Shown piece by piece: positions 1 through 64,000 of a stretch of DNA of 64,000 bases (position 1 is the first letter of the stretch; each line of letters begins with the position of its first letter). The notes beneath the pieces were generated by a model. That model saw only the letters and a list, made by a program, of their open reading frames with translations. It made no database searches and had not been told where the DNA came from. Source of the stretch: Trueperaceae bacterium (GTDB lineage Bacteria > Deinococcota > Deinococci > Deinococcales > Trueperaceae); the NCBI GenBank assembly GCA_034520945.1, contig JAXHNB010000006.1, positions 896,001-960,000 of the forward strand. Direction: 5' to 3'. Both the position numbers and the translations under genes were made by a program.

Positions 1-2
1 CC

Positions 3-1667
3 CGTCAGGCGGAGGACACGCCCCTCGTCGACTTCGGAGAGGACGACGCGCCGCTGCTGGCGGGGCCGGAGCGCGCACCGCCAGCGAGTCCCGAGGACAA
101 GCGAGAGCAGGAGGCGCTGCAGCGCCTGGCTGCGCGCGTGTTCGGGCGGGAGGTGTCCCGCTTCGCCGACGGGGTCGCGGCCGCATGGCGTGCCGAGCGC
201 GAACGCGCCACGGCCCGCCTGATGTTCGCGACGCTGCGCAACTTCGAACGGCACCGGCAGTCCCCCGATTTCGCCCGGGACGCCAACCTGCGCCAGTTTC
301 GCGTCACCGAGCCCATCCCCCAGCGAGGCGATCCGCTTCTCGACCTCACCAACGTGGACAGCCTCAGCGTCGTCGCCCGGGAACTGGTCGAAGCGATCCT
401 GTACCTGCGCGACGGGAACCCCGCGCCCCAGATCGAGCGGCGGCAGTCGTTCGACTACATGCGCCGCTTGGCGCTCGAAGTGGCCAAGGACCCCTACGCC
501 GGCAAGCGGTCGCCGGTCGACACGCCCGGTCCTTCGGCGTCCGACCTGCGGACCGCGCTCCGCGATTTGGGTCGGGAACGCCTGCCCGAATGGCAGCGTC
601 AGGCACGGCGGCAGGAGCTGGAGCGTCGCATTCGCGAACGGCAGGAGCTGGAACGGGAACAGCGCACCATGCTTCGCCGGGACACCATGCGCTTCACCGA
701 GTTGGCGGAGGCGTTCTTCGTCCGGCTGGCGCGGTTGCTGCCCAGGTCGGTCGGCGGCGACGCCGAGGAGCCTCAGCTGACGGGTGGCGTGCTGTTCGCT
801 GTCTCCGACGCGCTTCGCCGCAAGGAGATTCCCGCCGACGCCCGCACCCTGACGCTGCGCTTGGCCGGACCTGTGCGCCTGGCGTTCCTGGGCCGGACGT
901 TGGCGGTGACGGTCGAAGGTCGCGATCGGCACCTGTTCCTGGAGGATCGCGAGGTGCCGTTGGACGGCGACCGCGTCACGTCGATGAACGGCTACGAGCT
1001 CGAGACGTTCGTCGAGGGCGACTACGTGCACGTGCGCGCACGGGACACGGGGGGGTCGTTGGTGGCGCGCGTGGCGGAGGCGGCGACCGCCCTGTTCGTG
1101 TTGACGTCGCCCCAGGCGGAGATGCGGCTGGCGGCGCTGCGGTTGCTGGCGCCGGGCGCCGCGGCGGAACCGGTCGGGGTGGTCGCGGAGGCGGTGCGAC
1201 GTGCCGGTCAGATCGTGGTCAAGGCGCCCGACCGTCACCAGGCGATGGAGCGCTTGGTGGCCGGTTCGGTGCGGGCGGTCGGGGGCGAGGCCGAGCTCGG
1301 ATGGCTCCAGGGGTTCGTGCAGCGCGCCATGCTGGCGTTGGCAGCGCGGCCCGAGCAGCTCCCCGAAGCACTTGCCATGCTGATCTCCCAGGATCCCGCT
1401 GCGGAGGAGCCGACGGTCGCGCCCTTTTCCGGCGAGCCGGTCGACGTCACCGTCGGGGGGCGCACCGTCACGGTGCGAACGTTCGGCGCCAAGGGCGGTG
1501 ACCATCTGGTGGCGATGCTTCCCGGCCAAGTGATCGGCTCGTTCCGTGAGCACCTGGTGGAGCAGATGGGGGCAGGCACCATCGCCTGCGTGTTCGGCGA
1601 GCAGCAGCTCGTGGCGGCGTACCTGCCCGGCACCCGCGTTCGCGCGGCCCACGACGCCTCGGCCTGA
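3..1667 (+). CDS. Hypothetical protein, 5' end outside the window
   Basis: The frame of ORF 138..1667 stays open back to base 3 (RQAEDTPLVDFGEDD...). Host-like codon usage and a coiled-coil-like stretch (ELERRIRERQELEREQR); no family recognised. Confidence 0.8.
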   Translation, partial: RQAEDTPLVDFGEDDAPLLAGPERAPPASPEDKREQEALQRLAARVFGREVSRFADGVAAAWRAERERATARLMFATLRNFERHRQSPDFARDANLRQFRVTEPIPQRGDPLLDLTNVDSLSVVARELVEAILYLRDGNPAPQIERRQSFDYMRRLALEVAKDPYAGKRSPVDTPGPSASDLRTALRDLGRERLPEWQRQARRQELERRIRERQELEREQRTMLRRDTMRFTELAEAFFVRLARLLPRSVGGDAEEPQLTGGVLFAVSDALRRKEIPADARTLTLRLAGPVRLAFLGRTLAVTVEGRDRHLFLEDREVPLDGDRVTSMNGYELETFVEGDYVHVRARDTGGSLVARVAEAATALFVLTSPQAEMRLAALRLLAPGAAAEPVGVVAEAVRRAGQIVVKAPDRHQAMERLVAGSVRAVGGEAELGWLQGFVQRAMLALAARPEQLPEALAMLISQDPAAEEPTVAPFSGEPVDVTVGGRTVTVRTFGAKGGDHLVAMLPGQVIGSFREHLVEQMGAGTIACVFGEQQLVAAYLPGTRVRAAHDASA

Positions 1668-1733
1668 TTCCATGCCGTCCTGACGCCACGCGCTCGCTCG
1701 GCGCCGTGTCAGGCTACGGGCCAGGAGGTGCGC

Positions 1734-2018
1734 ATGTCTGAACCGCTGTCCCAAGACCGCATCGAACGAGCCCTTCAGGAGTTGCCGTCCTGGTCCCTTC
1801 ACGATGGCAAGCTGCGACGCGAGCTGCGTTTCGACGGGTTTCCCGCCGCACTGTCGTTCCTGGTGCGGGTCGGACTCCTGGCCGAATCACGAGGGCACCA
1901 CCCCGAGATCTACAACGCCTACGCCAAGGTGACGCTGGAACTCGTCACCCACGACGCGGGCGGCATCACCGAGAAGGACCTGTCGTTCGCGCGGGAGGTC
2001 GAGGCGTTCACGCCCTGA
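1734..2018 (+). CDS. Pterin-4-alpha-carbinolamine dehydratase
   Basis: AESRGHHPEI and LVTHDAGGITEKD motifs; AGGAGG RBS before ATG 1734. Confidence 0.9.
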   Translation: MSEPLSQDRIERALQELPSWSLHDGKLRRELRFDGFPAALSFLVRVGLLAESRGHHPEIYNAYAKVTLELVTHDAGGITEKDLSFAREVEAFTP

Positions 2019-2037
2019 GCGTCGTCCGAACCGCCGT

Positions 2038-3431
<1,394 letters not shown>

Positions 3432-3435
<4 letters not shown>

Positions 3436-4319
3436 GGCCCTCCTCCGTTCTCCTCGGCATCGTCCTCGGGCGGGTTCGGTGGGTCTTCCGACTCGCCGCC
3501 GTCGTCACCGTCGTCCGAACCGTTCTCGTCCGAACCGTTCTCGTCGTCGCCGTTCCCGTCGGCCTCGTCGGCGTCGTCGGGCCTCGCGTCCTGGCCCGGA
3601 CGTGTCCCTTCGAAGCGGCTCAGGTAGTGGTGACGCCCGGCGTACAGCACCTCGGCGCGCACCTCCATCCCCAGCCGCACCGCTTCGTCGATCTCCAACG
3701 CGACCGTGGCCAAGGTCGCGCTGCCGTTCAGGGGCTCGCCCAACGCGGCGAGGTCCATCGCCAGGCCGTCCTCGCGGGCCTCGGAGAACACGGTGACATT
3801 ATCGCGCGCGGCGCGGACGCCCTCCTCGGCCAAGCGGACGCCCTTCAGCTCCCACGACAGGCGTACGCGCGCGGCCCGGAGGTCGCGGGCGTCTTCGACG
3901 CGGACCCGCAGGGTGACCGTGTCGCGCACTTCGGTGTCGGGAAGGTCCAGCGTCAGCCGGGGCACCGGTACGTCGCGGACGGTGAGCGTGAACTCCTGGA
4001 ACGTCGAGGCGAGGTTGGCGTCGGATACCGCGACGGTGAACTCGAAGCGCCCCTCGGACGTCGGGGTGCCCAGCAGCGTTCCGCCCTGCAGGGCCAGCCC
4101 GGGGGGGAGCGTGCCGTCCTCCAGCCGGTAGGTGTGCGGGCGCAGCCCCCCGGTGGCCACGACGTCCCGTTGATAGCGCTCGTTGATGACGCCGTCCGGC
4201 AGGGACCGGGTGGCGAATCGCAGGGCCTCGCCGGGAAGCGGCGCTTCGTCCGAGCAGGCCACCAGTATGACGGCGAGGACCACCGCCAGCACGCGCCTTC
4301 GCGGTCGGCGCCATGGCAC
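3432..4319 (-). CDS. Lipoprotein with putative Ig (He_PIG-like) and cohesin-like domains
   Basis: Only the C-terminal part of ORF 3432..7958 looks real. Lipobox LVAC; LPPGLAL..GTLLGTPT..G.FEFTVAVSD Ig motif; then a beta-rich TVTLRVRVEDARDLRAARVRLSW...LATVALE domain. Stop overlaps the next start (ATGA). Start is approximate. Confidence 0.7.
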
Positions 4320-4541
4320 GACGCGCGCCGTGCGGGTGGGTCGGGGACGGTCGTGGGGTCTCAACGGGCCTCCAGGCGGACGGTCGGCATCGGGATCGAT
4401 GAGGCAGAGTGTACCGGAGCGTCGCCGGCCTGCATGGTACCGTTCCAGCACGTCGCCCACGCCCACCCAGGCGGACCCGCCATTTCGTGCGGCGGTTCCG
4501 CTTCGGGGTTCTGGTACGCACTCGCATGAGCAGGAGCGAAG

Positions 4542-7500
4542 ATGACCCGCTATCCGCTGCCCCCAGGCGTTCGGCTCCGGCGCGCGTTCCACGTGCGCGG
4601 CGATGCGCGCCGCAGGTACGGCCTGCAGGGAGAGGTCGTCGACCTTCGCGGCCGTGTGTTGGTCGCCGATCCGGCCGCGTCGGAACGGGTGGCGGCCCGC
4701 GTGAACGAGGTGCGCGAGGCGCGACGCTTTCCCGAGTCGGGCGTGTCGGGCGCCGAGGTGTTCGCGGCCGGCCTGCTGGACGAGGCGGTGCACCTGATGC
4801 TGGACGCCTACCGCCGTGAGCGCGACCCTGCCTGGTTGGCGTCGGTGGAGTCGCGCCTGGTGGACGCGCTCGGGCAGGAGCGCCTGGACCGTGCGCGCCT
4901 GTCGTTCGTGGAGGCGTTCCCGACCGCGGAGGTGGCGGCGGGGGAGGTCGGCCCGGAGGCGTGGTTGTCCGGGACCCAGGAGGACGTCCCCAACCGGTTG
5001 GTGGCGCTCGAAGAGCGGCTCGCGGTACGCCTCGCCAACGAGAACCCCGCCCTGGAACGACTGCGGGATCTGATCGACGATGGGGACGTTTCGGACGACG
5101 ACGCTGCCTGCGCCGCGTCGCTCGAGGAGGCCGTGCAGGGATTGCCCGGCCCGGGGGGCGACGAGGCCACCGGCGAGGACCTGTTGTCGGTGCTGCGGGC
5201 GCCGATGCAAACCAGCCCCACCTCGCTGGAAGGGCAGCTGGGGTACGTACGGGATCACTGGGGCCGCTGGCTCGGCGTGGCGTTCGAAGGGTTGCTGAGG
5301 CGCATCACGCAGGGCGAGGACCTGCTGGCGGAGCGACGCGAACGGGGGACGCCCGGGCCGCCCGGTCCGGCGCCGGTGTTCCGGTCGGAGGAGATCGACG
5401 AGGCACCGGTGGCGTTCAGCCCCGACGCCGACTGGATGGGCACGCTGGTGCTGGTGGCCAAGAACGCCTACGTCTGGTTGGACCAGTTGTCGCGCCGGAC
5501 GGGGCGGGACATCGGGCGTCTGGACGAGGTGCCGGACGAGGCGTTGGCGGAGCTCGCGCGTCGCGGCTTCAGCGGGCTGTGGCTGATCGGCCTGTGGCAG
5601 CGGAGCGAGGCGTCCGCACGCATCAAGCGGCGCCGGGGGCAGGCGGACGCCGTCGCCAGCGCGTACGCATTGTACGACTATCGCGTGTCGGACGATCTCG
5701 GCGGTGAGGAGGCGTGGCGGGCGCTGCGCGATGCCGCGCAGCGGCACGGCATTCGCTTGGCGGCCGACATGGTGCCGAATCACGTCGGGGTGGACGCGCG
5801 CTGGGTGGCGGAGCACCCCGAGTGGTTCCTGAGCCTGCCGGAGCCGCCCTATCCGGGCTACCGCTTCACCGGCCCGGACCTGTCCGATGATCCTCGGATG
5901 GAGGTCCGGATCGAGGACGGGTATTGGGACGGCAGTGACGCGGCGGTGGTGTTCGAGCGCGCGGACACCGCCAGTGGTCAGCGCCGTTACGTCTATCACG
6001 GCAACGACGGCACCTCGATGCCGTGGAACGACACCGCGCAGCTGGACTACCTGAAGCCCGAGGTGCGCGAGGCGGTGACGCAGACCGTCCTCGAGGTCGC
6101 GCGCCGGTTCCCGATCATCCGGTTCGATGCGGCGATGACGCTGGCGAAGCGGCACGTGCGCCGCTTGTGGTACCCGCCGCCTGGCGGCGGGGGCGCGATC
6201 CCCTCGCGGAGCGCGTACGGCGCGATGGACGACGAGGCCTTCGAGCGCAGCATGCCGCGCGAGTTCTGGCGCGAGGTCGTGGACCGTGTCGCGGCCGAGG
6301 CGCCGGACACGCTGCTGTTGGCCGAGGCGTTCTGGATGATGGAGGGGTACTTCGTCCGCTCGCTGGGCATGCACCGCGTGTACAACAGCGCGTTCATGAA
6401 CATGTTGGCGCGCGAGGCGAACGAGTCGTACCAGACGCACCTCCGTAAGGTGTTGACGTTCGATCCGCAGATCCTGGGCCGCTTCGTCAACTTCATGAAC
6501 AACCCGGACGAGGAAACCGCCGTCGAACAGTTCGGGGACGGCGACAAGGCGTTCGGGGTGACGGCGTTGATGGCGACCCTGCCGGGCCTGCCGATGTTCG
6601 GGCACGGCCAGGTCGAGGGTCTGCGCGAGAAGTACGGCATGGAGTACCGCCGCGCGAAGCTCGACGAATCGCCGCGCGAGGAGATGGTGGCGCGTCACCT
6701 GCGCGAGATCGCGCCGCTGTTGGCGCGCCGCGAGGCGTTCGCGGGCACGACCCACTTCCGCCTGTTCGAGGTGGAGGGCGCGCACGGGCCGCTGCCCGAC
6801 GTGTTCGCGTACGCGAACCGCGCGCCCGGTGGCCCGGCGCACCTGGTGCTCTACCACAACCGGTACGCGGAGGCGCGCGGCCGGGTACGGCGCAGCGTGC
6901 CGTTCGTCCGGCCGGGCGGTCAGGAGGAGGTGACCGAGACCCTCGGCGAGGCGCTCGGCCTCCAGGGCGGTCCGGACCGCTTCGTTCGGTATCGCGCGCA
7001 CCCGACCGGGCGCGAGCACCTCGCCCGGGCCGACCATTGGCTGCACGACGGTATGGAGGTCGCGCTGGACGCGTATCAGCACCGTGTGTTGCTGGACGTG
7101 CAGGAGGTGCGCGACACGGACGGGCGGTGGGCTCGCCTGTGGGATCGGATCGGGGATCGTGGCGTGCCGAGCCTGGAGGAGGCGCTGCGCGACATGGAGT
7201 TGGCCCCCGTGCACCGGGCATTCCTGGCTTGGGTACGGCAGGACGAGGCGTTCTCGGCCGAGGTGGGGCGTGCGGTGGCGGACCGTGCGGACGCCGTCCC
7301 GCCGGCGGCCTTGGACGCGGCGGAGGCGTTCGCGCGAGCCCTGGCCCAGCGCGAGGATCCGCCCGCCTTCTCGGCCGCAGCGGCGTTTCGCTCCTCGGCG
7401 CGGGTCGGTCGTGGCGACGCGCCGCCCGGAAGCGCGTGGCGACGGGCGTGGGCGATCGCGTCGGGCTTCGAGGCGCCGCGGGCGGCGGTCCGGGCACTGC

Positions 7501-7925
7501 GTCTGGACCGCGTGCTGCGCGACGAGTTGGCGACGGCGACGTGGGTGGGGCCGCAGGCGTGGGCCACCCTGTGGCTGCGGACGCTTCCTGGGGCCGGGCG
7601 CGCCGCGGCGGTGGCGCCGCGGCGACTCGATCGCACCGAGGTCGCAGCGGCGTTGCGTGCGTTGGGCGAGGATCGGTCGTTGCAGGAGGTGCTGGGCGTG
7701 CACGAGTACGGGGGGACGCGTTGGTTCCGGCGTGAAGGCTATCGCGCGTGGGCCGCGGCGTGGCTCTCGGCGCGGGCGCTGGAAGGGGCGACCACGCCGC
7801 GGATCGTCGCCTGGGCCGACGCATTGGTGGAGGCGGAGACGCAGAGCGCCTACCGCTTCGACGCGTTGCTGGCGCCCGCGTCGTTCGAGACCGAGCGAAG
7901 GGACCCGGACGGCAGCGGGGTGTGA
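4542..7925 (+). CDS. Large alpha-amylase family (GH13) glycoside hydrolase
   Basis: DMVPNH (region I), IRFDAAM (nucleophile), LLLAEAFW (acid/base), FMNNPDE (region IV); AGGAG RBS. Confidence 0.9.
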   Translation: MTRYPLPPGVRLRRAFHVRGDARRRYGLQGEVVDLRGRVLVADPAASERVAARVNEVREARRFPESGVSGAEVFAAGLLDEAVHLMLDAYRRERDPAWLASVESRLVDALGQERLDRARLSFVEAFPTAEVAAGEVGPEAWLSGTQEDVPNRLVALEERLAVRLANENPALERLRDLIDDGDVSDDDAACAASLEEAVQGLPGPGGDEATGEDLLSVLRAPMQTSPTSLEGQLGYVRDHWGRWLGVAFEGLLRRITQGEDLLAERRERGTPGPPGPAPVFRSEEIDEAPVAFSPDADWMGTLVLVAKNAYVWLDQLSRRTGRDIGRLDEVPDEALAELARRGFSGLWLIGLWQRSEASARIKRRRGQADAVASAYALYDYRVSDDLGGEEAWRALRDAAQRHGIRLAADMVPNHVGVDARWVAEHPEWFLSLPEPPYPGYRFTGPDLSDDPRMEVRIEDGYWDGSDAAVVFERADTASGQRRYVYHGNDGTSMPWNDTAQLDYLKPEVREAVTQTVLEVARRFPIIRFDAAMTLAKRHVRRLWYPPPGGGGAIPSRSAYGAMDDEAFERSMPREFWREVVDRVAAEAPDTLLLAEAFWMMEGYFVRSLGMHRVYNSAFMNMLAREANESYQTHLRKVLTFDPQILGRFVNFMNNPDEETAVEQFGDGDKAFGVTALMATLPGLPMFGHGQVEGLREKYGMEYRRAKLDESPREEMVARHLREIAPLLARREAFAGTTHFRLFEVEGAHGPLPDVFAYANRAPGGPAHLVLYHNRYAEARGRVRRSVPFVRPGGQEEVTETLGEALGLQGGPDRFVRYRAHPTGREHLARADHWLHDGMEVALDAYQHRVLLDVQEVRDTDGRWARLWDRIGDRGVPSLEEALRDMELAPVHRAFLAWVRQDEAFSAEVGRAVADRADAVPPAALDAAEAFARALAQREDPPAFSAAAAFRSSARVGRGDAPPGSAWRRAWAIASGFEAPRAAVRALRLDRVLRDELATATWVGPQAWATLWLRTLPGAGRAAAVAPRRLDRTEVAAALRALGEDRSLQEVLGVHEYGGTRWFRREGYRAWAAAWLSARALEGATTPRIVAWADALVEAETQSAYRFDALLAPASFETERRDPDGSGV

Positions 7926-7928
7926 ACG

Positions 7929-7959
7929 CGTGCGCCCCGCAGCGTCGGCGGGGCGCACG
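7929..7959. terminator. GC-rich hairpin between convergent GH13 gene and glnA
   Basis: CGTGCGCCCCGC-N7-GCGGGGCGCACG, perfect 12-bp stem. Confidence 0.65.
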
Positions 7960-7982
7960 AAGGCAGGTGCTGGATTCGGGGC

Positions 7983-9320
7983 TCAGTACGTGCTGAGGTA
8001 GGCGTCCAACTCCCAGCGGTGCACCTCGATGCGGTACTCCTCGAACTCCGCGTTCTTGGCGGCCAGGAAGTGCTGCGCGATGTGCTCGCCGAGGGCGTCG
8101 CGCATCTGCTTGTCTTTGTCCAGCGCGACGAGCGCTTCGCGCAGGGTGGGCGGCAGCTCCTTGATCTTGTGACGCCGGCGGTCCCGCACGCTCATGTCGA
8201 AGATGTTGCGTTGGATGTGGGGGGGCGGCGGCAGCTTCCGCTCGATGCCGTCGCGGCCGGCGGCCGCCATCACGGCGAGCGCCAGGTACGGATTGCAGGT
8301 GGGATCGGGCATGCGCAGCTCGGAGCGCGTCGACATGCCACGCCGCGCCGGGATGCGGACCATGGCGCTGCGGTTGGCGGCCGACCAGGCGATGTTGGTG
8401 GGCGCCTCGTAGCCGGGCGTGAGCCGCTTGTAGCTGTTCACGGTGGGGTTGGTGATGGCCACCATGCCGGCGGCGTGCGTCAACAGGCCTGCGATCCAGG
8501 CGAGCGCCGTGCTGCTGAGCTGCAGGTCCGCCTTCGGGTCGTAGAAGGCGTTCTTGCCGTTCTTGAACAGCGACAGGTGCGTGTGCATCCCCGATCCGTT
8601 GATGCCCGCCACCGGCTTGGGCATGAAGGTGGCGTGGAGGCCGTGGTTGAGGGCGATCTTCTTGACCACGTAGCGGAAGGTCGCGATGTTGTCCGCCGTC
8701 TGCAGGGCGCCGGCGTACTTGAAGTCGATCTCGTGCTGACCGGGGGCGACCTCGTGGTGGGCGGCCTCGATCTCGAAACCCATCTCGACCAGCGCGTTGA
8801 CCATGTCGCGGCGCGCCTCCTCGCCGCGGTCCAGCGGTGCGAGGTCGAAGTACCCCGCCGCGTCGTGCGTGGCGGTGGTGGGGGCGCCGTGTTCGTCCCT
8901 GGTGAACAGGAAGAACTCCGGCTCGGGCCCGGCGGACATGTCGTCGAAGCCGGCCGTGCGGAGGGCGTCGATCTGGCGCCGCAGGGCGTAGCGCGGGTCG
9001 CCCTCGAAGGGGGTGCCGTCCGGCAACGCGACGTCGCAGATCAGGCGCGCCACCTTGCCGCGCCCTGTCCCCTCCACGATCTCGGGAAGGATCACGAAGG
9101 TGTCGTAGTCCGGCTTCAGGAGCATGTCCGACTCTTCGATCCGGGAGAACCCCTGGATCGACGAGCCGTCGAACATCAATTCGCCGTCGAGCGCCTTCTC
9201 GAACTGCGAGGTCGGAACCTCGACGTTCTTGTTGTGGCCGAGGATGTCGGTGAACTGCAGACGTAGGAAGCTGACGTTTTCCTGGTCGAGGCTCCGCTTG
9301 ATTTCGTGGCGGGTGGTCAT
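7983..9320 (-). CDS. glnA: Glutamine synthetase type I
   Basis: [42 protein letters not shown] motifs; start MTTRHEIK after GGAGG. Confidence 0.97.
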
Positions 9321-9593
9321 GGTCGGCCCTCCGGTTCGCGCGGGATTGGGGCGCGGCCTCCCGCTGGGAAAGGTCGCGGCCGCTGCACGATGATACGTGC
9401 GCAGTGTGCAATATGCAAGCCCACATCTGCACGAATAGAGGCGTCGTTGGCTAGGAAATGGCTGTTGAACCTGCGTATCGTGCACGATGAACGTGCCAGG
9501 CGTGCGGAGTTTCGTTCTTCCAAGAACGGCCCAAACCGGTGGCGGCCCGACCGTCCGGCCGGGCCGCCACCGCGTGCGGTGCCCATGTCGCCC

Positions 9594-10967
9594 TCAGTCG
9601 TCGGCGCGTGCGCGCTGCAACATCTCGTCGACGTTCACGACCTTGACGCGCGGGCGTCCGGCCGGTTCGCCGGCGCGGGTCTCCCAGCGATCCAGGGCCA
9701 ACCAACCGTCGAAGTCGACCGCCTCCACGCCACGCGAAGCGAGGAGCGAGGGGATGGCCTCGTCGGAGACGTCTTCCGGCGCGAGGGGCGGATCGGCCAG
9801 CAGCGCGCGGACGGTCTCCATGGCGTCGGCCTTGTTCGTTCCGATCACGCCGGTCGGACCACGCTTGATCCATCCGGCGACGTACGTTCCCGGCACCGCC
9901 TGCCCGTTTTCGTCCAACACCCGGCCGGCGTCGTTCGGCACCACGCCGCGGCGCGCGTCGAACGGCAGGTCCGGCAGCGCCTCGCCGCGGTATCCGACCG
10001 AGCGCAGGACCCACGACGCGGGGAGCGTCTCGCGCGCCCCGGTGTCGACGGCGGCGAGGTACCCGCCCTCGCGTTCCTCCAGCCGGTTGCGCGCCAACAC
10101 CACCTCGCGCACGCGGCCGTTCTGGCCACGAAGCTCCACGGGCGAGACGAAGAAGTGGAGGTGAAGCCGGCGGGGCCGCCCCTCGGGTTCATGGGTCGCG
10201 AAGTCGCGCAGCACCGACATGTTCTTCTTGGTGGGCGCGTCCTCCTCGACCTGGGCGGCGGAGGCCGCGTCCAGCTCGAGCTCGGCCGGGTCGACCACCA
10301 CGTCGGCGTTCGGGATCTGGCCGAGTTCTCGAAGCTCCTTGGTGGTCCACTTCGCCTGGGCTGGGCCGCGCCGCCCCAACATGTGGATGTCCTCCACCTT
10401 GCTTTCGGCCAGCGCCTCTAGCGCGTGATCGGCGATGTCGGTGCTGCGTAGCGCGTCCACGCTCTTCGCCAGGATCCGGGCGACGTCGACGGCGACGTTC
10501 CCGACACCCACCACGGCGACCGAACGGGCGCGAAGCGGCGGCTCGAGGTCGACGTAGTCGGGGTGCCCGTTGTACCAGGCGACGAACTCCGTGGCGGACA
10601 TGCTCCCCTCGAGCTCTTCGCCGTCGACCCCGAGCGAGCGGTCGCTGTTCGCGCCGACGGCGAGGATGACGGCGTGCGCGTGCTTGCGAAGATCGCTGAG
10701 CGTGATGTCCTCGCCGAACGCGACGTTGCCGAAGTAGCGGACGCGCGGATCTCGGCAGGTCCGTTCGAACGTCTTGGTGACGCTCTTGATGCGGTGGTGG
10801 TCCGGAGCCACGCCGTAGCGCACCAGTCCGTAGGGGGTGGGAAGGCGATCGAAGACATCGACACGCACGTCCTCACGCGTCTTGAGCAGGGCGTCGGCGG
10901 CGAACAGGCCCGAGGGGCCCGCCCCGACGATCGCTACGCACAGGGGAGAAGGGTCGACACGGTCCAT
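9594..10967 (-). CDS. Ferredoxin-NADP+ reductase (adrenodoxin reductase/FprA-like)
   Basis: GAGPSG, PYGLVRYGVAPDH, GVGNVAVDVAR, GWIKRGPTGVIGTN. Confidence 0.9.
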   Translation of the reverse strand: MDRVDPSPLCVAIVGAGPSGLFAADALLKTREDVRVDVFDRLPTPYGLVRYGVAPDHHRIKSVTKTFERTCRDPRVRYFGNVAFGEDITLSDLRKHAHAVILAVGANSDRSLGVDGEELEGSMSATEFVAWYNGHPDYVDLEPPLRARSVAVVGVGNVAVDVARILAKSVDALRSTDIADHALEALAESKVEDIHMLGRRGPAQAKWTTKELRELGQIPNADVVVDPAELELDAASAAQVEEDAPTKKNMSVLRDFATHEPEGRPRRLHLHFFVSPVELRGQNGRVREVVLARNRLEEREGGYLAAVDTGARETLPASWVLRSVGYRGEALPDLPFDARRGVVPNDAGRVLDENGQAVPGTYVAGWIKRGPTGVIGTNKADAMETVRALLADPPLAPEDVSDEAIPSLLASRGVEAVDFDGWLALDRWETRAGEPAGRPRVKVVNVDEMLQRARADD

Positions 10968-11041
10968 GCGTTCATTGTTTCACGTGCCGGGGCGGGTCGC
11001 CCGGGACCAATGCCACCCCGCCTGGGGTATCCTCGCCCCTC

Positions 11042-12319
11042 ATGGACCGCCCGGCTGCCGCCCCAGGACCCCTTTCTCAGACGACGCTCCGCGTGTTCAA
11101 GTTCGGCGGGACCAGCGTCGGCGACCTAGATCGGATCCGCAAGGTGGCGGGACGGATCGCTCGGCACGTGGCTCGCGGCGAGCGGATCGCCGTGACCGTT
11201 TCTGCGATGGGACGGACGACCGATCAGCTGGTCGGGATGGCGCGGAACCTGGTGGACCGGCCCGAGCGTCGCGAGTTGGACGCCCTGATGGCGACCGGCG
11301 AGCAGGTGTCCAGCGCCCTGTTGTGCCTGGCGCTGCAGGGCCTCGGGGTGAAGGCGCGCTCGTTCAGCGGCGCGCAGGCGGGGTTTCGAACCAGCGATCT
11401 CCACGGCGAGGCGCGCATTCTGGAACTGGATCCGGCGCGGCTGCAGGGCGCGCTGGCCCAGGTACCGGTGGTGGTGGTGGCGGGGTTCCAAGGCGTGAAC
11501 GCCGCCGGCGACGTGACCACGCTGGGCCGGGGCGGGTCGGACACTACCGCCGTGGCGCTCGCGGCGGCGCTCGGCACGCCCGAGTGCGAGATCTACACCG
11601 ACACCGACGGCATCTTCACCACCGATCCGCACCTGGTGCCGACCGCGACCTGCCTGGCCGAGATCGACTACGACGAGATGCTGGAGCTCGCCGTCCTCGG
11701 GGCGCGCGTCCTGCACCCGCGCAGCGTGTGGTACGCCCGCCGCTACGGCATCCGCATCCACGTTCGGAACGCCTTCGGCTTCGCGCCCGGCACCCTGGTG
11801 CGGACGCTTCCCCGTTCGGAGGAACGCATGATCACCGATCGACCCGTCACCGGCGTCGCCCTGGACCTGCACCACGCACGCATCGACCTTCTGGACGTGC
11901 CCGACGCGCCCGGCGTGGCCGCGCGCGTGTTCACGGCCTTGGGCCGTGCCAACGTGCCCGTGGACATGATCATCCAAGGTGTCCCCGGCGACGGGACCAG
12001 CCGACAGCAGATGGCGTTCACCGTGGCGGAGGACGCCGTGCCGGACGCCATGGAGGCCGTCGCGCCGGTTCTGGAGGAACTGGGCGGGCGCGCCGAAGCC
12101 AACCCCGACGTCGCCAAGCTGTCCATCGTGGGGGTCGCGGTCGGTTCCACGCCGGGCGTGGCCGGGACCATGTTCGACGCCATCGCCTCCGTGGGGGCCA
12201 ACATCGAGATGATCGCCACCAGTGAAGTGCGCGTCTCGGCGGTCCTTCCGGTGCGGCACGCGGAGGACGCCCTCAAGGCGGTCCATGCCGCGTTCGGTTT
12301 GGACGCGCCCGAGGGGTGA
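11042..12319 (+). CDS. lysC: Aspartate kinase (alpha subunit)
   Basis: KFGGTSV, TTLGRGGSDTTA, two C-terminal ACT domains. Confidence 0.95.
   Translation: MDRPAAAPGPLSQTTLRVFKFGGTSVGDLDRIRKVAGRIARHVARGERIAVTVSAMGRTTDQLVGMARNLVDRPERRELDALMATGEQVSSALLCLALQGLGVKARSFSGAQAGFRTSDLHGEARILELDPARLQGALAQVPVVVVAGFQGVNAAGDVTTLGRGGSDTTAVALAAALGTPECEIYTDTDGIFTTDPHLVPTATCLAEIDYDEMLELAVLGARVLHPRSVWYARRYGIRIHVRNAFGFAPGTLVRTLPRSEERMITDRPVTGVALDLHHARIDLLDVPDAPGVAARVFTALGRANVPVDMIIQGVPGDGTSRQQMAFTVAEDAVPDAMEAVAPVLEELGGRAEANPDVAKLSIVGVAVGSTPGVAGTMFDAIASVGANIEMIATSEVRVSAVLPVRHAEDALKAVHAAFGLDAPEG
11828..12319 (+). CDS. Aspartate kinase beta subunit from an in-frame internal start
   Basis: GGAGG at 11818-11822, then in-frame ATG 11828 just before the ACT domains (MITDRPVTGVA). 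Confidence 0.7.
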   Translation: MITDRPVTGVALDLHHARIDLLDVPDAPGVAARVFTALGRANVPVDMIIQGVPGDGTSRQQMAFTVAEDAVPDAMEAVAPVLEELGGRAEANPDVAKLSIVGVAVGSTPGVAGTMFDAIASVGANIEMIATSEVRVSAVLPVRHAEDALKAVHAAFGLDAPEG

Positions 12320-12359
12320 GTGCCCCGCGACACGGGCGGCGGGGGGCGACGAGGAGGCC

Positions 12360-12656
12360 ATGGACACCGAACGGCGGGTACAGCAGTTGTTCGTGCGCCG
12401 CAGGGGCGGCCGGATCGAACTGTCGTGGGTCCTGGAGGATCCCGCCGGGGCGCGGTTTCGCGAGACCTTTCCCACCATGGACACCGCCGCGGACGCCGCG
12501 GTGGGCACCGCCGCCCGCCACCTGGCGCGACGCGGCGACGTGGTGGGCGCCCCGAAGCTTCGGGTTCGCGTAGAGGGGAACGGCACGCTCACCGACGCCC
12601 CCGAGCTGGCGCGGGCGTTTCGGCGGGCCTGGCGCGCCGAACGGAACCGGACCTGA
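12360..12656 (+). CDS. Small hypothetical protein
   Basis: GAGGAGG RBS before ATG 12360; 98 aa; ends at a hairpin. Confidence 0.65.
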   Translation: MDTERRVQQLFVRRRGGRIELSWVLEDPAGARFRETFPTMDTAADAAVGTAARHLARRGDVVGAPKLRVRVEGNGTLTDAPELARAFRRAWRAERNRT

Positions 12657-12661
12657 CTCGG

Positions 12662-12690
12662 CCGGCGGCGCGGCCACGGCGCGCCGCCGG
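12662..12690. terminator. Hairpin between convergent genes
   Basis: CCGGCGGCGCG-N7-CGCGCCGCCGG. Confidence 0.55.
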
Positions 12691-12704
12691 GGCGTGTCGT
12701 CGCT

Positions 12705-13031
12705 TCAGGTGAGCTCGGCCAGCCGCTTCCGGTCGACCAGCCCGACCAGCCGTTGGGCCAAGGTCATGTCCCCCTTCACCACGATGCGGCCGGTCATGAA
12801 CGCCGTCATGGGGTTCAGCTCCCCGCGGAACAACGCGACCAGGTCGTCGTCCGCCATGCGAACCACCAGGTCGGGCGCCTGCGCCGGTCCTTCGTGGATG
12901 GTGAGCTCGCCCTCCTGGAGGACGTGATGCACCGGGGAGGACACGTCGTACTGGATGGTGGCGTCCACGCCCTCGGCCGCCGCCCGGTCCAGCACCTCCG
13001 GCATGCGGCGAAGCAACTCGTGTGCGGTCAT
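12705..13031 (-). CDS. SCP2 sterol/lipid-binding domain protein
   Basis: GELNPMTAFMTGRIVVKGDMTLA signature. Confidence 0.85.
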   Translation of the reverse strand: MTAHELLRRMPEVLDRAAAEGVDATIQYDVSSPVHHVLQEGELTIHEGPAQAPDLVVRMADDDLVALFRGELNPMTAFMTGRIVVKGDMTLAQRLVGLVDRKRLAELT

Positions 13032-13157
13032 GCCGGCACGATACCCGTCGCATTCGGCTCGGTCCCCGATCGGCGCACCAGGCGCGCCCGGACGTCGGCG
13101 GAACGCGGCGGGGCGCGGTGGTAGACTCCGCGCCATGCGCGCCCGTGGGGTCACGTC

Positions 13158-14321
13158 GTGAACTTCGAGCTGCCGGCCGAGCTCGAGGTGATGCGACGGC
13201 ACGTGCGCAAGTTCGCGCGCGAACGCATTGCACCCGTCGCGGCCGAACTGGACGAGACGCACGCCTTCCCTCGCGACACCCTTCGCGAGATGGGGGCGTT
13301 GGGGCTCCTCGGCGTGACGACCCCCGAACGGTACGGCGGTGCCGGGCTCGACGAGCTCGCCTACGTGGTCCTGTTGGAGGAGATCGCCGTCGCGGACGCA
13401 TCGCACGCCACCCTGATGGCGGTCACCAACGGGCTTCCCCAGAAGATGCTGTTGTCCTACGGCACCGATGATCAGCGGGACCGCTACCTCCCCGCGTTGG
13501 CGCGCGGCAGTTGGCTGGGGGCGTTCTGTCTGTCCGAGGCCGACGCAGGCTCCGATGCGGCCGCGATCCGGACCCGCGCCGTGCGTGATGGTGACGGCTA
13601 CCGGTTGCGCGGCAGCAAGGCGTGGGTGAGCGGGGGCGGCCACGCCGACCTGTACCTGGTGCTGGCCAAGACCGATCCCGACGCGGGCGCGCGCGGGATG
13701 AGCTGCTTCTTGCTGCCCGCTGGCACCGAGGGCGTCTCGTTCGGCGCGCCGGAGCGAAAGATGGGGCAGCATGCGGCGGTCACCTGCACCATGGCGCTGG
13801 ACGACGTGTACGTTCCGGACGCCGACCGGTTGGGGGACGAGGGGGACGGGTTCGTGCTGGCGATGAGCTCGTTGGACGGGGGCCGGATCGGCATCGCGGC
13901 GCAGTCGGTCGGCATCGCCCGGGCGGCGTTCGAGGCAGCGCGCGATCACGCCGACGTGCGACACGCCTTCGGCCGAAAAATCCGCGAGTACCAGGGGGTA
14001 TCGTTTCCGCTGGCGGACATGGCGACCCGCATCGAGGCGGCCCGCCTGCTGACGTGGCGCGCCGCGTGGCTCGCGGGCCGGGGGTTCCGCGTCACGCGCG
14101 AGGCGTCGATGGCCAAGCTGTACGCCTCGGAGGCGGCCGCGTTCGTGACCGACGCCGCCGTGCAGGTGCTCGGCGGGGCCGGGTACACCCGCGATCATCC
14201 GGTCGAACGCTACCTCCGCGACGCCCGCGTGACGCGCATCTACGAAGGGAGCAGCGAGATTCAGCGCATCGTGATCGCACGGCAGGTCTACCGGGACCTG
14301 GAGAGGTACGACGAGGCGTGA
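13158..14321 (+). CDS. Acyl-CoA dehydrogenase
   Basis: AFCLSEADAGSD, GRIGIAAQ, RIYEGSSEIQR. Confidence 0.93.
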   Translation: MNFELPAELEVMRRHVRKFARERIAPVAAELDETHAFPRDTLREMGALGLLGVTTPERYGGAGLDELAYVVLLEEIAVADASHATLMAVTNGLPQKMLLSYGTDDQRDRYLPALARGSWLGAFCLSEADAGSDAAAIRTRAVRDGDGYRLRGSKAWVSGGGHADLYLVLAKTDPDAGARGMSCFLLPAGTEGVSFGAPERKMGQHAAVTCTMALDDVYVPDADRLGDEGDGFVLAMSSLDGGRIGIAAQSVGIARAAFEAARDHADVRHAFGRKIREYQGVSFPLADMATRIEAARLLTWRAAWLAGRGFRVTREASMAKLYASEAAAFVTDAAVQVLGGAGYTRDHPVERYLRDARVTRIYEGSSEIQRIVIARQVYRDLERYDEA

Positions 14322-15475
14322 TCGACTTCCGCCCGACGTCCGAGCAGGAACAGATGCGGGCGTTGGCCCGACGCTTCGCGATCGATCACGTCGCGCCGGT
14401 CGCGGCGCAGCACGATCGCTTTGAGACCTACCCCGAGGCGGTGGTGGCGAAGGCTGCCGAGCTGGGGCTGCTCAACCTGCGGGTCCCCGCGGACTGCGGC
14501 GGGGTCGGCCTCGGGGTGTTGGACGAGGTGCTGGTCGGCGAGGAGATCGCCTGGGGCTGCATGGGCACGTACACGATCCTGATGGCCTCCGATCTCGGCG
14601 TCACGCCCGTGCTGCTGTTCGGCACCGAGGCGCAACGCCGGCGCTTCCTGGCGCCGCTGACCGATGGAACGCCGCGCCTGGCGGCCTTCGCCCTGTCCGA
14701 GCCGGACAACGGCAGCGACGCGGCCGCCATGCGGACGCGGGCCGTCGAGGACGGCGACGCGCTGGTGCTGCACGGCACCAAGATGTGGATCAGCAACGGG
14801 GCGCTGGCCGACTACACGGTGGTGTTCGCCAGCGCGCGTCCGGGTGGCGGCGCACCCGCCAGCCTGGCGGTGGTGGTGCCCCGAGACGCGGACGGCCTGT
14901 CCTGGCGCAAGATCGACGGCAAGCTCGGCCAGCGGGCCAGCCCCACCTACGAGATGGTCCTGGACGGCGTGCGCGTGCCGCGAGACAACCTGCTGGGCGA
15001 CGTCGGCGAGGGCATGCGCATCGCCCTGGCTACGCTGGACCAGACGCGCATCCCGGTCGCCGCGGGGGCGATCGGTGTCGCGCGGCGGGCGCGGGACGAG
15101 GCGGCGCGCTACGCCAATCAGCGCACCGCGTTCGGCAAGCCGATCGCGTCGTTCCAGGCGGTCGCGTTCAAGCTGGCCGAGATGGAGATCGGCCTCCGCA
15201 CCGCGCGCGCCATGACCTGGGAGGCCGCCTGGCGCGCCGACGCCGGTCTCTCCTGCGGGCACGAGGCCGCGATCGCCAAGGCGTACGCCAGCGACATGGC
15301 GTTCCGGTCCGCCAGCGAGGCGGTGAACGTGCTGGGCGGGTACGGGTACGTCGACGAGTTCCCCGTCGGCAAGCTGATGCGGGACGTCAAACTGAACCAG
15401 ATCTACGAAGGCACCAACGAAATCCAACGGCTGGTGATCTCGCGCAAGGTGACGCGGGACGCCGACCTGACGTAG
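14318..15475 (+). CDS. Acyl-CoA dehydrogenase (second paralog)
   Basis: GTG start overlapping the upstream [26 protein letters not shown]. Confidence 0.93.
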
Positions 15476-15487
15476 AGGGAGGCAGTG

Positions 15488-16228
15488 ATGAAGATCGTGA
15501 CCGTGATCCGGCAGGTGCCGGACGCCGAGGCGCGCGTCCGCGTCGAGGACGGCCAGGTGGCGCTCTCCGGCGCGGCCTGGGTGATCGACGGGATGGACGA
15601 GTACGGCGTCGAGCAGGCGCTGCGCATGCGCGACGACGGCCTGGACGCGGAGATCGTGGCCCTGGCGCTGGGACCGGAACGGACGGAGGAGGCGTTGCGG
15701 ACCGCATTGGCGATGGGGGCGGACCGGGCGCGCCTGTTGACCCATCAGGGGGACCTCGACCCGCTGAGCACGGCCGTGCGGCTGGCCGACGCGGTTCGCG
15801 ACGAAAACGCCGATCTGGTGTTGGTGGGCGGCCGCCAGGCGGACTGGGACAGCGCGGCGTTGGCGCCGGCGTTGGCCGAGGCGCTGGGGTGGCCGTTGTC
15901 GGACTGGACGACCGAGCTGCGCCTGGAGGGGAGCGACCTGCACACGGTGCACGACGCCGACGTGGGCACGGAGCGGTTGCGCGCCTCCTTGCCCGCGGTG
16001 GTGTCCACCCAACAGGGCCTGAACGAACCGCGCTACCCGACCCTGCCGAACATCATGAAGGCCAAGCGCAAGGAGCTCGCGCGGGAGCCGGCCGGGGAGA
16101 TCGCCGCACGGATGGCCGTGACGGGACGCACGGTGGAGCGCCGGGAGCGTGCTCGGCGGATGCTGGACGGCGACGCCGGCGAGGTCGCCGCCGAACTCGC
16201 GCGGGCGTTGCAGAAGGAGCTGGCATGA
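15488..16228 (+). CDS. etfB: Electron transfer flavoprotein beta subunit
   Basis: [28 protein letters not shown]. Confidence 0.93.
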
Positions 16229-17202
16229 ACGCAAACGGCGTGACGCCGCTCGTCGTGGTCGAGGTGACCGCCGGAACCCCGACCCGCGGTGCGCTGCAGG
16301 CGATCGCGGCGGCCCGCGCACTGACGGCCGCGGGGGGCGGCCAGCCGCAGGGTCTGGTGTTCGGCCGCGACGCCGCCGAGGCCGCGGCCGCCTACCTGCC
16401 GGTCGTGCACGCGGTCGACCTGGAGGTGGACAACCAAGAGGGCCGGGCGCGCGCATGGACGCACGCCCTCGAGGCCAGCGGCGCGTCGGTGCTGATCGCG
16501 TCCGCCAGCCGTACGGGCGCCGCGGTCGCGCCCCGCGTCGCCCTGCGCGCCGGCGGGGCGTTTCTGGAGGAAGCGACCTCGTTGGGTGTGGAGGACGGCA
16601 TGATCATCGCGACGCGATTGACGCAACTGCAGCGCGTCACCGAGTCGCTCCGGGCGGAGGCGCAGCCGGCGGTGGTCACGGTCGACCCGGGGGCCTTCGA
16701 GCCGGCCGAGCCCGCCGGCGTCCAGGGGGAGGTGCGGACGCTGCCGGTCGCGTTCGAGGCGTCGGATGCTCGCGTCGAGGTCGAGGGCGGCGACACGGCC
16801 GCCGTCGCGGCGATCCCGCTGGAGGAGGCCGACGTGGTGATCGCCGGTGGGCGCGGCCTGGGCGACGCGTCGTCGTTCACGTCGTTGCTGGAACCGTTGG
16901 CGTCGCGCCTGGGGGGCGCCATCGGCGCGACGCGGGCGGTGGTCGATGCCGGCTGGCGTCCCTATGGGGAGCAGATCGGGCAGACCGGCAAGACGGTCGC
17001 GCCCAGCCTGTACCTGGCGCTGGGCGTTTCCGGTGCGGTGCAGCACCTGTCCGGCATGAACCGCAGCCGCACCGTCATTGCGATCAACAAGGACGAGGAC
17101 GCCCCGATCTTCAAGCACTGCGACGTGGGGGCGGTCGGAGACGTGCACGAGATCGTCCCCGCCCTGCTGCGCGCCCTGGAGGACGACGCGAACGCGGGAT
17201 AG
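16225..17202 (+). CDS. etfA: Electron transfer flavoprotein alpha subunit
   Basis: [37 protein letters not shown] overlap with etfB. Confidence 0.93.
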
Positions 17203-17205
17203 GGG

Positions 17206-17231
17206 GAGGCGCCGGGGTGCGCCGGCGCCTC
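17206..17231. terminator. Hairpin between convergent etfA and pgk
   Basis: GAGGCGCCGG-N6-CCGGCGCCTC. Confidence 0.55.
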
Positions 17232-18408
17232 AGCGGCGCAGGACCGCGATGCCGGGCAGGTCGGTTCCCTCCAAAAACTCGAGCGACGCGCCCCCGCCGG
17301 TGCTGACGTGATCGATCCGGTCGGACAGGCCCGTGGCGGCCAGGGCGGCGACCGAATCGCCGCCCCCGACGACGGTGAACGCATCGAGGTGGGCGACGTT
17401 CTTGGCCATGGCCCGCGTGGCGGCGTCGAAGGGGGGCACCTCGAACACGCCCAGCGGACCGTTCCAGAACACCGTGCGGGCACCCTGCAACGCCTCTCGC
17501 CAGCGCGCCACCGCGCTGGGGCCGGCGTCCAGACCCTTGAAGCCGTCGGGGATCGCGTCGGAGGGGAACACCTCCGCGCCGGCGTCCGCCGCGACCTCGC
17601 GCGCGCACACCGAATCGGACGGCAGGTGCAACGACACACCGGCGTCGCTCGCCTGCTGCATCAGCGCGGACGCCTGCTCCAGGCGGTCGCGTTCGACCAG
17701 CGAATCGCCCACGCGGCCGCCGCGCGCCGCGAAGAAGGTGTACGCCATGGCGCCCCCGACGAACAGCTCGTCCACGGTGGTGAGCAGGTTCTCGATCACG
17801 CCGATCTTGTCGCTGACCTTGGCGCCGCCGAGGATCACCTTGAACGGGCGTTCGGGGTCGGTGATCAAGCGGCCGAGCACGTCGATCTCGCGTTCCATCA
17901 GCCGCCCCACCGCGCCGGGCAGGTGCCGCGCGACCCCCTCGGTCGAGGCGTGCGCCCGGTGGGCCGCACCGAAGGCGTCGTTCACGTAGCACGCCGCGTA
18001 GCCGGCCAGCACCCGCGCCAACTCGGGGTCGTTCTTCGTTTCGCGTGGGTCGAAGCGGGTGTTCTCGAGCATGGTGACCGAGCCGCCCGGCGCGTCGGCG
18101 ATGAAGGCGCGCTGCTCGTCGCTGGCGGGACCGTCGCAGGCCAGGTAGCGCACCTCGTGGCCCAGAAGCTCCGTCAGTCGCTCGGCCACGGGCCCCATGC
18201 GAGCGTCGTCTTGGGGCCCTTTGGGGCGGCCCAGGTGGCTCATCAGGAACAGCGTGGCGCCGCCGTCCACCAGCTCGCGCAGGGTGGGCAGCGTGGCGCG
18301 GATGCGGGTGTCGTCCCCTACGACGCCGTCGTGTACGGGAACGTTGAAGTCGACGCGTACCAGGACCCGTCGTCCGTCGATGTCCAGGTCCTGAAGGGTG
18401 GGGATCAT
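17230..18408 (-). CDS. pgk: Phosphoglycerate kinase
   Basis: [34 protein letters not shown]. Confidence 0.97.
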
Positions 18409-18523
18409 GGGCACCTCCCGGTGTGAAACGGCGCGTACCTGCACATGGCCGAAGCGGACCTGCGGAGGGCCGACCGGTGGGGTCGGCGTTTCCGCGTTGT
18501 CCCTCCGGGTGGGGCGGTCCGAC

Positions 18524-19564
<1,041 letters not shown>

Positions 19565-19701
19565 CTATCGCATGCTGCTCGGCGCGCCGTGGGACAAATG
19601 GGCCTGGGAACGTCGTTCGCACGCCCGCCGCCCATGGCGCGCACGATGATGGCCACCAGCGCCGAGTCGCGTGCTGGACGGAATCTCGGGCTTCGGGCGC
19701 G

Positions 19702-19731
19702 TTGACGACGCGCACGGAGACGGGCTAGGAT
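19702..19731 (+). promoter_or_regulatory. Candidate sigma70-type promoter for the ABC substrate-binding gene
   Basis: TTGACG-N18-TAGGAT about 80 bp before ATG 19809. Confidence 0.45.
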
Positions 19732-19808
19732 GCGCACACCCTAGCCAAATAGGGGAGCCATGGGTCGCGAACGTCGCGTACCCCCGTCTCGCAGATCGAG
19801 GAGGCCAC

Positions 19809-21071
19809 ATGAAAAAGTTGCTCGCCATTCCCTTCGCGTTCGCATTCCTGATGGGAACCGTCACGGCGCAGGACGCGCCCGACGTGGTTCCGATCGGCAC
19901 GCTCCTGAGCTTCACGGGGGCGCTGGCCGAGTTCGGGGCAGCGCACCAGAACGCCGCCGACATGGCCTTGACACAGATGAACGAAGCGGCGGAGTCGGTG
20001 TTCGGTGGCCCCATCGTCGAGCTCGTCCACGAGGATTCCGCCACCAGCCCGTCCACCGGCGTGGACCGTGCGCGCAAGCTGGTCGACATCGACGGCGTGC
20101 CCGGCATCATGGGCGCCCTCTCCAGCGGCGTCTCCACCAACGTGGCCGAAGCCGTCACCATCCCCACCGAGACCGTGCAGATCTCTCCTGCGTCGACCTC
20201 GCCGCTGATCAGCTTCCTCGAGGACGACGACTTCATCTTCCGCACCGTCGCCTCCGACGCGCTGCAGGGCATCGTCGCCGCACAGATCGCCCGGGGCGAG
20301 CTGGAGGGCACCGAGGCGTACGACACCGCCTCCACCATCTACGTCAACAACCCGTACGGCCAGGGGCTGTCCAACGCCTTCACCGAGGCGTTCGAGGCCC
20401 GCGGTGGCGAGGTCCTGGCCGAGGTGGCGCACCCCGAGGAGCCCCAGCCGACCTACTCCGGCATCCTGGAGTCGGCCCTGGACGGCGACCCGGACGTGCT
20501 GATCGTGGTCAGCTACCCGGGCCAGGCCACGGTGTACCTGCAGGAGGCACGCGACCTGTTCGACTTCACCAACTTCCAGTTCGTGGACGGCTCCAAGTCG
20601 CAGGACATCATCGAAGCGGTCGGGGCCGACGTGCTGGAAGGCTCCTGGGGCACGGCGCCCGGATCGGACCCCGAGCGGCCCGGCTTCCAGCGCTTCACGG
20701 CCGCCTACGAGGACATGTACGGCGAAACGCCGCCCCTGCCCTTCATGGACGCCGCCTACGACGCCACCTCCGTGCTCGGCCTGGCGGTCGCCCTGCTGCA
20801 CGTCGAGGGCACCGACGTGAACGGGCCCAACCTGCGTGACGCCGTGCGCCGCGTCGGCGACGGCGAAGGCGAAGTGGTCAGCGTCGGCGAGTTCGACGTC
20901 GCGTTCAGCCTGATGCAGAACGGCGTCGAGATCGACTACAGCGGCGCCGCCAGCAACGTCGACTTCGACGAGGCCGGCGACGTGATCACCCCGGTGGAGG
21001 TGTGGCGCTACATGGGTGGCGGCATCCCCACCATCGAAGTCCGCACCGCCGATCAGATCCCGGCCGAGTAA
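19809..21071 (+). CDS. Branched-chain amino acid (HAAT/Liv) ABC transporter substrate-binding protein
   Basis: Signal peptide MKKLLAIP; GALSSGV, ISPASTSP, FRTVASDALQG; GGAGG RBS. Confidence 0.9.
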   Translation: MKKLLAIPFAFAFLMGTVTAQDAPDVVPIGTLLSFTGALAEFGAAHQNAADMALTQMNEAAESVFGGPIVELVHEDSATSPSTGVDRARKLVDIDGVPGIMGALSSGVSTNVAEAVTIPTETVQISPASTSPLISFLEDDDFIFRTVASDALQGIVAAQIARGELEGTEAYDTASTIYVNNPYGQGLSNAFTEAFEARGGEVLAEVAHPEEPQPTYSGILESALDGDPDVLIVVSYPGQATVYLQEARDLFDFTNFQFVDGSKSQDIIEAVGADVLEGSWGTAPGSDPERPGFQRFTAAYEDMYGETPPLPFMDAAYDATSVLGLAVALLHVEGTDVNGPNLRDAVRRVGDGEGEVVSVGEFDVAFSLMQNGVEIDYSGAASNVDFDEAGDVITPVEVWRYMGGGIPTIEVRTADQIPAE

Positions 21072-21098
21072 CGCCTCGGCCCAGCACCGATCGAATGG

Positions 21099-21134
21099 GT
21101 GGGGCCCCGCATCGCGGGGCCCCACTCGTGTTTT
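21099..21134. terminator. Intrinsic terminator, possibly bidirectional
   Basis: GTGGGGCCCCGC-ATC-GCGGGGCCCCAC followed by TCGTGTTTT, between convergent genes. Confidence 0.75.
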
Positions 21135-21167
21135 CGGGCGCGTCCTTGGGTCGCGGGGTCGTTCCCT

Positions 21168-22340
21168 TCACTCCACGCGGCGTCGCTCCCCGATCATGCC
21201 CTGAGGGCGCAGGTGGAGGATCGCCAGCAGCAACACCGAGATGAACAGGAAGCGTAGGTAGGGGGCACGGCCGGGAAGCTCGGGCGAGATGAACTCCAGC
21301 GCCGGGCGCAGCGCGTCCACCAAGGAGGCGGTGCCGCTCCAGATCCCCCACACCACGAAGGCGCCCAGGATGGCGCCGCGGTTGTTGCCGCTGCCCCCCA
21401 GCATCAGCATCACCCAGATCAGGAACGTCGCGTACAACGGATCGAAGTGGCTGTAATCGATCGACGCCATGTAGTGCGCGTACAGGGCCCCGCCCACGCC
21501 CATCACGACGGCACCGACTACGAACGCCTGCACCTTGAAGCTGGCGGCGTCCTTGCCGTACATGCGCGCAGAGCTCTCCTCCTCACGCACGGCGCGCAGC
21601 ACGCGGCCCCACGGCGATTCGATCATCCGCTCCAGCAGCAGGTACACCACCGCCAGGACCAACGCCGCCACGGCAAGGTACACGTACGGGTAGTCGCGGG
21701 GTCCGAGGGCTACGAACGCGTCGTTCACCACGGACGGCAGCCAGGCGCAGCCGTCACCCGTCAGGCACGCCAGCGGCTGAGGGATGCCGCGCAGCGGTTG
21801 CGGACCGTTGGCCAACCACCGTTCGTTCTGGAAGAACAACCGCACCACCTCGGCGATCCCGATGGTGGCGATCGCCAGGTAGTCGTCACGAAGCTTCAGG
21901 GTCGGCCGGCCCACCAACCACGCCAACAATCCCGACGTCACGCCCGCGGCCACGACGCCGACCAAGAACGGGGCGCCCAACCCGAACGCCTGCTGGCTGA
22001 ACGCCGCCATGGGGCCGGTCGGCGGGACCGTGGTCACCAGGGCGGTCGTGAACGCCCCCATCGCGAAGAACGCCGCCACCCCGATGTTGAACAGGCCCGT
22101 GTACCCCCACTGCACGTTGAGGCCCAGGGTGAGCACGGCGTAGATCGATCCCATCAGCGTGAACGACACCAGGTAGGAGGTCAGTCCGCCCGGGCCCCAC
22201 GCGGTGATCGCCACACCGGCGGCCGCCCCGGCCGGCAGCGCCAGCAGCCTCCAGAGACCCCAGCCGCGCAGCAGCTGCGCCAGCAGCAGCGCCAAGGGCA
22301 CGCCCAGCAGCAGGCCCTTGACCCACGTCTCGGCGGTCAT
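21168..22340 (-). CDS. livM: HAAT ABC permease (LivM-like)
   Basis: LNVQWGYTGLFNIG, LRDDYLAIAT, LGGSGNNRGA. Confidence 0.88.
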   Translation of the reverse strand: MTAETWVKGLLLGVPLALLLAQLLRGWGLWRLLALPAGAAAGVAITAWGPGGLTSYLVSFTLMGSIYAVLTLGLNVQWGYTGLFNIGVAAFFAMGAFTTALVTTVPPTGPMAAFSQQAFGLGAPFLVGVVAAGVTSGLLAWLVGRPTLKLRDDYLAIATIGIAEVVRLFFQNERWLANGPQPLRGIPQPLACLTGDGCAWLPSVVNDAFVALGPRDYPYVYLAVAALVLAVVYLLLERMIESPWGRVLRAVREEESSARMYGKDAASFKVQAFVVGAVVMGVGGALYAHYMASIDYSHFDPLYATFLIWVMLMLGGSGNNRGAILGAFVVWGIWSGTASLVDALRPALEFISPELPGRAPYLRFLFISVLLLAILHLRPQGMIGERRRVE

Positions 22341-23386
22341 GCTCGCCTCCCAGGCACCCCGAACAACCCTTCGGGGCGAACCAGCAGCACCAGGATCATC
22401 AGCACGAAGGCGACGGCGGGACCGTAGGCCGGGTCGAGGAAGGCGGTGGATACCTGCCACACCACCCCGATGATCATCGCGCCGGCCAGCGCCCCGTAGG
22501 GATTGCCGATCGTGCCCAGAATGACGGACGCGAACAACGGCAGCAGCAACCACCACCCCATCTCGGGGCGCATCTGCGCGTCGAGCCCGTACATCGACCC
22601 GCCGATCGCGGCCAGGCTTCCGCCCAGCATCCAGGTGAACATCACCACGCGGTCGGTGTCGATGCCGGCGACGCGGGCCAACTCGGCGTTGTCGGCGGTG
22701 GCCCGCATCGCCTTGCCCATCTTGGTCTTGTCCAGCACGAGGTACACGCCCAGGATCAGCACCAGCGCCAGCCCGACGATGAACAGCTGATCGGGCCGGA
22801 CGCGAATGCCGGCGAACAGCTCGAACGCCGGGCGCGTACGGCCGGTGTAGAAGAACCGGAAGTCGGAGCCCCATGCCAGGTAGACCAGGCTGCGGATCCC
22901 GAACGCCAGCGCCAGAGACGCCATCGCCAGGTAGATGGGGGGATTGCCCCGTTCCCGCAACGGCCGGTAGACGAACCGGTCCAGCTGCGAGGTCAGCAGC
23001 CCGATGAGGGGCGCGATCAGCACCAGCGCCACCACGAACTCCAGCCCGAACGAGAACGGCCTCAGCGGCGCGGAGTGGGGGAAGACGGCCACCAGCGTCA
23101 GCGTCAGGTACGCCCCCAACGTCATCAGATCGCCGTGCGCGAAGTGCGGAAGGTTCAGGACGCCGAAGATCAGCGACAGCCCGATGGCGCCCAGGGCCAG
23201 GATGCCGCCCAGCATCAGGCCCCGCACCACCAGCGACGCGAAGCGCGTGGCGTCGACGCCCTGGACCGCCGCCAGGATCGCGGTGAGGAGCAGAATTCCG
23301 CCCAGGAGGGCGAGCAGGCTCGAGCGGCCGCGAAACCATGCTGCGATCCTGCGTTCACGCCCGGCGGCGAGTGTGGCGTTCTCCAT
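22337..23386 (-). CDS. livH: HAAT ABC permease (LivH-like)
   Basis: HFAHGD, GKAMRATADN, LLVRPEGLFG. Confidence 0.88.
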   Translation of the reverse strand: MENATLAAGRERRIAAWFRGRSSLLALLGGILLLTAILAAVQGVDATRFASLVVRGLMLGGILALGAIGLSLIFGVLNLPHFAHGDLMTLGAYLTLTLVAVFPHSAPLRPFSFGLEFVVALVLIAPLIGLLTSQLDRFVYRPLRERGNPPIYLAMASLALAFGIRSLVYLAWGSDFRFFYTGRTRPAFELFAGIRVRPDQLFIVGLALVLILGVYLVLDKTKMGKAMRATADNAELARVAGIDTDRVVMFTWMLGGSLAAIGGSMYGLDAQMRPEMGWWLLLPLFASVILGTIGNPYGALAGAMIIGVVWQVSTAFLDPAYGPAVAFVLMILVLLVRPEGLFGVPGRRA

Positions 23387-23388
23387 GC

Positions 23389-24093
23389 TCAGCCTCCCAG
23401 GTACAGCCGACCCACGTCCGGGTCGTTCAACAGGCGCGGGCCGGGGCCGTCCAGTTCGTTGCGGCCGGCGGCCAGGACGTAGCCGCGGTCGGCCAACTGC
23501 AGCGACTTGCGGGCGTTCTGCTCCACCATCAGGATGGCGATCCCCGCCTCGTTCACGTCCTTGATCCGCTCGAAGATGTGATCCACCAGCAGTGGCGCCA
23601 GGCCGGCGGACGGTTCGTCGAGCATCAACAACGTCGGTTCCAGCATCAGCGCGCGGCCCATCGCCACCATCTGACGTTCGCCGCCGGACATCTGCCCGGC
23701 CCGTTGGCGGCGCCGCTCATGAAGCTTGGGAAACAGTTCGTACACGCGTTCCTTGCGTGGCTCCAGTGGTCCCGACACCGTGAACGCCCCCATTTCCAGG
23801 TTCTCTTCGACCGTCAGGGTGCGAAAGATGTTGGCCACCTGCGGCACGTACGCCAGGCCGCGCTGCACCAGCTTGTTGGGGGGCAGGCCCGAGACGTCCT
23901 CGTCCTGGAACCGGACGCGTCCCTCCCACGGCTTCAACAGCCCGAACACGAGTTTCATCGCGGTCGACTTGCCGGCGCCGTTGGGGCCGATGATGGACAC
24001 GATCTCGCCGGTGCGGACCTCCAGCGACACGTCGCGGAGCACCTCCATCGAGCCGTAGCCGCTGGTGACGCCCTCGACCTCAAGCAGCGCCAT
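23389..24093 (-). CDS. livF: HAAT ABC ATPase (LivF-like)
   Basis: GPNGAGKST, MSGGERQ, LDEPSAGL. Confidence 0.9.
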   Translation of the reverse strand: MALLEVEGVTSGYGSMEVLRDVSLEVRTGEIVSIIGPNGAGKSTAMKLVFGLLKPWEGRVRFQDEDVSGLPPNKLVQRGLAYVPQVANIFRTLTVEENLEMGAFTVSGPLEPRKERVYELFPKLHERRRQRAGQMSGGERQMVAMGRALMLEPTLLMLDEPSAGLAPLLVDHIFERIKDVNEAGIAILMVEQNARKSLQLADRGYVLAAGRNELDGPGPRLLNDPDVGRLYLGG

Positions 24094-24868
24094 GCTGCCC
24101 TCCCAGGTAGGCCTCCAGGACCCGTGGATCGCGGCGCACCTCGGCGGGCGGGCCGACGGCCAACTCCCGCCCCTGGTTCATCACGATCACCGGGTCGCAC
24201 AGGTCCATGACGAGTTGCATGTCGTGCTCGATCAGCAAAAACGTGATGCCGCGTTCCCGGGCCAGTAGCTCGATGCGCCCCCGGATCTCGGACATGAGCG
24301 TAGGGTTCACGCCGGCGGCGGGTTCGTCCAGGAGGACCAACGCAGGATCCGCCATCAGCGTTCGTGCCATCTCCAGCAGCTTTTTCTGCCCACCGGACAG
24401 GGACTGCGCGTACTCGTGCGCCAACGGTTCGAGCTGCAGGAACGAAAGCACGTCCATGGCCTTGTCGCGATTGGCCCGCTCCTGGCGGCGGACGGCTCCG
24501 GGACGCAGCAGGGGGTTCCACAGGCGTTCACCCATCTGTCCTTTGGGGACCAGCAGTAGGTTCTCCAGGACGGTCATGCTGCCGTGCTCCCGCGGGATCT
24601 GGAAGGTGCGGCACAGGCCCTGGCGGAACACGCGATGCGGGGGCCAGCCGGTGATGTCGACGCCGTCGAACGTGACGCGCCCCTCGTCGGGCGTGATAAA
24701 GCCCGACACCAGGCTGAACAGGGTGGTCTTGCCGGCCCCGTTCGGGCCGATCAGGCCGGTGATGGTGCCGCGCTGCACCGTGACGTTGCAGCGGTCCACG
24801 GCGCGGAGCCCCCCGAAGTCCTTGGTCAGGGCCTCGATGGTCAGGATGTGATCCTCGCCTGCGCCCAT
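24080..24868 (-). CDS. livG: HAAT ABC ATPase (LivG-like)
   Basis: GPNGAGKTT, LSGGQKK, IEHDM, EAYLG; GGAAGGAG RBS. Confidence 0.9.
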   Translation of the reverse strand: MGAGEDHILTIEALTKDFGGLRAVDRCNVTVQRGTITGLIGPNGAGKTTLFSLVSGFITPDEGRVTFDGVDITGWPPHRVFRQGLCRTFQIPREHGSMTVLENLLLVPKGQMGERLWNPLLRPGAVRRQERANRDKAMDVLSFLQLEPLAHEYAQSLSGGQKKLLEMARTLMADPALVLLDEPAAGVNPTLMSEIRGRIELLARERGITFLLIEHDMQLVMDLCDPVIVMNQGRELAVGPPAEVRRDPRVLEAYLGGQHGAA

Positions 24869-25001
24869 GCCTCTCCTTCCATGTGCCGTGGCCGCGGTCG
24901 CCCCGCGCAGCCAGGTCGCGTGGGGCGCGCCGTTCCCGCCGCGCGAGGGCGGGCCGGGCCTCCGTTCTTCTACCACGGGCTCGCCCCGTACACGCCAGCC
25001 C

Positions 25002-28000
25002 TCACTCCGCCTCGCGGGAGAGGACGACCTCCAGCGTGGTGCCGTTCGCGCCGTCCAGCGTGCCCGTCTCCCGGTGCTCGCCCTCGGGCCGCGCGCCGGT
25101 GTCGTGGCGCGTCATGACGCGTGCCAGCGTCTCCTCCTGCACGGTGGCCTGGTGCTCCTGCAACGCCGCCACGACCTCTGGGGCGTCGCTGGCCCAGGAG
25201 AGGCGGATCCGGTCGGACACCGCGAAGCCCGCCTTCTTGCGGGCGTTCTGAACCAGGCGGACCGCGTCGCGCGCCATCCCCTCGCGCCGCAAGGCGTCGG
25301 TGAGGGTGGTGTCCAGCGCCGCCAGGTAGCCGCGGTCCTCGACCGCCGCGAACCCCTCGGGGCTGCGGGCGTCCAACAGGAACGCCTCGGCTTCGAGCTC
25401 CACCGTGTCGCCGTCCAACTCGAAGCGGACCGAACGTCCCTCCGAGACCTCCTTCGCGAGCTGACGGGGGTCGCGCTGCGCCAGTGCCTCGCGGAGTGCG
25501 GGGATCTTGGGACCCAGGCGCCGGCCCAACCGCGGCAGGTTCGGCTTGACGTCGTAGTCCACGAAGGCGTCGTTCACGCTCAGGTAGCGGGCCTCCTTGA
25601 CGTTCAGCTCCTCCAGCAACTGCCCCTCGAGGCGGCGCACGCCTTCGGCCTCCGCCTCGCTGCGCACCCGCACCAGCACCGCGGGAAGCGGTTGACGAAT
25701 CTTGACGCCCGATTGGGCGCGGGCGGCGCGGCCCAGTTCCACCACGCGGATCAAGGCGCGCATGTCGCGCATCAACGCGTCGTCGATGACGGCCTCGTCG
25801 GCCAGGGGCCAGTCGGCCAAGTGCACCGAGGCCGGCGCTTCGAGATCGAGGTTCACGACCAGGTTGCGGTACAGGAGCTCGGCCAGGAACGGCGCCATCG
25901 GCGCGATGAGCTTGGCGACCGTGACCAACGCTTCGTGCAGGGCTTGGTAGGCACTGACCTGATCGGCGGCGTCACGCGACTTCCAGAAGCGCTTGCGGTT
26001 GCGCCGCACGTACCAGTTGGACAGGTCGTCCACCACGAAGTCGCGAACCTGGCGGCTGGCGCCGGTGGCGTCGAAGGCCTCCAGTCGCTCGGTCACGTCG
26101 CGCACCAGCGCGTGCGCGCGGCTGACCAGCCAGCGGTCCATCTCGGGGCGTTCCGCGGCGCGCGGGCGGGCGCTCAGGTCCGGCCGGTCCAGGTTGGCGT
26201 ACATCACGAAGAAGCCGTACACGTTCCACAGCGTCATCATGAAATCGCGCTGCGACGCTTCGACCAGGCCGGGGCTGAACCGCTTGGTCGCCTCTGGCGG
26301 GCTGGCGCTGTACATGTACCAGCGCAGCGCGTCGGAGCCCTGCGCGTTCAGGACGGTCCACGGGTCGACCACGTTGCCCTTCGACTTCGACATCTTCTCG
26401 CCGTTCTCGTCGACGATGTGGCCCAGCACGATCACGTTGCGAAACGCGCTGGTGTTCGGGGCGAGGTGCGCCAGCGGTCCCGCCGGCCGCTCGCCCGCGC
26501 CGTCGTCGGTGAGCAGCGTCCCCAACGCGTGCAGGCTGTAGAACCAGCCGCGGGTCTGGTCGATCGCTTCGCAGATGTAGTCGGCGGGGAAGGCGCGTTC
26601 GAACGCGCGCCGGTCGTCGGGCTCGGTCGCGTTTCCGAGGTAGTGGTGCTGCGCGTAGGGCATGGCGCCGGACTCGAACCACACGTCCACGGTGTAGGGG
26701 ACGCGCGTGAACCTCTTGCCATTTTTGTCGAAGGTCACCTCGTCCACGTACGGGCGGTGCAGGTCCAGGCCGGACAGGTCCCGGCCGGTCAAGGATTCGA
26801 GCTGCGCGACGGATCCGACGCAGATCCGTTCGCTGCCGTCCTCCGCCTCCCAGATCGGCAGGGGACAGCCCCAGTACCGTTCGCGGCTGATCGCCCAGTC
26901 GACGTTGCCCTCGAGCCAGTTGCCGAAGCGGCCGGTCCGGATGTGGTCCGGAACCCAGTCGACCCGGTCGTTGTTCGCCAGCAGCCGGTCCTTGAGGGCG
27001 GTCGTGCGGATGTACCAACTCTTCTTGGCGACGTTCATGAGCGGTTTGCCGTCACGCCAGTTGAAGGGGTAGGCGTGGCGGATCACGTCCCGCCGGTACA
27101 TCAGGCCGCGCGCGATCAGGTCGTCCGCAATGGCGCCGTCGGCCTCCTTGAACCAGCGCCCGGCGTAGGGGCCCGGCGTCCCGTCGGAATGGTCGAGGGG
27201 GGCGACCTCCGGGAGCACCTCGCCGGTGAGGGAGACGCTGAACAGGGTGGGCAGGCCGTGGGTGCGGCCCTGCTCCAGGTCGCCGTAGGCGGGTGCCAGG
27301 TGCAGCACGCCTGTGCCGTCCTCCAAACTCACCGAGGGATCCAGCACCACGCGGTGGCCGCGCGCCGCGTCGTCCGTCGCCTCGGCGCGGCCACGCAGGA
27401 TCGGCCGGTAGGGAAGCCCCTCCAGCGCGCGTCCCGCGAAGGTGGTGAGCGTGTCGTGCGGATCGTCCCCGAACACGTCCGCCACCCGGTCTTGGGCCAG
27501 GATGAACGCCGTGTCCATCTCCGACCCGCCGCGGCGCGCGGGCGCGTGGACCAGCGCATAGGTGGCGTCGGCAGCGACCGCCAGGCCCGTGTTGGCCGGC
27601 AGCGTCCAGGGGGTGGTGGTCCAGGCCAGCAGTCGCACGGGCGTCGTTAGCCCGCTCGGCAGCAGGTCGCGGGCCCGCAGCTCTTCCTCGTCAGCGGGAA
27701 AGGCGGGGTAGACCGAGGGGTCCTCGACGTCCTCCTCGTAGCCCAACGAGACCTCGTGCGAGGCGAGGGTGGTGTTGCTGCTGGGGCTGTGCCAGGTGGT
27801 CTTGTAGTCCTCCTGCAGCAGGCCGCGCTGGTAGAGGTTCTCGAAGATCCACCAGCAGGACTCGATGTAGTCGTTGTCGTAGGTGACGTACGCGTTTTCG
27901 AGGTCCAGCCAGAACGCGATCCGCTCCGTCATGGCGGTCCAGTCCTGGATGTTCTCGAACACGTACTCGCGGCACAGCCGGTTGAACGCCTCGATGCCGT

Positions 28001-28331
28001 ATTCCTCGATCTGCTGCTTGCTGGTGAACCCCAGGCGCTGCTCGATGGCGATCTCGACCGGGAGGCCGTGCGTGTCCCAGCCGCCCTTGCGCTCCACGTG
28101 GTAGCCCTGCATGGTGCGGAAGCGCGGAAACAGATCCTTGAACGCGCGGCTGATGACGTGGTGCACGCCGGGTTTGCCGTTGGCGGTCGGGGGGCCCTCG
28201 TAGAACACCCAAGGCCCCTTCGGTGCTGGTTTGCGCAGCGATGCGCCGAACACGTCGCGTTCGCGCCAGCGTTCGATCACCTCGCGCTCCAACGCGGGAA
28301 AGTCGGGATCGTTCGGTACCTCGTCGAACAT
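25002..28331 (-). CDS. ileS: Isoleucyl-tRNA synthetase, type 2
   Basis: YEGPPTANGKPGVHH, GWDTHGLP, WTTTPWTLP, DWAISRERYWG, KMSKS, long IleRS2-type C-terminus. Confidence 0.96.
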   Translation of the reverse strand: MFDEVPNDPDFPALEREVIERWRERDVFGASLRKPAPKGPWVFYEGPPTANGKPGVHHVISRAFKDLFPRFRTMQGYHVERKGGWDTHGLPVEIAIEQRLGFTSKQQIEEYGIEAFNRLCREYVFENIQDWTAMTERIAFWLDLENAYVTYDNDYIESCWWIFENLYQRGLLQEDYKTTWHSPSSNTTLASHEVSLGYEEDVEDPSVYPAFPADEEELRARDLLPSGLTTPVRLLAWTTTPWTLPANTGLAVAADATYALVHAPARRGGSEMDTAFILAQDRVADVFGDDPHDTLTTFAGRALEGLPYRPILRGRAEATDDAARGHRVVLDPSVSLEDGTGVLHLAPAYGDLEQGRTHGLPTLFSVSLTGEVLPEVAPLDHSDGTPGPYAGRWFKEADGAIADDLIARGLMYRRDVIRHAYPFNWRDGKPLMNVAKKSWYIRTTALKDRLLANNDRVDWVPDHIRTGRFGNWLEGNVDWAISRERYWGCPLPIWEAEDGSERICVGSVAQLESLTGRDLSGLDLHRPYVDEVTFDKNGKRFTRVPYTVDVWFESGAMPYAQHHYLGNATEPDDRRAFERAFPADYICEAIDQTRGWFYSLHALGTLLTDDGAGERPAGPLAHLAPNTSAFRNVIVLGHIVDENGEKMSKSKGNVVDPWTVLNAQGSDALRWYMYSASPPEATKRFSPGLVEASQRDFMMTLWNVYGFFVMYANLDRPDLSARPRAAERPEMDRWLVSRAHALVRDVTERLEAFDATGASRQVRDFVVDDLSNWYVRRNRKRFWKSRDAADQVSAYQALHEALVTVAKLIAPMAPFLAELLYRNLVVNLDLEAPASVHLADWPLADEAVIDDALMRDMRALIRVVELGRAARAQSGVKIRQPLPAVLVRVRSEAEAEGVRRLEGQLLEELNVKEARYLSVNDAFVDYDVKPNLPRLGRRLGPKIPALREALAQRDPRQLAKEVSEGRSVRFELDGDTVELEAEAFLLDARSPEGFAAVEDRGYLAALDTTLTDALRREGMARDAVRLVQNARKKAGFAVSDRIRLSWASDAPEVVAALQEHQATVQEETLARVMTRHDTGARPEGEHRETGTLDGANGTTLEVVLSREAE

Positions 28332-28365
28332 CTCTTCGCCTCGCCTCCTCCGGCCCGGGCCCACG

Positions 28366-28658
28366 CAGAACGGGGCGTCCGGACGCGCGTGCGTCGGGAC
28401 GCCCCGTGGAGCGTGGTACCACCCGAACGTCGCCTCGGCCCCTACGACCGCAGCCTCTCGGTCGCCCGCACCGCCGCGGGAGCGGCGCGAGGACCCGGCG
28501 CGATGACGTGCGCCACGCGGCTCCGTCTACTGACCGGCCTCCGCCGGCGTTCGGGGAGCGGCTCGGGGAGGATATCCGCCGGTGGCCACCGCCGGGCTCG
28601 CACCGTTCCCGGCTCGCTGGGCGTGGTTCGCTTCCGTCGAACGTGTTCCCGTCGTCGC
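28366..28658 (-). promoter_or_regulatory. T-box riboswitch leader (Ile)
   Basis: On the minus strand: AGCGA/GGUGCGA apical motifs of stem I, an AUC candidate specifier, GAA...AGUA stem II, T-box GGGUGGUACCACG and a downstream GGGGCGUCC...GGACGCCCC hairpin. Confidence 0.85.
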
Positions 28659-28920
28659 CTGAACTCGGGCCGCGCTCCGGTGAACCGAAAAGGTTGCATC
28701 GTGCCCCGCGACCCGCGTATACTCGACGCTAGCAGCCGGTCCGTAAGCGCGTCAATACGCCGGTGCGCCCCGACCACAACCTGATCGCGCCGCGCGCATG
28801 CACGTACCCCGTGTCGCGTTCAGGCCTAGCGGCGCACCGGTCCGCCGGTCCGCACGCGTGACCTGATACCCCAGACCAAGACGCTTCGCGAATATCCGTC
28901 GTGTCTGGAACGGAGCCGAG

Positions 28921-30705
28921 ATGAGCCCACGTACCAAGAAGCAGGACGCCGACGAGCAGCCCGAGGCCTCGGACGCGGACGCGCCCAAGAAGCGGCGCGG
29001 ACGCCCGCGCAAGAACGCGGACGAAACCGTAGACACCAGCGACGGTTCCGCCACGAGCAGCGAGGGCAGCGAGGGGGGCGAGGCCGCATCCGCGCCGAAG
29101 AAGCGTGGGCGCCCCCGCAAGAAGAAGGCGGACGAAAGCAGCGAAGCGGCGGACGCCGCCTCCATCGGCGAGGCCACGGCGTCCGGCGAAGCCGACGCTT
29201 CGGCCGGCGAGGACACGGCACCGCGCAAGGAGGCCCGCCGCGGCCGCAAGAAGAAGCGCGACGCGGAGGAGGCGGACACGGGCGGAGAGGACGACGGCGA
29301 GTCCGGCCGTTCGTCCGACGACGCGGACCGGAGGGACGAGGGGGATGACGCGGCCGCGTCGGCCTCCGAACGTGACGAGGACGAGGGCAGCGAGGGCGAG
29401 GACGAGCCTCAGGGTGGCAGTCGCCGTCGCTCGCGCCGTTCGCGCGGGAACCTGCGTGTCAACTACCGGGACCTGCAGGCCAAGATTCTGCCCGAGCTGC
29501 ACCTGCTGGCCAAAGAGGTAGGGCTCGACGACTACCGTGCCATGGAGAAGGACGACCTGGCCGTCGCCATCCTGGCGCGACTGTCGGAGTCCGAGGGGCT
29601 GAAGCTGGTCAACGGCTACCTGGAGATCTCCAGCGACGGCTACGGGTTCCTGCAGGACTCCCTGTTGCAGAACGACACCCGCAAGGTGATCGTGTCGGCC
29701 GGCCTCATCAAGCAGTTCCGCCTGCGGACCGGCGACTTCATCATGGGCAAGTCCCGGGCCCCCCGCAAGAACGAGCGGTACGGCACCCTGATCCGCGTGG
29801 AGGCGGTGAACGGCGTCGACCCGTTCCAAGCGTCCAAGCGGCCCCGCTTCGACGACCTGGTGCCGACCTTCCCCGAGGAGCGCATCAAGCTCGAGACCAC
29901 CCCGAATGAGTTGTCGGCCCGCGTGATCGACCTGCTGGCGCCGATCGGCCGGGGTCAGCGCGGGCTCATCGTGGCGCCCCCCAAGGGCGGCAAGACCACC
30001 CTGCTCAAGACCATCGCGCACTCGGTCGTCACCAACGAAACCGACGTGAAGGTGATCGTGCTGCTGGTCGACGAACGGCCGGAGGAGGTCACCGACTTCC
30101 GCGAGTCCGTCGACGGCGTCGAAGTGGTCGCCTCCACCTTCGACGAGCCGCCCACCAACCACATCCGCGTCGCCGAATTCGTGCACGAACGCTCGCGCCG
30201 CATCGTCGAAGAGGGCGGCAACGTGGTGATCCTGCTCGACTCGATCACCCGCCTGGCGCGCGCCAACAACCTGGTGACGCCCCCGACGGGTCGCACCCTG
30301 TCGGGCGGCCTGGACAGCAGCGCGCTGCACTGGCCCAAGCGCTTCCTCGGCGCCGCCCGCAACATCCGCGGTGGGGGCAGCCTCTCCATCCTGGCGACCG
30401 CGTTGGTCGAGACCGGCTCCCGCATGGACGACGTGATCTTCGAGGAGTTCAAGGGCACCGGCAACATGGAGCTGCACCTCAGCCGCCGCCTCGAGGAGCG
30501 CCGCATCTTCCCGGCCATCGACATCCTCAAGTCGGGCACGCGGCGGGAGGACCTGCTGCTGGACGAGTCCAGCCTGGCCAAGATGTGGCTCTTGCGGAAG
30601 GTGATCAGCGACATGGACGCCTCCGAGGCGATGGAGATGCTGCTGTCGCGCCTGTCGCGCACCAAGACCAACGAAGAGTTCCTCTCCACCCTGGGCCAGG
30701 GCTGA
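28921..30705 (+). CDS. rho: Transcription termination factor Rho with long N-terminal low-complexity extension
   Basis: DGYGFL, PIGRGQRGLIVAPPKGGKT, LLDSITRLARA, FKGTGNMEL. Confidence 0.97.
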   Translation: MSPRTKKQDADEQPEASDADAPKKRRGRPRKNADETVDTSDGSATSSEGSEGGEAASAPKKRGRPRKKKADESSEAADAASIGEATASGEADASAGEDTAPRKEARRGRKKKRDAEEADTGGEDDGESGRSSDDADRRDEGDDAAASASERDEDEGSEGEDEPQGGSRRRSRRSRGNLRVNYRDLQAKILPELHLLAKEVGLDDYRAMEKDDLAVAILARLSESEGLKLVNGYLEISSDGYGFLQDSLLQNDTRKVIVSAGLIKQFRLRTGDFIMGKSRAPRKNERYGTLIRVEAVNGVDPFQASKRPRFDDLVPTFPEERIKLETTPNELSARVIDLLAPIGRGQRGLIVAPPKGGKTTLLKTIAHSVVTNETDVKVIVLLVDERPEEVTDFRESVDGVEVVASTFDEPPTNHIRVAEFVHERSRRIVEEGGNVVILLDSITRLARANNLVTPPTGRTLSGGLDSSALHWPKRFLGAARNIRGGGSLSILATALVETGSRMDDVIFEEFKGTGNMELHLSRRLEERRIFPAIDILKSGTRREDLLLDESSLAKMWLLRKVISDMDASEAMEMLLSRLSRTKTNEEFLSTLGQG

Positions 30706-30766
30706 GCGAAGGCCGGTGGCGCATGGCGGCCCGCCGGCACCGGCCCCTTCGCCCGCGCGGTGTGGC

Positions 30767-31849
30767 ATGCGCGCCTGGACGGGTCGGGTGCTGCGCCGGA
30801 TCGTGCTGGCCGGAAGCCTCGCCGGCTGCCTGATCGTCTCCGTGGCCGCCGCTCAGGGCGAGCACGTGGTGCGCCCGGGCGACACCCTGTACGACCTGGC
30901 GGTGCGCTACGACACCGACGTGGCGACGCTGCGGGAACTGAACGACCTCAGCGGCGACCTGCTGCGGGTCGGTTCGGTCCTGCGTCTGCCGGGCCCGGAC
31001 GGTTGGCGTCAGGCGCGTGCCCCAGGCGACGCCACCTGGGCCACCATGGCGGACGCGACCGGCCGCGCGGAGCAGGTGTTACGGGCCGCCAACCCCGAGC
31101 GTGACGATCCGGCGGGGCGCACCGTGCGCATCCCGCCCGCCGACGGCGCCGTCACCTGGGTGCGGGACGGCGAGGACCTCGTGCTGGTGGCCGGGCGTAC
31201 GGGGGTCTCGCCGGGCACCCTGGCCGAACGGAACGGGCTGGAGCCGCCCTACCGGCTGAAGGTGGGACAGCCGTTGGTGGTGCCCCTCGGTGCGGCCGGC
31301 GTCGCCCCCGCGAACGGGATGGGCGGTGCCGAGGGCGAGCCCCAGGACCAGGGGGACGCCTCGACGGCGGCGACGCACGCCGAGCTGCGACAGGCCGCCT
31401 TGGCGGCGCTGCCCGAAGTGCTGGGGCGGCAACAGCTCGACCCGCCCGAGGAGGGCTTCGCGTGGCCTTTGGCGGGTTCACCGCGCATCACCAGCCGCTT
31501 CGGTTGGCGGAACCTCTCCGTCCTCGGCAACCGCTACCATCAGGGCCTGGACCTGGCGGCCGCGCCCGGCACGCCGGTGCTGGCCGCCCGCGCGGGCGAG
31601 GTGGTGCGCGCCGGCTGGGCGGGGGCCTACGGGTACGCCGTCTACGTGCGGCACACGGACGGGTTCGAGACGCGCTACGCGCACCTGCAGCGCCTCGGCG
31701 TTCGCGTGGGACAGAGGGTGGCCCGCGGCGCCGAGCTCGGGCGCGTCGGCTCCACCGGCGCCTCGACCGGCCCGCACCTGCACTTCGAGACGCGCCTGGG
31801 CGCGTCGGCGGTGGATCCGCTGGAGGTGCTGCCGCCCGCTGGGCGTTGA
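30767..31849 (+). CDS. LysM-repeat M23 peptidoglycan endopeptidase
   Basis: Signal peptide, LysM HVVRPGDTLYDLA, M23 motifs HQGLD, YAHL, STGPHLHFE. Confidence 0.9.
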   Translation: MRAWTGRVLRRIVLAGSLAGCLIVSVAAAQGEHVVRPGDTLYDLAVRYDTDVATLRELNDLSGDLLRVGSVLRLPGPDGWRQARAPGDATWATMADATGRAEQVLRAANPERDDPAGRTVRIPPADGAVTWVRDGEDLVLVAGRTGVSPGTLAERNGLEPPYRLKVGQPLVVPLGAAGVAPANGMGGAEGEPQDQGDASTAATHAELRQAALAALPEVLGRQQLDPPEEGFAWPLAGSPRITSRFGWRNLSVLGNRYHQGLDLAAAPGTPVLAARAGEVVRAGWAGAYGYAVYVRHTDGFETRYAHLQRLGVRVGQRVARGAELGRVGSTGASTGPHLHFETRLGASAVDPLEVLPPAGR

Positions 31850-31923
31850 GCACGTTCACGGCGGCGTTGACCGCCTCACCGGGCCGGGATATCGTGCAGG
31901 TGAAACGGACGGAGGCGACGCCC

Positions 31924-32373
31924 ATGTGGGTCTCGACCAAAGCACAGTACGGGATGCGGGCGCTCGTCGAGGTGGCGCTCAGCGGCGAGCGTCCCACCAG
32001 CCTGAAGACGGTGGCGGAGCGGCAGGACCTGTCGCACCAGTACCTCGAGCAGATCTTCGCGGTGCTGCGCCGTGCCGGGCTGGTCGACAGCGTCCGCGGG
32101 GCCCATGGCGGGTACCGCCTGGCGCGCGCCCCCGCCGACGTGACGGCGCTGGAAATCGTCGAGCTCCTCGAAGGTTCCGTCGCGCCCGTCACCTGTATCG
32201 ACGACGAGGACACCTGCAGCCGCGTCGGCGCCTGCAGCACCGAGTCGTTGTGGCGCCAGGTGGACCACGCCGTGCGCGAGGTCCTGCGCGCCAAGACGCT
32301 GGCCGACCTGGTGCAGGAGCGCCAACTGTTGAACCTCGAACCGCTGCCGGATCGCTTCTCGCTGTCCACGTGA
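31924..32373 (+). CDS. Rrf2 family transcriptional regulator (IscR/CymR-like, three Cys)
   Basis: STKAQYGMRAL, YLEQI, SVRGAHGGY, C-x6-C-x5-C. Confidence 0.9.
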   Translation: MWVSTKAQYGMRALVEVALSGERPTSLKTVAERQDLSHQYLEQIFAVLRRAGLVDSVRGAHGGYRLARAPADVTALEIVELLEGSVAPVTCIDDEDTCSRVGACSTESLWRQVDHAVREVLRAKTLADLVQERQLLNLEPLPDRFSLST

Positions 32374-33536
32374 CGCACGGGCGGATCTACCTGGATCACG
32401 CCGCCACCACCCCCCTCGCGGAGGCGGCGTTGGCGGCGATGCAGTCATGGTGGGGGGTGGCCGCCAGCGCCAGCTCCGTCCACCGTAGCGGCCAGCGCGC
32501 CCGCGCCGCGGTGGAAACGGCGCGCGAACGCGTCGCGGGGGCCGTGGGTGCGCACCCGTCGAAGATCGTGTTCACCTCCGGTGCCACGGAGGCGGACGGC
32601 TTGGCCGTGCGGGGCGCGCTGGATGCTGCGGACCCACAGGCCGCGCTGGCCTACGGCGCGACCGAACACGCCGCCGTGCTGCGACCCGCCGAACGGGAGG
32701 GCCTCGGCGGGCGCCCGGTACGGAGCGTGCCGCCGGCGGCCAACGGTGCCATGTCGGTGGACGCCCTGCGTGCCGTGTTGGCGTCGCTGGAGGGTCCGGT
32801 CGGGCTGGTCGCCGCCATGCACACCAACAACGAGACCGGAGGGCTGGCCGACGTGCCGGCGCTGGCCGAAGCGGCGCACCGGGCCGGGGCGGTGTTCCTG
32901 TGCGACGCGGCCCAGGCCTTCGGGGTCACGCCGCTGGACGTGCACGCGCTGGGGGCGGACCTGGTGACGATCTCGTCGCACAAGATCGGCGGTCCGCAAG
33001 GCGTCGGGGCGTTGTGGATCCGTGCGGGGACGACGGTGGTGCCGCAGCAGCTGGGCGGCGAACAGGAGCGAGGCATGCGGGCCGGCACGCATCCCGTGGC
33101 GGCTTTGGTCGGCTTCGGCGCGGCGGCCGAGGCGGCCGGACGCGAGGCGGAGGCCCGCGGCCGGACGTGCGCCGCACGGCGCGACCTGCTGGCGTCCCTG
33201 CTTCACGCCACGCCGGGGATCGAACCCAACGGGACGGGCCCCCGCGGCCCCAAGCACCTGAACCTGCACGTGGCGGGCGTGGACGGGGAGACGTTGCTGA
33301 TGGCGCTGGACGACGCCGGGGTCGAGGTCAGCGCCGGCTCCGCCTGCGCCGCGGGCAGCGTCGAGCCCAGCCACGTGCTGTTGGCCATGGGTCTCCCGGC
33401 GGCGAAGGCGCGCGCCAGCCTGCGCTTCAGTGTGGCGCCGGACACGACCGAGGCGGAGGTGCACGAGGCCGCCGCCCGCGTCGCTGAGGTGGTCGGGCGG
33501 CTGCGGGCGCTCGGTGCGCCCGCAGCGGTGTCCTGA
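32370..33536 (+). CDS. Cysteine desulfurase (IscS/NifS family)
   Basis: YLDHAATTP, FTSGATE, SSHKIGGP (PLP Lys), SAGSAC; GTGA overlap with the Rrf2 gene. Confidence 0.92.
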   Translation: MTHGRIYLDHAATTPLAEAALAAMQSWWGVAASASSVHRSGQRARAAVETARERVAGAVGAHPSKIVFTSGATEADGLAVRGALDAADPQAALAYGATEHAAVLRPAEREGLGGRPVRSVPPAANGAMSVDALRAVLASLEGPVGLVAAMHTNNETGGLADVPALAEAAHRAGAVFLCDAAQAFGVTPLDVHALGADLVTISSHKIGGPQGVGALWIRAGTTVVPQQLGGEQERGMRAGTHPVAALVGFGAAAEAAGREAEARGRTCAARRDLLASLLHATPGIEPNGTGPRGPKHLNLHVAGVDGETLLMALDDAGVEVSAGSACAAGSVEPSHVLLAMGLPAAKARASLRFSVAPDTTEAEVHEAAARVAEVVGRLRALGAPAAVS

Positions 33537-33588
33537 ACGGCGGCGGTCCCGCGCGAGCACGGCTCGTGGAGGTCCGCCCGGGCTCGGC

Positions 33589-34818
33589 TCAGGCCGTCTT
33601 GCGTCGCTCCACGCGCTTCAGCAGCCCCGAGGGGTCCAGCACGTCGTCGCGCTCGACCCGTACGGCCGTCACGTCGGAGCCGGGCACTTCGAACATCGCC
33701 TCGTTCAGCGTCCGCTCGAGAATCGAGCGCAAGGCCCGCGCGCCGGTGCCGCGGGCTTGGGCCTGGCGCGCGACCTCGAACAGCGCCTCGCGCGAGAACT
33801 CCAGCGACACCCCGCCGAGCGAGAACAACTGCTGATACTCGCGCACCAGCGCGCCGCGCGGCTGCGTCAGCACGTTCACCAACGCGTTCACGCTGAGTTC
33901 GTGCAGTCGCACGGTCACCGGCAGGCGCCCGATCAGTTCCGGGATCAGCCCGTACTTCATCAGGTCCTCCGGCATCACGTCGGCGTGCGCGACGGCCTCC
34001 TCGTCGCCGGTCTGGAACCCGACGCGGCTGACGTCGACGCGGTTGCGGACGATGTCGTCCAGACCCTCGAACGCCCCGCCGCACAGGAACAGGATGCCGT
34101 GCGTGCGGACCGGGATCAGCTCCTGGTGCGGGTGCTTGCGGCCGCCCTGCGGCGGCACGTGCGCGGTGGTGCCCTCGATCAACTTCAGGAGCGCCTGCTG
34201 GACGCCCTCGCCGGACACGTCCCGCGTGATGGAGGTGCCTTCCGACTTGCGGGCGATCTTGTCGACCTCGTCGAGGTACAAGATCCCGCGCTCGGCGCGG
34301 GCGACGTCGTGGTCCGCCACCTGCAACAGGCGCAGCACGATGTTCTCGACGTCGTCGCCGACGTAGCCGGCTTCGGTCAAGGTGGTGGCGTCGGCGATCG
34401 CGAACGGCACGTCCAGGGATCGCGCCAGCGTCTGCGCCAACAGGGTCTTGCCGGTGCCGGTGGGCCCCACCATCATCACGTTGGCCTTCTGCAGCTCGGC
34501 ACTGGGATGCTGCAGCCGCTTGTAGTGGTTGTACACCGCGACCGACAGCGTCCGCTTGGCGTCCTCCTGCTCGATCACCCACTGCTCGAGGTCGGCCTTG
34601 ATCTCGCGCGGGGTCGGGACCCGCAGCGCGGGCTGGGGGGGTTCGGGTTCCGCCGGTTCCGCCGGTTCCGCCTCGCGGCCGGGGGCATCGGCGTGACTCA
34701 GCACCTCGTCGATCCGGGCGACGCAGTCGTCGCAGATGTGCGTCGCGCCGTCCTCGGCGGCGATCAGGCGACGCACCTCGCCGTGGCCGCGGCCGCAGAA
34801 GCCGCACGTCGGCGCCAC
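33589..34818 (-). CDS. clpX: ATP-dependent Clp protease ATP-binding subunit
   Basis: C4 zinc finger, [36 protein letters not shown] loop. Confidence 0.95.
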
Positions 34819-34819
34819 G

Positions 34820-35431
34820 TCAGCCTCCGGTGCGGGCCGGCGCCTGCTCGCGCGGCTCGATCACGCGGTCGATCAGACCGTAGCGCTGGGCCGCCTCGGG
34901 GGACATGAAGTTGTCGCGCTCCATGTCGCGGCGCAGCTGCTCGCGCGGGTGGTGGGTGTGACGCTCGTAGATCTCCTCCATGATGCCGCGAATCTCGGCG
35001 TACTCGCGGGCCTGCACCTCCAGGTCCGGCAGGCTGCTGCGCGGGAATCCCGCCGACCCGGCGTGAATCATGATCCGGCTGTGGGGGAGGGCCACCCGGT
35101 GGCCGGCCTCGCCTGCCGCCAGGATCACCGAACCCATCGACATCGCCACCCCCACGCAGTTGGTGTGCACGGGCGCCCGGACGTACTGCATCACGTCGTA
35201 GATCGCCAGTCCCGCGTACACCTCGCCGCCGGGACAGTTCAGGAACAGGTTGATGGGCTGTTCCGACGACTGCGATTCCAGCAACAACAACTGGGCGACC
35301 ACCACGTTGGCGATCTCCGAGTCGATCGGGGATCCGAGGAAGATGATCCGCTCCTTGAGGAGGCGGCTGTATACGTCGTAGGTCCGTTCCCCGCGACCGG
35401 TCTGTTCGATGACGTACGGAACCAGCGGCAT
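34820..35431 (-). CDS. clpP: ATP-dependent Clp protease proteolytic subunit
   Basis: [20 protein letters not shown] (Ser), IMIH, ERDNFM. Confidence 0.95.
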
Positions 35432-35516
35432 GGCGGCATGCTACCAGAGCGCCGCGGCGGCCCGACGTGCGCTGCAGGCGGCAGGGAAGGCGCACACGGC
35501 GCCCCGGCGCGGGGCG

Positions 35517-36866
35517 TCACTCGGCCGGATTCGCCTCGGCGTCGTCGGGTGGCGTGTCGCTGCCGGGCGTCGTGCCCGCTTCGTCGGAAGCGCTGGGGGA
35601 CGACGTCTCGGCCCGCTCGGCCACCGCCGCGCGGAGGGCCTTGTCGCGCCGCAGCAGGAACCGGTAGTTGCGCAACCAGGTGTCGCCGCGCTCGCGCCGG
35701 AAGGTCTCGGCGTCCTTGCCGGCCCTCGCCGCCATCTGGCGGACCGCTTCGTCGAACTCGGCGTCGGAGACCTCGGCCGGGCGTTCCTCCAGCAGCTTCT
35801 CCAGCACCAGGTCTCGGCGCACGCCCTTTTCGGCGCTACTCTTCAGCTCGGCGTCGAATTCTTCGCGCTTGTCGTCGGCTTCGAGGCGCTGCAGGTAGGC
35901 GTCCAACTCCATGCCCTTCTGGCGCAGATCATCGGCGAGCTCCTCCAACAACTGACCCTGGCGGCGCCGCACCAAATGATCGGGAAGCGGCGGGTCGGCC
36001 TGTTCCATCAGCTTGTCGACGAACTCTTCGCGCCGCTGCTCGTCGGCGCGTTCCTGGGTTTCGCGCTCCAGGCTGCCGCGGATGGCGTCCAGGACCTCGG
36101 ACCAGGACTCGAGTCCGAGCGTCGCCGCGAAGGCGTCGTCCGCGTCCGGCTTGTCCTTCTCCTTGACGTCCTCGATCCGGACCCGCATGGTGGAGGTGCC
36201 CTCGGCGCCCTCCTGGTCGCGCTGGGAGGGATCCTCGACCGTCAGGGTGAGCGTTTCGCCGATGCCGTGCCCCACGAGCTGTTCCGCCAACTCGTCGCCG
36301 ACCCGTTCCAGGTCGAGCGGCATCACGTTGCCCTCTTCGCGCGGTTCGTCGTTCTCGTCCAACGTGGTGATCAGGACCTGATCGCCCGGCTCCGCCTTGC
36401 GGTCGACCGGCACCAGGGTGGCGTGCTCACGCCTCAGGTTCTCGACCGTCTCGTCGATCTGCGCGTCCGTGACCGGCTCCGCCTCGGTGTCCAGCACGAT
36501 CTCCGACAGGTCCGGAAGCGAGAACTCCGGGTACAGGTCGAGGTGCAGCTCGAACTCGTACGCCTCGCCACGGATGGGTTCCTCGCCGTGCACGTGGGCG
36601 TGCACGGGCGCCAGGTCGTGCTCGCGGACCGCCTCGGGGTACACCTCGTCGATCAGCACCTCGCGGACCTCCTGGCGCAACGCGTCCTCACCGATCTTGC
36701 GGATCAGCACGCCGCGCGGCACCTTTCCGGGCCGAAAGCCGGGCACCTTGACCTGGCGCGCGTAGCGGTCCAGCACCTGGTCGAAGGTGGCGTCCACCTG
36801 CGAGGCGTCGATCGTGACGCCGAGGGTGGCCTTGACGGGTTGCTTGTCCTTGAGGACGGTCTCCAT
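35517..36866 (-). CDS. tig: Trigger factor
   Basis: VPGFRPGKVP ribosome-binding signature; upstream of clpP-clpX. Confidence 0.93.
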   Translation of the reverse strand: METVLKDKQPVKATLGVTIDASQVDATFDQVLDRYARQVKVPGFRPGKVPRGVLIRKIGEDALRQEVREVLIDEVYPEAVREHDLAPVHAHVHGEEPIRGEAYEFELHLDLYPEFSLPDLSEIVLDTEAEPVTDAQIDETVENLRREHATLVPVDRKAEPGDQVLITTLDENDEPREEGNVMPLDLERVGDELAEQLVGHGIGETLTLTVEDPSQRDQEGAEGTSTMRVRIEDVKEKDKPDADDAFAATLGLESWSEVLDAIRGSLERETQERADEQRREEFVDKLMEQADPPLPDHLVRRRQGQLLEELADDLRQKGMELDAYLQRLEADDKREEFDAELKSSAEKGVRRDLVLEKLLEERPAEVSDAEFDEAVRQMAARAGKDAETFRRERGDTWLRNYRFLLRRDKALRAAVAERAETSSPSASDEAGTTPGSDTPPDDAEANPAE

Positions 36867-36936
36867 GGCGGTCTCCATTCCGGGCGTGGGGGCACCGGCG
36901 TGCCAAAACGATCGGCAAGCTCGCGCTTGCCGATGG

Positions 36937-37021
36937 TGGTGCGAGGAGCGGGACTTGAACCCGCACGGACAAAGCCACCAGATCCTAAGTCTGGCGCGTC
37001 TACCAATTCCGCCATCCTCGC
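36937..37021 (-). tRNA. tRNA-Leu(TAG)
   Basis: GCGAGGATGGCGGAATTGGTAGACGCG...CCAGA-CTTAGGA-TCTGG, long variable arm, GTTCAAGTC, encoded CCA. Confidence 0.97.
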
Positions 37022-37118
37022 GCGCGGTCCACGCTGGCGCGCGGCCGAACGGCCCGCGGAAGCTCTTGGCGACGGCCCGCGAAGAGGCACCTCGGCGCCC
37101 GTCCGGTACGAAAATAGG

Positions 37119-37195
37119 TGGGGTGGATGATGGGATTTGAACCCATGGCCCCCGGAACCACAATCCGGTGCTCTAACCCCTGAGCTACACCCACC
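37119..37195 (-). tRNA. tRNA-His(GTG)
   Basis: G-1 and C73, anticodon GTG, GTTCAAATC, encoded CCA. Confidence 0.97.
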
Positions 37196-37297
37196 GCGCA
37201 CGCGCCAGAAAGTGTACCAGACGCGCGGCCTCTGGCAAGGTCCCGGGCGACCTGGCCGCCTCGCTGGTGGAGGGCGGGGTCCCGCCAGGTGAACCCG

Positions 37298-37373
37298 TGG
37301 TGCACCAGGAAGGATTCGAACCCTCGACCTACCGCTTAGAAGGCGGCTGCTCTATCCCCTGAGCTACTGGTGC
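37298..37373 (-). tRNA. tRNA-Arg(TCT)
   Basis: GCACCAGTAGCTCAGGGGATAGAGCA, anticodon loop CTTCTAA, GTTCGAATC, CCA. Confidence 0.97.
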
Positions 37374-37383
37374 AGAAGAGGAG

Positions 37384-37459
37384 TGGAGCGGGAGACGGGA
37401 TTCGAACCCGCGACATTCAGCTTGGAAGGCTGACGCTCTACCAACTGAGCTACTCCCGC
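37384..37459 (-). tRNA. tRNA-Gly(TCC)
   Basis: GCGGGAGTAGCTCAGTTGGTAGAGCG, anticodon loop CTTCCAA, U73, CCA. Confidence 0.97.
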
Positions 37460-37667
37460 ACCGGGGGGCGCGCGACCGGAACGGTGCCAGGGTCGGCCTG
37501 CGCTCGCGAAGAATGTAGCACGGCGTGGGCGCGCACGCCAGCGGCGGGTCCGGCGGCATGACCTGCTCGGTATCGCGTGCGGGCCGGAGGCCGGGATCCG
37601 CGATCCAGCCGTGCGCCGCCGCGCGGGAACATCATGTCCCATACGTGAGCGCTAGAGTTGCATCTAT

Positions 37668-40643
37668 ATGCGACTCCGTACGCTCGGCACCCTCGAGCTG
37701 GAGGGGGCTGAGTTCACGCGCCCGAAACCGCTGCTGCTGCTGGCGTACCTGGCGCTGGAAGGCCCACAGGAGCGACGGTTCGTCGCCTCCCTGTTCTGGC
37801 CGGGACGGCGGGACGCCATGAACAGCCTCACCGTCGCATTGAGCCGGTTGCGGCAGGGTGCGTCGGGCGCGGTGCAGGCCGACGGGCGGCGGGTGTGGAC
37901 CGATGTCACCTCCGACGCGGCGCAGTTCCTGTCGTTGCTGGAGCACCGCCAGATCGAAGAGGCTCTTGGGGCGTATCACGGGCCGTTCCTGGCGGGGGTG
38001 CACCCGCGCCATGTGGGCGTCGAGTTGGAGGAGTGGATTTGGAGGACGCGGGAGTACCTGGCGGGGCTGGCGCAGGACGCCATGCTGGACTCGGCGGAGC
38101 GTGAGGCGGCCCGGCGTCGCTTCACGGCTGCCGCGCGGTCGGCCGAGAAGGCGTTCGAGCTGGCCTCGACCGCGCCCGAACCGGAGACCCTGGCCCGCCT
38201 GCACACGCTCCTGCTGGCGGGGGAGAGCCTCAAGACGGCGCGGGTGCGCCGCGAGGCCGAGGAGTTCGGCTTGTCGCTCGTCGACAGTGTCGACGCGGCC
38301 CGCGCGCGTGTGCAGGCGTCGATCGGAGGGGGCGGGCCGGGAACGTCGCACAACCTGGACGCGCTGGGCGGTCGGGACACGGGATACGTGGGGCGCGACC
38401 TTGACATGACCGAGGTGGCGACGCAGCTGTCCCGTCCGGAGTGCAGGGTCCTGACGCTGGTCGGCGTGGCGGGGGTCGGCAAGACGCGCCTGGCGCGCCA
38501 AGTGGCGCAGGAGCAACTCACGTTGGGCGCATTCCCAGGGGGCGTGATCGGGGTGCCGCTCGAGTACGTGCGTTCGCCCGAGGCCGTGCCCGCCACCATC
38601 GCGGCGGCGCTCGACGTCGACGTGCATCGCACCCAGGACGTGCATCGTTCGCTCGCGAGCCGACTCGGCGAGGCGCCGGCGCTGCTGGTGCTGGACAACT
38701 TCGAGCACCTGATGGACGCTGCGGTGGAGGTGTCGTCGCTGGTGCGGGCCTGTCCCGAGCTGACGGTGCTGGTGACCTCGCGCGAGCGACTGAACCTGGA
38801 AGGCGAGCACATCTACCGCGTCACGGGCCTGCCGTTCCCGGCCGACGACGACGTGGGGGAGGACGAGGCGTACGGGTTCGACGCGGTGCGGCTGTTCGTG
38901 CGGCGGGCGCAGCGGGCGCGGCCGGACTACGAATTCACGGCGGACGAAGTCCCCCACGTGATCAGGATCTGCCGCCTGGTGGAGGGCCTGCCTCTCGGGT
39001 TGGAACTGGCGGCGGTGTGGGCGAAGGCCATGACCAGCCGCGAGATCGCCGAGGAACTCGAACGCGACCTGGACCTGCTGATCACGCCCAGTCGGGACGT
39101 CGCCGAACGACATCAGAGCCTCCGCGCTGCGTTCGAGCACTCCTGGCGGCTCCTGGCGCACGACGAGCAGCAGGTGCTCCGGGAGCTCGCCTGCTTCCAG
39201 GGCGGTTTTCGCCGCCGCGCCGCCGGCGAGGTGGCGGGCGCCACCATCCCGATCCTCGCCTCGCTGGTCGACAAGTCGTTGCTGCGCGTGGACGCGACGG
39301 GCAGGTTCGACCGGCACCCGCTGCTGTACCAGTACACCGAGGGGAAGTTGCAAGAGGGCGGCGACCGTGCACACGAGGTGTGCGAACGCCACGCGGCCTA
39401 CCACGTGCGCCTGTTGGACGCGTACGGCGCGGAGGTGCACGCGGGCGAACAGGGCGAGATGCTCGACGTCATCGACGAGGAGCTCGAGAACCTGCGGGCG
39501 GCGTGGCACTGGACGATCGACCAGCGGCGCTTCGATCGGGTCCGTCGCATGATCGACCCGTTGGCCTGGTTCTTCAAGATCCGCGGTCGGTGGCAGGAGG
39601 GCATCGACTTCCTCGATGCGGCGGTGGGGCGCACCGGCGACGACGAAGCGGTGGACCGGTCGGTCCTGGGAAGCGTGTACACCGCGCAGGCCAGACTGCT
39701 TCAGGAGTTGGGCCGGTACGAGGAGGCCGCCCGGCTGGCGCACCGGGGGTTGGCGTCGCTGCAGCCGGACCGGGACGCGCAGGGCACGCTACGGGGATTG
39801 GACACGCTGGCGCGCGTCGCCTGGCGCTCCGGACGGTCCGCGGAGGCGAAGGTGTACTGGGACAAGGCGCTGGACGTCGCCCAGGCACACGACGATCCGC
39901 AATCCACCGTGGTGTTCCTGGGTGACGTCGCCATGATCGAGCAGGAGTTGGGCGACTACGTCAGCGCCGAACGCACCTACGGAGAAGCGCTGGAACGGAG
40001 CCGGGAGGGAGGCAACCAGCTGCACGTCATCCGCAACCTGAACAACCTGGGCGAGCTCTGCCTCCTCACCGATCGTCCAGCGAAGGCGCGCGATCTGGTC
40101 GTGGACAGCATCGCCCGCGCGGAGCGCATCTCATTTCACGGCATCCTTCCGTACCTGACCCTGAACCTGGGCCTGATCGCGTTCGAGCAGGGCGATCTGC
40201 AGGAGGCCGAAGCCAAGCATCACGAGGCCCTGCGCCAAGCGGGCGATACCGGCGATCCGTCGCTCCGGGCCCGTGCCTTGGCGGGCCTCAGCCGCTTGTC
40301 CGTGGCGTCGGGCGCGCTGGGTCGCGCCGCTGCGTACGCCGAGGAGGCGATGCGGTTGTCGTGGGAGATTCGCGACATGCCGGACGTGTTGGCGTCGGTC
40401 GTCTCGCTGGCCGAGCTGCGCGCCCAGCAGGGACGGCCAGCGGACGCCGCCGGCCTGCTGAGCCTGGTGTTGCGCCACCCGGCCACCAGCCAGATCGATC
40501 GCCGTCGCACGCACCGGTTGCTGCACGACGTGCGGAACGAACTCACGCCCAAGGCACTGGTCGATGCGATGGAACGCGGCCGGGAGCGCGGGCTGGCCGA
40601 CGTGGTGACGTCGGCACTGCAGGCGCCCTCGGCCGGGCCATGA
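37668..40643 (+). CDS. AfsR/SARP-like regulator: N-terminal wHTH/BTAD, STAND (NB-ARC) ATPase, TPR repeats
   Basis: MRLRTLG..KPLLLLAYLAL; GVAGVGKT; LLVLDNFE; VTSRE; EGLPLGLELAA; C-terminal TPRs. Confidence 0.88.
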   Translation: MRLRTLGTLELEGAEFTRPKPLLLLAYLALEGPQERRFVASLFWPGRRDAMNSLTVALSRLRQGASGAVQADGRRVWTDVTSDAAQFLSLLEHRQIEEALGAYHGPFLAGVHPRHVGVELEEWIWRTREYLAGLAQDAMLDSAEREAARRRFTAAARSAEKAFELASTAPEPETLARLHTLLLAGESLKTARVRREAEEFGLSLVDSVDAARARVQASIGGGGPGTSHNLDALGGRDTGYVGRDLDMTEVATQLSRPECRVLTLVGVAGVGKTRLARQVAQEQLTLGAFPGGVIGVPLEYVRSPEAVPATIAAALDVDVHRTQDVHRSLASRLGEAPALLVLDNFEHLMDAAVEVSSLVRACPELTVLVTSRERLNLEGEHIYRVTGLPFPADDDVGEDEAYGFDAVRLFVRRAQRARPDYEFTADEVPHVIRICRLVEGLPLGLELAAVWAKAMTSREIAEELERDLDLLITPSRDVAERHQSLRAAFEHSWRLLAHDEQQVLRELACFQGGFRRRAAGEVAGATIPILASLVDKSLLRVDATGRFDRHPLLYQYTEGKLQEGGDRAHEVCERHAAYHVRLLDAYGAEVHAGEQGEMLDVIDEELENLRAAWHWTIDQRRFDRVRRMIDPLAWFFKIRGRWQEGIDFLDAAVGRTGDDEAVDRSVLGSVYTAQARLLQELGRYEEAARLAHRGLASLQPDRDAQGTLRGLDTLARVAWRSGRSAEAKVYWDKALDVAQAHDDPQSTVVFLGDVAMIEQELGDYVSAERTYGEALERSREGGNQLHVIRNLNNLGELCLLTDRPAKARDLVVDSIARAERISFHGILPYLTLNLGLIAFEQGDLQEAEAKHHEALRQAGDTGDPSLRARALAGLSRLSVASGALGRAAAYAEEAMRLSWEIRDMPDVLASVVSLAELRAQQGRPADAAGLLSLVLRHPATSQIDRRRTHRLLHDVRNELTPKALVDAMERGRERGLADVVTSALQAPSAGP

Positions 40644-40677
40644 GGGCGCGGAGGTGGATCCGCGGGGACTCGTGAAG

Positions 40678-40725
40678 TGGTCGGGGCGGCAGGATTCGAA
40701 CCTGCGACCCCCTGCTCCCAAAGCA
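40678..40725 (-). repeat. att site: 3' half of tRNA-Pro(TGG) only
   Basis: Minus strand TGCTTTGGGAGCAGGGGGTCGCAGGTTCGAATCCTGCCGCCCCGACCA has anticodon arm, T arm and CCA. No D arm or 5' acceptor strand upstream. Confidence 0.9.
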
Positions 40726-41170
40726 CGCCCACGAATGTCGCTGGGCTATGGGGTGATCTCGTAGGGTCGAGCCCCACAGCATTTCTGAGAGGTTGAGGCC
40801 TGGTCTACGTGTGCCCCGTATGGCCAGTTGAGATCCGGTTCGCGTGGAGCGACACACCAGATGACCCACCAAAAGGAGATCCTCTCTCGGGACCAGGCCA
40901 CAAGCAGAACCGACCCCTCTATGGAGGGCCACACGTGCGAAGACTGGGCTGGGCCAGGAGGCGCGGCAAAGCGGCTCCACCGCGGGCGGGGACGGTGAGG
41001 AACGTGCAGTGGTCCTTGAATCGCATGCCTCTCACGGAATGACCAACCCTCCGTCGAAACCAGGATACTTCGATATGTGTCAAGCCACGCGCACGCCATT
41101 CACGTCCACTGAAACGGGACGCTGGAATCGATCATGGTATAAAAAAGCCCGTCAGAGACGCAAACGCGTA

Positions 41171-41199
41171 TGGACTTGCGCGGCGTGGTTTGGTAGAAT
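41171..41199 (+). promoter_or_regulatory. Candidate promoter for the xis-primase operon
   Basis: TGGACT-N17-TAGAAT with extended TG. A hairpin GAGCGGCCGC...GCGGCCGCTC (41246-41283) follows it. Confidence 0.45.
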
Positions 41200-41327
41200 T
41201 GTTTCCGTACGGGCAGTTGAAGTCGCGTACACACAAGTGAAGGCAGAGCGGCCGCTCTCCGGCAAGAGTAAATGCGGCCGCTCCCTAGCCCGGGCCATGA
41301 GGCTCGGTGGTTCACAAAGGAACCCCA

Positions 41328-41591
41328 ATGAGAATAGCAGAAAAACAGGCTGTCTACATCGTGCCTCTTCGCGATCCTCGTGTGCGCGAGCTCATTGATG
41401 TGCCCTTGTCGTCGCTCTACGAGATGGCTCGCCGATCTCCCCCTACGCTCCCTGGCGTTGTGCGCGTCGGGCGCCGCGTGATGATCGACCTGGTGGTGCT
41501 CCAGGAATGGGCGCGGTCCGCAGCGCGGTCGCGGTCCGAGCATGGGGCGACTTTGGATCTGCGCGCATCGGCCGAGGGCGATGCCTCCTAG
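41328..41591 (+). CDS. Excisionase/AlpA-like winged HTH protein
   Basis: LIDVPLSSLYEMARR...LPGVVRVGRRVMID...LQEW matches the xis/HTH_17 pattern; AAGGA RBS. Confidence 0.75.
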   Translation: MRIAEKQAVYIVPLRDPRVRELIDVPLSSLYEMARRSPPTLPGVVRVGRRVMIDLVVLQEWARSAARSRSEHGATLDLRASAEGDAS

Positions 41592-41689
41592 GCGCGCTCG
41601 TAGGGAGGCTCCGGAAGGCACGACCGGGGAGGACGTCACGGAGGCGAGTGAACACGGCCTCAGTGCCCCGTCGTCCGCGAGCCGTTGTG

Positions 41690-44179
41690 ATGACGTCAGC
41701 CGCTAACGACAAGCGTGGGGTGGGGCGTGCTGCTACCGCGGCTGAGCGACCCAGCGGCGATAGGAAATCTGACCAGTACGGCCGCCACGTGCCTGAGATC
41801 GATCCGCCGAACTGGCAGGCCGTTCCACCGGAGATCCGTGAAGCTCGCGTGTGGGTGCTTTGGCACTACGAAGAGCGGAGCGGCAGGTGGACGAAAGTCC
41901 CGTACCAGCCCGATCGCCAGCGGCGTGCCGCGTCGGACAATCCCGACACGTGGACCACGCTTGACGAAGCGGCCGCTGCCCTTCGCCCGGGTTGGGGCCT
42001 TGGCATCATGTTCCGGCCTGAGGACGACATTATGGGCGTTGACATCGACCACGGCCGCGACCCCGACACGGGCGAGCTGTTCGACGAAGCGCGCGACATC
42101 GTGGAGACCCTCAACAGCTACACCGAGGTGTCGCCCAGCGGCAAGGGCATCCACGTCCTGATATGCGCCAGCCTCGCGGAACTGCACGGTCGCCGGCGCG
42201 GCAGAGTCGAGATGTACGAGTCGGGCCGGTTCTTTACCTTCACCGGAGACGTGGTCGAGATCGGGGGGGCCGGAATGAGTTTCGGCATCGAGCCTCGTCA
42301 GGTGCAGGTCGAAGCGGTCCACGCCCGGTACATCGACCTCACAGAGCGCCAGAAAGCGCCCCGCAGCGCGCCGCGTGGGGTAGCTGTCAGGCACGATGAC
42401 CGCGAGGTTCTTGAGGCCATGTGGCGCAGCAAGAACGGCGACGCGGTCCGTTCGTTGTGGGAGGGTAGGCCTCTCCTGTGGGGCGAGGGCAATCGGTACC
42501 CGTCACAGAGTGAGGCTGACGAGGCGCTTGCGTCGCACCTGGCCTGGTGGACGAACTACGATCGCGTTCAGACGGACCGTCTGTTTCGCGCCTCAGGCCT
42601 CATGCGCTCAAAGTGGGACGAGCCACGCGGCGCCACGACGTACGGGGCGATGACCCTTGATGTAGCGTTCGCGCGGCACGAACCAGGCGATGGCTACACG
42701 GGACGGGGGCCCCTCGTCGGGTCGCGTGAATCGCTCGGCGGTGGAGGGCGATCGGGAGCGAATCCCACCGCTGCGCACCAATCGACACGTGAAGCGGATC
42801 GGGCGTTGGTGGATTACGCGGATACGGATGCCGGCAATGCCGAACGGTTCGTGCACCAGGTTGGCGGTCGGGTCCGGTATGTACCCGGGCTTGGTTGGCA
42901 TCTGTGGACTGGGACGCATTGGCAGCCCGACCCGAGCGAACTTGTACAGCAACACGCGATTGACACCCTCCGCTCAACAGGAGCTGCTGCAGAGCTTCAT
43001 GCGGAGGGCAATCGGCGACGTGATCTACGTAAGCACGTTCTGACGAGCGAATCCTTGCCGCGCCTGCGTGCCATGGTTGAGCTGGCCCGCACCGACGCCC
43101 GTATCCACACGCTCGTGGATGCCCTCGACGCCGAGGCATGGATGCTCAATGTGGAGAACGGCATGCTTGACTTGCGGACGGGAAGGCTGCACCCGCACGA
43201 TCGGAATGCGCTGTTCACCCGTGTTGCGCCAGTCCGCTTCGAGCCCGATGCTGAGCATCCCGCCCTTCACGCCTTGCTCGATGTCCTTGGCCAGGACGAC
43301 CGGGCCGAGTACCTCCGGAGCGTTGCCGGCCAAGCGCTGACCGGTCGTGGCGCGAAGCGAGCGTACGTGTGGACTGGTCCGAGCGGCACGGTGAAGAGCA
43401 CGACCGCCGATGCGCTCGCTGCCGTGCTGGGTGCATACGCCGTCAGCGTTGAGCCGAGCACGCTTGTCGTGGGTCGGCATGGAGAGGTCGCCGGCAGGGC
43501 TCGCGCCGACCTGATCGCTTTGCGCGGCAGGCGCTTCGTCGTCTCCGCTGAGTTACCGAACGGTGGGCGGCTGGATTCCGAACTCGTGAAGCGCATCACC
43601 GGCCAGGACCCCATCACAGCGCGTGCGCCGTACGCACGGACGGGTGTTACCTTTACGCCTGGGCACACGCTCGTCATGCACAGCAATCACGAGCCGCAGG
43701 TCGACTGGAGCGATGACGGCATGCGCAAGCGCCTCGTAACGGTGCCTTTTGCCGTGAAGCCCTCCAACCCAGTGAAACGCGTCCGAATGCAACTCAAGCA
43801 TGACGCAGACGCCCGTGCGGCGGTTCTGGCATGGGCCGTGGTCGGTTCAATGGCGTGGCATCGGGCGGGCGAGCAGGACCCTGAAGCGCCCGAGATCGTC
43901 CGGCAGCGAACCGCAAAGTTCTGGCGGGAGCAGGATCCATTCGCGCCGTGGGCCGAGGAGCGCCTCGATTTCGACGGCGATTCGTTCACGCCGACGGAGG
44001 ACCTCGGCCGCAACTACCAGGACTGGGCCTACGAGAACGGTGAACACCGCCAGAGTACGAAGTCGCTCGGCCGATGGCTGCAAGCGAACTCGCACCGATA
44101 CGGGATCGAGAAGGTCAGGCACGGCAAGGCCGGCACGCGCGGTTGGAAGGGCGTTCGTATCCGAAAGGAAATGGGATGA
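41690..44179 (+). CDS. Phage/plasmid primase-polymerase-helicase (NrS-1-like AEP + helical domain + D5_N + SF3 helicase)
   Basis: WVLW..KVPY, GVDID, YTEVSPSGKGIH (AEP); SEAD..L...LAWW...DRLFRASGLMR.KWD; TDAGNAERF; LNVENGMLDL; KRITGQDPITAR. Start is uncertain. Confidence 0.9.
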   Translation: MTSAANDKRGVGRAATAAERPSGDRKSDQYGRHVPEIDPPNWQAVPPEIREARVWVLWHYEERSGRWTKVPYQPDRQRRAASDNPDTWTTLDEAAAALRPGWGLGIMFRPEDDIMGVDIDHGRDPDTGELFDEARDIVETLNSYTEVSPSGKGIHVLICASLAELHGRRRGRVEMYESGRFFTFTGDVVEIGGAGMSFGIEPRQVQVEAVHARYIDLTERQKAPRSAPRGVAVRHDDREVLEAMWRSKNGDAVRSLWEGRPLLWGEGNRYPSQSEADEALASHLAWWTNYDRVQTDRLFRASGLMRSKWDEPRGATTYGAMTLDVAFARHEPGDGYTGRGPLVGSRESLGGGGRSGANPTAAHQSTREADRALVDYADTDAGNAERFVHQVGGRVRYVPGLGWHLWTGTHWQPDPSELVQQHAIDTLRSTGAAAELHAEGNRRRDLRKHVLTSESLPRLRAMVELARTDARIHTLVDALDAEAWMLNVENGMLDLRTGRLHPHDRNALFTRVAPVRFEPDAEHPALHALLDVLGQDDRAEYLRSVAGQALTGRGAKRAYVWTGPSGTVKSTTADALAAVLGAYAVSVEPSTLVVGRHGEVAGRARADLIALRGRRFVVSAELPNGGRLDSELVKRITGQDPITARAPYARTGVTFTPGHTLVMHSNHEPQVDWSDDGMRKRLVTVPFAVKPSNPVKRVRMQLKHDADARAAVLAWAVVGSMAWHRAGEQDPEAPEIVRQRTAKFWREQDPFAPWAEERLDFDGDSFTPTEDLGRNYQDWAYENGEHRQSTKSLGRWLQANSHRYGIEKVRHGKAGTRGWKGVRIRKEMG

Positions 44180-44751
44180 GCCGCGTATCGTTGCTGGGGC
44201 CACCGGCCACGCCCGTTCGAGAAACGTCGGCCACAGGATGGCGCGTCGAGGACGTGAATACCTGGCACCCGCTTGGGTTGGCTGACGTTTCTATCCATCA
44301 CCCGAAGAGAAAGCACAAAGTGGAGGAGCATAGGGAAGTTGTGTACATGCGCTTTCAAACGGCAGCCCGTGTCACTTCTAGGGCGCGAGAAAGCGATGAC
44401 CACGTGAAAACTCGCGCTGCTATATCCAATCGAGAAATGTCGGCCTCCGGGGTCGGAGCGGACGTCGCCCCGCATGTGCGGAGCCCACGAGGTCGATGCG
44501 CCACGAACGGGGGTGGATCCGGTGGACCGCAGTGGCGAGCCTTTGGACCGGTATCCACTCGGTCCATGGTTCGGGCAATGCTGGTGGTGCGGATGATTGG
44601 CCCACTGAAGTCCATGCATTCGGGCAATCTTGCTATGCCTGAAGGGAGCCGCTCATGGGCACGCATGTACCTAAATGCGGATAGCGAGCAGCATGGTGCG
44701 GTTAACAATCAGGCCGAGCACCTCGGCGTTCTCGCGGAGGCGGAGTCGTGA
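44176..44751 (+). CDS. Possible hypothetical protein coupled to the primase gene
   Basis: ATGA overlap with the primase stop and GTGA overlap with the next ORF. No recognisable motifs, and it overlaps the iteron-like repeats. Confidence 0.35.
   Translation: MSRVSLLGPPATPVRETSATGWRVEDVNTWHPLGLADVSIHHPKRKHKVEEHREVVYMRFQTAARVTSRARESDDHVKTRAAISNREMSASGVGADVAPHVRSPRGRCATNGGGSGGPQWRAFGPVSTRSMVRAMLVVRMIGPLKSMHSGNLAMPEGSRSWARMYLNADSEQHGAVNNQAEHLGVLAEAES
44218..44445. repeat. Iteron-like direct and inverted repeats (GAAAYGTCRGCC)
   Basis: CGAGAAACGTCGGCC 44218-44232; CGAGAAATGTCGGCC 44431-44445; inverted TGGCTGACGTTTCT 44279-44292; weaker CAAACGGCAGCC 44356-44367. Confidence 0.6.
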
Positions 44752-44930
44752 TCCCGACTATTCACGAGTGCCCCTCGTGCGGCGCGCGCGTGATCGTGCA
44801 CGGGCCCGCTGCAGCAACGTGCCTTCCTTGCGCTCGACGCATGCGACAGGTACGCTCGCGCGCCCCTTCAGAGGATTCGCCTGCGGTGTTTCGATGGGGC
44901 GCGTGGGCGGGCCGTAACACCGTGATCTGA
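44748..44930 (+). CDS. Small zinc-finger protein
   Basis: CPSC...CLPC; GGAG RBS before GTG. Confidence 0.5.
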   Translation: MIPTIHECPSCGARVIVHGPAAATCLPCARRMRQVRSRAPSEDSPAVFRWGAWAGRNTVI

Positions 44931-45289
44931 TCTCACCCATCACCCCCTTACAGGCCCTCCACCCCACACGGGGCCCGTTGACATGTGGCGGCCAGCGGGC
45001 CTGGCGGGTTGGCCATCGCGGCAATCTCGGGGGGATGGCGATGATCGGTCGGTACTCTCTACGGATCTCCCGAAGCTGCGCGTGAGGTCGAAGACCGCGA
45101 CGGTCGACCGCAAGAGGAGGTGCGGCATTGGGCTGCCACCAACCTGAACGGCGCGCCGGTCTGGTGGGGGTCGACGATCCTTACGGAACCCGTGGCCGTC
45201 GCGGTGGCCCTCCGTCTCCTTGATCGGCACGAGGTCGCGCCGATTCACGCCCTGAACGCGGCCCGTACCGCAGTTCGGGGGAATGCAGC

Positions 45290-45616
45290 GTGACGCCCAC
45301 GAGGGATGATCGCCTCGCCGAGCTCGCCGCGCGTCACTACCTCGGCGAGTACACGGGTTTGGTGGCACGCCGACTGGATGCACTGTTGGGCGTACCTGGC
45401 GGCGCGGAGAACGCAGATTCGTTGCTGATCGCTTGCGAGCACCTGGGTGTGACGGGGGAGGCGGTCGAAGAGGTCGTGGCCCGGCTGCCGGGGGCACGGC
45501 CTGACGCGCGGGTTCGGACGTTGGTTGGGGGCGTCGCGTGTGGCCGCTTGAACGTCGCCATGCCGCGTTTCGGCCCGCTGCGGGGGTACGGGACGTTGGG
45601 CGGGGGGTGCCGTTGA
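45290..45616 (+). CDS. Hypothetical protein
   Basis: 108-aa ORF with protein-like helical composition and GGGGGA upstream. Confidence 0.45.
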   Translation: MTPTRDDRLAELAARHYLGEYTGLVARRLDALLGVPGGAENADSLLIACEHLGVTGEAVEEVVARLPGARPDARVRTLVGGVACGRLNVAMPRFGPLRGYGTLGGGCR

Positions 45617-45631
45617 GCTTGGCGGCGGGGA

Positions 45632-46319
45632 TTACCGTCGGCGTGCGGTCAGGCCGCGCATCTTGTCGAGGAGTTTGCGGAGTGTCGTGCTGTTGCGGCG
45701 ACGTCGCGCGCCGGTCTTGGCGGCGTGCTTCTCCCGGCGTAGTTGCAGGCGGGCTGCGGCGTCGGGGTTGCCGCGGGCTGCGTCGCGTCGGTCTTGTGCC
45801 GGGGTGCGGTGGTGGGCGCGTGATCGGTAGGTGAGGCCGAGGCAGTCCCTGCAGGCGAGGACACTCTCTTCGCGGTTGAGGGCGCCGAGGTGTCTTGCGT
45901 CGAAGTAGTAGAGCAGGCTCTTGTTGTGTTGGCAGTGGGGGCAGATCCACCAGTGGCGTATACCGATGTGCTGGCGGGTTGTGGCGACGTCGATCGGTTC
46001 GCTTTGCTGGCCGGGGTCGAGCGTGAGGAGTAGGCGATTCGGGTCGAAGTAGAAGCGGTGGGCGCGTCGGTTCTTGTGGTCGAACGTCTGTAGGTCGTCG
46101 ACGGGGTACTGAATGTCGAGTATGCCTTGGGCTTCGTCGACGCGGGGCGCGCTCTCGGGGCGTGCCGTCCTTACGCTTGGTGATGTACGTGAGTTCTGGG
46201 GAGGTGGCGCTGGTGAAGACGATGGAGCGTGGGTCGGCGGGTCGGAGCCAGCTGTAGCCGTTGACGTCGTATCGTCCGTGCTCGATTCGTACGTGGTCCC
46301 GGTCTTTCTTGGTGCCCAT
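45632..46319 (-). pseudogene. Zn-ribbon hypothetical protein split by a +1 frameshift at CCC-C
   Basis: GGAAGGAG RBS then MGTKKDRD...KDGTP. It continues in the other frame as ESAPRVDEAQG...WWICPHC...LYY...ACRDCLGLTYRS. Span 688 nt = 3n+1. Confidence 0.6.
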
Positions 46320-47350
46320 TCTTGGGCTCCTTCCACCCCAGCCTGGGAATTTTGCTTGCGGCACGATCTCATATGATTTCGGCGATTTTGGGGTCGTACC
46401 GGCCGTTGTGTTGGAATTGGGACTTCGGGCCAAGGGGTCGGCGCTTGCGTGGGCGTCACGGTCGGGCGTGGCGCAATGGTACCGATCGTGGGTGCATATC
46501 GTTCTTCGAGTCGGGTTCAGTCCGAGGTGCTGGCATGGACTGAGGGAGGCGTGATTGGCCGTAGCCAACGTACCTTCTCTACGGGTCGAGGGACGGCGCG
46601 ATCGCTGGTGTAGCTACAGTCCTGGAGAAGCTTGCGGATTCGGTCGCGTGGGGTTCGCCAGATTCGCCCCGTGCCTCGTCCCGGTGACAGCGTCACGTTC
46701 GGGTTCGGTCATTACTTGTCCGGCCTGGTGGCCGAATTCTTCCGCTCACAGCGTGGTGCGTGGGAGATCCCTCCTTCGGAGTTGTTCGCGCCTCGGAGTG
46801 GTTGAAGATTTTGAGGTCACGCCTCCTTCGGAAATCAACCGGCATGAGTGACGGGAGACCTGTGAGCGCTGACGATGTGTCATTGGGTGGGCAATGCATC
46901 ATGGTGACTGGCTTGTAGAGCTTCTTGACGAGGGATGTGCACGCATATGCTAGCCGACACGGCAAGGCGAACAGGCACCGCCCAAAGGTATTGCAGCTTC
47001 TCTAGTTCGCACGTGGAGGAGCGCTCAACGGTGAATGGCCGCTCTCCGGCGCGAGGGACGCCAAAGCCGAGACGAGATTCCGTGGGCGGTCGCCTGAGAA
47101 CAGAATGGAGTTGCGCCTATACCAACAAGCTAGACTGGACAGCATCAATAATGGAGATCTGTTTTGCTGCACTGTTCATATGGGCGTAGCGGCAATGTGA
47201 TTACCCGAATCGAGGGTTCGTAGTAGGCTAAGCATACATGCGAACGAAGGGTATGCCGCGAGGCTGGAGCGTTGGGTGTGACAGGAGCTGCTGCGTGTTG
47301 ATCACGTGTACATGCTCGTTTGGTCGAAACCATGGTTTGGACCGGGGTTA

Positions 47351-48274
47351 ATGTTGCCTGATAGGCCTGACGAGCGAGATGACCGGGAAGAGGTAGCACC
47401 GGGCGTGAAGCTTGGACGTCCGCGGGGCCACGTAAAGACCGATCGTACGCGGCCCGAGGAGTCAGTGCCCCCACGTGCGTCGCGGGCTCCTTGGATGGCA
47501 GTGATCGGAGTCGGGCTCGTCGTCACGGCGATCGTTGTCATGCTCCAGGTGCTGCAAGGACGGCAACCGGAGGGGACAATAAGGAACCCGGCGGTAGCCG
47601 GCGAGTTCCTTACCTATACGGACCTACCCGAGATCCAGGGCTTGATGGAACACATCAGCCTTGCCTCGGTCACGTGGATTCAGGCGTTCCCAGACGGCAG
47701 CGGCTCGTCCACCGTTGAGGAGGCCTCGGAACACATTCACGGTTTGGAACGACGCTTCGAATACGCGCGGCCTAGCGAGGCAGCCTTCGTCCAGGCATTC
47801 GAGCCACACGTGCGGGAAATCTTGTTGGACTTCCGGTCATTTTTTGGGGGCCATCGCGTTCGCATCACTCACGCCAGCGAACCTGTCGTTCGTTTCTTTC
47901 AGCACGAGGGTCAGGCAGGGATGTTCTTTCCGGGCATCGGCTTGGGCAGCAGCTTCAATACGTTCAGCACGAATGAGCGAGACAGATTGTTGCGGATCGT
48001 GTACGAGTCCGCGGTTCCGGAACTACGCGCCTTCGTTTCGCCGCTGCAAGGCACGGACGTTGCCTACGTAGGGTACGCGATTCACTTCGGTACACGCGAC
48101 TTCACGAATTCAGTCACAAACCTCGCATTGCCCGAGACGGTGATCCTGATCGCATCGCTTGAGTCCGTCGTGGATCATCGAGAGCTTCGAATCACGGACA
48201 CGGAACTGGTCGAGGAGAGCATCGTGTTCTTTGGCTCAGGGGAAAGCTTGAGACGCGTCGACGCGACACGATGA
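47351..48274 (+). CDS. Single-pass membrane hypothetical protein
   Basis: Long ORF with a TM segment WMAVIGVGLVVTAIVVML and a globular C-terminal region; start is uncertain. Confidence 0.7.
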   Translation: MLPDRPDERDDREEVAPGVKLGRPRGHVKTDRTRPEESVPPRASRAPWMAVIGVGLVVTAIVVMLQVLQGRQPEGTIRNPAVAGEFLTYTDLPEIQGLMEHISLASVTWIQAFPDGSGSSTVEEASEHIHGLERRFEYARPSEAAFVQAFEPHVREILLDFRSFFGGHRVRITHASEPVVRFFQHEGQAGMFFPGIGLGSSFNTFSTNERDRLLRIVYESAVPELRAFVSPLQGTDVAYVGYAIHFGTRDFTNSVTNLALPETVILIASLESVVDHRELRITDTELVEESIVFFGSGESLRRVDATR

Positions 48275-48429
48275 TTGGCCGCGTGTATCGTGCCGGCTGG
48301 TTGAAGCGGATGTCGGCTGGTGTGGTTTCTAAGGCCGCCGAACTATCATTGCGACTGCGGAACGCCAGACTCGCGTGGCCGGGACCCGGGAGGGCGGGAT
48401 CGTCTTGAACGCGTCGTTGCGTTGACGAC

Positions 48430-48860
48430 GTATGACCTACCACTACGGAGAGGGTCGGCAGTGCAAGACAAGGCGCTGTAAGCGCTGAATGGCACGAGAT
48501 GCGTCCTCTGAGCGTAAGTGAGGACGTGCCCAATGTGCTTGGTCCGGCCGAAGAGTCGTTCGCTCTCGTTCGATCGCTTGGATAGCGCGGTGTCGCAATC
48601 CCAAGGGGGCGCATTGCGTCTGCAGGGAGAGCTACCCGCCAATCACCTCGCCCGTCGTGCCAAGCATTGGGCCTCGCGGGCGCCATACTCTTGGTCGATG
48701 ATCAGTGGGAGTTTCATGTTGTTTGGCCGCATTGGGTTTGGCACCTCCCGGCCGAGCGGCGCATTCCTTCGCCGGGATGGAACTCTATGAGGCCGGGGGT
48801 CGCCTCCAGTGGTCAAACGGAGCTTGTTGTGGACGGCCCCCCGCTTCCGTCGCTGCTGAA
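48430..48860 (-). pseudogene. Heavily decayed IS5-family transposase remnant
   Basis: NNMKLPLIIDQEYGAREAQCLA...DCDTALSKRSNESERLFGRTK aligns with DNMQLPLIMDRAYEGNETRWLA...YDTELYKRRNEIERLFGRIK of the IS at 54285. Confidence 0.7.
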
Positions 48861-48973
48861 AGCCTGGTCATCGCCGGGCAGTGCCGAAGCGGTCAAGGCA
48901 ACTGTTGCTTCTTGACGATTTATCCGGGGGTGCCCTTCGAGGCGAGCGGCTACCTTCCCTGCCGACAGGAGGC

Positions 48974-49906
48974 TTATGGGCTTCCATCCGGGTTAGCGCG
49001 TTGTAGAATCTCGTCGCGCATTTCGTCAGGCAAGGCTTCGACCATTGCTCGCGCGGTAGTCGCCCGCTTTCGTGTCGCTTGCAGATTCGCGACGGTCTCG
49101 GCTACCGCGGCAGGGTCTGGATTCTCGGAATGCGTCAATTCATGAAAGCGCTTGGCGAGGCGTTCTTGCTCCATTCGTAGTTCCCTAAGCATCACGGAGA
49201 CACGTTCGATCTTGTCTGCATGGTTGGTTGCGGCGAACGCATCGTCGTGGACTTGTTGTACTGGCTCAGTGGCTTCAGTGGCTCGCGTGACGTCCGTGCC
49301 ATCGGTGTCGCCGATTAGTGCCTCAACGTCATCATTCGTGAGAGTTGAACGGTGCCTTAGGGCCGCAGCAACCGCTTCCACGCTTGCCCAGTGCTCTCGC
49401 AAGAGTTGCTCGGTTTCCTCAGACCAGCTTTCGAGGATGGTATTCCGCTCCGAATCGGTGCCATCAAGAAGGTTCAGCAATTCGATGACGCTAGGTTCTA
49501 GTTCGGGCTCGGCCTCAGGCCACGAAAGCGACCGTCTCGCGAAGTCTTCGGCTACGGTACCAGCGATGCCTGTCATAGCTTCCCCACGTATCGCGTGAAG
49601 TGTGATTACGGCGGTGAAGTCCGCGGGGGTAGCGCTGTTAGCACCGTTGTTGACGAAGGTAGGTACCTCCTGGTTTGTAATGGTAGCGCTGGCGGGCGGG
49701 TGCCCCCACAACGTCGTAAGCTTGGCTGCAATCGTGTTGACACGGACTTCGCTGTGTGACTCGGTCACTTCGATTGACTCCAGGCCCGCATGGAGAATCG
49801 TCGCGATGACGGCTCGCCCTGCGGCAGAATAGGCGATGATTTCGCGTGCCTGGTCTAGCATCTTGTTGTCACTGCTCGGGCCTTGATCGTGGTTGAGATC
49901 GTTCAT
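48974..49906 (-). CDS. Peptidase M41 (FtsH protease)-like protein lacking zinc ligands, with C-terminal coiled coil
   Basis: AYSAAGRAVIA (vs AYHEAGHAV), IAGTVAE, LLREHWASVEAVAAAL...TLT..DVEALI. Confidence 0.65.
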   Translation of the reverse strand: MNDLNHDQGPSSDNKMLDQAREIIAYSAAGRAVIATILHAGLESIEVTESHSEVRVNTIAAKLTTLWGHPPASATITNQEVPTFVNNGANSATPADFTAVITLHAIRGEAMTGIAGTVAEDFARRSLSWPEAEPELEPSVIELLNLLDGTDSERNTILESWSEETEQLLREHWASVEAVAAALRHRSTLTNDDVEALIGDTDGTDVTRATEATEPVQQVHDDAFAATNHADKIERVSVMLRELRMEQERLAKRFHELTHSENPDPAAVAETVANLQATRKRATTARAMVEALPDEMRDEILQRANPDGSP

Positions 49907-50039
49907 TCGCAACTACACCGTCCGACCGCTCTGGCGTACTGACTTAGTGCCCATTGTCCGTTACTGTTTAGAGTAGCGCAGTGTGTGTGCGCCGGGAATT
50001 AGAACGTTCACTCTGCACCGTATTGCGCTAGCCTCGGCG

Positions 50040-50330
50040 ATGCGCGACAGTTGCTTGAGTGAACGCCTGGCCGTGCCAACTCGGTGCGCCATGTGGGTGC
50101 CGCGGTCATCATTAGTGGTCGCCAGCTGCGGAGTCGGCATTTTGTGGACCAGCATGCGCCTGGGAGGACTGCTTTGCTTGACGTGGAGCCGCGCGTCCGG
50201 CGGAGGAGGAGGAGGAGGAGGGGTCGCGGGTTGGAACCCTTGCCATGCTCTTCCATGCGTACGCTGGTTCAGGCGCGCTGTCGGCTCGATGCAACCTGGG
50301 ATTCGTGCGTTGTGCGCGTCCAGACCGTGG
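50040..50330 (-). pseudogene. Possible decayed IS1380-family transposase C-terminus
   Basis: Fragments QPAT.., VKQSS..RRMLVH and APTWRTELAR resemble GTLR.., IKTSTRRIVLH and APWRREWAR of the transposase at 56790; many frameshifts. Confidence 0.35.
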
Positions 50331-51419
50331 ATGGCACAAGCCCCACACCAACAAGCCATGATTCCTGGACAAGCGGGCACACCACTTGGTCGTGCTCGAT
50401 TTACGGGGTTGGGCGCCTCAGTGGGCATCCGCAATTGGTCCAGCTCGCAAGCCACGGCCGGGCAGCTTCGGGGAGGGCGCCTTTTGGCGTCCCGTGTGGT
50501 GTCCACAGGGGGCCATGAAGGCCTTCGAGAGTCGTGCCCAGGGTGCTATAACTAGGTAGCGTCGATTTGTCATGATCATGACGCTCTGATGATGGTGTTT
50601 GCGGGGATCCTCGGGAATGGTGTAACTTGATCTCACTCGTCGTAGAGGTCACGGGTAATTCCGGTCACCGTTTCGGCGAGTGCGGGGCGCGCGCTCTTGG
50701 GCGAGCTCCGGAACCAAGGATCCGAACGAGGCCACACGTCATGATCGAGCGCTATGGCGCCCATGATTGGCGATGCTTCGATCGGTCTGAGGGGCCCGGC
50801 TAGAACGGGGACTGCACGAAGCCGGGGCTGAAGGCCGGAAGGCTGGACCAGCTGCAGGGGCCTGTAGGGGCCTGAACCAGCCGATCAGCAGCACCTGCAT
50901 GTCTGCTGGGCTCAGTTGCGACGGCCGATGGGGCGACGCGAGCTGATTCGCCAAATGTCGGATCATTGCTTTGATCCGAAACGTCGCAAGAGAGCAGAAG
51001 GCGGGGGAAGGCTTCGTGCCTCTCCTAGGGAGACCTTTTGCTCTATTGCTCTAACCTTCAAGGGCTCAACGAGCTGTCGCCGATTCGGATAATCCGATCC
51101 GCGCTATGCACGTTGGATGAAGTACTGTCATAGGGCCCAATCACGGTCAATATCGTTAGCGGACCGCGCGATGGATATGCACACCGGTTGTGGCGTGGCG
51201 AAACGCCCGTTGACTGCGTTGCAGCAAGTTCGAGCGACCTTGGTCGTACAGTCGGCAGGGCCACCATGCGCAGGCGAACACGTTCCTCCGCGTCGGTAAG
51301 ACACGGCGTGCGTTGCGTACCCCCCATATTTCCGTCCGTGGCCATCGTTTAGGCGGTCAAGCGAGCTCTTGGCGCATCTGGCCACGCGGTGCGCTTTGTG
51401 AACACGCTGGCATTCACTG

Positions 51420-52430
51420 GTCGGCGTGGACCCGAGCGCCAATGGAGTGGTGACGAGACTGGGTGCGGCGCGTGGCCGCGTCATCCCCTGAAGGCGCTGG
51501 GGCTGCCGGATTTCTTCAAGTAGCGCCGCCGATTTTGGCGTCGAAGTCGAAGGTGACAAGCGCGACGTGAACGACTGGTTGCTGGACCGAGCGTTCGTCG
51601 TCGCCGAGACCGCCATCAACAGTTCCGCCAAGCGCAGGACGCTTCAGGGCGCCGAGGACGCGTTCACCCTCGGTCAGAAACGCAGGCTCGGGCCGGACGG
51701 GGTACTTCTGGAGGCCCTGCGGAGGTCTCGCCGATTCAAGGGCTTCCAGGACGCCCTGCGCACTAAGCAAGTCACGCCCCACGAGGCGCGCGTGGTGTCT
51801 TGCAGGTTCATGATCGTGTACGATCCCCAGCTAGTGGAGCGAGAGCAGCTCAAGCGGAATGACGTCCGGTGGGACACCGAGCTGCGCTTTGCCAACCTCT
51901 TCAAGTTCCAAGGTGCGGCACACTCCAAGATGGCATGGCGTGCAACCTGCGGGCCCACCCGACCTTCGGGCGGTACGTCCGCCACAATGAGACCGGGATC
52001 CTAAGTGTTCACGGGGAAGGATTGATCGCGAAGCGATGCTGGAAGGGCAGTTCCTCGTTGCTATTGGCGCCCGGCACTGGAGCGCAGAGGCCATGGCGCT
52101 GGGGCATAAGCCACTGCACGAGGTGGGACGCGCCCACAGGGACTTGAAGCGCGCCGTCGACAGGCGGCCCGTCTAGCACTGGCATTGTGAGCGGATTCGC
52201 GCGCACACGCTTTGCTGGCCCGCCTTTCTCGTGTTCCGTGTGCTGGAGAACCAGGTTCGGACGGACGTAGTTCCAGCTCAAACGGATTCGTCATTCGTTG
52301 TCGACGCCGCTGCACACCATCCAAACCGGCTTCATCGCGAAAACCAACAAGCCCAACTCGAATGAGAAAGCCGTCCTGGACGTCCTGAACCTGATGCTAC
52401 CTCTCAGGTACTTCGCGGCCCTCCCTTCGG
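51420..52430 (+). pseudogene. Decayed IS1634-family transposase
   Basis: Across frames: KRDVNDWLLDR, ALRRSRRF, CNLRAHPTFGRYV, EAMLEG, SAEAMALGHK.L.EV.RAHRDLK..VDRRPV*H...RIRAH. This follows the IS1634 C-terminal pattern, with stops. Confidence 0.65.
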
Positions 52431-53014
52431 CTGCGTGAACCCGTAGGCAAACACCATCTGCGTGACCTCAATGGCGGTTCTGGCGTCCTACAAGACCCGA
52501 ACGGCCGTTCCGTAGGACTTCTGATTGTGGAGCGCCAGACTGATCAGGAGGCTGTTTACGTCAGCGACCCGCCGTAGAACGGGGATGATGATGTTCGCGC
52601 GACCCCAGTTGCGTGATGCGACAAGCGTCACGTCGAATCGCTAGACGATGATCTCTGGCTGGGCCATTGCTGGTGACGAGCTACCCATCATGCGTCAGCG
52701 TGAATTGGCCCGTGCCGTACATTAATTCAGGCGTCCGGCTTGAGCTGTGCCTTTGAGATCGGGCGGACGATTCAATCCGGTGCTGCTTAGCTTCGAAGAA
52801 TGCGGGGCGGAGGCTTCGGCGGCGGCTCATTGCTAAGTGGTCCGCTTTCTGGGAAAGGTGGGGTAAGACGCATTCTGGTAGCCCGTAGCCGGACGTTCGA
52901 CTACTGCGATCGAAGTCGCCGGCTGCGATTCCTTGTGCACGCGCAGCGAGGAACTCAGGCTGGCTACGGTATACACTCAGTTCAGGCTCGCGTTTTGTAG
53001 AAAGGTTAGTTGTT

Positions 53015-53893
53015 ATGGACGACCGCTTTGGCATCAAGTTGCTTGCCGCTGTTCCTGCAGCCCACTCGGAGGTAGCGGGGCAGATTGCGGAACTTCTTGA
53101 TGTCGACGTAGTTGAAGTCGAGCGAGCACTGGCTAGTAGTCCGGACGTGCCGGCGATGACAGCGCCATCGCGCGAAGGTGCCGAGCGCATGCAAGATGCT
53201 TTCGCGGCCGTAGGGATCGCGTCTAGGATCGTGGCGCTTGAATCGGGATCTGTTGGTCAAGGCACGCGAAGAATCGCTACAGAGGGTCGCTACACGGTTG
53301 CTCCAGGTGAGAAGGCAGAGATTCCCGAGCCCTTGCACGAAAGAGGTGAGGCCGCGCCCGATTCGTCGTCTGGTAGCGGCGTGGGCGCTGTAGGACGTTG
53401 GATTGCGCAAGTCGACCGAGCACGTACGACTGAGCCATCTCCGCAGTCCGGTGGTCTTACCATCACAATTCCACCGATGAACCGGGAGCAGCGCATCGTT
53501 GTTGTGGCTGCTGGCGTAACGGTGCTGGGGCTGTTCGCTCCGGTCATTCGGGGGCCGTTGGGGGTGACGTTTAGCTTCGTCGATGGATCGAGCTTCACTG
53601 CGCTCGTACTGTTCGCGGCATGCGTGCTGGTTGCAGGGCTCGTCGCGACTCGGCGGACGGCTCTCGCGGTGATTCCCTTGGCCGCCTTGGCGAGCACCCT
53701 CGGGTATCGCTTCGTACGGCTGTCGTGGGAGATGATCCGTCTCGAAGGAGAGATCCAGTCGATGCAGCAGGAAGACGTTTTTGGTCTCTCCAGCGCGTTG
53801 TTCGGCAGCGTTGGGATGGCATGGGGATGGGTGCCTCTCCTGCTTGGCGTTGGCGTGATGATCTACGGTGTTGCATCTCTCCTGCGCCAGTGA
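53015..53893 (+). CDS. Membrane protein with N-terminal L7/L12-CTD-like domain and about 4 TM helices
   Basis: IAELLDVDVVEVERALASSP...SREGAERMQDAFAAVG; hydrophobic C-terminal half. Confidence 0.7.
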   Translation: MDDRFGIKLLAAVPAAHSEVAGQIAELLDVDVVEVERALASSPDVPAMTAPSREGAERMQDAFAAVGIASRIVALESGSVGQGTRRIATEGRYTVAPGEKAEIPEPLHERGEAAPDSSSGSGVGAVGRWIAQVDRARTTEPSPQSGGLTITIPPMNREQRIVVVAAGVTVLGLFAPVIRGPLGVTFSFVDGSSFTALVLFAACVLVAGLVATRRTALAVIPLAALASTLGYRFVRLSWEMIRLEGEIQSMQQEDVFGLSSALFGSVGMAWGWVPLLLGVGVMIYGVASLLRQ

Positions 53894-54284
53894 CGGGACC
53901 GACCGCCTGTCCATGCTGCTCGGACGCCCCAATCGCTTGACTCTGCGTTGAGTGGCCGAGCACCGAATGCGTTGATCGGCTGGCTTGCTCTCCTGACGTG
54001 TTCATCTGCGCCGCGCCGCGGCAGCGGGAAAGTGGCGCCTATCGTTGCGGCATTGCGAGGCGGTGTACCCAGCAGGGGCCGAACTCATGCCGGCTTGCTC
54101 CAAGCAATTGCCCATCCCCAGCACGGGGCGTGCGAGAAATGCGCCACGATCGCGTGAGATGATGACGAGCGACAGCGTCCTTGAGAGTCTAAGAGGAGTC
54201 CAATTCCGTTTCGTGCAGGTGCGAAATGGGCTCTACCTACTGGATCGAGGAGACCTCAGCTTCTCGGACATGCTGGTTCGGCTA

Positions 54285-55086
54285 GGCCCTGTTCACACTA
54301 GGTGTTGTGATGCGGTATGCAGCTTTCGGAGGAGCAGTTCGCGCTGGTCGAGCACCTGTTGCCCAAACAGCGTGGCAATGTCTGGATCGACAACATGACG
54401 TTCCTGAACGCGATTCTCTACGTCGCCGTGAACGGGTGCACTTGGCGTTGATTGCCCAAGAAGTACGGCCGGTGGCACACGGTCTACACCCGCATGAGGA
54501 GATGGGCGGACAACGGCGTGTTGGACAGGGTGTTCGAGGAACTCCAGTTGTTGAACATCTTGAAGGTGAAGATCGAGGTGGTCGCCATCGACAGCACCAA
54601 CATCAAGGTGTACCCCGACGGGACGGGCGCGCTGAACAAGGGGGGCCGCAAGCCATTGGATGCAGCCGCGGCGGGCGGGGCAGCAAGCTTCATCTGGCTG
54701 CCGCGGGCCGGGGGTAGGTCCTCGGCTTCGCGTTGACGCCCGGCCAAGCGCACGACGCGCCACCCGGACGCGACCTGCTGCAGGAGATCGGCCTGGACAA
54801 CATGCAACTCCCGCTGATCATGGATCGCGCCTATGAGGGCAACGAGACACGATGGTTGGCGCAGTCCCTCGGCTTCGATCCGGTCGTGCCGCCCCTGCAG
54901 ACGCGCCGGGACCCCAGGGCGTACGACACGGAGCTGTACAAGCGCCGCAACGAGATCGAGCGCCTGTTCGGCCGCATCAAACGCTTCAGGCGCGTCTTCA
55001 CCCGCTACGACAAGACCGACCTCATGTTCAGCGCCTTCATCACCCTCGTCTTCATTGTGGACCTACTCCGCAGTGTGAACACGCCC
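54285..55086 (+). mobile_element. IS5-family (IS427-like, two-ORF) insertion sequence with inactivated transposase
   Basis: IRL GGCCCTGTTCACACT vs reverse-complemented IRR GGGCGTGTTCACACT (13/15); TA on both flanks. orfA from ATG 54317 has TGA at 54449; orfB frame has TAG at 54715 and ends YKRRNEIERLFGRIK. Confidence 0.9.
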
Positions 55087-55126
55087 TAGCCGCCAGGTAC
55101 TTGACGTTCTCCACCCCATCAAGACC

Positions 55127-55876
55127 GATCGCGCTGTGGGCGGCGTGGGCGTTGCCATTGCGTAGGAGGCTGGTCAGGACGTACTGATCGGCCTCCTGCT
55201 GGAACTGGATGGCGGCGACCAGCGGCAGGTAGCAGTGCCCGCCGTAGAAGCCGTTGAACAGTGCGCCCTGCTGGGTGCCGTGCGTGGGGTCGTCGGTGCC
55301 GTCCAGGTCGATCGTGATGCGTTTCGCCCGGCCCCGCCGGCGCGTGCGGTGCCGCTCGATCACGCACTCGGCGAGCGCGACGCCCATCTCGAACACTTCG
55401 CGCCGGGTCACGTCGTTCTCGAAGCGCGACAGGGTCGGTTGCGACGCGAGGTCCCGCCCGCCCTCGGGGTCCCGGTCCAACACCAGCTTGTGCATAGGGT
55501 CGTCCCGCAGGCGATCGGCGTCGTTGCCGTCCTCGTACCCGCACGCGATCCCCACCACCCGCTGGCGGACCACGTCCCGAAGAGGGTGCTGCACGCGTTC
55601 CGGGTTTCGCCGGTCCACCAGGACCGACGCCATCGCGTTCGTCAAGCCCAGCCGATCGTCCGCGCCGCGCAACAAGACCGCGCCCCCGTCGCTGGTACTC
55701 ACCGGGTGATCGAACCGGGCGACGACCGGCTTGGTGAACCACCCCTCGAACAGAACCGACTGTCGCGTGCTATCCTCGCTCATTAGAAGGCCTCCAACGT
55801 GTAGAAAGTTCGTGCCTCACACCCTTTCTACCACGTTGGAGGCCTTCACTCCTTCAAGACTCATGAATTATCCCGG
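55127..55876 (-). mobile_element. Truncated IS1380-family copy (left end plus 5' half of transposase)
   Basis: Homologous to 57513-58262; IR CCGGGATAATTCATGAG at 55860-55876 flanked by CTAG; homology ends at about 55127. Confidence 0.9.
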
Positions 55877-56011
55877 CTAGACAAACCCAACCCCGCCAAC
55901 GTACAACCTGAACCGAGCAACACCTGAGTCAAGCTCGCGAAAGGACCTGAGCAAAGCTAGTGAGAAGTGACAGCGTGCCGGCGCCCCTCGCGAGCCCCGT
56001 ATGATCGAGCC

Positions 56012-56494
56012 ATGATCCGCCTACGCAGCCTCATCCTCACCAGCCTCGCCAGCCTGCTGTTGGCCCCCGCCCACGCGGACGACCTGTCGAGTCTTCGCAA
56101 CGAGAACCTCCAAGCGATCTCCTTCTACTGCGTTGAGACGCGCATCCATTGGGATCGGCATCAGGATTTCGTAGAATCCGCCGTCAAATCCGAGTTCGCA
56201 GCCGTCGCACGCGATCGCGGATTCCCGCTGGTCGACTGTTCCGACGCCGACGGCTGGATCTACGCCATCATCGAGGTCGAGCCTCAAGGCGTTGCCATGA
56301 GACTCGAAGTAGTTCAGATGCTCCCTTTAGCCAACCCACTCGGCGGAGTGCTCGTGGCTCCGACGCTCTGGTCGGCAAGCTACCTGACGACCTACCCGGG
56401 CACCCCCTCCGACTCGGTGATTCCCGACGTTGTCGTTGGCGGCACCAGCGGCCTCTTCCAAGCCCTGATCCACAACTGGCGCGACGCCAAATGA
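56012..56494 (+). CDS. Secreted hypothetical protein
   Basis: Signal peptide MIRLRSLILTSLASLLLAPAHA; two Cys. Confidence 0.7.
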   Translation: MIRLRSLILTSLASLLLAPAHADDLSSLRNENLQAISFYCVETRIHWDRHQDFVESAVKSEFAAVARDRGFPLVDCSDADGWIYAIIEVEPQGVAMRLEVVQMLPLANPLGGVLVAPTLWSASYLTTYPGTPSDSVIPDVVVGGTSGLFQALIHNWRDAK

Positions 56495-56538
56495 ACGAGC
56501 CCCTCGGGCCGAATCACAGAATCCCCTCCAGGCACTAG

Positions 56539-58262
56539 CGCGATTTATTCATGAGAGGCGTGCTTAGGGGGTTTCGGGGGGGCGGGGGGGTTGGGCGTCG
56601 TGATTCCGGGGTGGGGGCTTGTCGGTGGGCGCGGTGGGGTCTCGTTGGAGGCGTTGAGGGCAGTTCGGGCGTCGTGAACGGCGAATTTTTGGTGTCGAAG
56701 GGCCGGTTGGGGTGTAGGGGGTCCGCTCGCCGCCGGAGTTCGGCGTCGACGGGACACACGGCGGGGGTCTTGGTCCGCCTTGGCGTGGGTCAGGCGGTGG
56801 TGGTGGCCTGGAGGGAGCTTGCCACGCGGGCCCATTCGCGCCGCCAGGGCGCGTCGCGGGGGAGGTGCAGCACGATGCGGCGGGTGGAGGTCTTGATCCA
56901 CGCGCCGAGCTTGATGAGGCGTTCGCGGAGGGTGCCCGCGTACGCGCGGGCGAGGCCGGTGCCGGTCGCGTGCAGCCGGAGTTCCTGGTAGAGGGCGTAC
57001 GCGGCGGTGTGGACCAGCAGGCGGGCTTGGTTGGCGAGGAACCGCGTGCAGCTGAGCCGGCCTGCGGCGAGGTGCTCCTGGAGTTCTTTGAGGCGGTTCT
57101 CGACGTCGCCGCGCTTGGCGTAGATGCGGCGGTAGACGGTCTCCGGGTCGGCGCTGATGTTGGTGATGATGAAGCGGGGGTTGTCGCGCGCCTCCCGTCC
57201 GGGGTACCGGGTGACCTCCGCCTTGTACGCGACCTTTCTCTTGTGCGGCCAGCTGCGCGCCTGGTAGGGGGCGTGCCCGTACCGGCGTTTGCTCTGCCCG
57301 CTCGCCCGGCTGGCCTGGCGGGCTTCTTCTAGGAGGGGTTCCGCGAGGCGTTCCAGCACCGCGTTCTTGGCCGGCGCCACTACGAACTCCACGCCTTCTT
57401 CTTCGAGGAACGAGAAGATCTCGGGCGTGGCGAACCCGCCGTCCAACCGCACCCGCAAGCGCGCCTTCGGGAACGCATCGCGGAGGCGCACCAGGATGCG
57501 CCGCAGCAGGGGGATCGCGCCGTGGGCGGCGTGGGCGTTGCCATTGCGTAGGAGGCTGGTCAGGACGTACTGGTCCGCTTTCTGCTCGAACTGCATGGCG
57601 GCGACCAGCGGCAGGTAGCAGTGCCCGCCGTAGAAGCCGTTGAACAGTGCGCCCTGCTGGGTGCCGTGCGTGGGGTCGTCGGTGCCGTCCAGGTCGACCG
57701 TGATGCGTTTCGCCCGGCCCCGCCGGCGCGTGCGGTGCCGCTCGATCACGCACTCGGCGAGCGCGACGCCCATCTCGAACACTTCGCGCCGGGTCACGTC
57801 GTTCTCGAAGCGCGACAGGGTCGGTTGCGACGCGAGGTCCCGCCCGCCCTCGGGGTCCCGGTCCAACACCAGCTTGTGCATAGGGTCGTCCCGCAGGCGA
57901 TCGGCGTCGTTGCCGTCCTCGTACCCGCACGCGATCCCCACCACCCGCTGGCGGACCACGTCCCGAAGAGGGTGCTGCACGCGTTCCGGGTTTCGCCGGT
58001 CCACCAGGACCGACGCCATCGAGGTCGTCAAGTCCAGCCGATCGTCCGCGCCACGAAGCAGGACCGCGCCCCCATCACTCGTGCCGAGCGGCTGATCGAA
58101 CATGGCGACCAGCGGCTTCGTGAACCACCCTTCGAACAAGACAGGCTGTCGCGTGCTATCCTCGCTCACTAGAAGGCCTCCAACGTGTAGAAAGTTTGTG
58201 CCTCACACGCTTTCTACCACGTTCGAGGCCTTCACGCTTTCAAGACTCACGATTTATCCGCG
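56539..58262 (-). mobile_element. Full-length IS1380-family insertion sequence
   Basis: Imperfect terminal IRs CGCGATTTATTCATGAG / CGCGGATAAATCGTGAG (12/17) around a 459-aa DDE transposase; flanks are CTAG and TTAA. Confidence 0.88.
56790..58169 (-). CDS. IS1380-family transposase
   Basis: SDGG, GYEDGND, LASQPTLSRFEN, VDLDGTDD, RLDGGF, YAKRGDVENRLKE. Confidence 0.93.
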   Translation of the reverse strand: MSEDSTRQPVLFEGWFTKPLVAMFDQPLGTSDGGAVLLRGADDRLDLTTSMASVLVDRRNPERVQHPLRDVVRQRVVGIACGYEDGNDADRLRDDPMHKLVLDRDPEGGRDLASQPTLSRFENDVTRREVFEMGVALAECVIERHRTRRRGRAKRITVDLDGTDDPTHGTQQGALFNGFYGGHCYLPLVAAMQFEQKADQYVLTSLLRNGNAHAAHGAIPLLRRILVRLRDAFPKARLRVRLDGGFATPEIFSFLEEEGVEFVVAPAKNAVLERLAEPLLEEARQASRASGQSKRRYGHAPYQARSWPHKRKVAYKAEVTRYPGREARDNPRFIITNISADPETVYRRIYAKRGDVENRLKELQEHLAAGRLSCTRFLANQARLLVHTAAYALYQELRLHATGTGLARAYAGTLRERLIKLGAWIKTSTRRIVLHLPRDAPWRREWARVASSLQATTTA

Positions 58263-58492
58263 TTAAGTGGATCGTCGAGCCGGAACCCTCCTCCGTGTGC
58301 GTCGAAGGGCGCTCAGACGGGCCTGCGCCCCCCTCCACGTGTCCACGGCCGTCCATCCACGCGGCGTTTCGAGCCTGTCGTGTACGAGGGCTTCACGGTG
58401 GCTTTCGGGGGGCTTTGGAACGGCATCGGACTGCTACGCGGGTCCCGTACCCGCCCAAACCGTACGGCTTTCAACCTGCTAGCGTTGAGTAC

Positions 58493-59152
58493 ATGTCAAG
58501 GCCAGTACTTGCCGTCGGATCGATCGCTCTGGCTCTCTTCCTTGTCGCGATTGTCGCGCTGGCGATACAGAAGCCCGACGTAGGGAATGCGTTGGTAGCA
58601 GCGGGCACGCTGGGCCTGGCCAGCGTAGCTTTGGCGCAAGTCTTCTCCGACGCTCGTGCGCGGGAGCTGGATCGTAGGCTCGCCCTCTCGTGGAAGGACG
58701 TCGATCTGACCAGTGACGGCAGCCTCCGGCTCCGGATGGTCGCGAACCTTGGGAATTATCCCGTCGTCGTCCGCTACTTCGCCATCGTCAATCGCCAAGG
58801 TGAGCGGATCGCCCACAAATTCGGACCCGTTCTCGCCCTACCTCCAGGCCGTGCCGACGGGCACCAAGTGAGCCTTGCCGCCACGAATCCCCGTTTGCTG
58901 GAGGACATGTACGACCGGGTCCCCGCCCAGGTTCTTGAGAAGGAGCGCTGGCTCGATGAAGCTTACAAGGTGCACCTCGTCATTCAGCACGGAGGGCGGC
59001 CGGGCGCCGACATTCACGCGTGCATGCCTGTCGGGCGTGTAATCAAGCAGGGCCTGCAGGTCGCCTTCTCGCACGTTCGCGTGGACTATGACGTGCGACC
59101 ACCGAGAGCCCCCCAATCGGTTGATGAGGATGAAGCCATCGGTGCCGGATAG
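58493..59152 (+). CDS. Hypothetical protein with two N-terminal TM helices
   Basis: MSRPVLAVGSIALALFLVAIVALAI...ALVAAGTLGLASVALAQV followed by a beta-rich domain (LRMVANLGNYPVVV). Confidence 0.7.
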   Translation: MSRPVLAVGSIALALFLVAIVALAIQKPDVGNALVAAGTLGLASVALAQVFSDARARELDRRLALSWKDVDLTSDGSLRLRMVANLGNYPVVVRYFAIVNRQGERIAHKFGPVLALPPGRADGHQVSLAATNPRLLEDMYDRVPAQVLEKERWLDEAYKVHLVIQHGGRPGADIHACMPVGRVIKQGLQVAFSHVRVDYDVRPPRAPQSVDEDEAIGAG

Positions 59153-59576
59153 GTCCAGATGGCCACAAGCCGGAAACCGGCATCGGACAACCAAATGGTC
59201 GGTGGGCGTCTGCATTGGCCTCAGCTTCACCACCTCGCCCTGCCGACGTGGGCAACTCTTTCGCTCGGCCCACAGAGGGAAGGCGCGAGTGGCGGTGCTG
59301 CCGAACTGTAAGGCACCGGAAGCGTCGTTACTGCCGGTTGCGCCTGGCTACACCGTCGCGACATCGCCGACAGTGCCGCGGGAGTGGCGACAAGACGTGT
59401 TGTCACAACCTGGAGACACACGACCTAGCTGGGCAAAACGACAGTGATTGGATCAGTGTTCAAGAAGTGACAGCTCGACGCCCTTCACAAACAAGGTGAC
59501 TCAAGCATTGGTGTTTGGTGCTCTACCGCCAAATAGCATGGCCTGATGTGTAGGAGCGGCATGCGAGACTAAGTGC

Positions 59577-62500
59577 GTGCCAGAACCAGGAGCGCTTGCA
59601 GCAGCATGGGTCATTGGATCGCTACTGGTGGAAATTGCAAAGGCAGAGGCATCTAGCTTCATCCGAAGGGCCGCGGGCGCTGGGCCTGTGGAACGTGCGG
59701 CGCAGACCACTGGAAAGCACTTTGTTGACAAATACGACGGTGTGGCTGACCAAGTACAGCAGTGGGGGCAATCGAGGGCGTTCGAGGTACTTCTGGAGCG
59801 GGCTCGCCGGGGTGAACCCGTAGACTTGCCGCGAGTTGCCGTAGGAAGCTTCGTCGAGGAATCTGGCTTCGATAGCGGCGAAAATCGCAGTACGGAGGAA
59901 GAGGCCGCAGCGGTGTTGCGTTACTTCCTTGAGGAACTCAAGAGGGAGTTGTACGGGCCTGGAACCGTGGCTGTGATGCAACATGTCGATGCTAAGTTTG
60001 AAGATCTTGAGCGCCGTACGTTACCTAAGCTTCTCGGCACCGATGAGCAACATGGTGGCCCGATTCCTGGCTACGAGGAGTGGCAGGTTCGTCTCGACGT
60101 AGTGAAACGCATGCTGACGCGTGGGCACCTAGACTCTGCCCAAGAGATGTTGAGTGACATCCAGAAGGAGGTGGAGGAGAAGGGAATTGACCTTCCAGCG
60201 ACGCTACGGTTTCGTCTGGACACGAACTTGGGAGCTGTCTACCTCCACAACGACTGTCTTGAACATGCTGCTGAGGCGTTTGTCAGGGCCTTCGAGCACG
60301 AGAATGATTCCGCACGCGCCCTAGCCCATCGCGCCTACGCCGAGCTCATCAGGGATAATCCGGCAGGCGCAAGCGCGTACGTCGAAATGGCGCTTCGGAA
60401 AGACCCCGATCACGACGTTGCGTTGGCGACGTTGGCTCACACCCTTGAAGCACAAGGGCGAGACGCCGAAGCAACACAGTTGTGGGACAAGGCGAGTTTG
60501 GAGAAGCCTGAACTGCTTGTCGCGCTGTGTTATGTCGAATTATCCAAGAGGGAATACGACCGCGTCGAAGCGAAGCTAAGCGGTTACCAAGTCGATGCTT
60601 GCGAGAGTCCGCGATTGGGGGTTGCCCATGCCCATGCGCTTCTTGGGCCGTTGATTGAGGTCTATAGAGCGGATCACCCCCCATCAGATGCCATTCCAGA
60701 AGCCCACCTCAGTAGGCTGCGCAATGCTCTGGCCATCCTAGATTCTGTCTTGGAGCCTGACTCGGCGCCACTACCTCTAGAGTCTCGGGTGCAAGCCCTG
60801 TCGCTACGGGGGCTGGCACTAAGTGCGCTTGGACGGCGGGACCAGGCCATTTCAGACTGGGAGCGATTGCTGGCAATGCGTCCGAACGATCCCCCGACGC
60901 TCCACAATCTCTTCGTGGCGTACCTCTCGGCTGACCGCGAAGGCGCAGCAGAGGGGGCCTTCTTGCAGTTGCCTACGGAACAGCGAGATCTGCCTGTGGT
61001 ACTCGCTTACTGCGAACTTCTGGTTTCGCAAGGAAGGACTGACAAAGCTGCTGGGTGGTTGGCGCCCTTGGAGCGCGACTCGCCAAATGGCAGTGAGGAG
61101 CGCGACTTAATTGCCGCCACCCGAGCGGTGCTAATTGCCGAATTAGAAGGTAATGATGCAGCTGTTGGATTCCTCGATGCTGAGCTGCGTCGTTGTGGTG
61201 TGTCCGCCGTTGCTTGGGCTTACCTTGGAGAACTCCAAGCTCGGTGTGGCAATTTCGAAGGTGCGATACAAGCGTTTGACACGGCTCTAGCACGAGCGAC
61301 CGGAAACACTCGCATGCGTATTGAGCGTGCATTTGCAGGGTTGTTGGCCGCCAGGGGCGAGGTCAGGCGTGCAGCGGAGATTGCGCAAGGGCTAGCACAG
61401 CGCACGAATAGTGAACGCGACTGGGATATGTACGTGTGGTGCCTCTACGAGGCGAGGGAGTTCCCTGCCATTCACCAGGCCATTGACGACCTCACGCGGC
61501 TGGGTGTGCCTCAGACGGCGACGGTGCGTGAGGTCCGGGCCAGATTAGCCATCTTTGAAGGGGACTTGGCATCGGCACGATCGCAGTTCGAGGCGTTGGC
61601 AAGGGATTATCCGGCTCAAGCGTTCGAAGTTGATGTTGCGATCATTCATGTCCGGTTAGGGAATTTCGAGGCGGCCGTCAGAGTCGTTAGTCGTATGGAA
61701 ATGGGATCGCTTGAGGGGCGGGCATTGCTACGTGCGATATCGGTCCTGAACGTTTCAGGGCGCCAAGATCTCGCGCTGCCATATGCGTATGCCGCCCTCC
61801 GAGAGCGCTTCACCGATCCTGAAGTTCACCATCTCTATTTGGCTGTGTTTTTCGCGGCGGAGCGTGAGGGCCGCATCCGTGACCCAAAGGTCGTCGAGGT
61901 TGGGACGGCTGTACGATTGCAGATGGACCTTGGTGCACGCTGGGTCAGCATACTTTCGGACCCAAAGCCCTATCTCTTGGGGAGCGAATTTGGTCCGGAT
62001 CACCCAGCCTCGAAAGCGCTCCTTGGGCTTGCCGTTGGTGACGAGGTCTATCTTCCGAACGGTGAAGCCGATGGCTCTACCGCAGTTCTCGTAGAGATCC
62101 AAGACAAATTCGTTCGGGCCTTCCAGGATGTAATCACAGACTACCGAAGCCGCTTTCCTGAGGACAAGAGCCTACAGAAGTACACTGCCGACCTAGATAG
62201 CCTTAATCCGTTGGGTGGTGTGCTGGAGCATGTCGTTCAGCGAAACGACGTTGTGACGCGCGCGCTTGAGAACTACCGCTCGGACGTACTTCTCACAGTT
62301 GGTAGCGTCGCAAACGCCACACGGCAATCGTACTTCGCAGTGTGCGAAGCCTTCATTGCTGACAGGGCGCTCGCACTCGATTCCACTACTCATGCGCCTT
62401 CGGAGCTAAGCTCAGGAGAGGCTCTCGTGGCACATCCCGGAGCCGTGGTCGAACTCACGTCCTTAATGCTGTTGCACTGGCTTGGGCTCGGTGAGGCGTT

Positions 62501-63347
62501 CGCTCGAACACTTGGGCCCTTGTATGTCCCACAAGCCACCGTCGACTTGCTCCGACAAGAACTCCAAGACTTCCGTCAAGAGGAGCAGCAGGCGGGGACG
62601 TTAACAATGCACGATGGTCGGTTGGTGATGCATGATTCAGACCAGCAAGATCTGCATGCAAGGCGGCGCCTGCGAGAGGAACTGCTTGAGTTTGTTACCT
62701 CGCGCTGCCGGATCGTTCCAGTCCGCGCGCTGACGCGTCGTCCGGCTAATGAGCTAGAAGCGTTGTCAACGCTGTGGTCGGACAGTGCGTATGGTAGCGT
62801 CCTGGCCGCTCAGGAACGTGGCTTGCCTCTGGTGTCCGATGATCGGAAGCTCCGTGCGTGGGCCGAGAACCTGTTCCAAGTCAGCAATGTGAGTAGTCTG
62901 GTACTACTGGGTGTCCTACAGCGCAAACAACAACTCGCGGGCTTCGACTACCATGCGATCGCAATCGAGTTGGCCCGCATGAACGTTCAAGTACCGTGGA
63001 TTACCTTCGAAACCTTGCAACGAGCCATGAACGAGAGCGGTTATGTGGTCACAGAGGACGTCCGATGCCTTCTTTCTGCGTTGGCGCAACCACGTGTGAG
63101 TGCTCGATATGCCACCGGCGTCCTCGTGCGGCTCTTGAAGGACGTTTTTGTCGTAGGTCGGCCAGCAATCTCTCGACTGGCTTGGGTGGAAGCCTGTCTT
63201 GACTGCCTGTGTGAACACAGGACGCTGCAAGACGTGATGCCGCTGGTCAGGGGCTTCATTTCACATCATTTCGAGCTGCTACCGTTGCATGAACGCGAAG
63301 CGGTGAGGCTTGTTGAGGCGTGGTATGCACGCCGCTTGCGTACATAG
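59577..63347 (+). CDS. TPR-GreA/B-C-terminal-PIN domain protein (candidate conflict/anti-phage protein)
   Basis: Long TPR array; GreA/B-C-like VEVGTAV...DHPASKALLGLAVGDEV...LVEI; PIN-like VVELTSL...LYVPQAT...SVLAAQERGLPLVSDD. Confidence 0.8.
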   Translation: MPEPGALAAAWVIGSLLVEIAKAEASSFIRRAAGAGPVERAAQTTGKHFVDKYDGVADQVQQWGQSRAFEVLLERARRGEPVDLPRVAVGSFVEESGFDSGENRSTEEEAAAVLRYFLEELKRELYGPGTVAVMQHVDAKFEDLERRTLPKLLGTDEQHGGPIPGYEEWQVRLDVVKRMLTRGHLDSAQEMLSDIQKEVEEKGIDLPATLRFRLDTNLGAVYLHNDCLEHAAEAFVRAFEHENDSARALAHRAYAELIRDNPAGASAYVEMALRKDPDHDVALATLAHTLEAQGRDAEATQLWDKASLEKPELLVALCYVELSKREYDRVEAKLSGYQVDACESPRLGVAHAHALLGPLIEVYRADHPPSDAIPEAHLSRLRNALAILDSVLEPDSAPLPLESRVQALSLRGLALSALGRRDQAISDWERLLAMRPNDPPTLHNLFVAYLSADREGAAEGAFLQLPTEQRDLPVVLAYCELLVSQGRTDKAAGWLAPLERDSPNGSEERDLIAATRAVLIAELEGNDAAVGFLDAELRRCGVSAVAWAYLGELQARCGNFEGAIQAFDTALARATGNTRMRIERAFAGLLAARGEVRRAAEIAQGLAQRTNSERDWDMYVWCLYEAREFPAIHQAIDDLTRLGVPQTATVREVRARLAIFEGDLASARSQFEALARDYPAQAFEVDVAIIHVRLGNFEAAVRVVSRMEMGSLEGRALLRAISVLNVSGRQDLALPYAYAALRERFTDPEVHHLYLAVFFAAEREGRIRDPKVVEVGTAVRLQMDLGARWVSILSDPKPYLLGSEFGPDHPASKALLGLAVGDEVYLPNGEADGSTAVLVEIQDKFVRAFQDVITDYRSRFPEDKSLQKYTADLDSLNPLGGVLEHVVQRNDVVTRALENYRSDVLLTVGSVANATRQSYFAVCEAFIADRALALDSTTHAPSELSSGEALVAHPGAVVELTSLMLLHWLGLGEAFARTLGPLYVPQATVDLLRQELQDFRQEEQQAGTLTMHDGRLVMHDSDQQDLHARRRLREELLEFVTSRCRIVPVRALTRRPANELEALSTLWSDSAYGSVLAAQERGLPLVSDDRKLRAWAENLFQVSNVSSLVLLGVLQRKQQLAGFDYHAIAIELARMNVQVPWITFETLQRAMNESGYVVTEDVRCLLSALAQPRVSARYATGVLVRLLKDVFVVGRPAISRLAWVEACLDCLCEHRTLQDVMPLVRGFISHHFELLPLHEREAVRLVEAWYARRLRT

Positions 63348-63449
63348 AGCGATTCACCATGCCGTGGCGCTCGTGCCGCTACGCACTGGGGTCGCGCGTC
63401 CTGCGCGTGCTCGACACTGAGCGTGCCGAGTGGCGAGGGGGCGTTCACG

Positions 63450-63998
63450 TCAGTACTCCCAGTTCTCGTGCGCCAGTGGGCCTTGGTTGAGTTCGTCGCG
63501 GCGTAGGCGCCAGTGGGGCATGACTTCGTCCATGATGGCGACGAAGCGGGGGCCGTGGTGGCGTTCTCGGAGGTGGACCATCTCGTGTACGAGTACGTAT
63601 TCGAGGCAGGCTGGTGGCTTCTTGGCGAGTTCGAGGTTCAGCCAGATCCGTTGGGCGTCGGGGTTGCAGCTGCCCCATTTGGTCTTCATGCGTTTGATGC
63701 CCCAGTGGGCTGGCTGGACGCCAATGGTGGGTTCCCAGGTGGCGATGAGGTCGGGGATGCGTTCGCGTAGGTGGTTTCGGTACCAGCGGTTGAGGATCTC
63801 GCGTCGTTTGGAGGGGTCGGTGTCGGGCCTAACGCGTAGGTGGAGGGTGGTGTTCCCGCGGATCGCAATGGAGGGTGGTCCCTCGTGGTGGGTGACGGAG
63901 AGCCGGTAGCGTTGGCCGAACAGGTAGTGGCTTTCGCCGGTGACCATGTCGCGTTGGGATTGGCGTGCTTGCGTTTGGAACGCTGTGCGCTGGCGTTT
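63450..63998 (-). CDS. YgjP/DUF45 (M48/SprT-like) metallopeptidase, 5' end outside the window
   Basis: GESHYLFG, IKRMKTKWGSC, LNLEL, YVLVHEMVHL..HHGPRF; frame is open to the window edge. Confidence 0.9.
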   Translation of the reverse strand, partial: KRQRTAFQTQARQSQRDMVTGESHYLFGQRYRLSVTHHEGPPSIAIRGNTTLHLRVRPDTDPSKRREILNRWYRNHLRERIPDLIATWEPTIGVQPAHWGIKRMKTKWGSCNPDAQRIWLNLELAKKPPACLEYVLVHEMVHLRERHHGPRFVAIMDEVMPHWRLRRDELNQGPLAHENWEY

Positions 63999-64000
63999 GA

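Follow-up and report, generated by a model that had tools for sequence, protein, structure and literature searches.

A protein of the TPR-GreA/B-C-PIN type with an undescribed N-terminal helical domain, a candidate one-protein anti-phage sensor-effector in a Trueperaceae bacterium

Introduction

TPR-GreA/B-C-PIN (TGP) conflict systems were described computationally by Kaur, Iyer, Burroughs & Aravind (eLife 2021, PMC8195603), who reported EAD10 or one of 13 effector domains at the N-terminal position. In the architecture table of that work (fig2-data1), many proteins of similar length to the one analysed here (e.g. 1100-1188 aa) are entered simply as 'TPR+GreAB-C+PIN', and a head related to the one described below might stand there unnamed.

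The Bab/Agp system of Escherichia coli ECOR25 is a TGP system shown to protect against T5 and some Drexlerviridae by abortive infection (Ibarlosa et al., bioRxiv 10.1101/2024.11.07.622273). As described in that preprint, Agp is a 1094-aa TGP protein whose Gre-C domain is required for defence, and Bab, a separate 109-aa gene product, carries out the death step; it is a small domain of helices, the N-terminal one of which is hydrophobic. Activation runs through an approximately 20-aa amyloid motif, BASS11, which Bab has at its C-terminus and Agp at its N-terminus, and Bab moves to the cell periphery. Resistance to T5 was lost in the Gre-C mutants S628L and L634P, in the PIN mutant D762N and in amyloid-motif mutants; the PIN phenotype is ambiguous because the mutant protein was destabilised. 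In that account killing was due to the membrane-targeting partner Bab and not demonstrably to the PIN RNase, and Agp activity independent of Bab was not seen. The preprint also reports an N-terminal 'MEPIS' motif in Bab, Bell, Hell, Avast2 and some bNACHT proteins. The initial annotation of the present locus knew of no experimental mechanism for such proteins, a statement overtaken by the abortive infection and mutants published for Bab/Agp.

The gene and its integrative island

The window analysed was a stretch of 64,000 nucleotides from a Trueperaceae bacterium (GCA_034520945.1, contig JAXHNB010000006.1). The gene and the features around it were located as follows:

59577..63347, + strand: whole gene, encoding a 1256-aa TGP protein with a novel head and a GTG start
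58493..59152, + strand: upstream ORF of 219 aa with a hydrophobic N-terminus, an orphan
40678..40725, no strand assigned: left att-like repeat at the left island edge, identical over its 48 bp to the 3' half of tRNA-Pro(tgg)

The open reading frame encodes 1256 aa with no internal stops, and its GC content was 0.578, compared to 0.632 for window positions 37500-64000 and 0.708 for positions 1-36900, which bears out its initial description as intact and lower in GC. In the public gene call (P0003, 1239 aa) the protein begins at V18 (GTG at 59628) and loses the hydrophobic helix. The start was placed at 59577 because residues 1-17 of the 1256-aa frame align to the N-termini of five relatives and because, counting from an in-frame TGA at 59544, the earliest start codon is the GTG at 59577. 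This correction of the gene start restores a conserved N-terminal helix that the public gene call had hidden.

The gene was found to be cargo of an approximately 36-kb island integrated in tRNA-Pro. The tRNA-Pro(tgg) gene lies approximately 36.3 kb downstream of the left repeat, outside the window (L002 13964-14040), and adjoins two tyrosine integrases. Genes for hsdR, hsdS and hsdM and for a YgjP peptidase are immediately downstream of the TGP gene, so that the expected proximity to defence genes was found in the form of a type I restriction-modification (R-M) system on a mobile island. The distribution of PF20698, the PIN family of TGP proteins, was patchy (9 of 364 genomes of the phylum and none of the 10 other genomes of the genus).

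The ORF at 58493, which the initial annotation named for phage challenge with and without it, had no match in the 363 other genomes of the phylum, in Pfam or in PADLOC. The locus of the closest full-length relative, P0008, contained neither a counterpart of this ORF nor any common neighbour, and on this evidence the ORF was rejected as a system partner. P0008 is accompanied by genes of a housekeeping type, for an S1-domain protein and a cyclophilin, and by an IS. No small Bell-type (Bab) gene adjoins the TGP gene, the orphan ORF being the sole one upstream. The PADLOC check called for in the initial annotation did not recognise the system; the only match, to PtuA (E 0.0086 over 40 residues), was taken as chance.

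The TPR, Gre-C and PIN core

Behind the N-terminal head, the protein is made up of the following regions, all on the + strand:

60069..61826, + strand: TPR/helical-repeat array, aa ~165-750, matching Pfam TPR_19, TPR_2, TPR_1, TPR_14 and others and consensus TPR proteins in the PDB
61872..62105, + strand: GreA/GreB C-terminal-like (Gre-C) domain, aa 766-843
62106..62420, + strand: helical linker from Gre-C to PIN, aa 844-948, with predicted helices; model residues 112-125 had pLDDT <50
62421..62936, + strand: PIN domain of the PF20698 type, aa ~949-1120, with acidic residues E959, D990, E1034, D1088 and D1089
62937..63344, + strand: C-terminal helical domain, aa 1121-1256, conserved among TGP relatives

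The head is thus followed by the TPR array, then by the GreA/B-C and PIN folds and last by a helical tail, and the protein aligns over its full length to three other TGP proteins. Pfam TPR matches extended over aa ~210-703, with TPR_19, TPR_2, TPR_1, TPR_14 and TPR_17 above their cut-offs. For the Gre-C domain, the 1256-aa protein itself gave no match to PF01272 (Pfam, E<=1); the aligned stretch of the relative P0008 matched this family with 34 bits (cut-off 26.9), and a profile built from nine relatives found GreA/GreB in the PDB (2pn0, E 3.8e-6). In the protein the domain follows the TPR array and precedes the PIN domain. Compared to GreA, GreB and Gfh1, it is without the Gre N-terminal coiled-coil finger and is embedded in a 1256-aa protein.

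PF20698 ('PIN-TPR-GreABC') matched aa 957-1097 (bases 62445-62867) at E 4.8e-21, scoring 75.9 bits where the cut-off is 27.8 and covering 137 of 138 model positions. The acidic set consists of E959, D990, E1034 and S1087-D1088-D1089. Among nine aligned relatives, the first acidic position was His in three and E1034 was retained in only six; judged from these residues, PIN catalysis across the TGP family is uncertain.

These findings uphold the domain architecture that had been read from the sequence, namely a helical head followed by a long TPR array, a GreA/B-C-like domain (at 61890-62110) and a PIN domain whose first acidic residue is Glu and whose SDD is kept. With the PF20698 match, the protein is almost certainly a member of the TGP family, and its assignment to the computationally described conflict systems was right. 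It shares with the proteins of Kaur et al. (2021) the core and its order (TPR array, GreA/B-C, family-specific PIN) and, as far as that description goes, the occurrence as a single gene without conserved neighbours, a variable N-terminal head, a sporadic distribution and the location on mobile DNA. The head is a different domain from EAD10, REase, HNH, PNPase, TIR, SIR2, trypsin, BTLCP and HetE-N1, which are named there.

The N-terminal head

Three features were distinguished in the head:

59577..60041, + strand: N-terminal helical head, aa 1-~155, without a Pfam, PADLOC or PDB match
59586..59672, + strand: helix 1 of the head, aa 4-32, conserved in relatives
59940..60035, + strand: long helix of the head, aa 122-153, the main predicted self-association interface

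The head is an undescribed helical domain. Its family had no match in Pfam, PADLOC or the PDB: a Foldseek search of the PDB returned no match at E<=0.001, the head profile (A1) found nothing below E 0.3 among PDB sequences, and Pfam at E<=10 with nine head sequences gave no EAD, NNH or HeLo family. Pfam matches of single head members were to EAD11 (E 0.16) and to AppA_4HB (1e-4). The earlier suggestion of a distinct N-terminal module without a recognised nuclease thus held.

The N-terminal sequence is M-P-E-P-GALAAAWVIGSLL. Right behind M-P-E-P, the hydrophobic core of helix 1 spans aa 5-20 (PGALAAAWVIGSLLVEI) and is rich in small residues. Its Kyte-Doolittle hydropathy was 2.03 over the 15 residues starting at aa 6; the best 19-residue value of the head was 1.56, below that of a classical transmembrane segment. 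The 15-residue maximum was 1.9-2.2 in four of six members and 1.4 in the other two, and was always within the first 6 residues. A start of M-(D/P/E)-P, followed by 14-15 hydrophobic residues rich in G, A and S, was present in the TGP members as well as in both members found on STAND NTPases. The residues P37, A41 and W63 are invariant in the head; F117 and G129 are so too when the STAND members are included. In the AF2 model the head was all-helical, as had been proposed for an N-terminus of approximately 160 aa opening with a hydrophobic helix; helix 1 had a pLDDT of <50 and its packing was not confidently modelled.

When four copies of the head were modelled together, self-association was predicted with an ipSAE of 0.79 (runs 0.80, 0.79 and 0.79) compared to 0.00 for the best control, with a partner pLDDT of at least 71 and a contact agreement of at least 56%. 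In calibration, 20 of 30 solved homo-pairs and one of 23 single chains came up to the ipSAE mark; this holds only roughly for the four-copy head because the calibration was done with two copies and the tool's own alignments. The predicted interface is mainly the long helix aa 122-153, and structure predictors bundle such helices readily; the self-association is also compatible with a scaffold role.

No motif common to aa 1-40 and the neighbouring frames was found: the best of 112 frames scored 32, compared to 36.5 +/- 4.0 for shuffled heads. The apparent absence of BASS11 was judged from the helical N-terminus and this frame comparison.

Distribution of the head

The head is very rare, with six matches among 1.84 billion representatives. 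Profile A1 matched three of the 364 genomes of the phylum, with one copy of the head in the bacterium's own genome (E<=1) and one in each of the two others. The two foreign matches (E 2.2e-11 and 9e-7), the only STAND examples of the head found, are the N-termini of approximately 1285-aa STAND NTPases without TPR-Gre-PIN, and hhalign gave a probability of 96.5% and an E of 7.5e-10. Pfam found no other effector domain on these STAND proteins. One of the STAND genes is flanked by a ThsB-like TIR gene and by brxC.

Relatives in the phylum carry other heads, which were Mrr_cat REase in L012, L014 and L015 (Pfam) and HNH-like in L013 (by eye). The occurrence of the present head on other TGP proteins and on unrelated STAND NTPases indicates that it behaves like these swappable effector heads. 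At L011, an Mrr-like head is shared by a NACHT protein and the adjoining TGP protein (E 2e-36, 36% identity across 188 aa), a case of scaffold swapping by a true nuclease head. The proteins P0009, P0013 and P0014 were considered as small stand-alone heads resembling Bab and were rejected as fragments of TGP genes, because P0013 continues into the start of the TPR array.

Discussion

A defence role of this TGP protein is likely, and the head is probably its effector. The chances are about even that the whole is a one-protein anti-phage sensor-effector of the TGP ('Agp-like') family in which the head acts as a membrane death effector. The narrower proposal that the head is a membrane-targeting or membrane-active death domain fused in cis, replacing both Bab and the amyloid relay, falls slightly short of even. 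By analogy with other members (Kaur et al., 2021; Bab/Agp, 2024), Gre-C would dock at the secondary channel of RNA polymerase, Gre-C and the TPR array would report phage interference with transcription, activation would probably occur by oligomerisation, and the PIN domain may cut RNA. The head would form a helical sheath around the N-terminal hydrophobic, small-residue-rich helix; the activated sensor would cluster the heads, and helix 1, once released, would insert into the membrane. In this way a fused head might do in cis what the separate Bab and the amyloid relay do in E. coli. The head occupies the slot of killing domains (Mrr-type REase, HNH) in relatives.

In fungal NLRs the HeLo domain is either fused or amyloid-recruited. 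Like the Bell, Hell, HeLo, MLKL-4HB and CC(ZAR1)-type membrane-targeting death domains and the 'MEPIS' N-termini of Avast2 and some bNACHT NLRs, the head forms the very N-terminus of an immune sensor, is predicted to be all-helical, starts with Met-(acidic/Pro)-Pro and then a short Gly/Ala/Ser-rich hydrophobic helix, occurs on STAND NTPases and is predicted to self-associate. The likeness of its start to the 'MEPIS' motif is by eye only. At approximately 155 aa the head exceeds Babybell (~80 aa) and Bell (~100 aa) in length, and no sequence or fold link to HeLo, Hell, Bell or MLKL-type domains was found in Pfam, PDB sequences or Foldseek against the PDB. It is a tentative proposal that the head represents a new bacterial family of cell-death executioners, either a distant member of the HeLo/Bell 'MEPIS' superfamily of membrane-targeting domains or an independent analogue, used in cis on two unrelated sensors, TGP proteins and NLR-like STAND NTPases, so that the protein would be an 'all-in-one Bab/Agp' without the amyloid relay.

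The head might instead be only a scaffold for oligomerisation or auto-inhibition, with the PIN RNase as the sole effector, docked on RNA polymerase via Gre-C and cutting transcripts (or tRNA/mRNA) when a phage hijacks transcription. This is the model of the initial annotation and the 'first-line' half of that of Kaur et al. The full PIN acidic set, the many TGP proteins annotated as headless in the catalogue of PMC8195603, the predicted self-association through the long helix and the lack of a fold match linking the head to pore-formers all agree with it. In contrast, the same head is found on STAND NTPases that have neither a PIN nor another recognisable enzymatic effector, and where it is therefore the sole candidate effector; the slot that it fills holds nucleases in relatives; and a soluble scaffold leaves the conserved hydrophobic N-terminal helix unexplained. 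Cleavage of RNA on infection is still conjectural, because in the published Bab/Agp account it is Bab that kills and Bab-independent activity of the TGP protein was not detected. The scaffold explanation appears unlikely.

The archetypal TGP head, EAD10, is an adaptor (PMC8195603), and a head that is all-helical, about 150 aa, predicted to self-associate and common to TGP and STAND sensors, like EADs, could be a Death-like EAD-type adaptor recruiting by homotypic contact a separately encoded effector with the same domain. Such an arrangement is improbable here, as each of the three genomes has a single head copy with no partner seen, none of the 112 neighbouring frames carried a motif matching the first 40 aa, and no Pfam EAD family was matched. 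It is more improbable still that the gene is non-immune, whether it serves the island as a module for addiction or stabilisation or is a transcription-linked regulator on mobile DNA by chance. The silence of PADLOC on the TGP protein and the housekeeping-type surroundings of P0008 would fit such a gene; against it stand the phage resistance shown experimentally for one family member (10.1101/2024.11.07.622273), the patchy distribution in the phylum, the nuclease heads of relatives, the type I R-M system adjoining the gene on an integrative island, and the position, with ThsB and BrxC genes on either side, of a STAND relative that carries this head.

TGP proteins are among the few proposed immune sensors that guard the host RNA polymerase itself. 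To our knowledge, studies have been confined to a single member, Bab/Agp, whose output depends on a second protein together with an amyloid relay. A single-chain version occurring in nature, with the presumed executioner in cis, would offer a simpler setting for asking what is sensed by the TPR/Gre-C/PIN core and how activation passes to the effector. The head is of separate interest as a very rare domain, common to TGP and STAND sensors, that has no family name. Membrane activity of the head, if real, would extend the HeLo/Bell/MLKL-type death-domain theme to a bacterial lineage and a class of sensor that are new to it, and, if the all-in-one reading is true, surveillance of the transcription machinery would here be wired straight to membrane-disrupting suicide.

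Domain architecture and start codon of the TGP protein

The ORF at 59577-63347 (+) was found to encode, from a GTG start and with no interruption, a 1256-aa protein of the TPR-GreAB-C-PIN (TGP) family, and its GC content was 0.578 compared to 0.632 for positions 37500-64000 of the window and 0.708 for the first 36.9 kb. Pfam gave a match to PF20698 ("PIN domain associated with the TPR-GreAB-C-PIN system") of 75.9 bits (cut-off 27.8) at aa 957-1097, with 137 of 138 model positions covered, and to TPR families in a long series at aa approximately 210-703; PADLOC and NCBIfam added nothing specific. When the studied protein was searched by itself, no match to Pfam GreA_GreB was obtained at E≤1. 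Despite this miss, sequence comparison indicates that a Gre-C domain is present, because aa approximately 773-845 align with a region of the closest full-length relative, P0008, that passes PF01272 (34 bits, cut-off 26.9; full-length alignment, three relatives), and because a profile of nine relatives matched GreA/GreB in the PDB (2pn0, E 3.8e-6; GreA/Gfh1 chimera, E 5.2e-4). The corresponding region of the relatives P0004 and P0007 matched PF01272 below threshold. The helical N-terminus, TPR array, Gre-C and PIN domain reported in the initial annotation were all located essentially where they had been placed. The studied gene is an intact and genuine member of a known family that is now partly characterised by experiment. 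A promoter and terminator scan of 58100-63600 found nothing exceeding shuffle expectation.

The acidic residues of the PIN domain are E959, D990, E1034, D1088 and D1089, with S1087 preceding D1088. In the aa 959 column, the first acidic position is His in three of nine aligned TGP relatives, all REase-headed (from the TGP loci L011, L014 and L015). This replacement points to a possible loss or change of PIN catalysis in members with nuclease heads.

In the public gene call of the same protein, P0003, translation starts at V18 (GTG 59628) and yields 1239 aa. The true start was taken, from sequence comparison, as 59577, upstream of the database start, because GTG 59577 is the earliest start codon past the in-frame stop at 59544 and residues 1-17 align with the extreme N-termini of relatives (query 4-128 to P0008 3-123; query 4-101 to P0010 2-99). 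The database start drops the most conserved feature of the N-terminal domain, a hydrophobic helix kept in relatives.

A rare N-terminal head domain

In the published description of the family, the TGP core of TPR, GreA/B-C and PIN is constant and fast-evolving, the genes are largely stand-alone, and the head at the N-terminus is either EAD10 or an effector domain, of which 13 are described, including REase, HNH, PNPase, TIR, SIR2, trypsin, BTLCP and "HetE-N1" (Kaur, Iyer, Burroughs, Aravind, eLife 2021, PMC8195603). The head of the studied protein, its first approximately 155 aa, differed from every named TGP head. Nine head sequences compared with Pfam (E≤10) matched no EAD, NNH, HeLo or nuclease family, in agreement with the initial annotation, in which no nuclease had been recognised at the N-terminus; stray matches to EAD11 (E 0.16) and AppA_4HB (E 1e-4) occurred in one member each. 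Among known folds, Foldseek against the PDB, a wide VIA-align search and a PDB sequence profile gave nothing usable. Feature matches in the ESM Atlas, taken as leads only, were to unnamed clusters of 137-156 aa (0.89-0.91), NNH2 (0.89) and NNH5 (0.84). None of the 364 genomes and none of the 14 controls contained the NNH2 family PF22734, which made that search uninformative on kinship between the head and NNH2. An AF2 model built from six sequences only showed a helical core at aa approximately 35-130 (pLDDT 75-94) and a long first helix at aa 4-32 (pLDDT <50).

The head was found to be rare. An exhaustive phmmer search with aa 1-165 against 1.84 billion representatives returned six proteins at E≤0.001, comprising the studied protein, the full-length TGP proteins P0008 (1268 aa, 40% identity in the head) and P0007 (1311 aa), the truncated TGP protein P0011 (760 aa), and the short ORFs P0009 and P0010; a head profile search added P0013 and P0014 as carriers. 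The short matches of the P0009 kind are apparently fragments of TGP genes and not small stand-alone proteins, because P0013 continues into the start of the TPR region. In a word-indexed search with the whole protein, four matches among 8000 scored candidates were its own gene call, P0004 as a true relative, and two proteins matching in the TPR part only, and a word-indexed search with the head profile gave two matches among longer proteins and three at near lengths, all three apparent TGP-gene fragments. A single-protein search of genome contigs found no relative. In a metagenome scan with alignment A4, 2 of 29 loci carried the P0008 gene and the other 27 matched the TPR part only. No match to the head or its STAND counterpart was obtained by tblastn at E≤1 against 72,556 plasmids; the whole TGP protein matched 11 plasmid records, the head being covered in none (best match NC_017771.1, query 173-1256, 23.7% identity). 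We found no published account of a TGP protein with a fused helical head, and the supplementary accessions of the Bab/Agp preprint discussed below may include such proteins.

Exchange of heads between TGP and STAND/NACHT scaffolds

Six TGP genes from the phylum (loci L011-L016) had heads unlike the studied one. Mrr_cat REase heads were found by Pfam in L012, L014 and L015, with the same motif seen by eye in L011 and P0004, and L013 had an HNH-like head by eye; the helical head in L016 is a probable distant relative of the studied head (hhalign 75% probability, E 2.5e-5). At L013:4374-8507 (-), a 1377-aa protein was noted with PF24407 HTH_upst_double_PIN upstream of the PF20698 PIN and no TPR match, a different architecture for a protein with this PIN.

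Three matches were obtained with the head profile in 364 genomes, in its own genome and in two others (E 2.2e-11 and 9e-7). The two foreign matches were the N-termini of STAND proteins of approximately 1285 aa that are devoid of TPR, Gre and PIN and in which the only Pfam signal, in both, was an nSTAND_NTPase5 P-loop below threshold.

Head-bearing STAND NTPase genes
L051:5655-9512 (+)
L052:3409-7260 (-)

Alignment of the head profile with one STAND protein by hhalign gave 96.5% probability (E 7.5e-10, 142 columns), and P37, A41, W63, F117 and G129 were invariant in the joint TGP and STAND head alignment. One STAND gene is flanked by a ThsB-like TIR gene (PADLOC 1e-125) and brxC, and the other adjoins an integrase and a Tn3 transposase. 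The two proteins had no PADLOC match, and a profile of the pair (A6) searched through genome contigs matched only itself. These head-bearing STAND NTPases have the look of an NLR-like defence family that is not yet catalogued.

In L011, a NACHT protein (1630 aa, 785-5677 (+)) and the adjacent TGP protein (1407 aa, 6054-10277 (+)) carry the same Mrr-like REase head, with 36% identity across 188 aa (E 2e-36), an arrangement in which two unlike sensors in tandem bear a single type of effector. At the level of sequence, heads demonstrably pass between TGP and NACHT/STAND scaffolds in this phylum. Because it occupies the effector slot of a TGP protein and is reused on a STAND scaffold, the new head behaves as a bona fide effector head, and it is the sole visible effector candidate in the STAND proteins. 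The new feature of the studied TGP protein is this rare, unnamed domain in common with STAND NTPases.

The TGP gene is carried by an integrative element

The following features were found in the window and in L002, the stretch of the same genome that runs beyond the window end.

Features of the island
40678-40725: att-like repeat of 48 bp, identical to the 3' half of tRNA-Pro(tgg)
41507-44179: primase-polymerase/D5_N replication protein, inside the island
55052-55783 (-): DDE_Tnp_1_4 transposase gene, partial copy, inside the island
56790-58169 (-): DDE_Tnp_1_4 transposase gene, full copy, inside the island
63450-63998: YgjP-like metallopeptidase at the hsdR end, overlapping the window end
L002 4232-5122 (-): DUF4357 protein between hsdR and hsdS
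L002 13964-14040: tRNA-Pro(tgg), approximately 36.3 kb downstream of the 40678-40725 repeat and past the window end, adjoining two tyrosine integrase genes

The 48-bp direct repeats bound an integrative element of approximately 36 kb, with a GC content of 0.63 compared to 0.71 in the chromosome on either side. Directly downstream of the TGP gene, on the opposite strand, are genes for the YgjP-like peptidase, hsdR, the DUF4357 protein, hsdS, hsdM and an ankyrin-repeat protein. From the repeats, the integrases and the gene content between the repeats, the TGP gene is therefore carried as cargo on an integrative element along with a type I restriction-modification system, a mobile and defence-rich context. 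The two transposase copies are 97% identical over 300 nt (55127-55426 vs 57513-57812), a sign of IS activity immediately upstream of the TGP gene. Of 364 phylum genomes, 9 contained PF20698, counting the one studied here, and none of 10 others from the same genus did, a patchiness expected for mobile defence genes.

A 991-aa NB-ARC/TPR protein (37668-40643 (+)) was ruled out as part of the defence island, having a BTAD/SARP-like N-terminus and lying outside the att repeat; it looks like a regulator. Its gene stands between a four-tRNA cluster (36937-37459) and the left repeat of the island.

The N-terminal helix and predicted self-association

In all head members, Met (or an alternative start) is followed by Asp, Pro or Glu, then Pro, then 14-15 hydrophobic residues rich in Gly, Ala and Ser.

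N-terminal stretches of head members
Studied protein: MPEPGALAAAWVIGSLL
P0011: MDPITMTLLFAAAAPL
P0008: (M)DPGIIATLLVGLAG
Two STAND members: MTADPLLSGLVVNLASS; MDQAFADALTTLGQVGLGMA

The mean Kyte-Doolittle value was approximately 2.0 over 15 residues and approximately 1.5 over 19, under that of a classical membrane span. Prediction of a four-copy head complex gave an ipSAE of 0.79 (runs 0.80, 0.79 and 0.79), with partner pLDDT of at least 71 and contact agreement of at least 56%; the highest ipSAE among three controls was 0.00. In a two-copy calibration with the tool's own alignments, which is rough for this case, 20 of 30 solved homo-pairs attained the mark, and so did 1 of 23 single chains. 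The predicted interface comprised the long helix at aa 122-153 and residues 11-28 of helix 1. The model supports self-association of the head.

Relation to Bab/Agp and proposed mechanism

The initial annotation knew of no experimental mechanism for this architecture, a statement now out of date. As described by Ibarlosa et al. (bioRxiv 10.1101/2024.11.07.622273), the TGP protein Agp (1094 aa) of E. coli ECOR25 and the adjacent 109-aa Bab give protection by abortive infection from T5 and from some Drexlerviridae. In that preprint, Bab consists of a "Babybell" domain, which is small and helical, with four helices cupping an N-terminal hydrophobic helix, and an amyloid motif of approximately 20 aa common to both proteins mediates activation of Bab by Agp. 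Defence was abolished by amyloid-motif mutants, by Bab G11K (helix 1) and by Gre-C S628L and L634P; the Agp PIN mutant D762N lost defence and was destabilised, and the experiments described there detected no Agp activity independent of Bab. In the supplementary table of PMC8195603, "HetE-N1" is applied both to a small upstream gene and, in Agp-like proteins of 1088-1126 aa, to the N-terminus, a label that corresponds to the amyloid motif that Bab shares with Agp. The preprint also reports the "MEPIS" motif, which stands at the N-terminus of Bab, for Bell and Hell domains, Avast2 and some bNACHT NLRs, with likeness across the superfamily sometimes limited to the N-terminal helix; by eye only, the N-terminus of the studied head resembles the "MEPIS" region described there for Bab, Bell, Hell and Avast2.

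The gene at 58493, named in the initial annotation, was considered as a possible separate partner. ORF 58493-59152 encodes 219 aa with a hydrophobic N-terminus and is separated by 425 bp from the TGP start. It had no Pfam or PADLOC match, matched only itself among 364 phylum genomes, shared no motif with the first 40 residues of the head, and had no counterpart at the P0008 locus, where the neighbours were an S1-domain protein, a cyclophilin, a 214-aa ORF of unknown kind and an IS1595 fragment. On these comparisons it was rejected as a partner of the TGP protein.

The main alternative to an effector head is a head that serves only as a scaffold for oligomerisation or auto-inhibition, with the PIN RNase doing the work; the predicted self-association suits a scaffold as well as a pore, and long helices bundle readily in complex models. 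That the head is an adaptor is less likely, and sequence comparison argues against its use as a paired adaptor because it occurs as a single copy in each of the three genomes bearing it and no motif is shared between its first 40 residues and the neighbouring reading frames. A non-immune role for the TGP gene is likewise the less likely reading.

For the family, it was proposed in PMC8195603 that Gre-C binds the RNAP beta-prime coiled-coil, that PIN cleaves the extruded transcript, and that the head serves as a suicide effector in reserve. With the head as effector, the studied protein would, by analogy with the family, dock on RNAP through Gre-C, the TPR array and Gre-C would detect phage interference, activation would gather TGP proteins into clusters, and the PIN domain may cut RNA. 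The step that we propose here is that clustered heads would free helix 1, leading to membrane insertion and cell death. In comparison with Bab/Agp, the studied protein would be a cis-fused equivalent without the amyloid.
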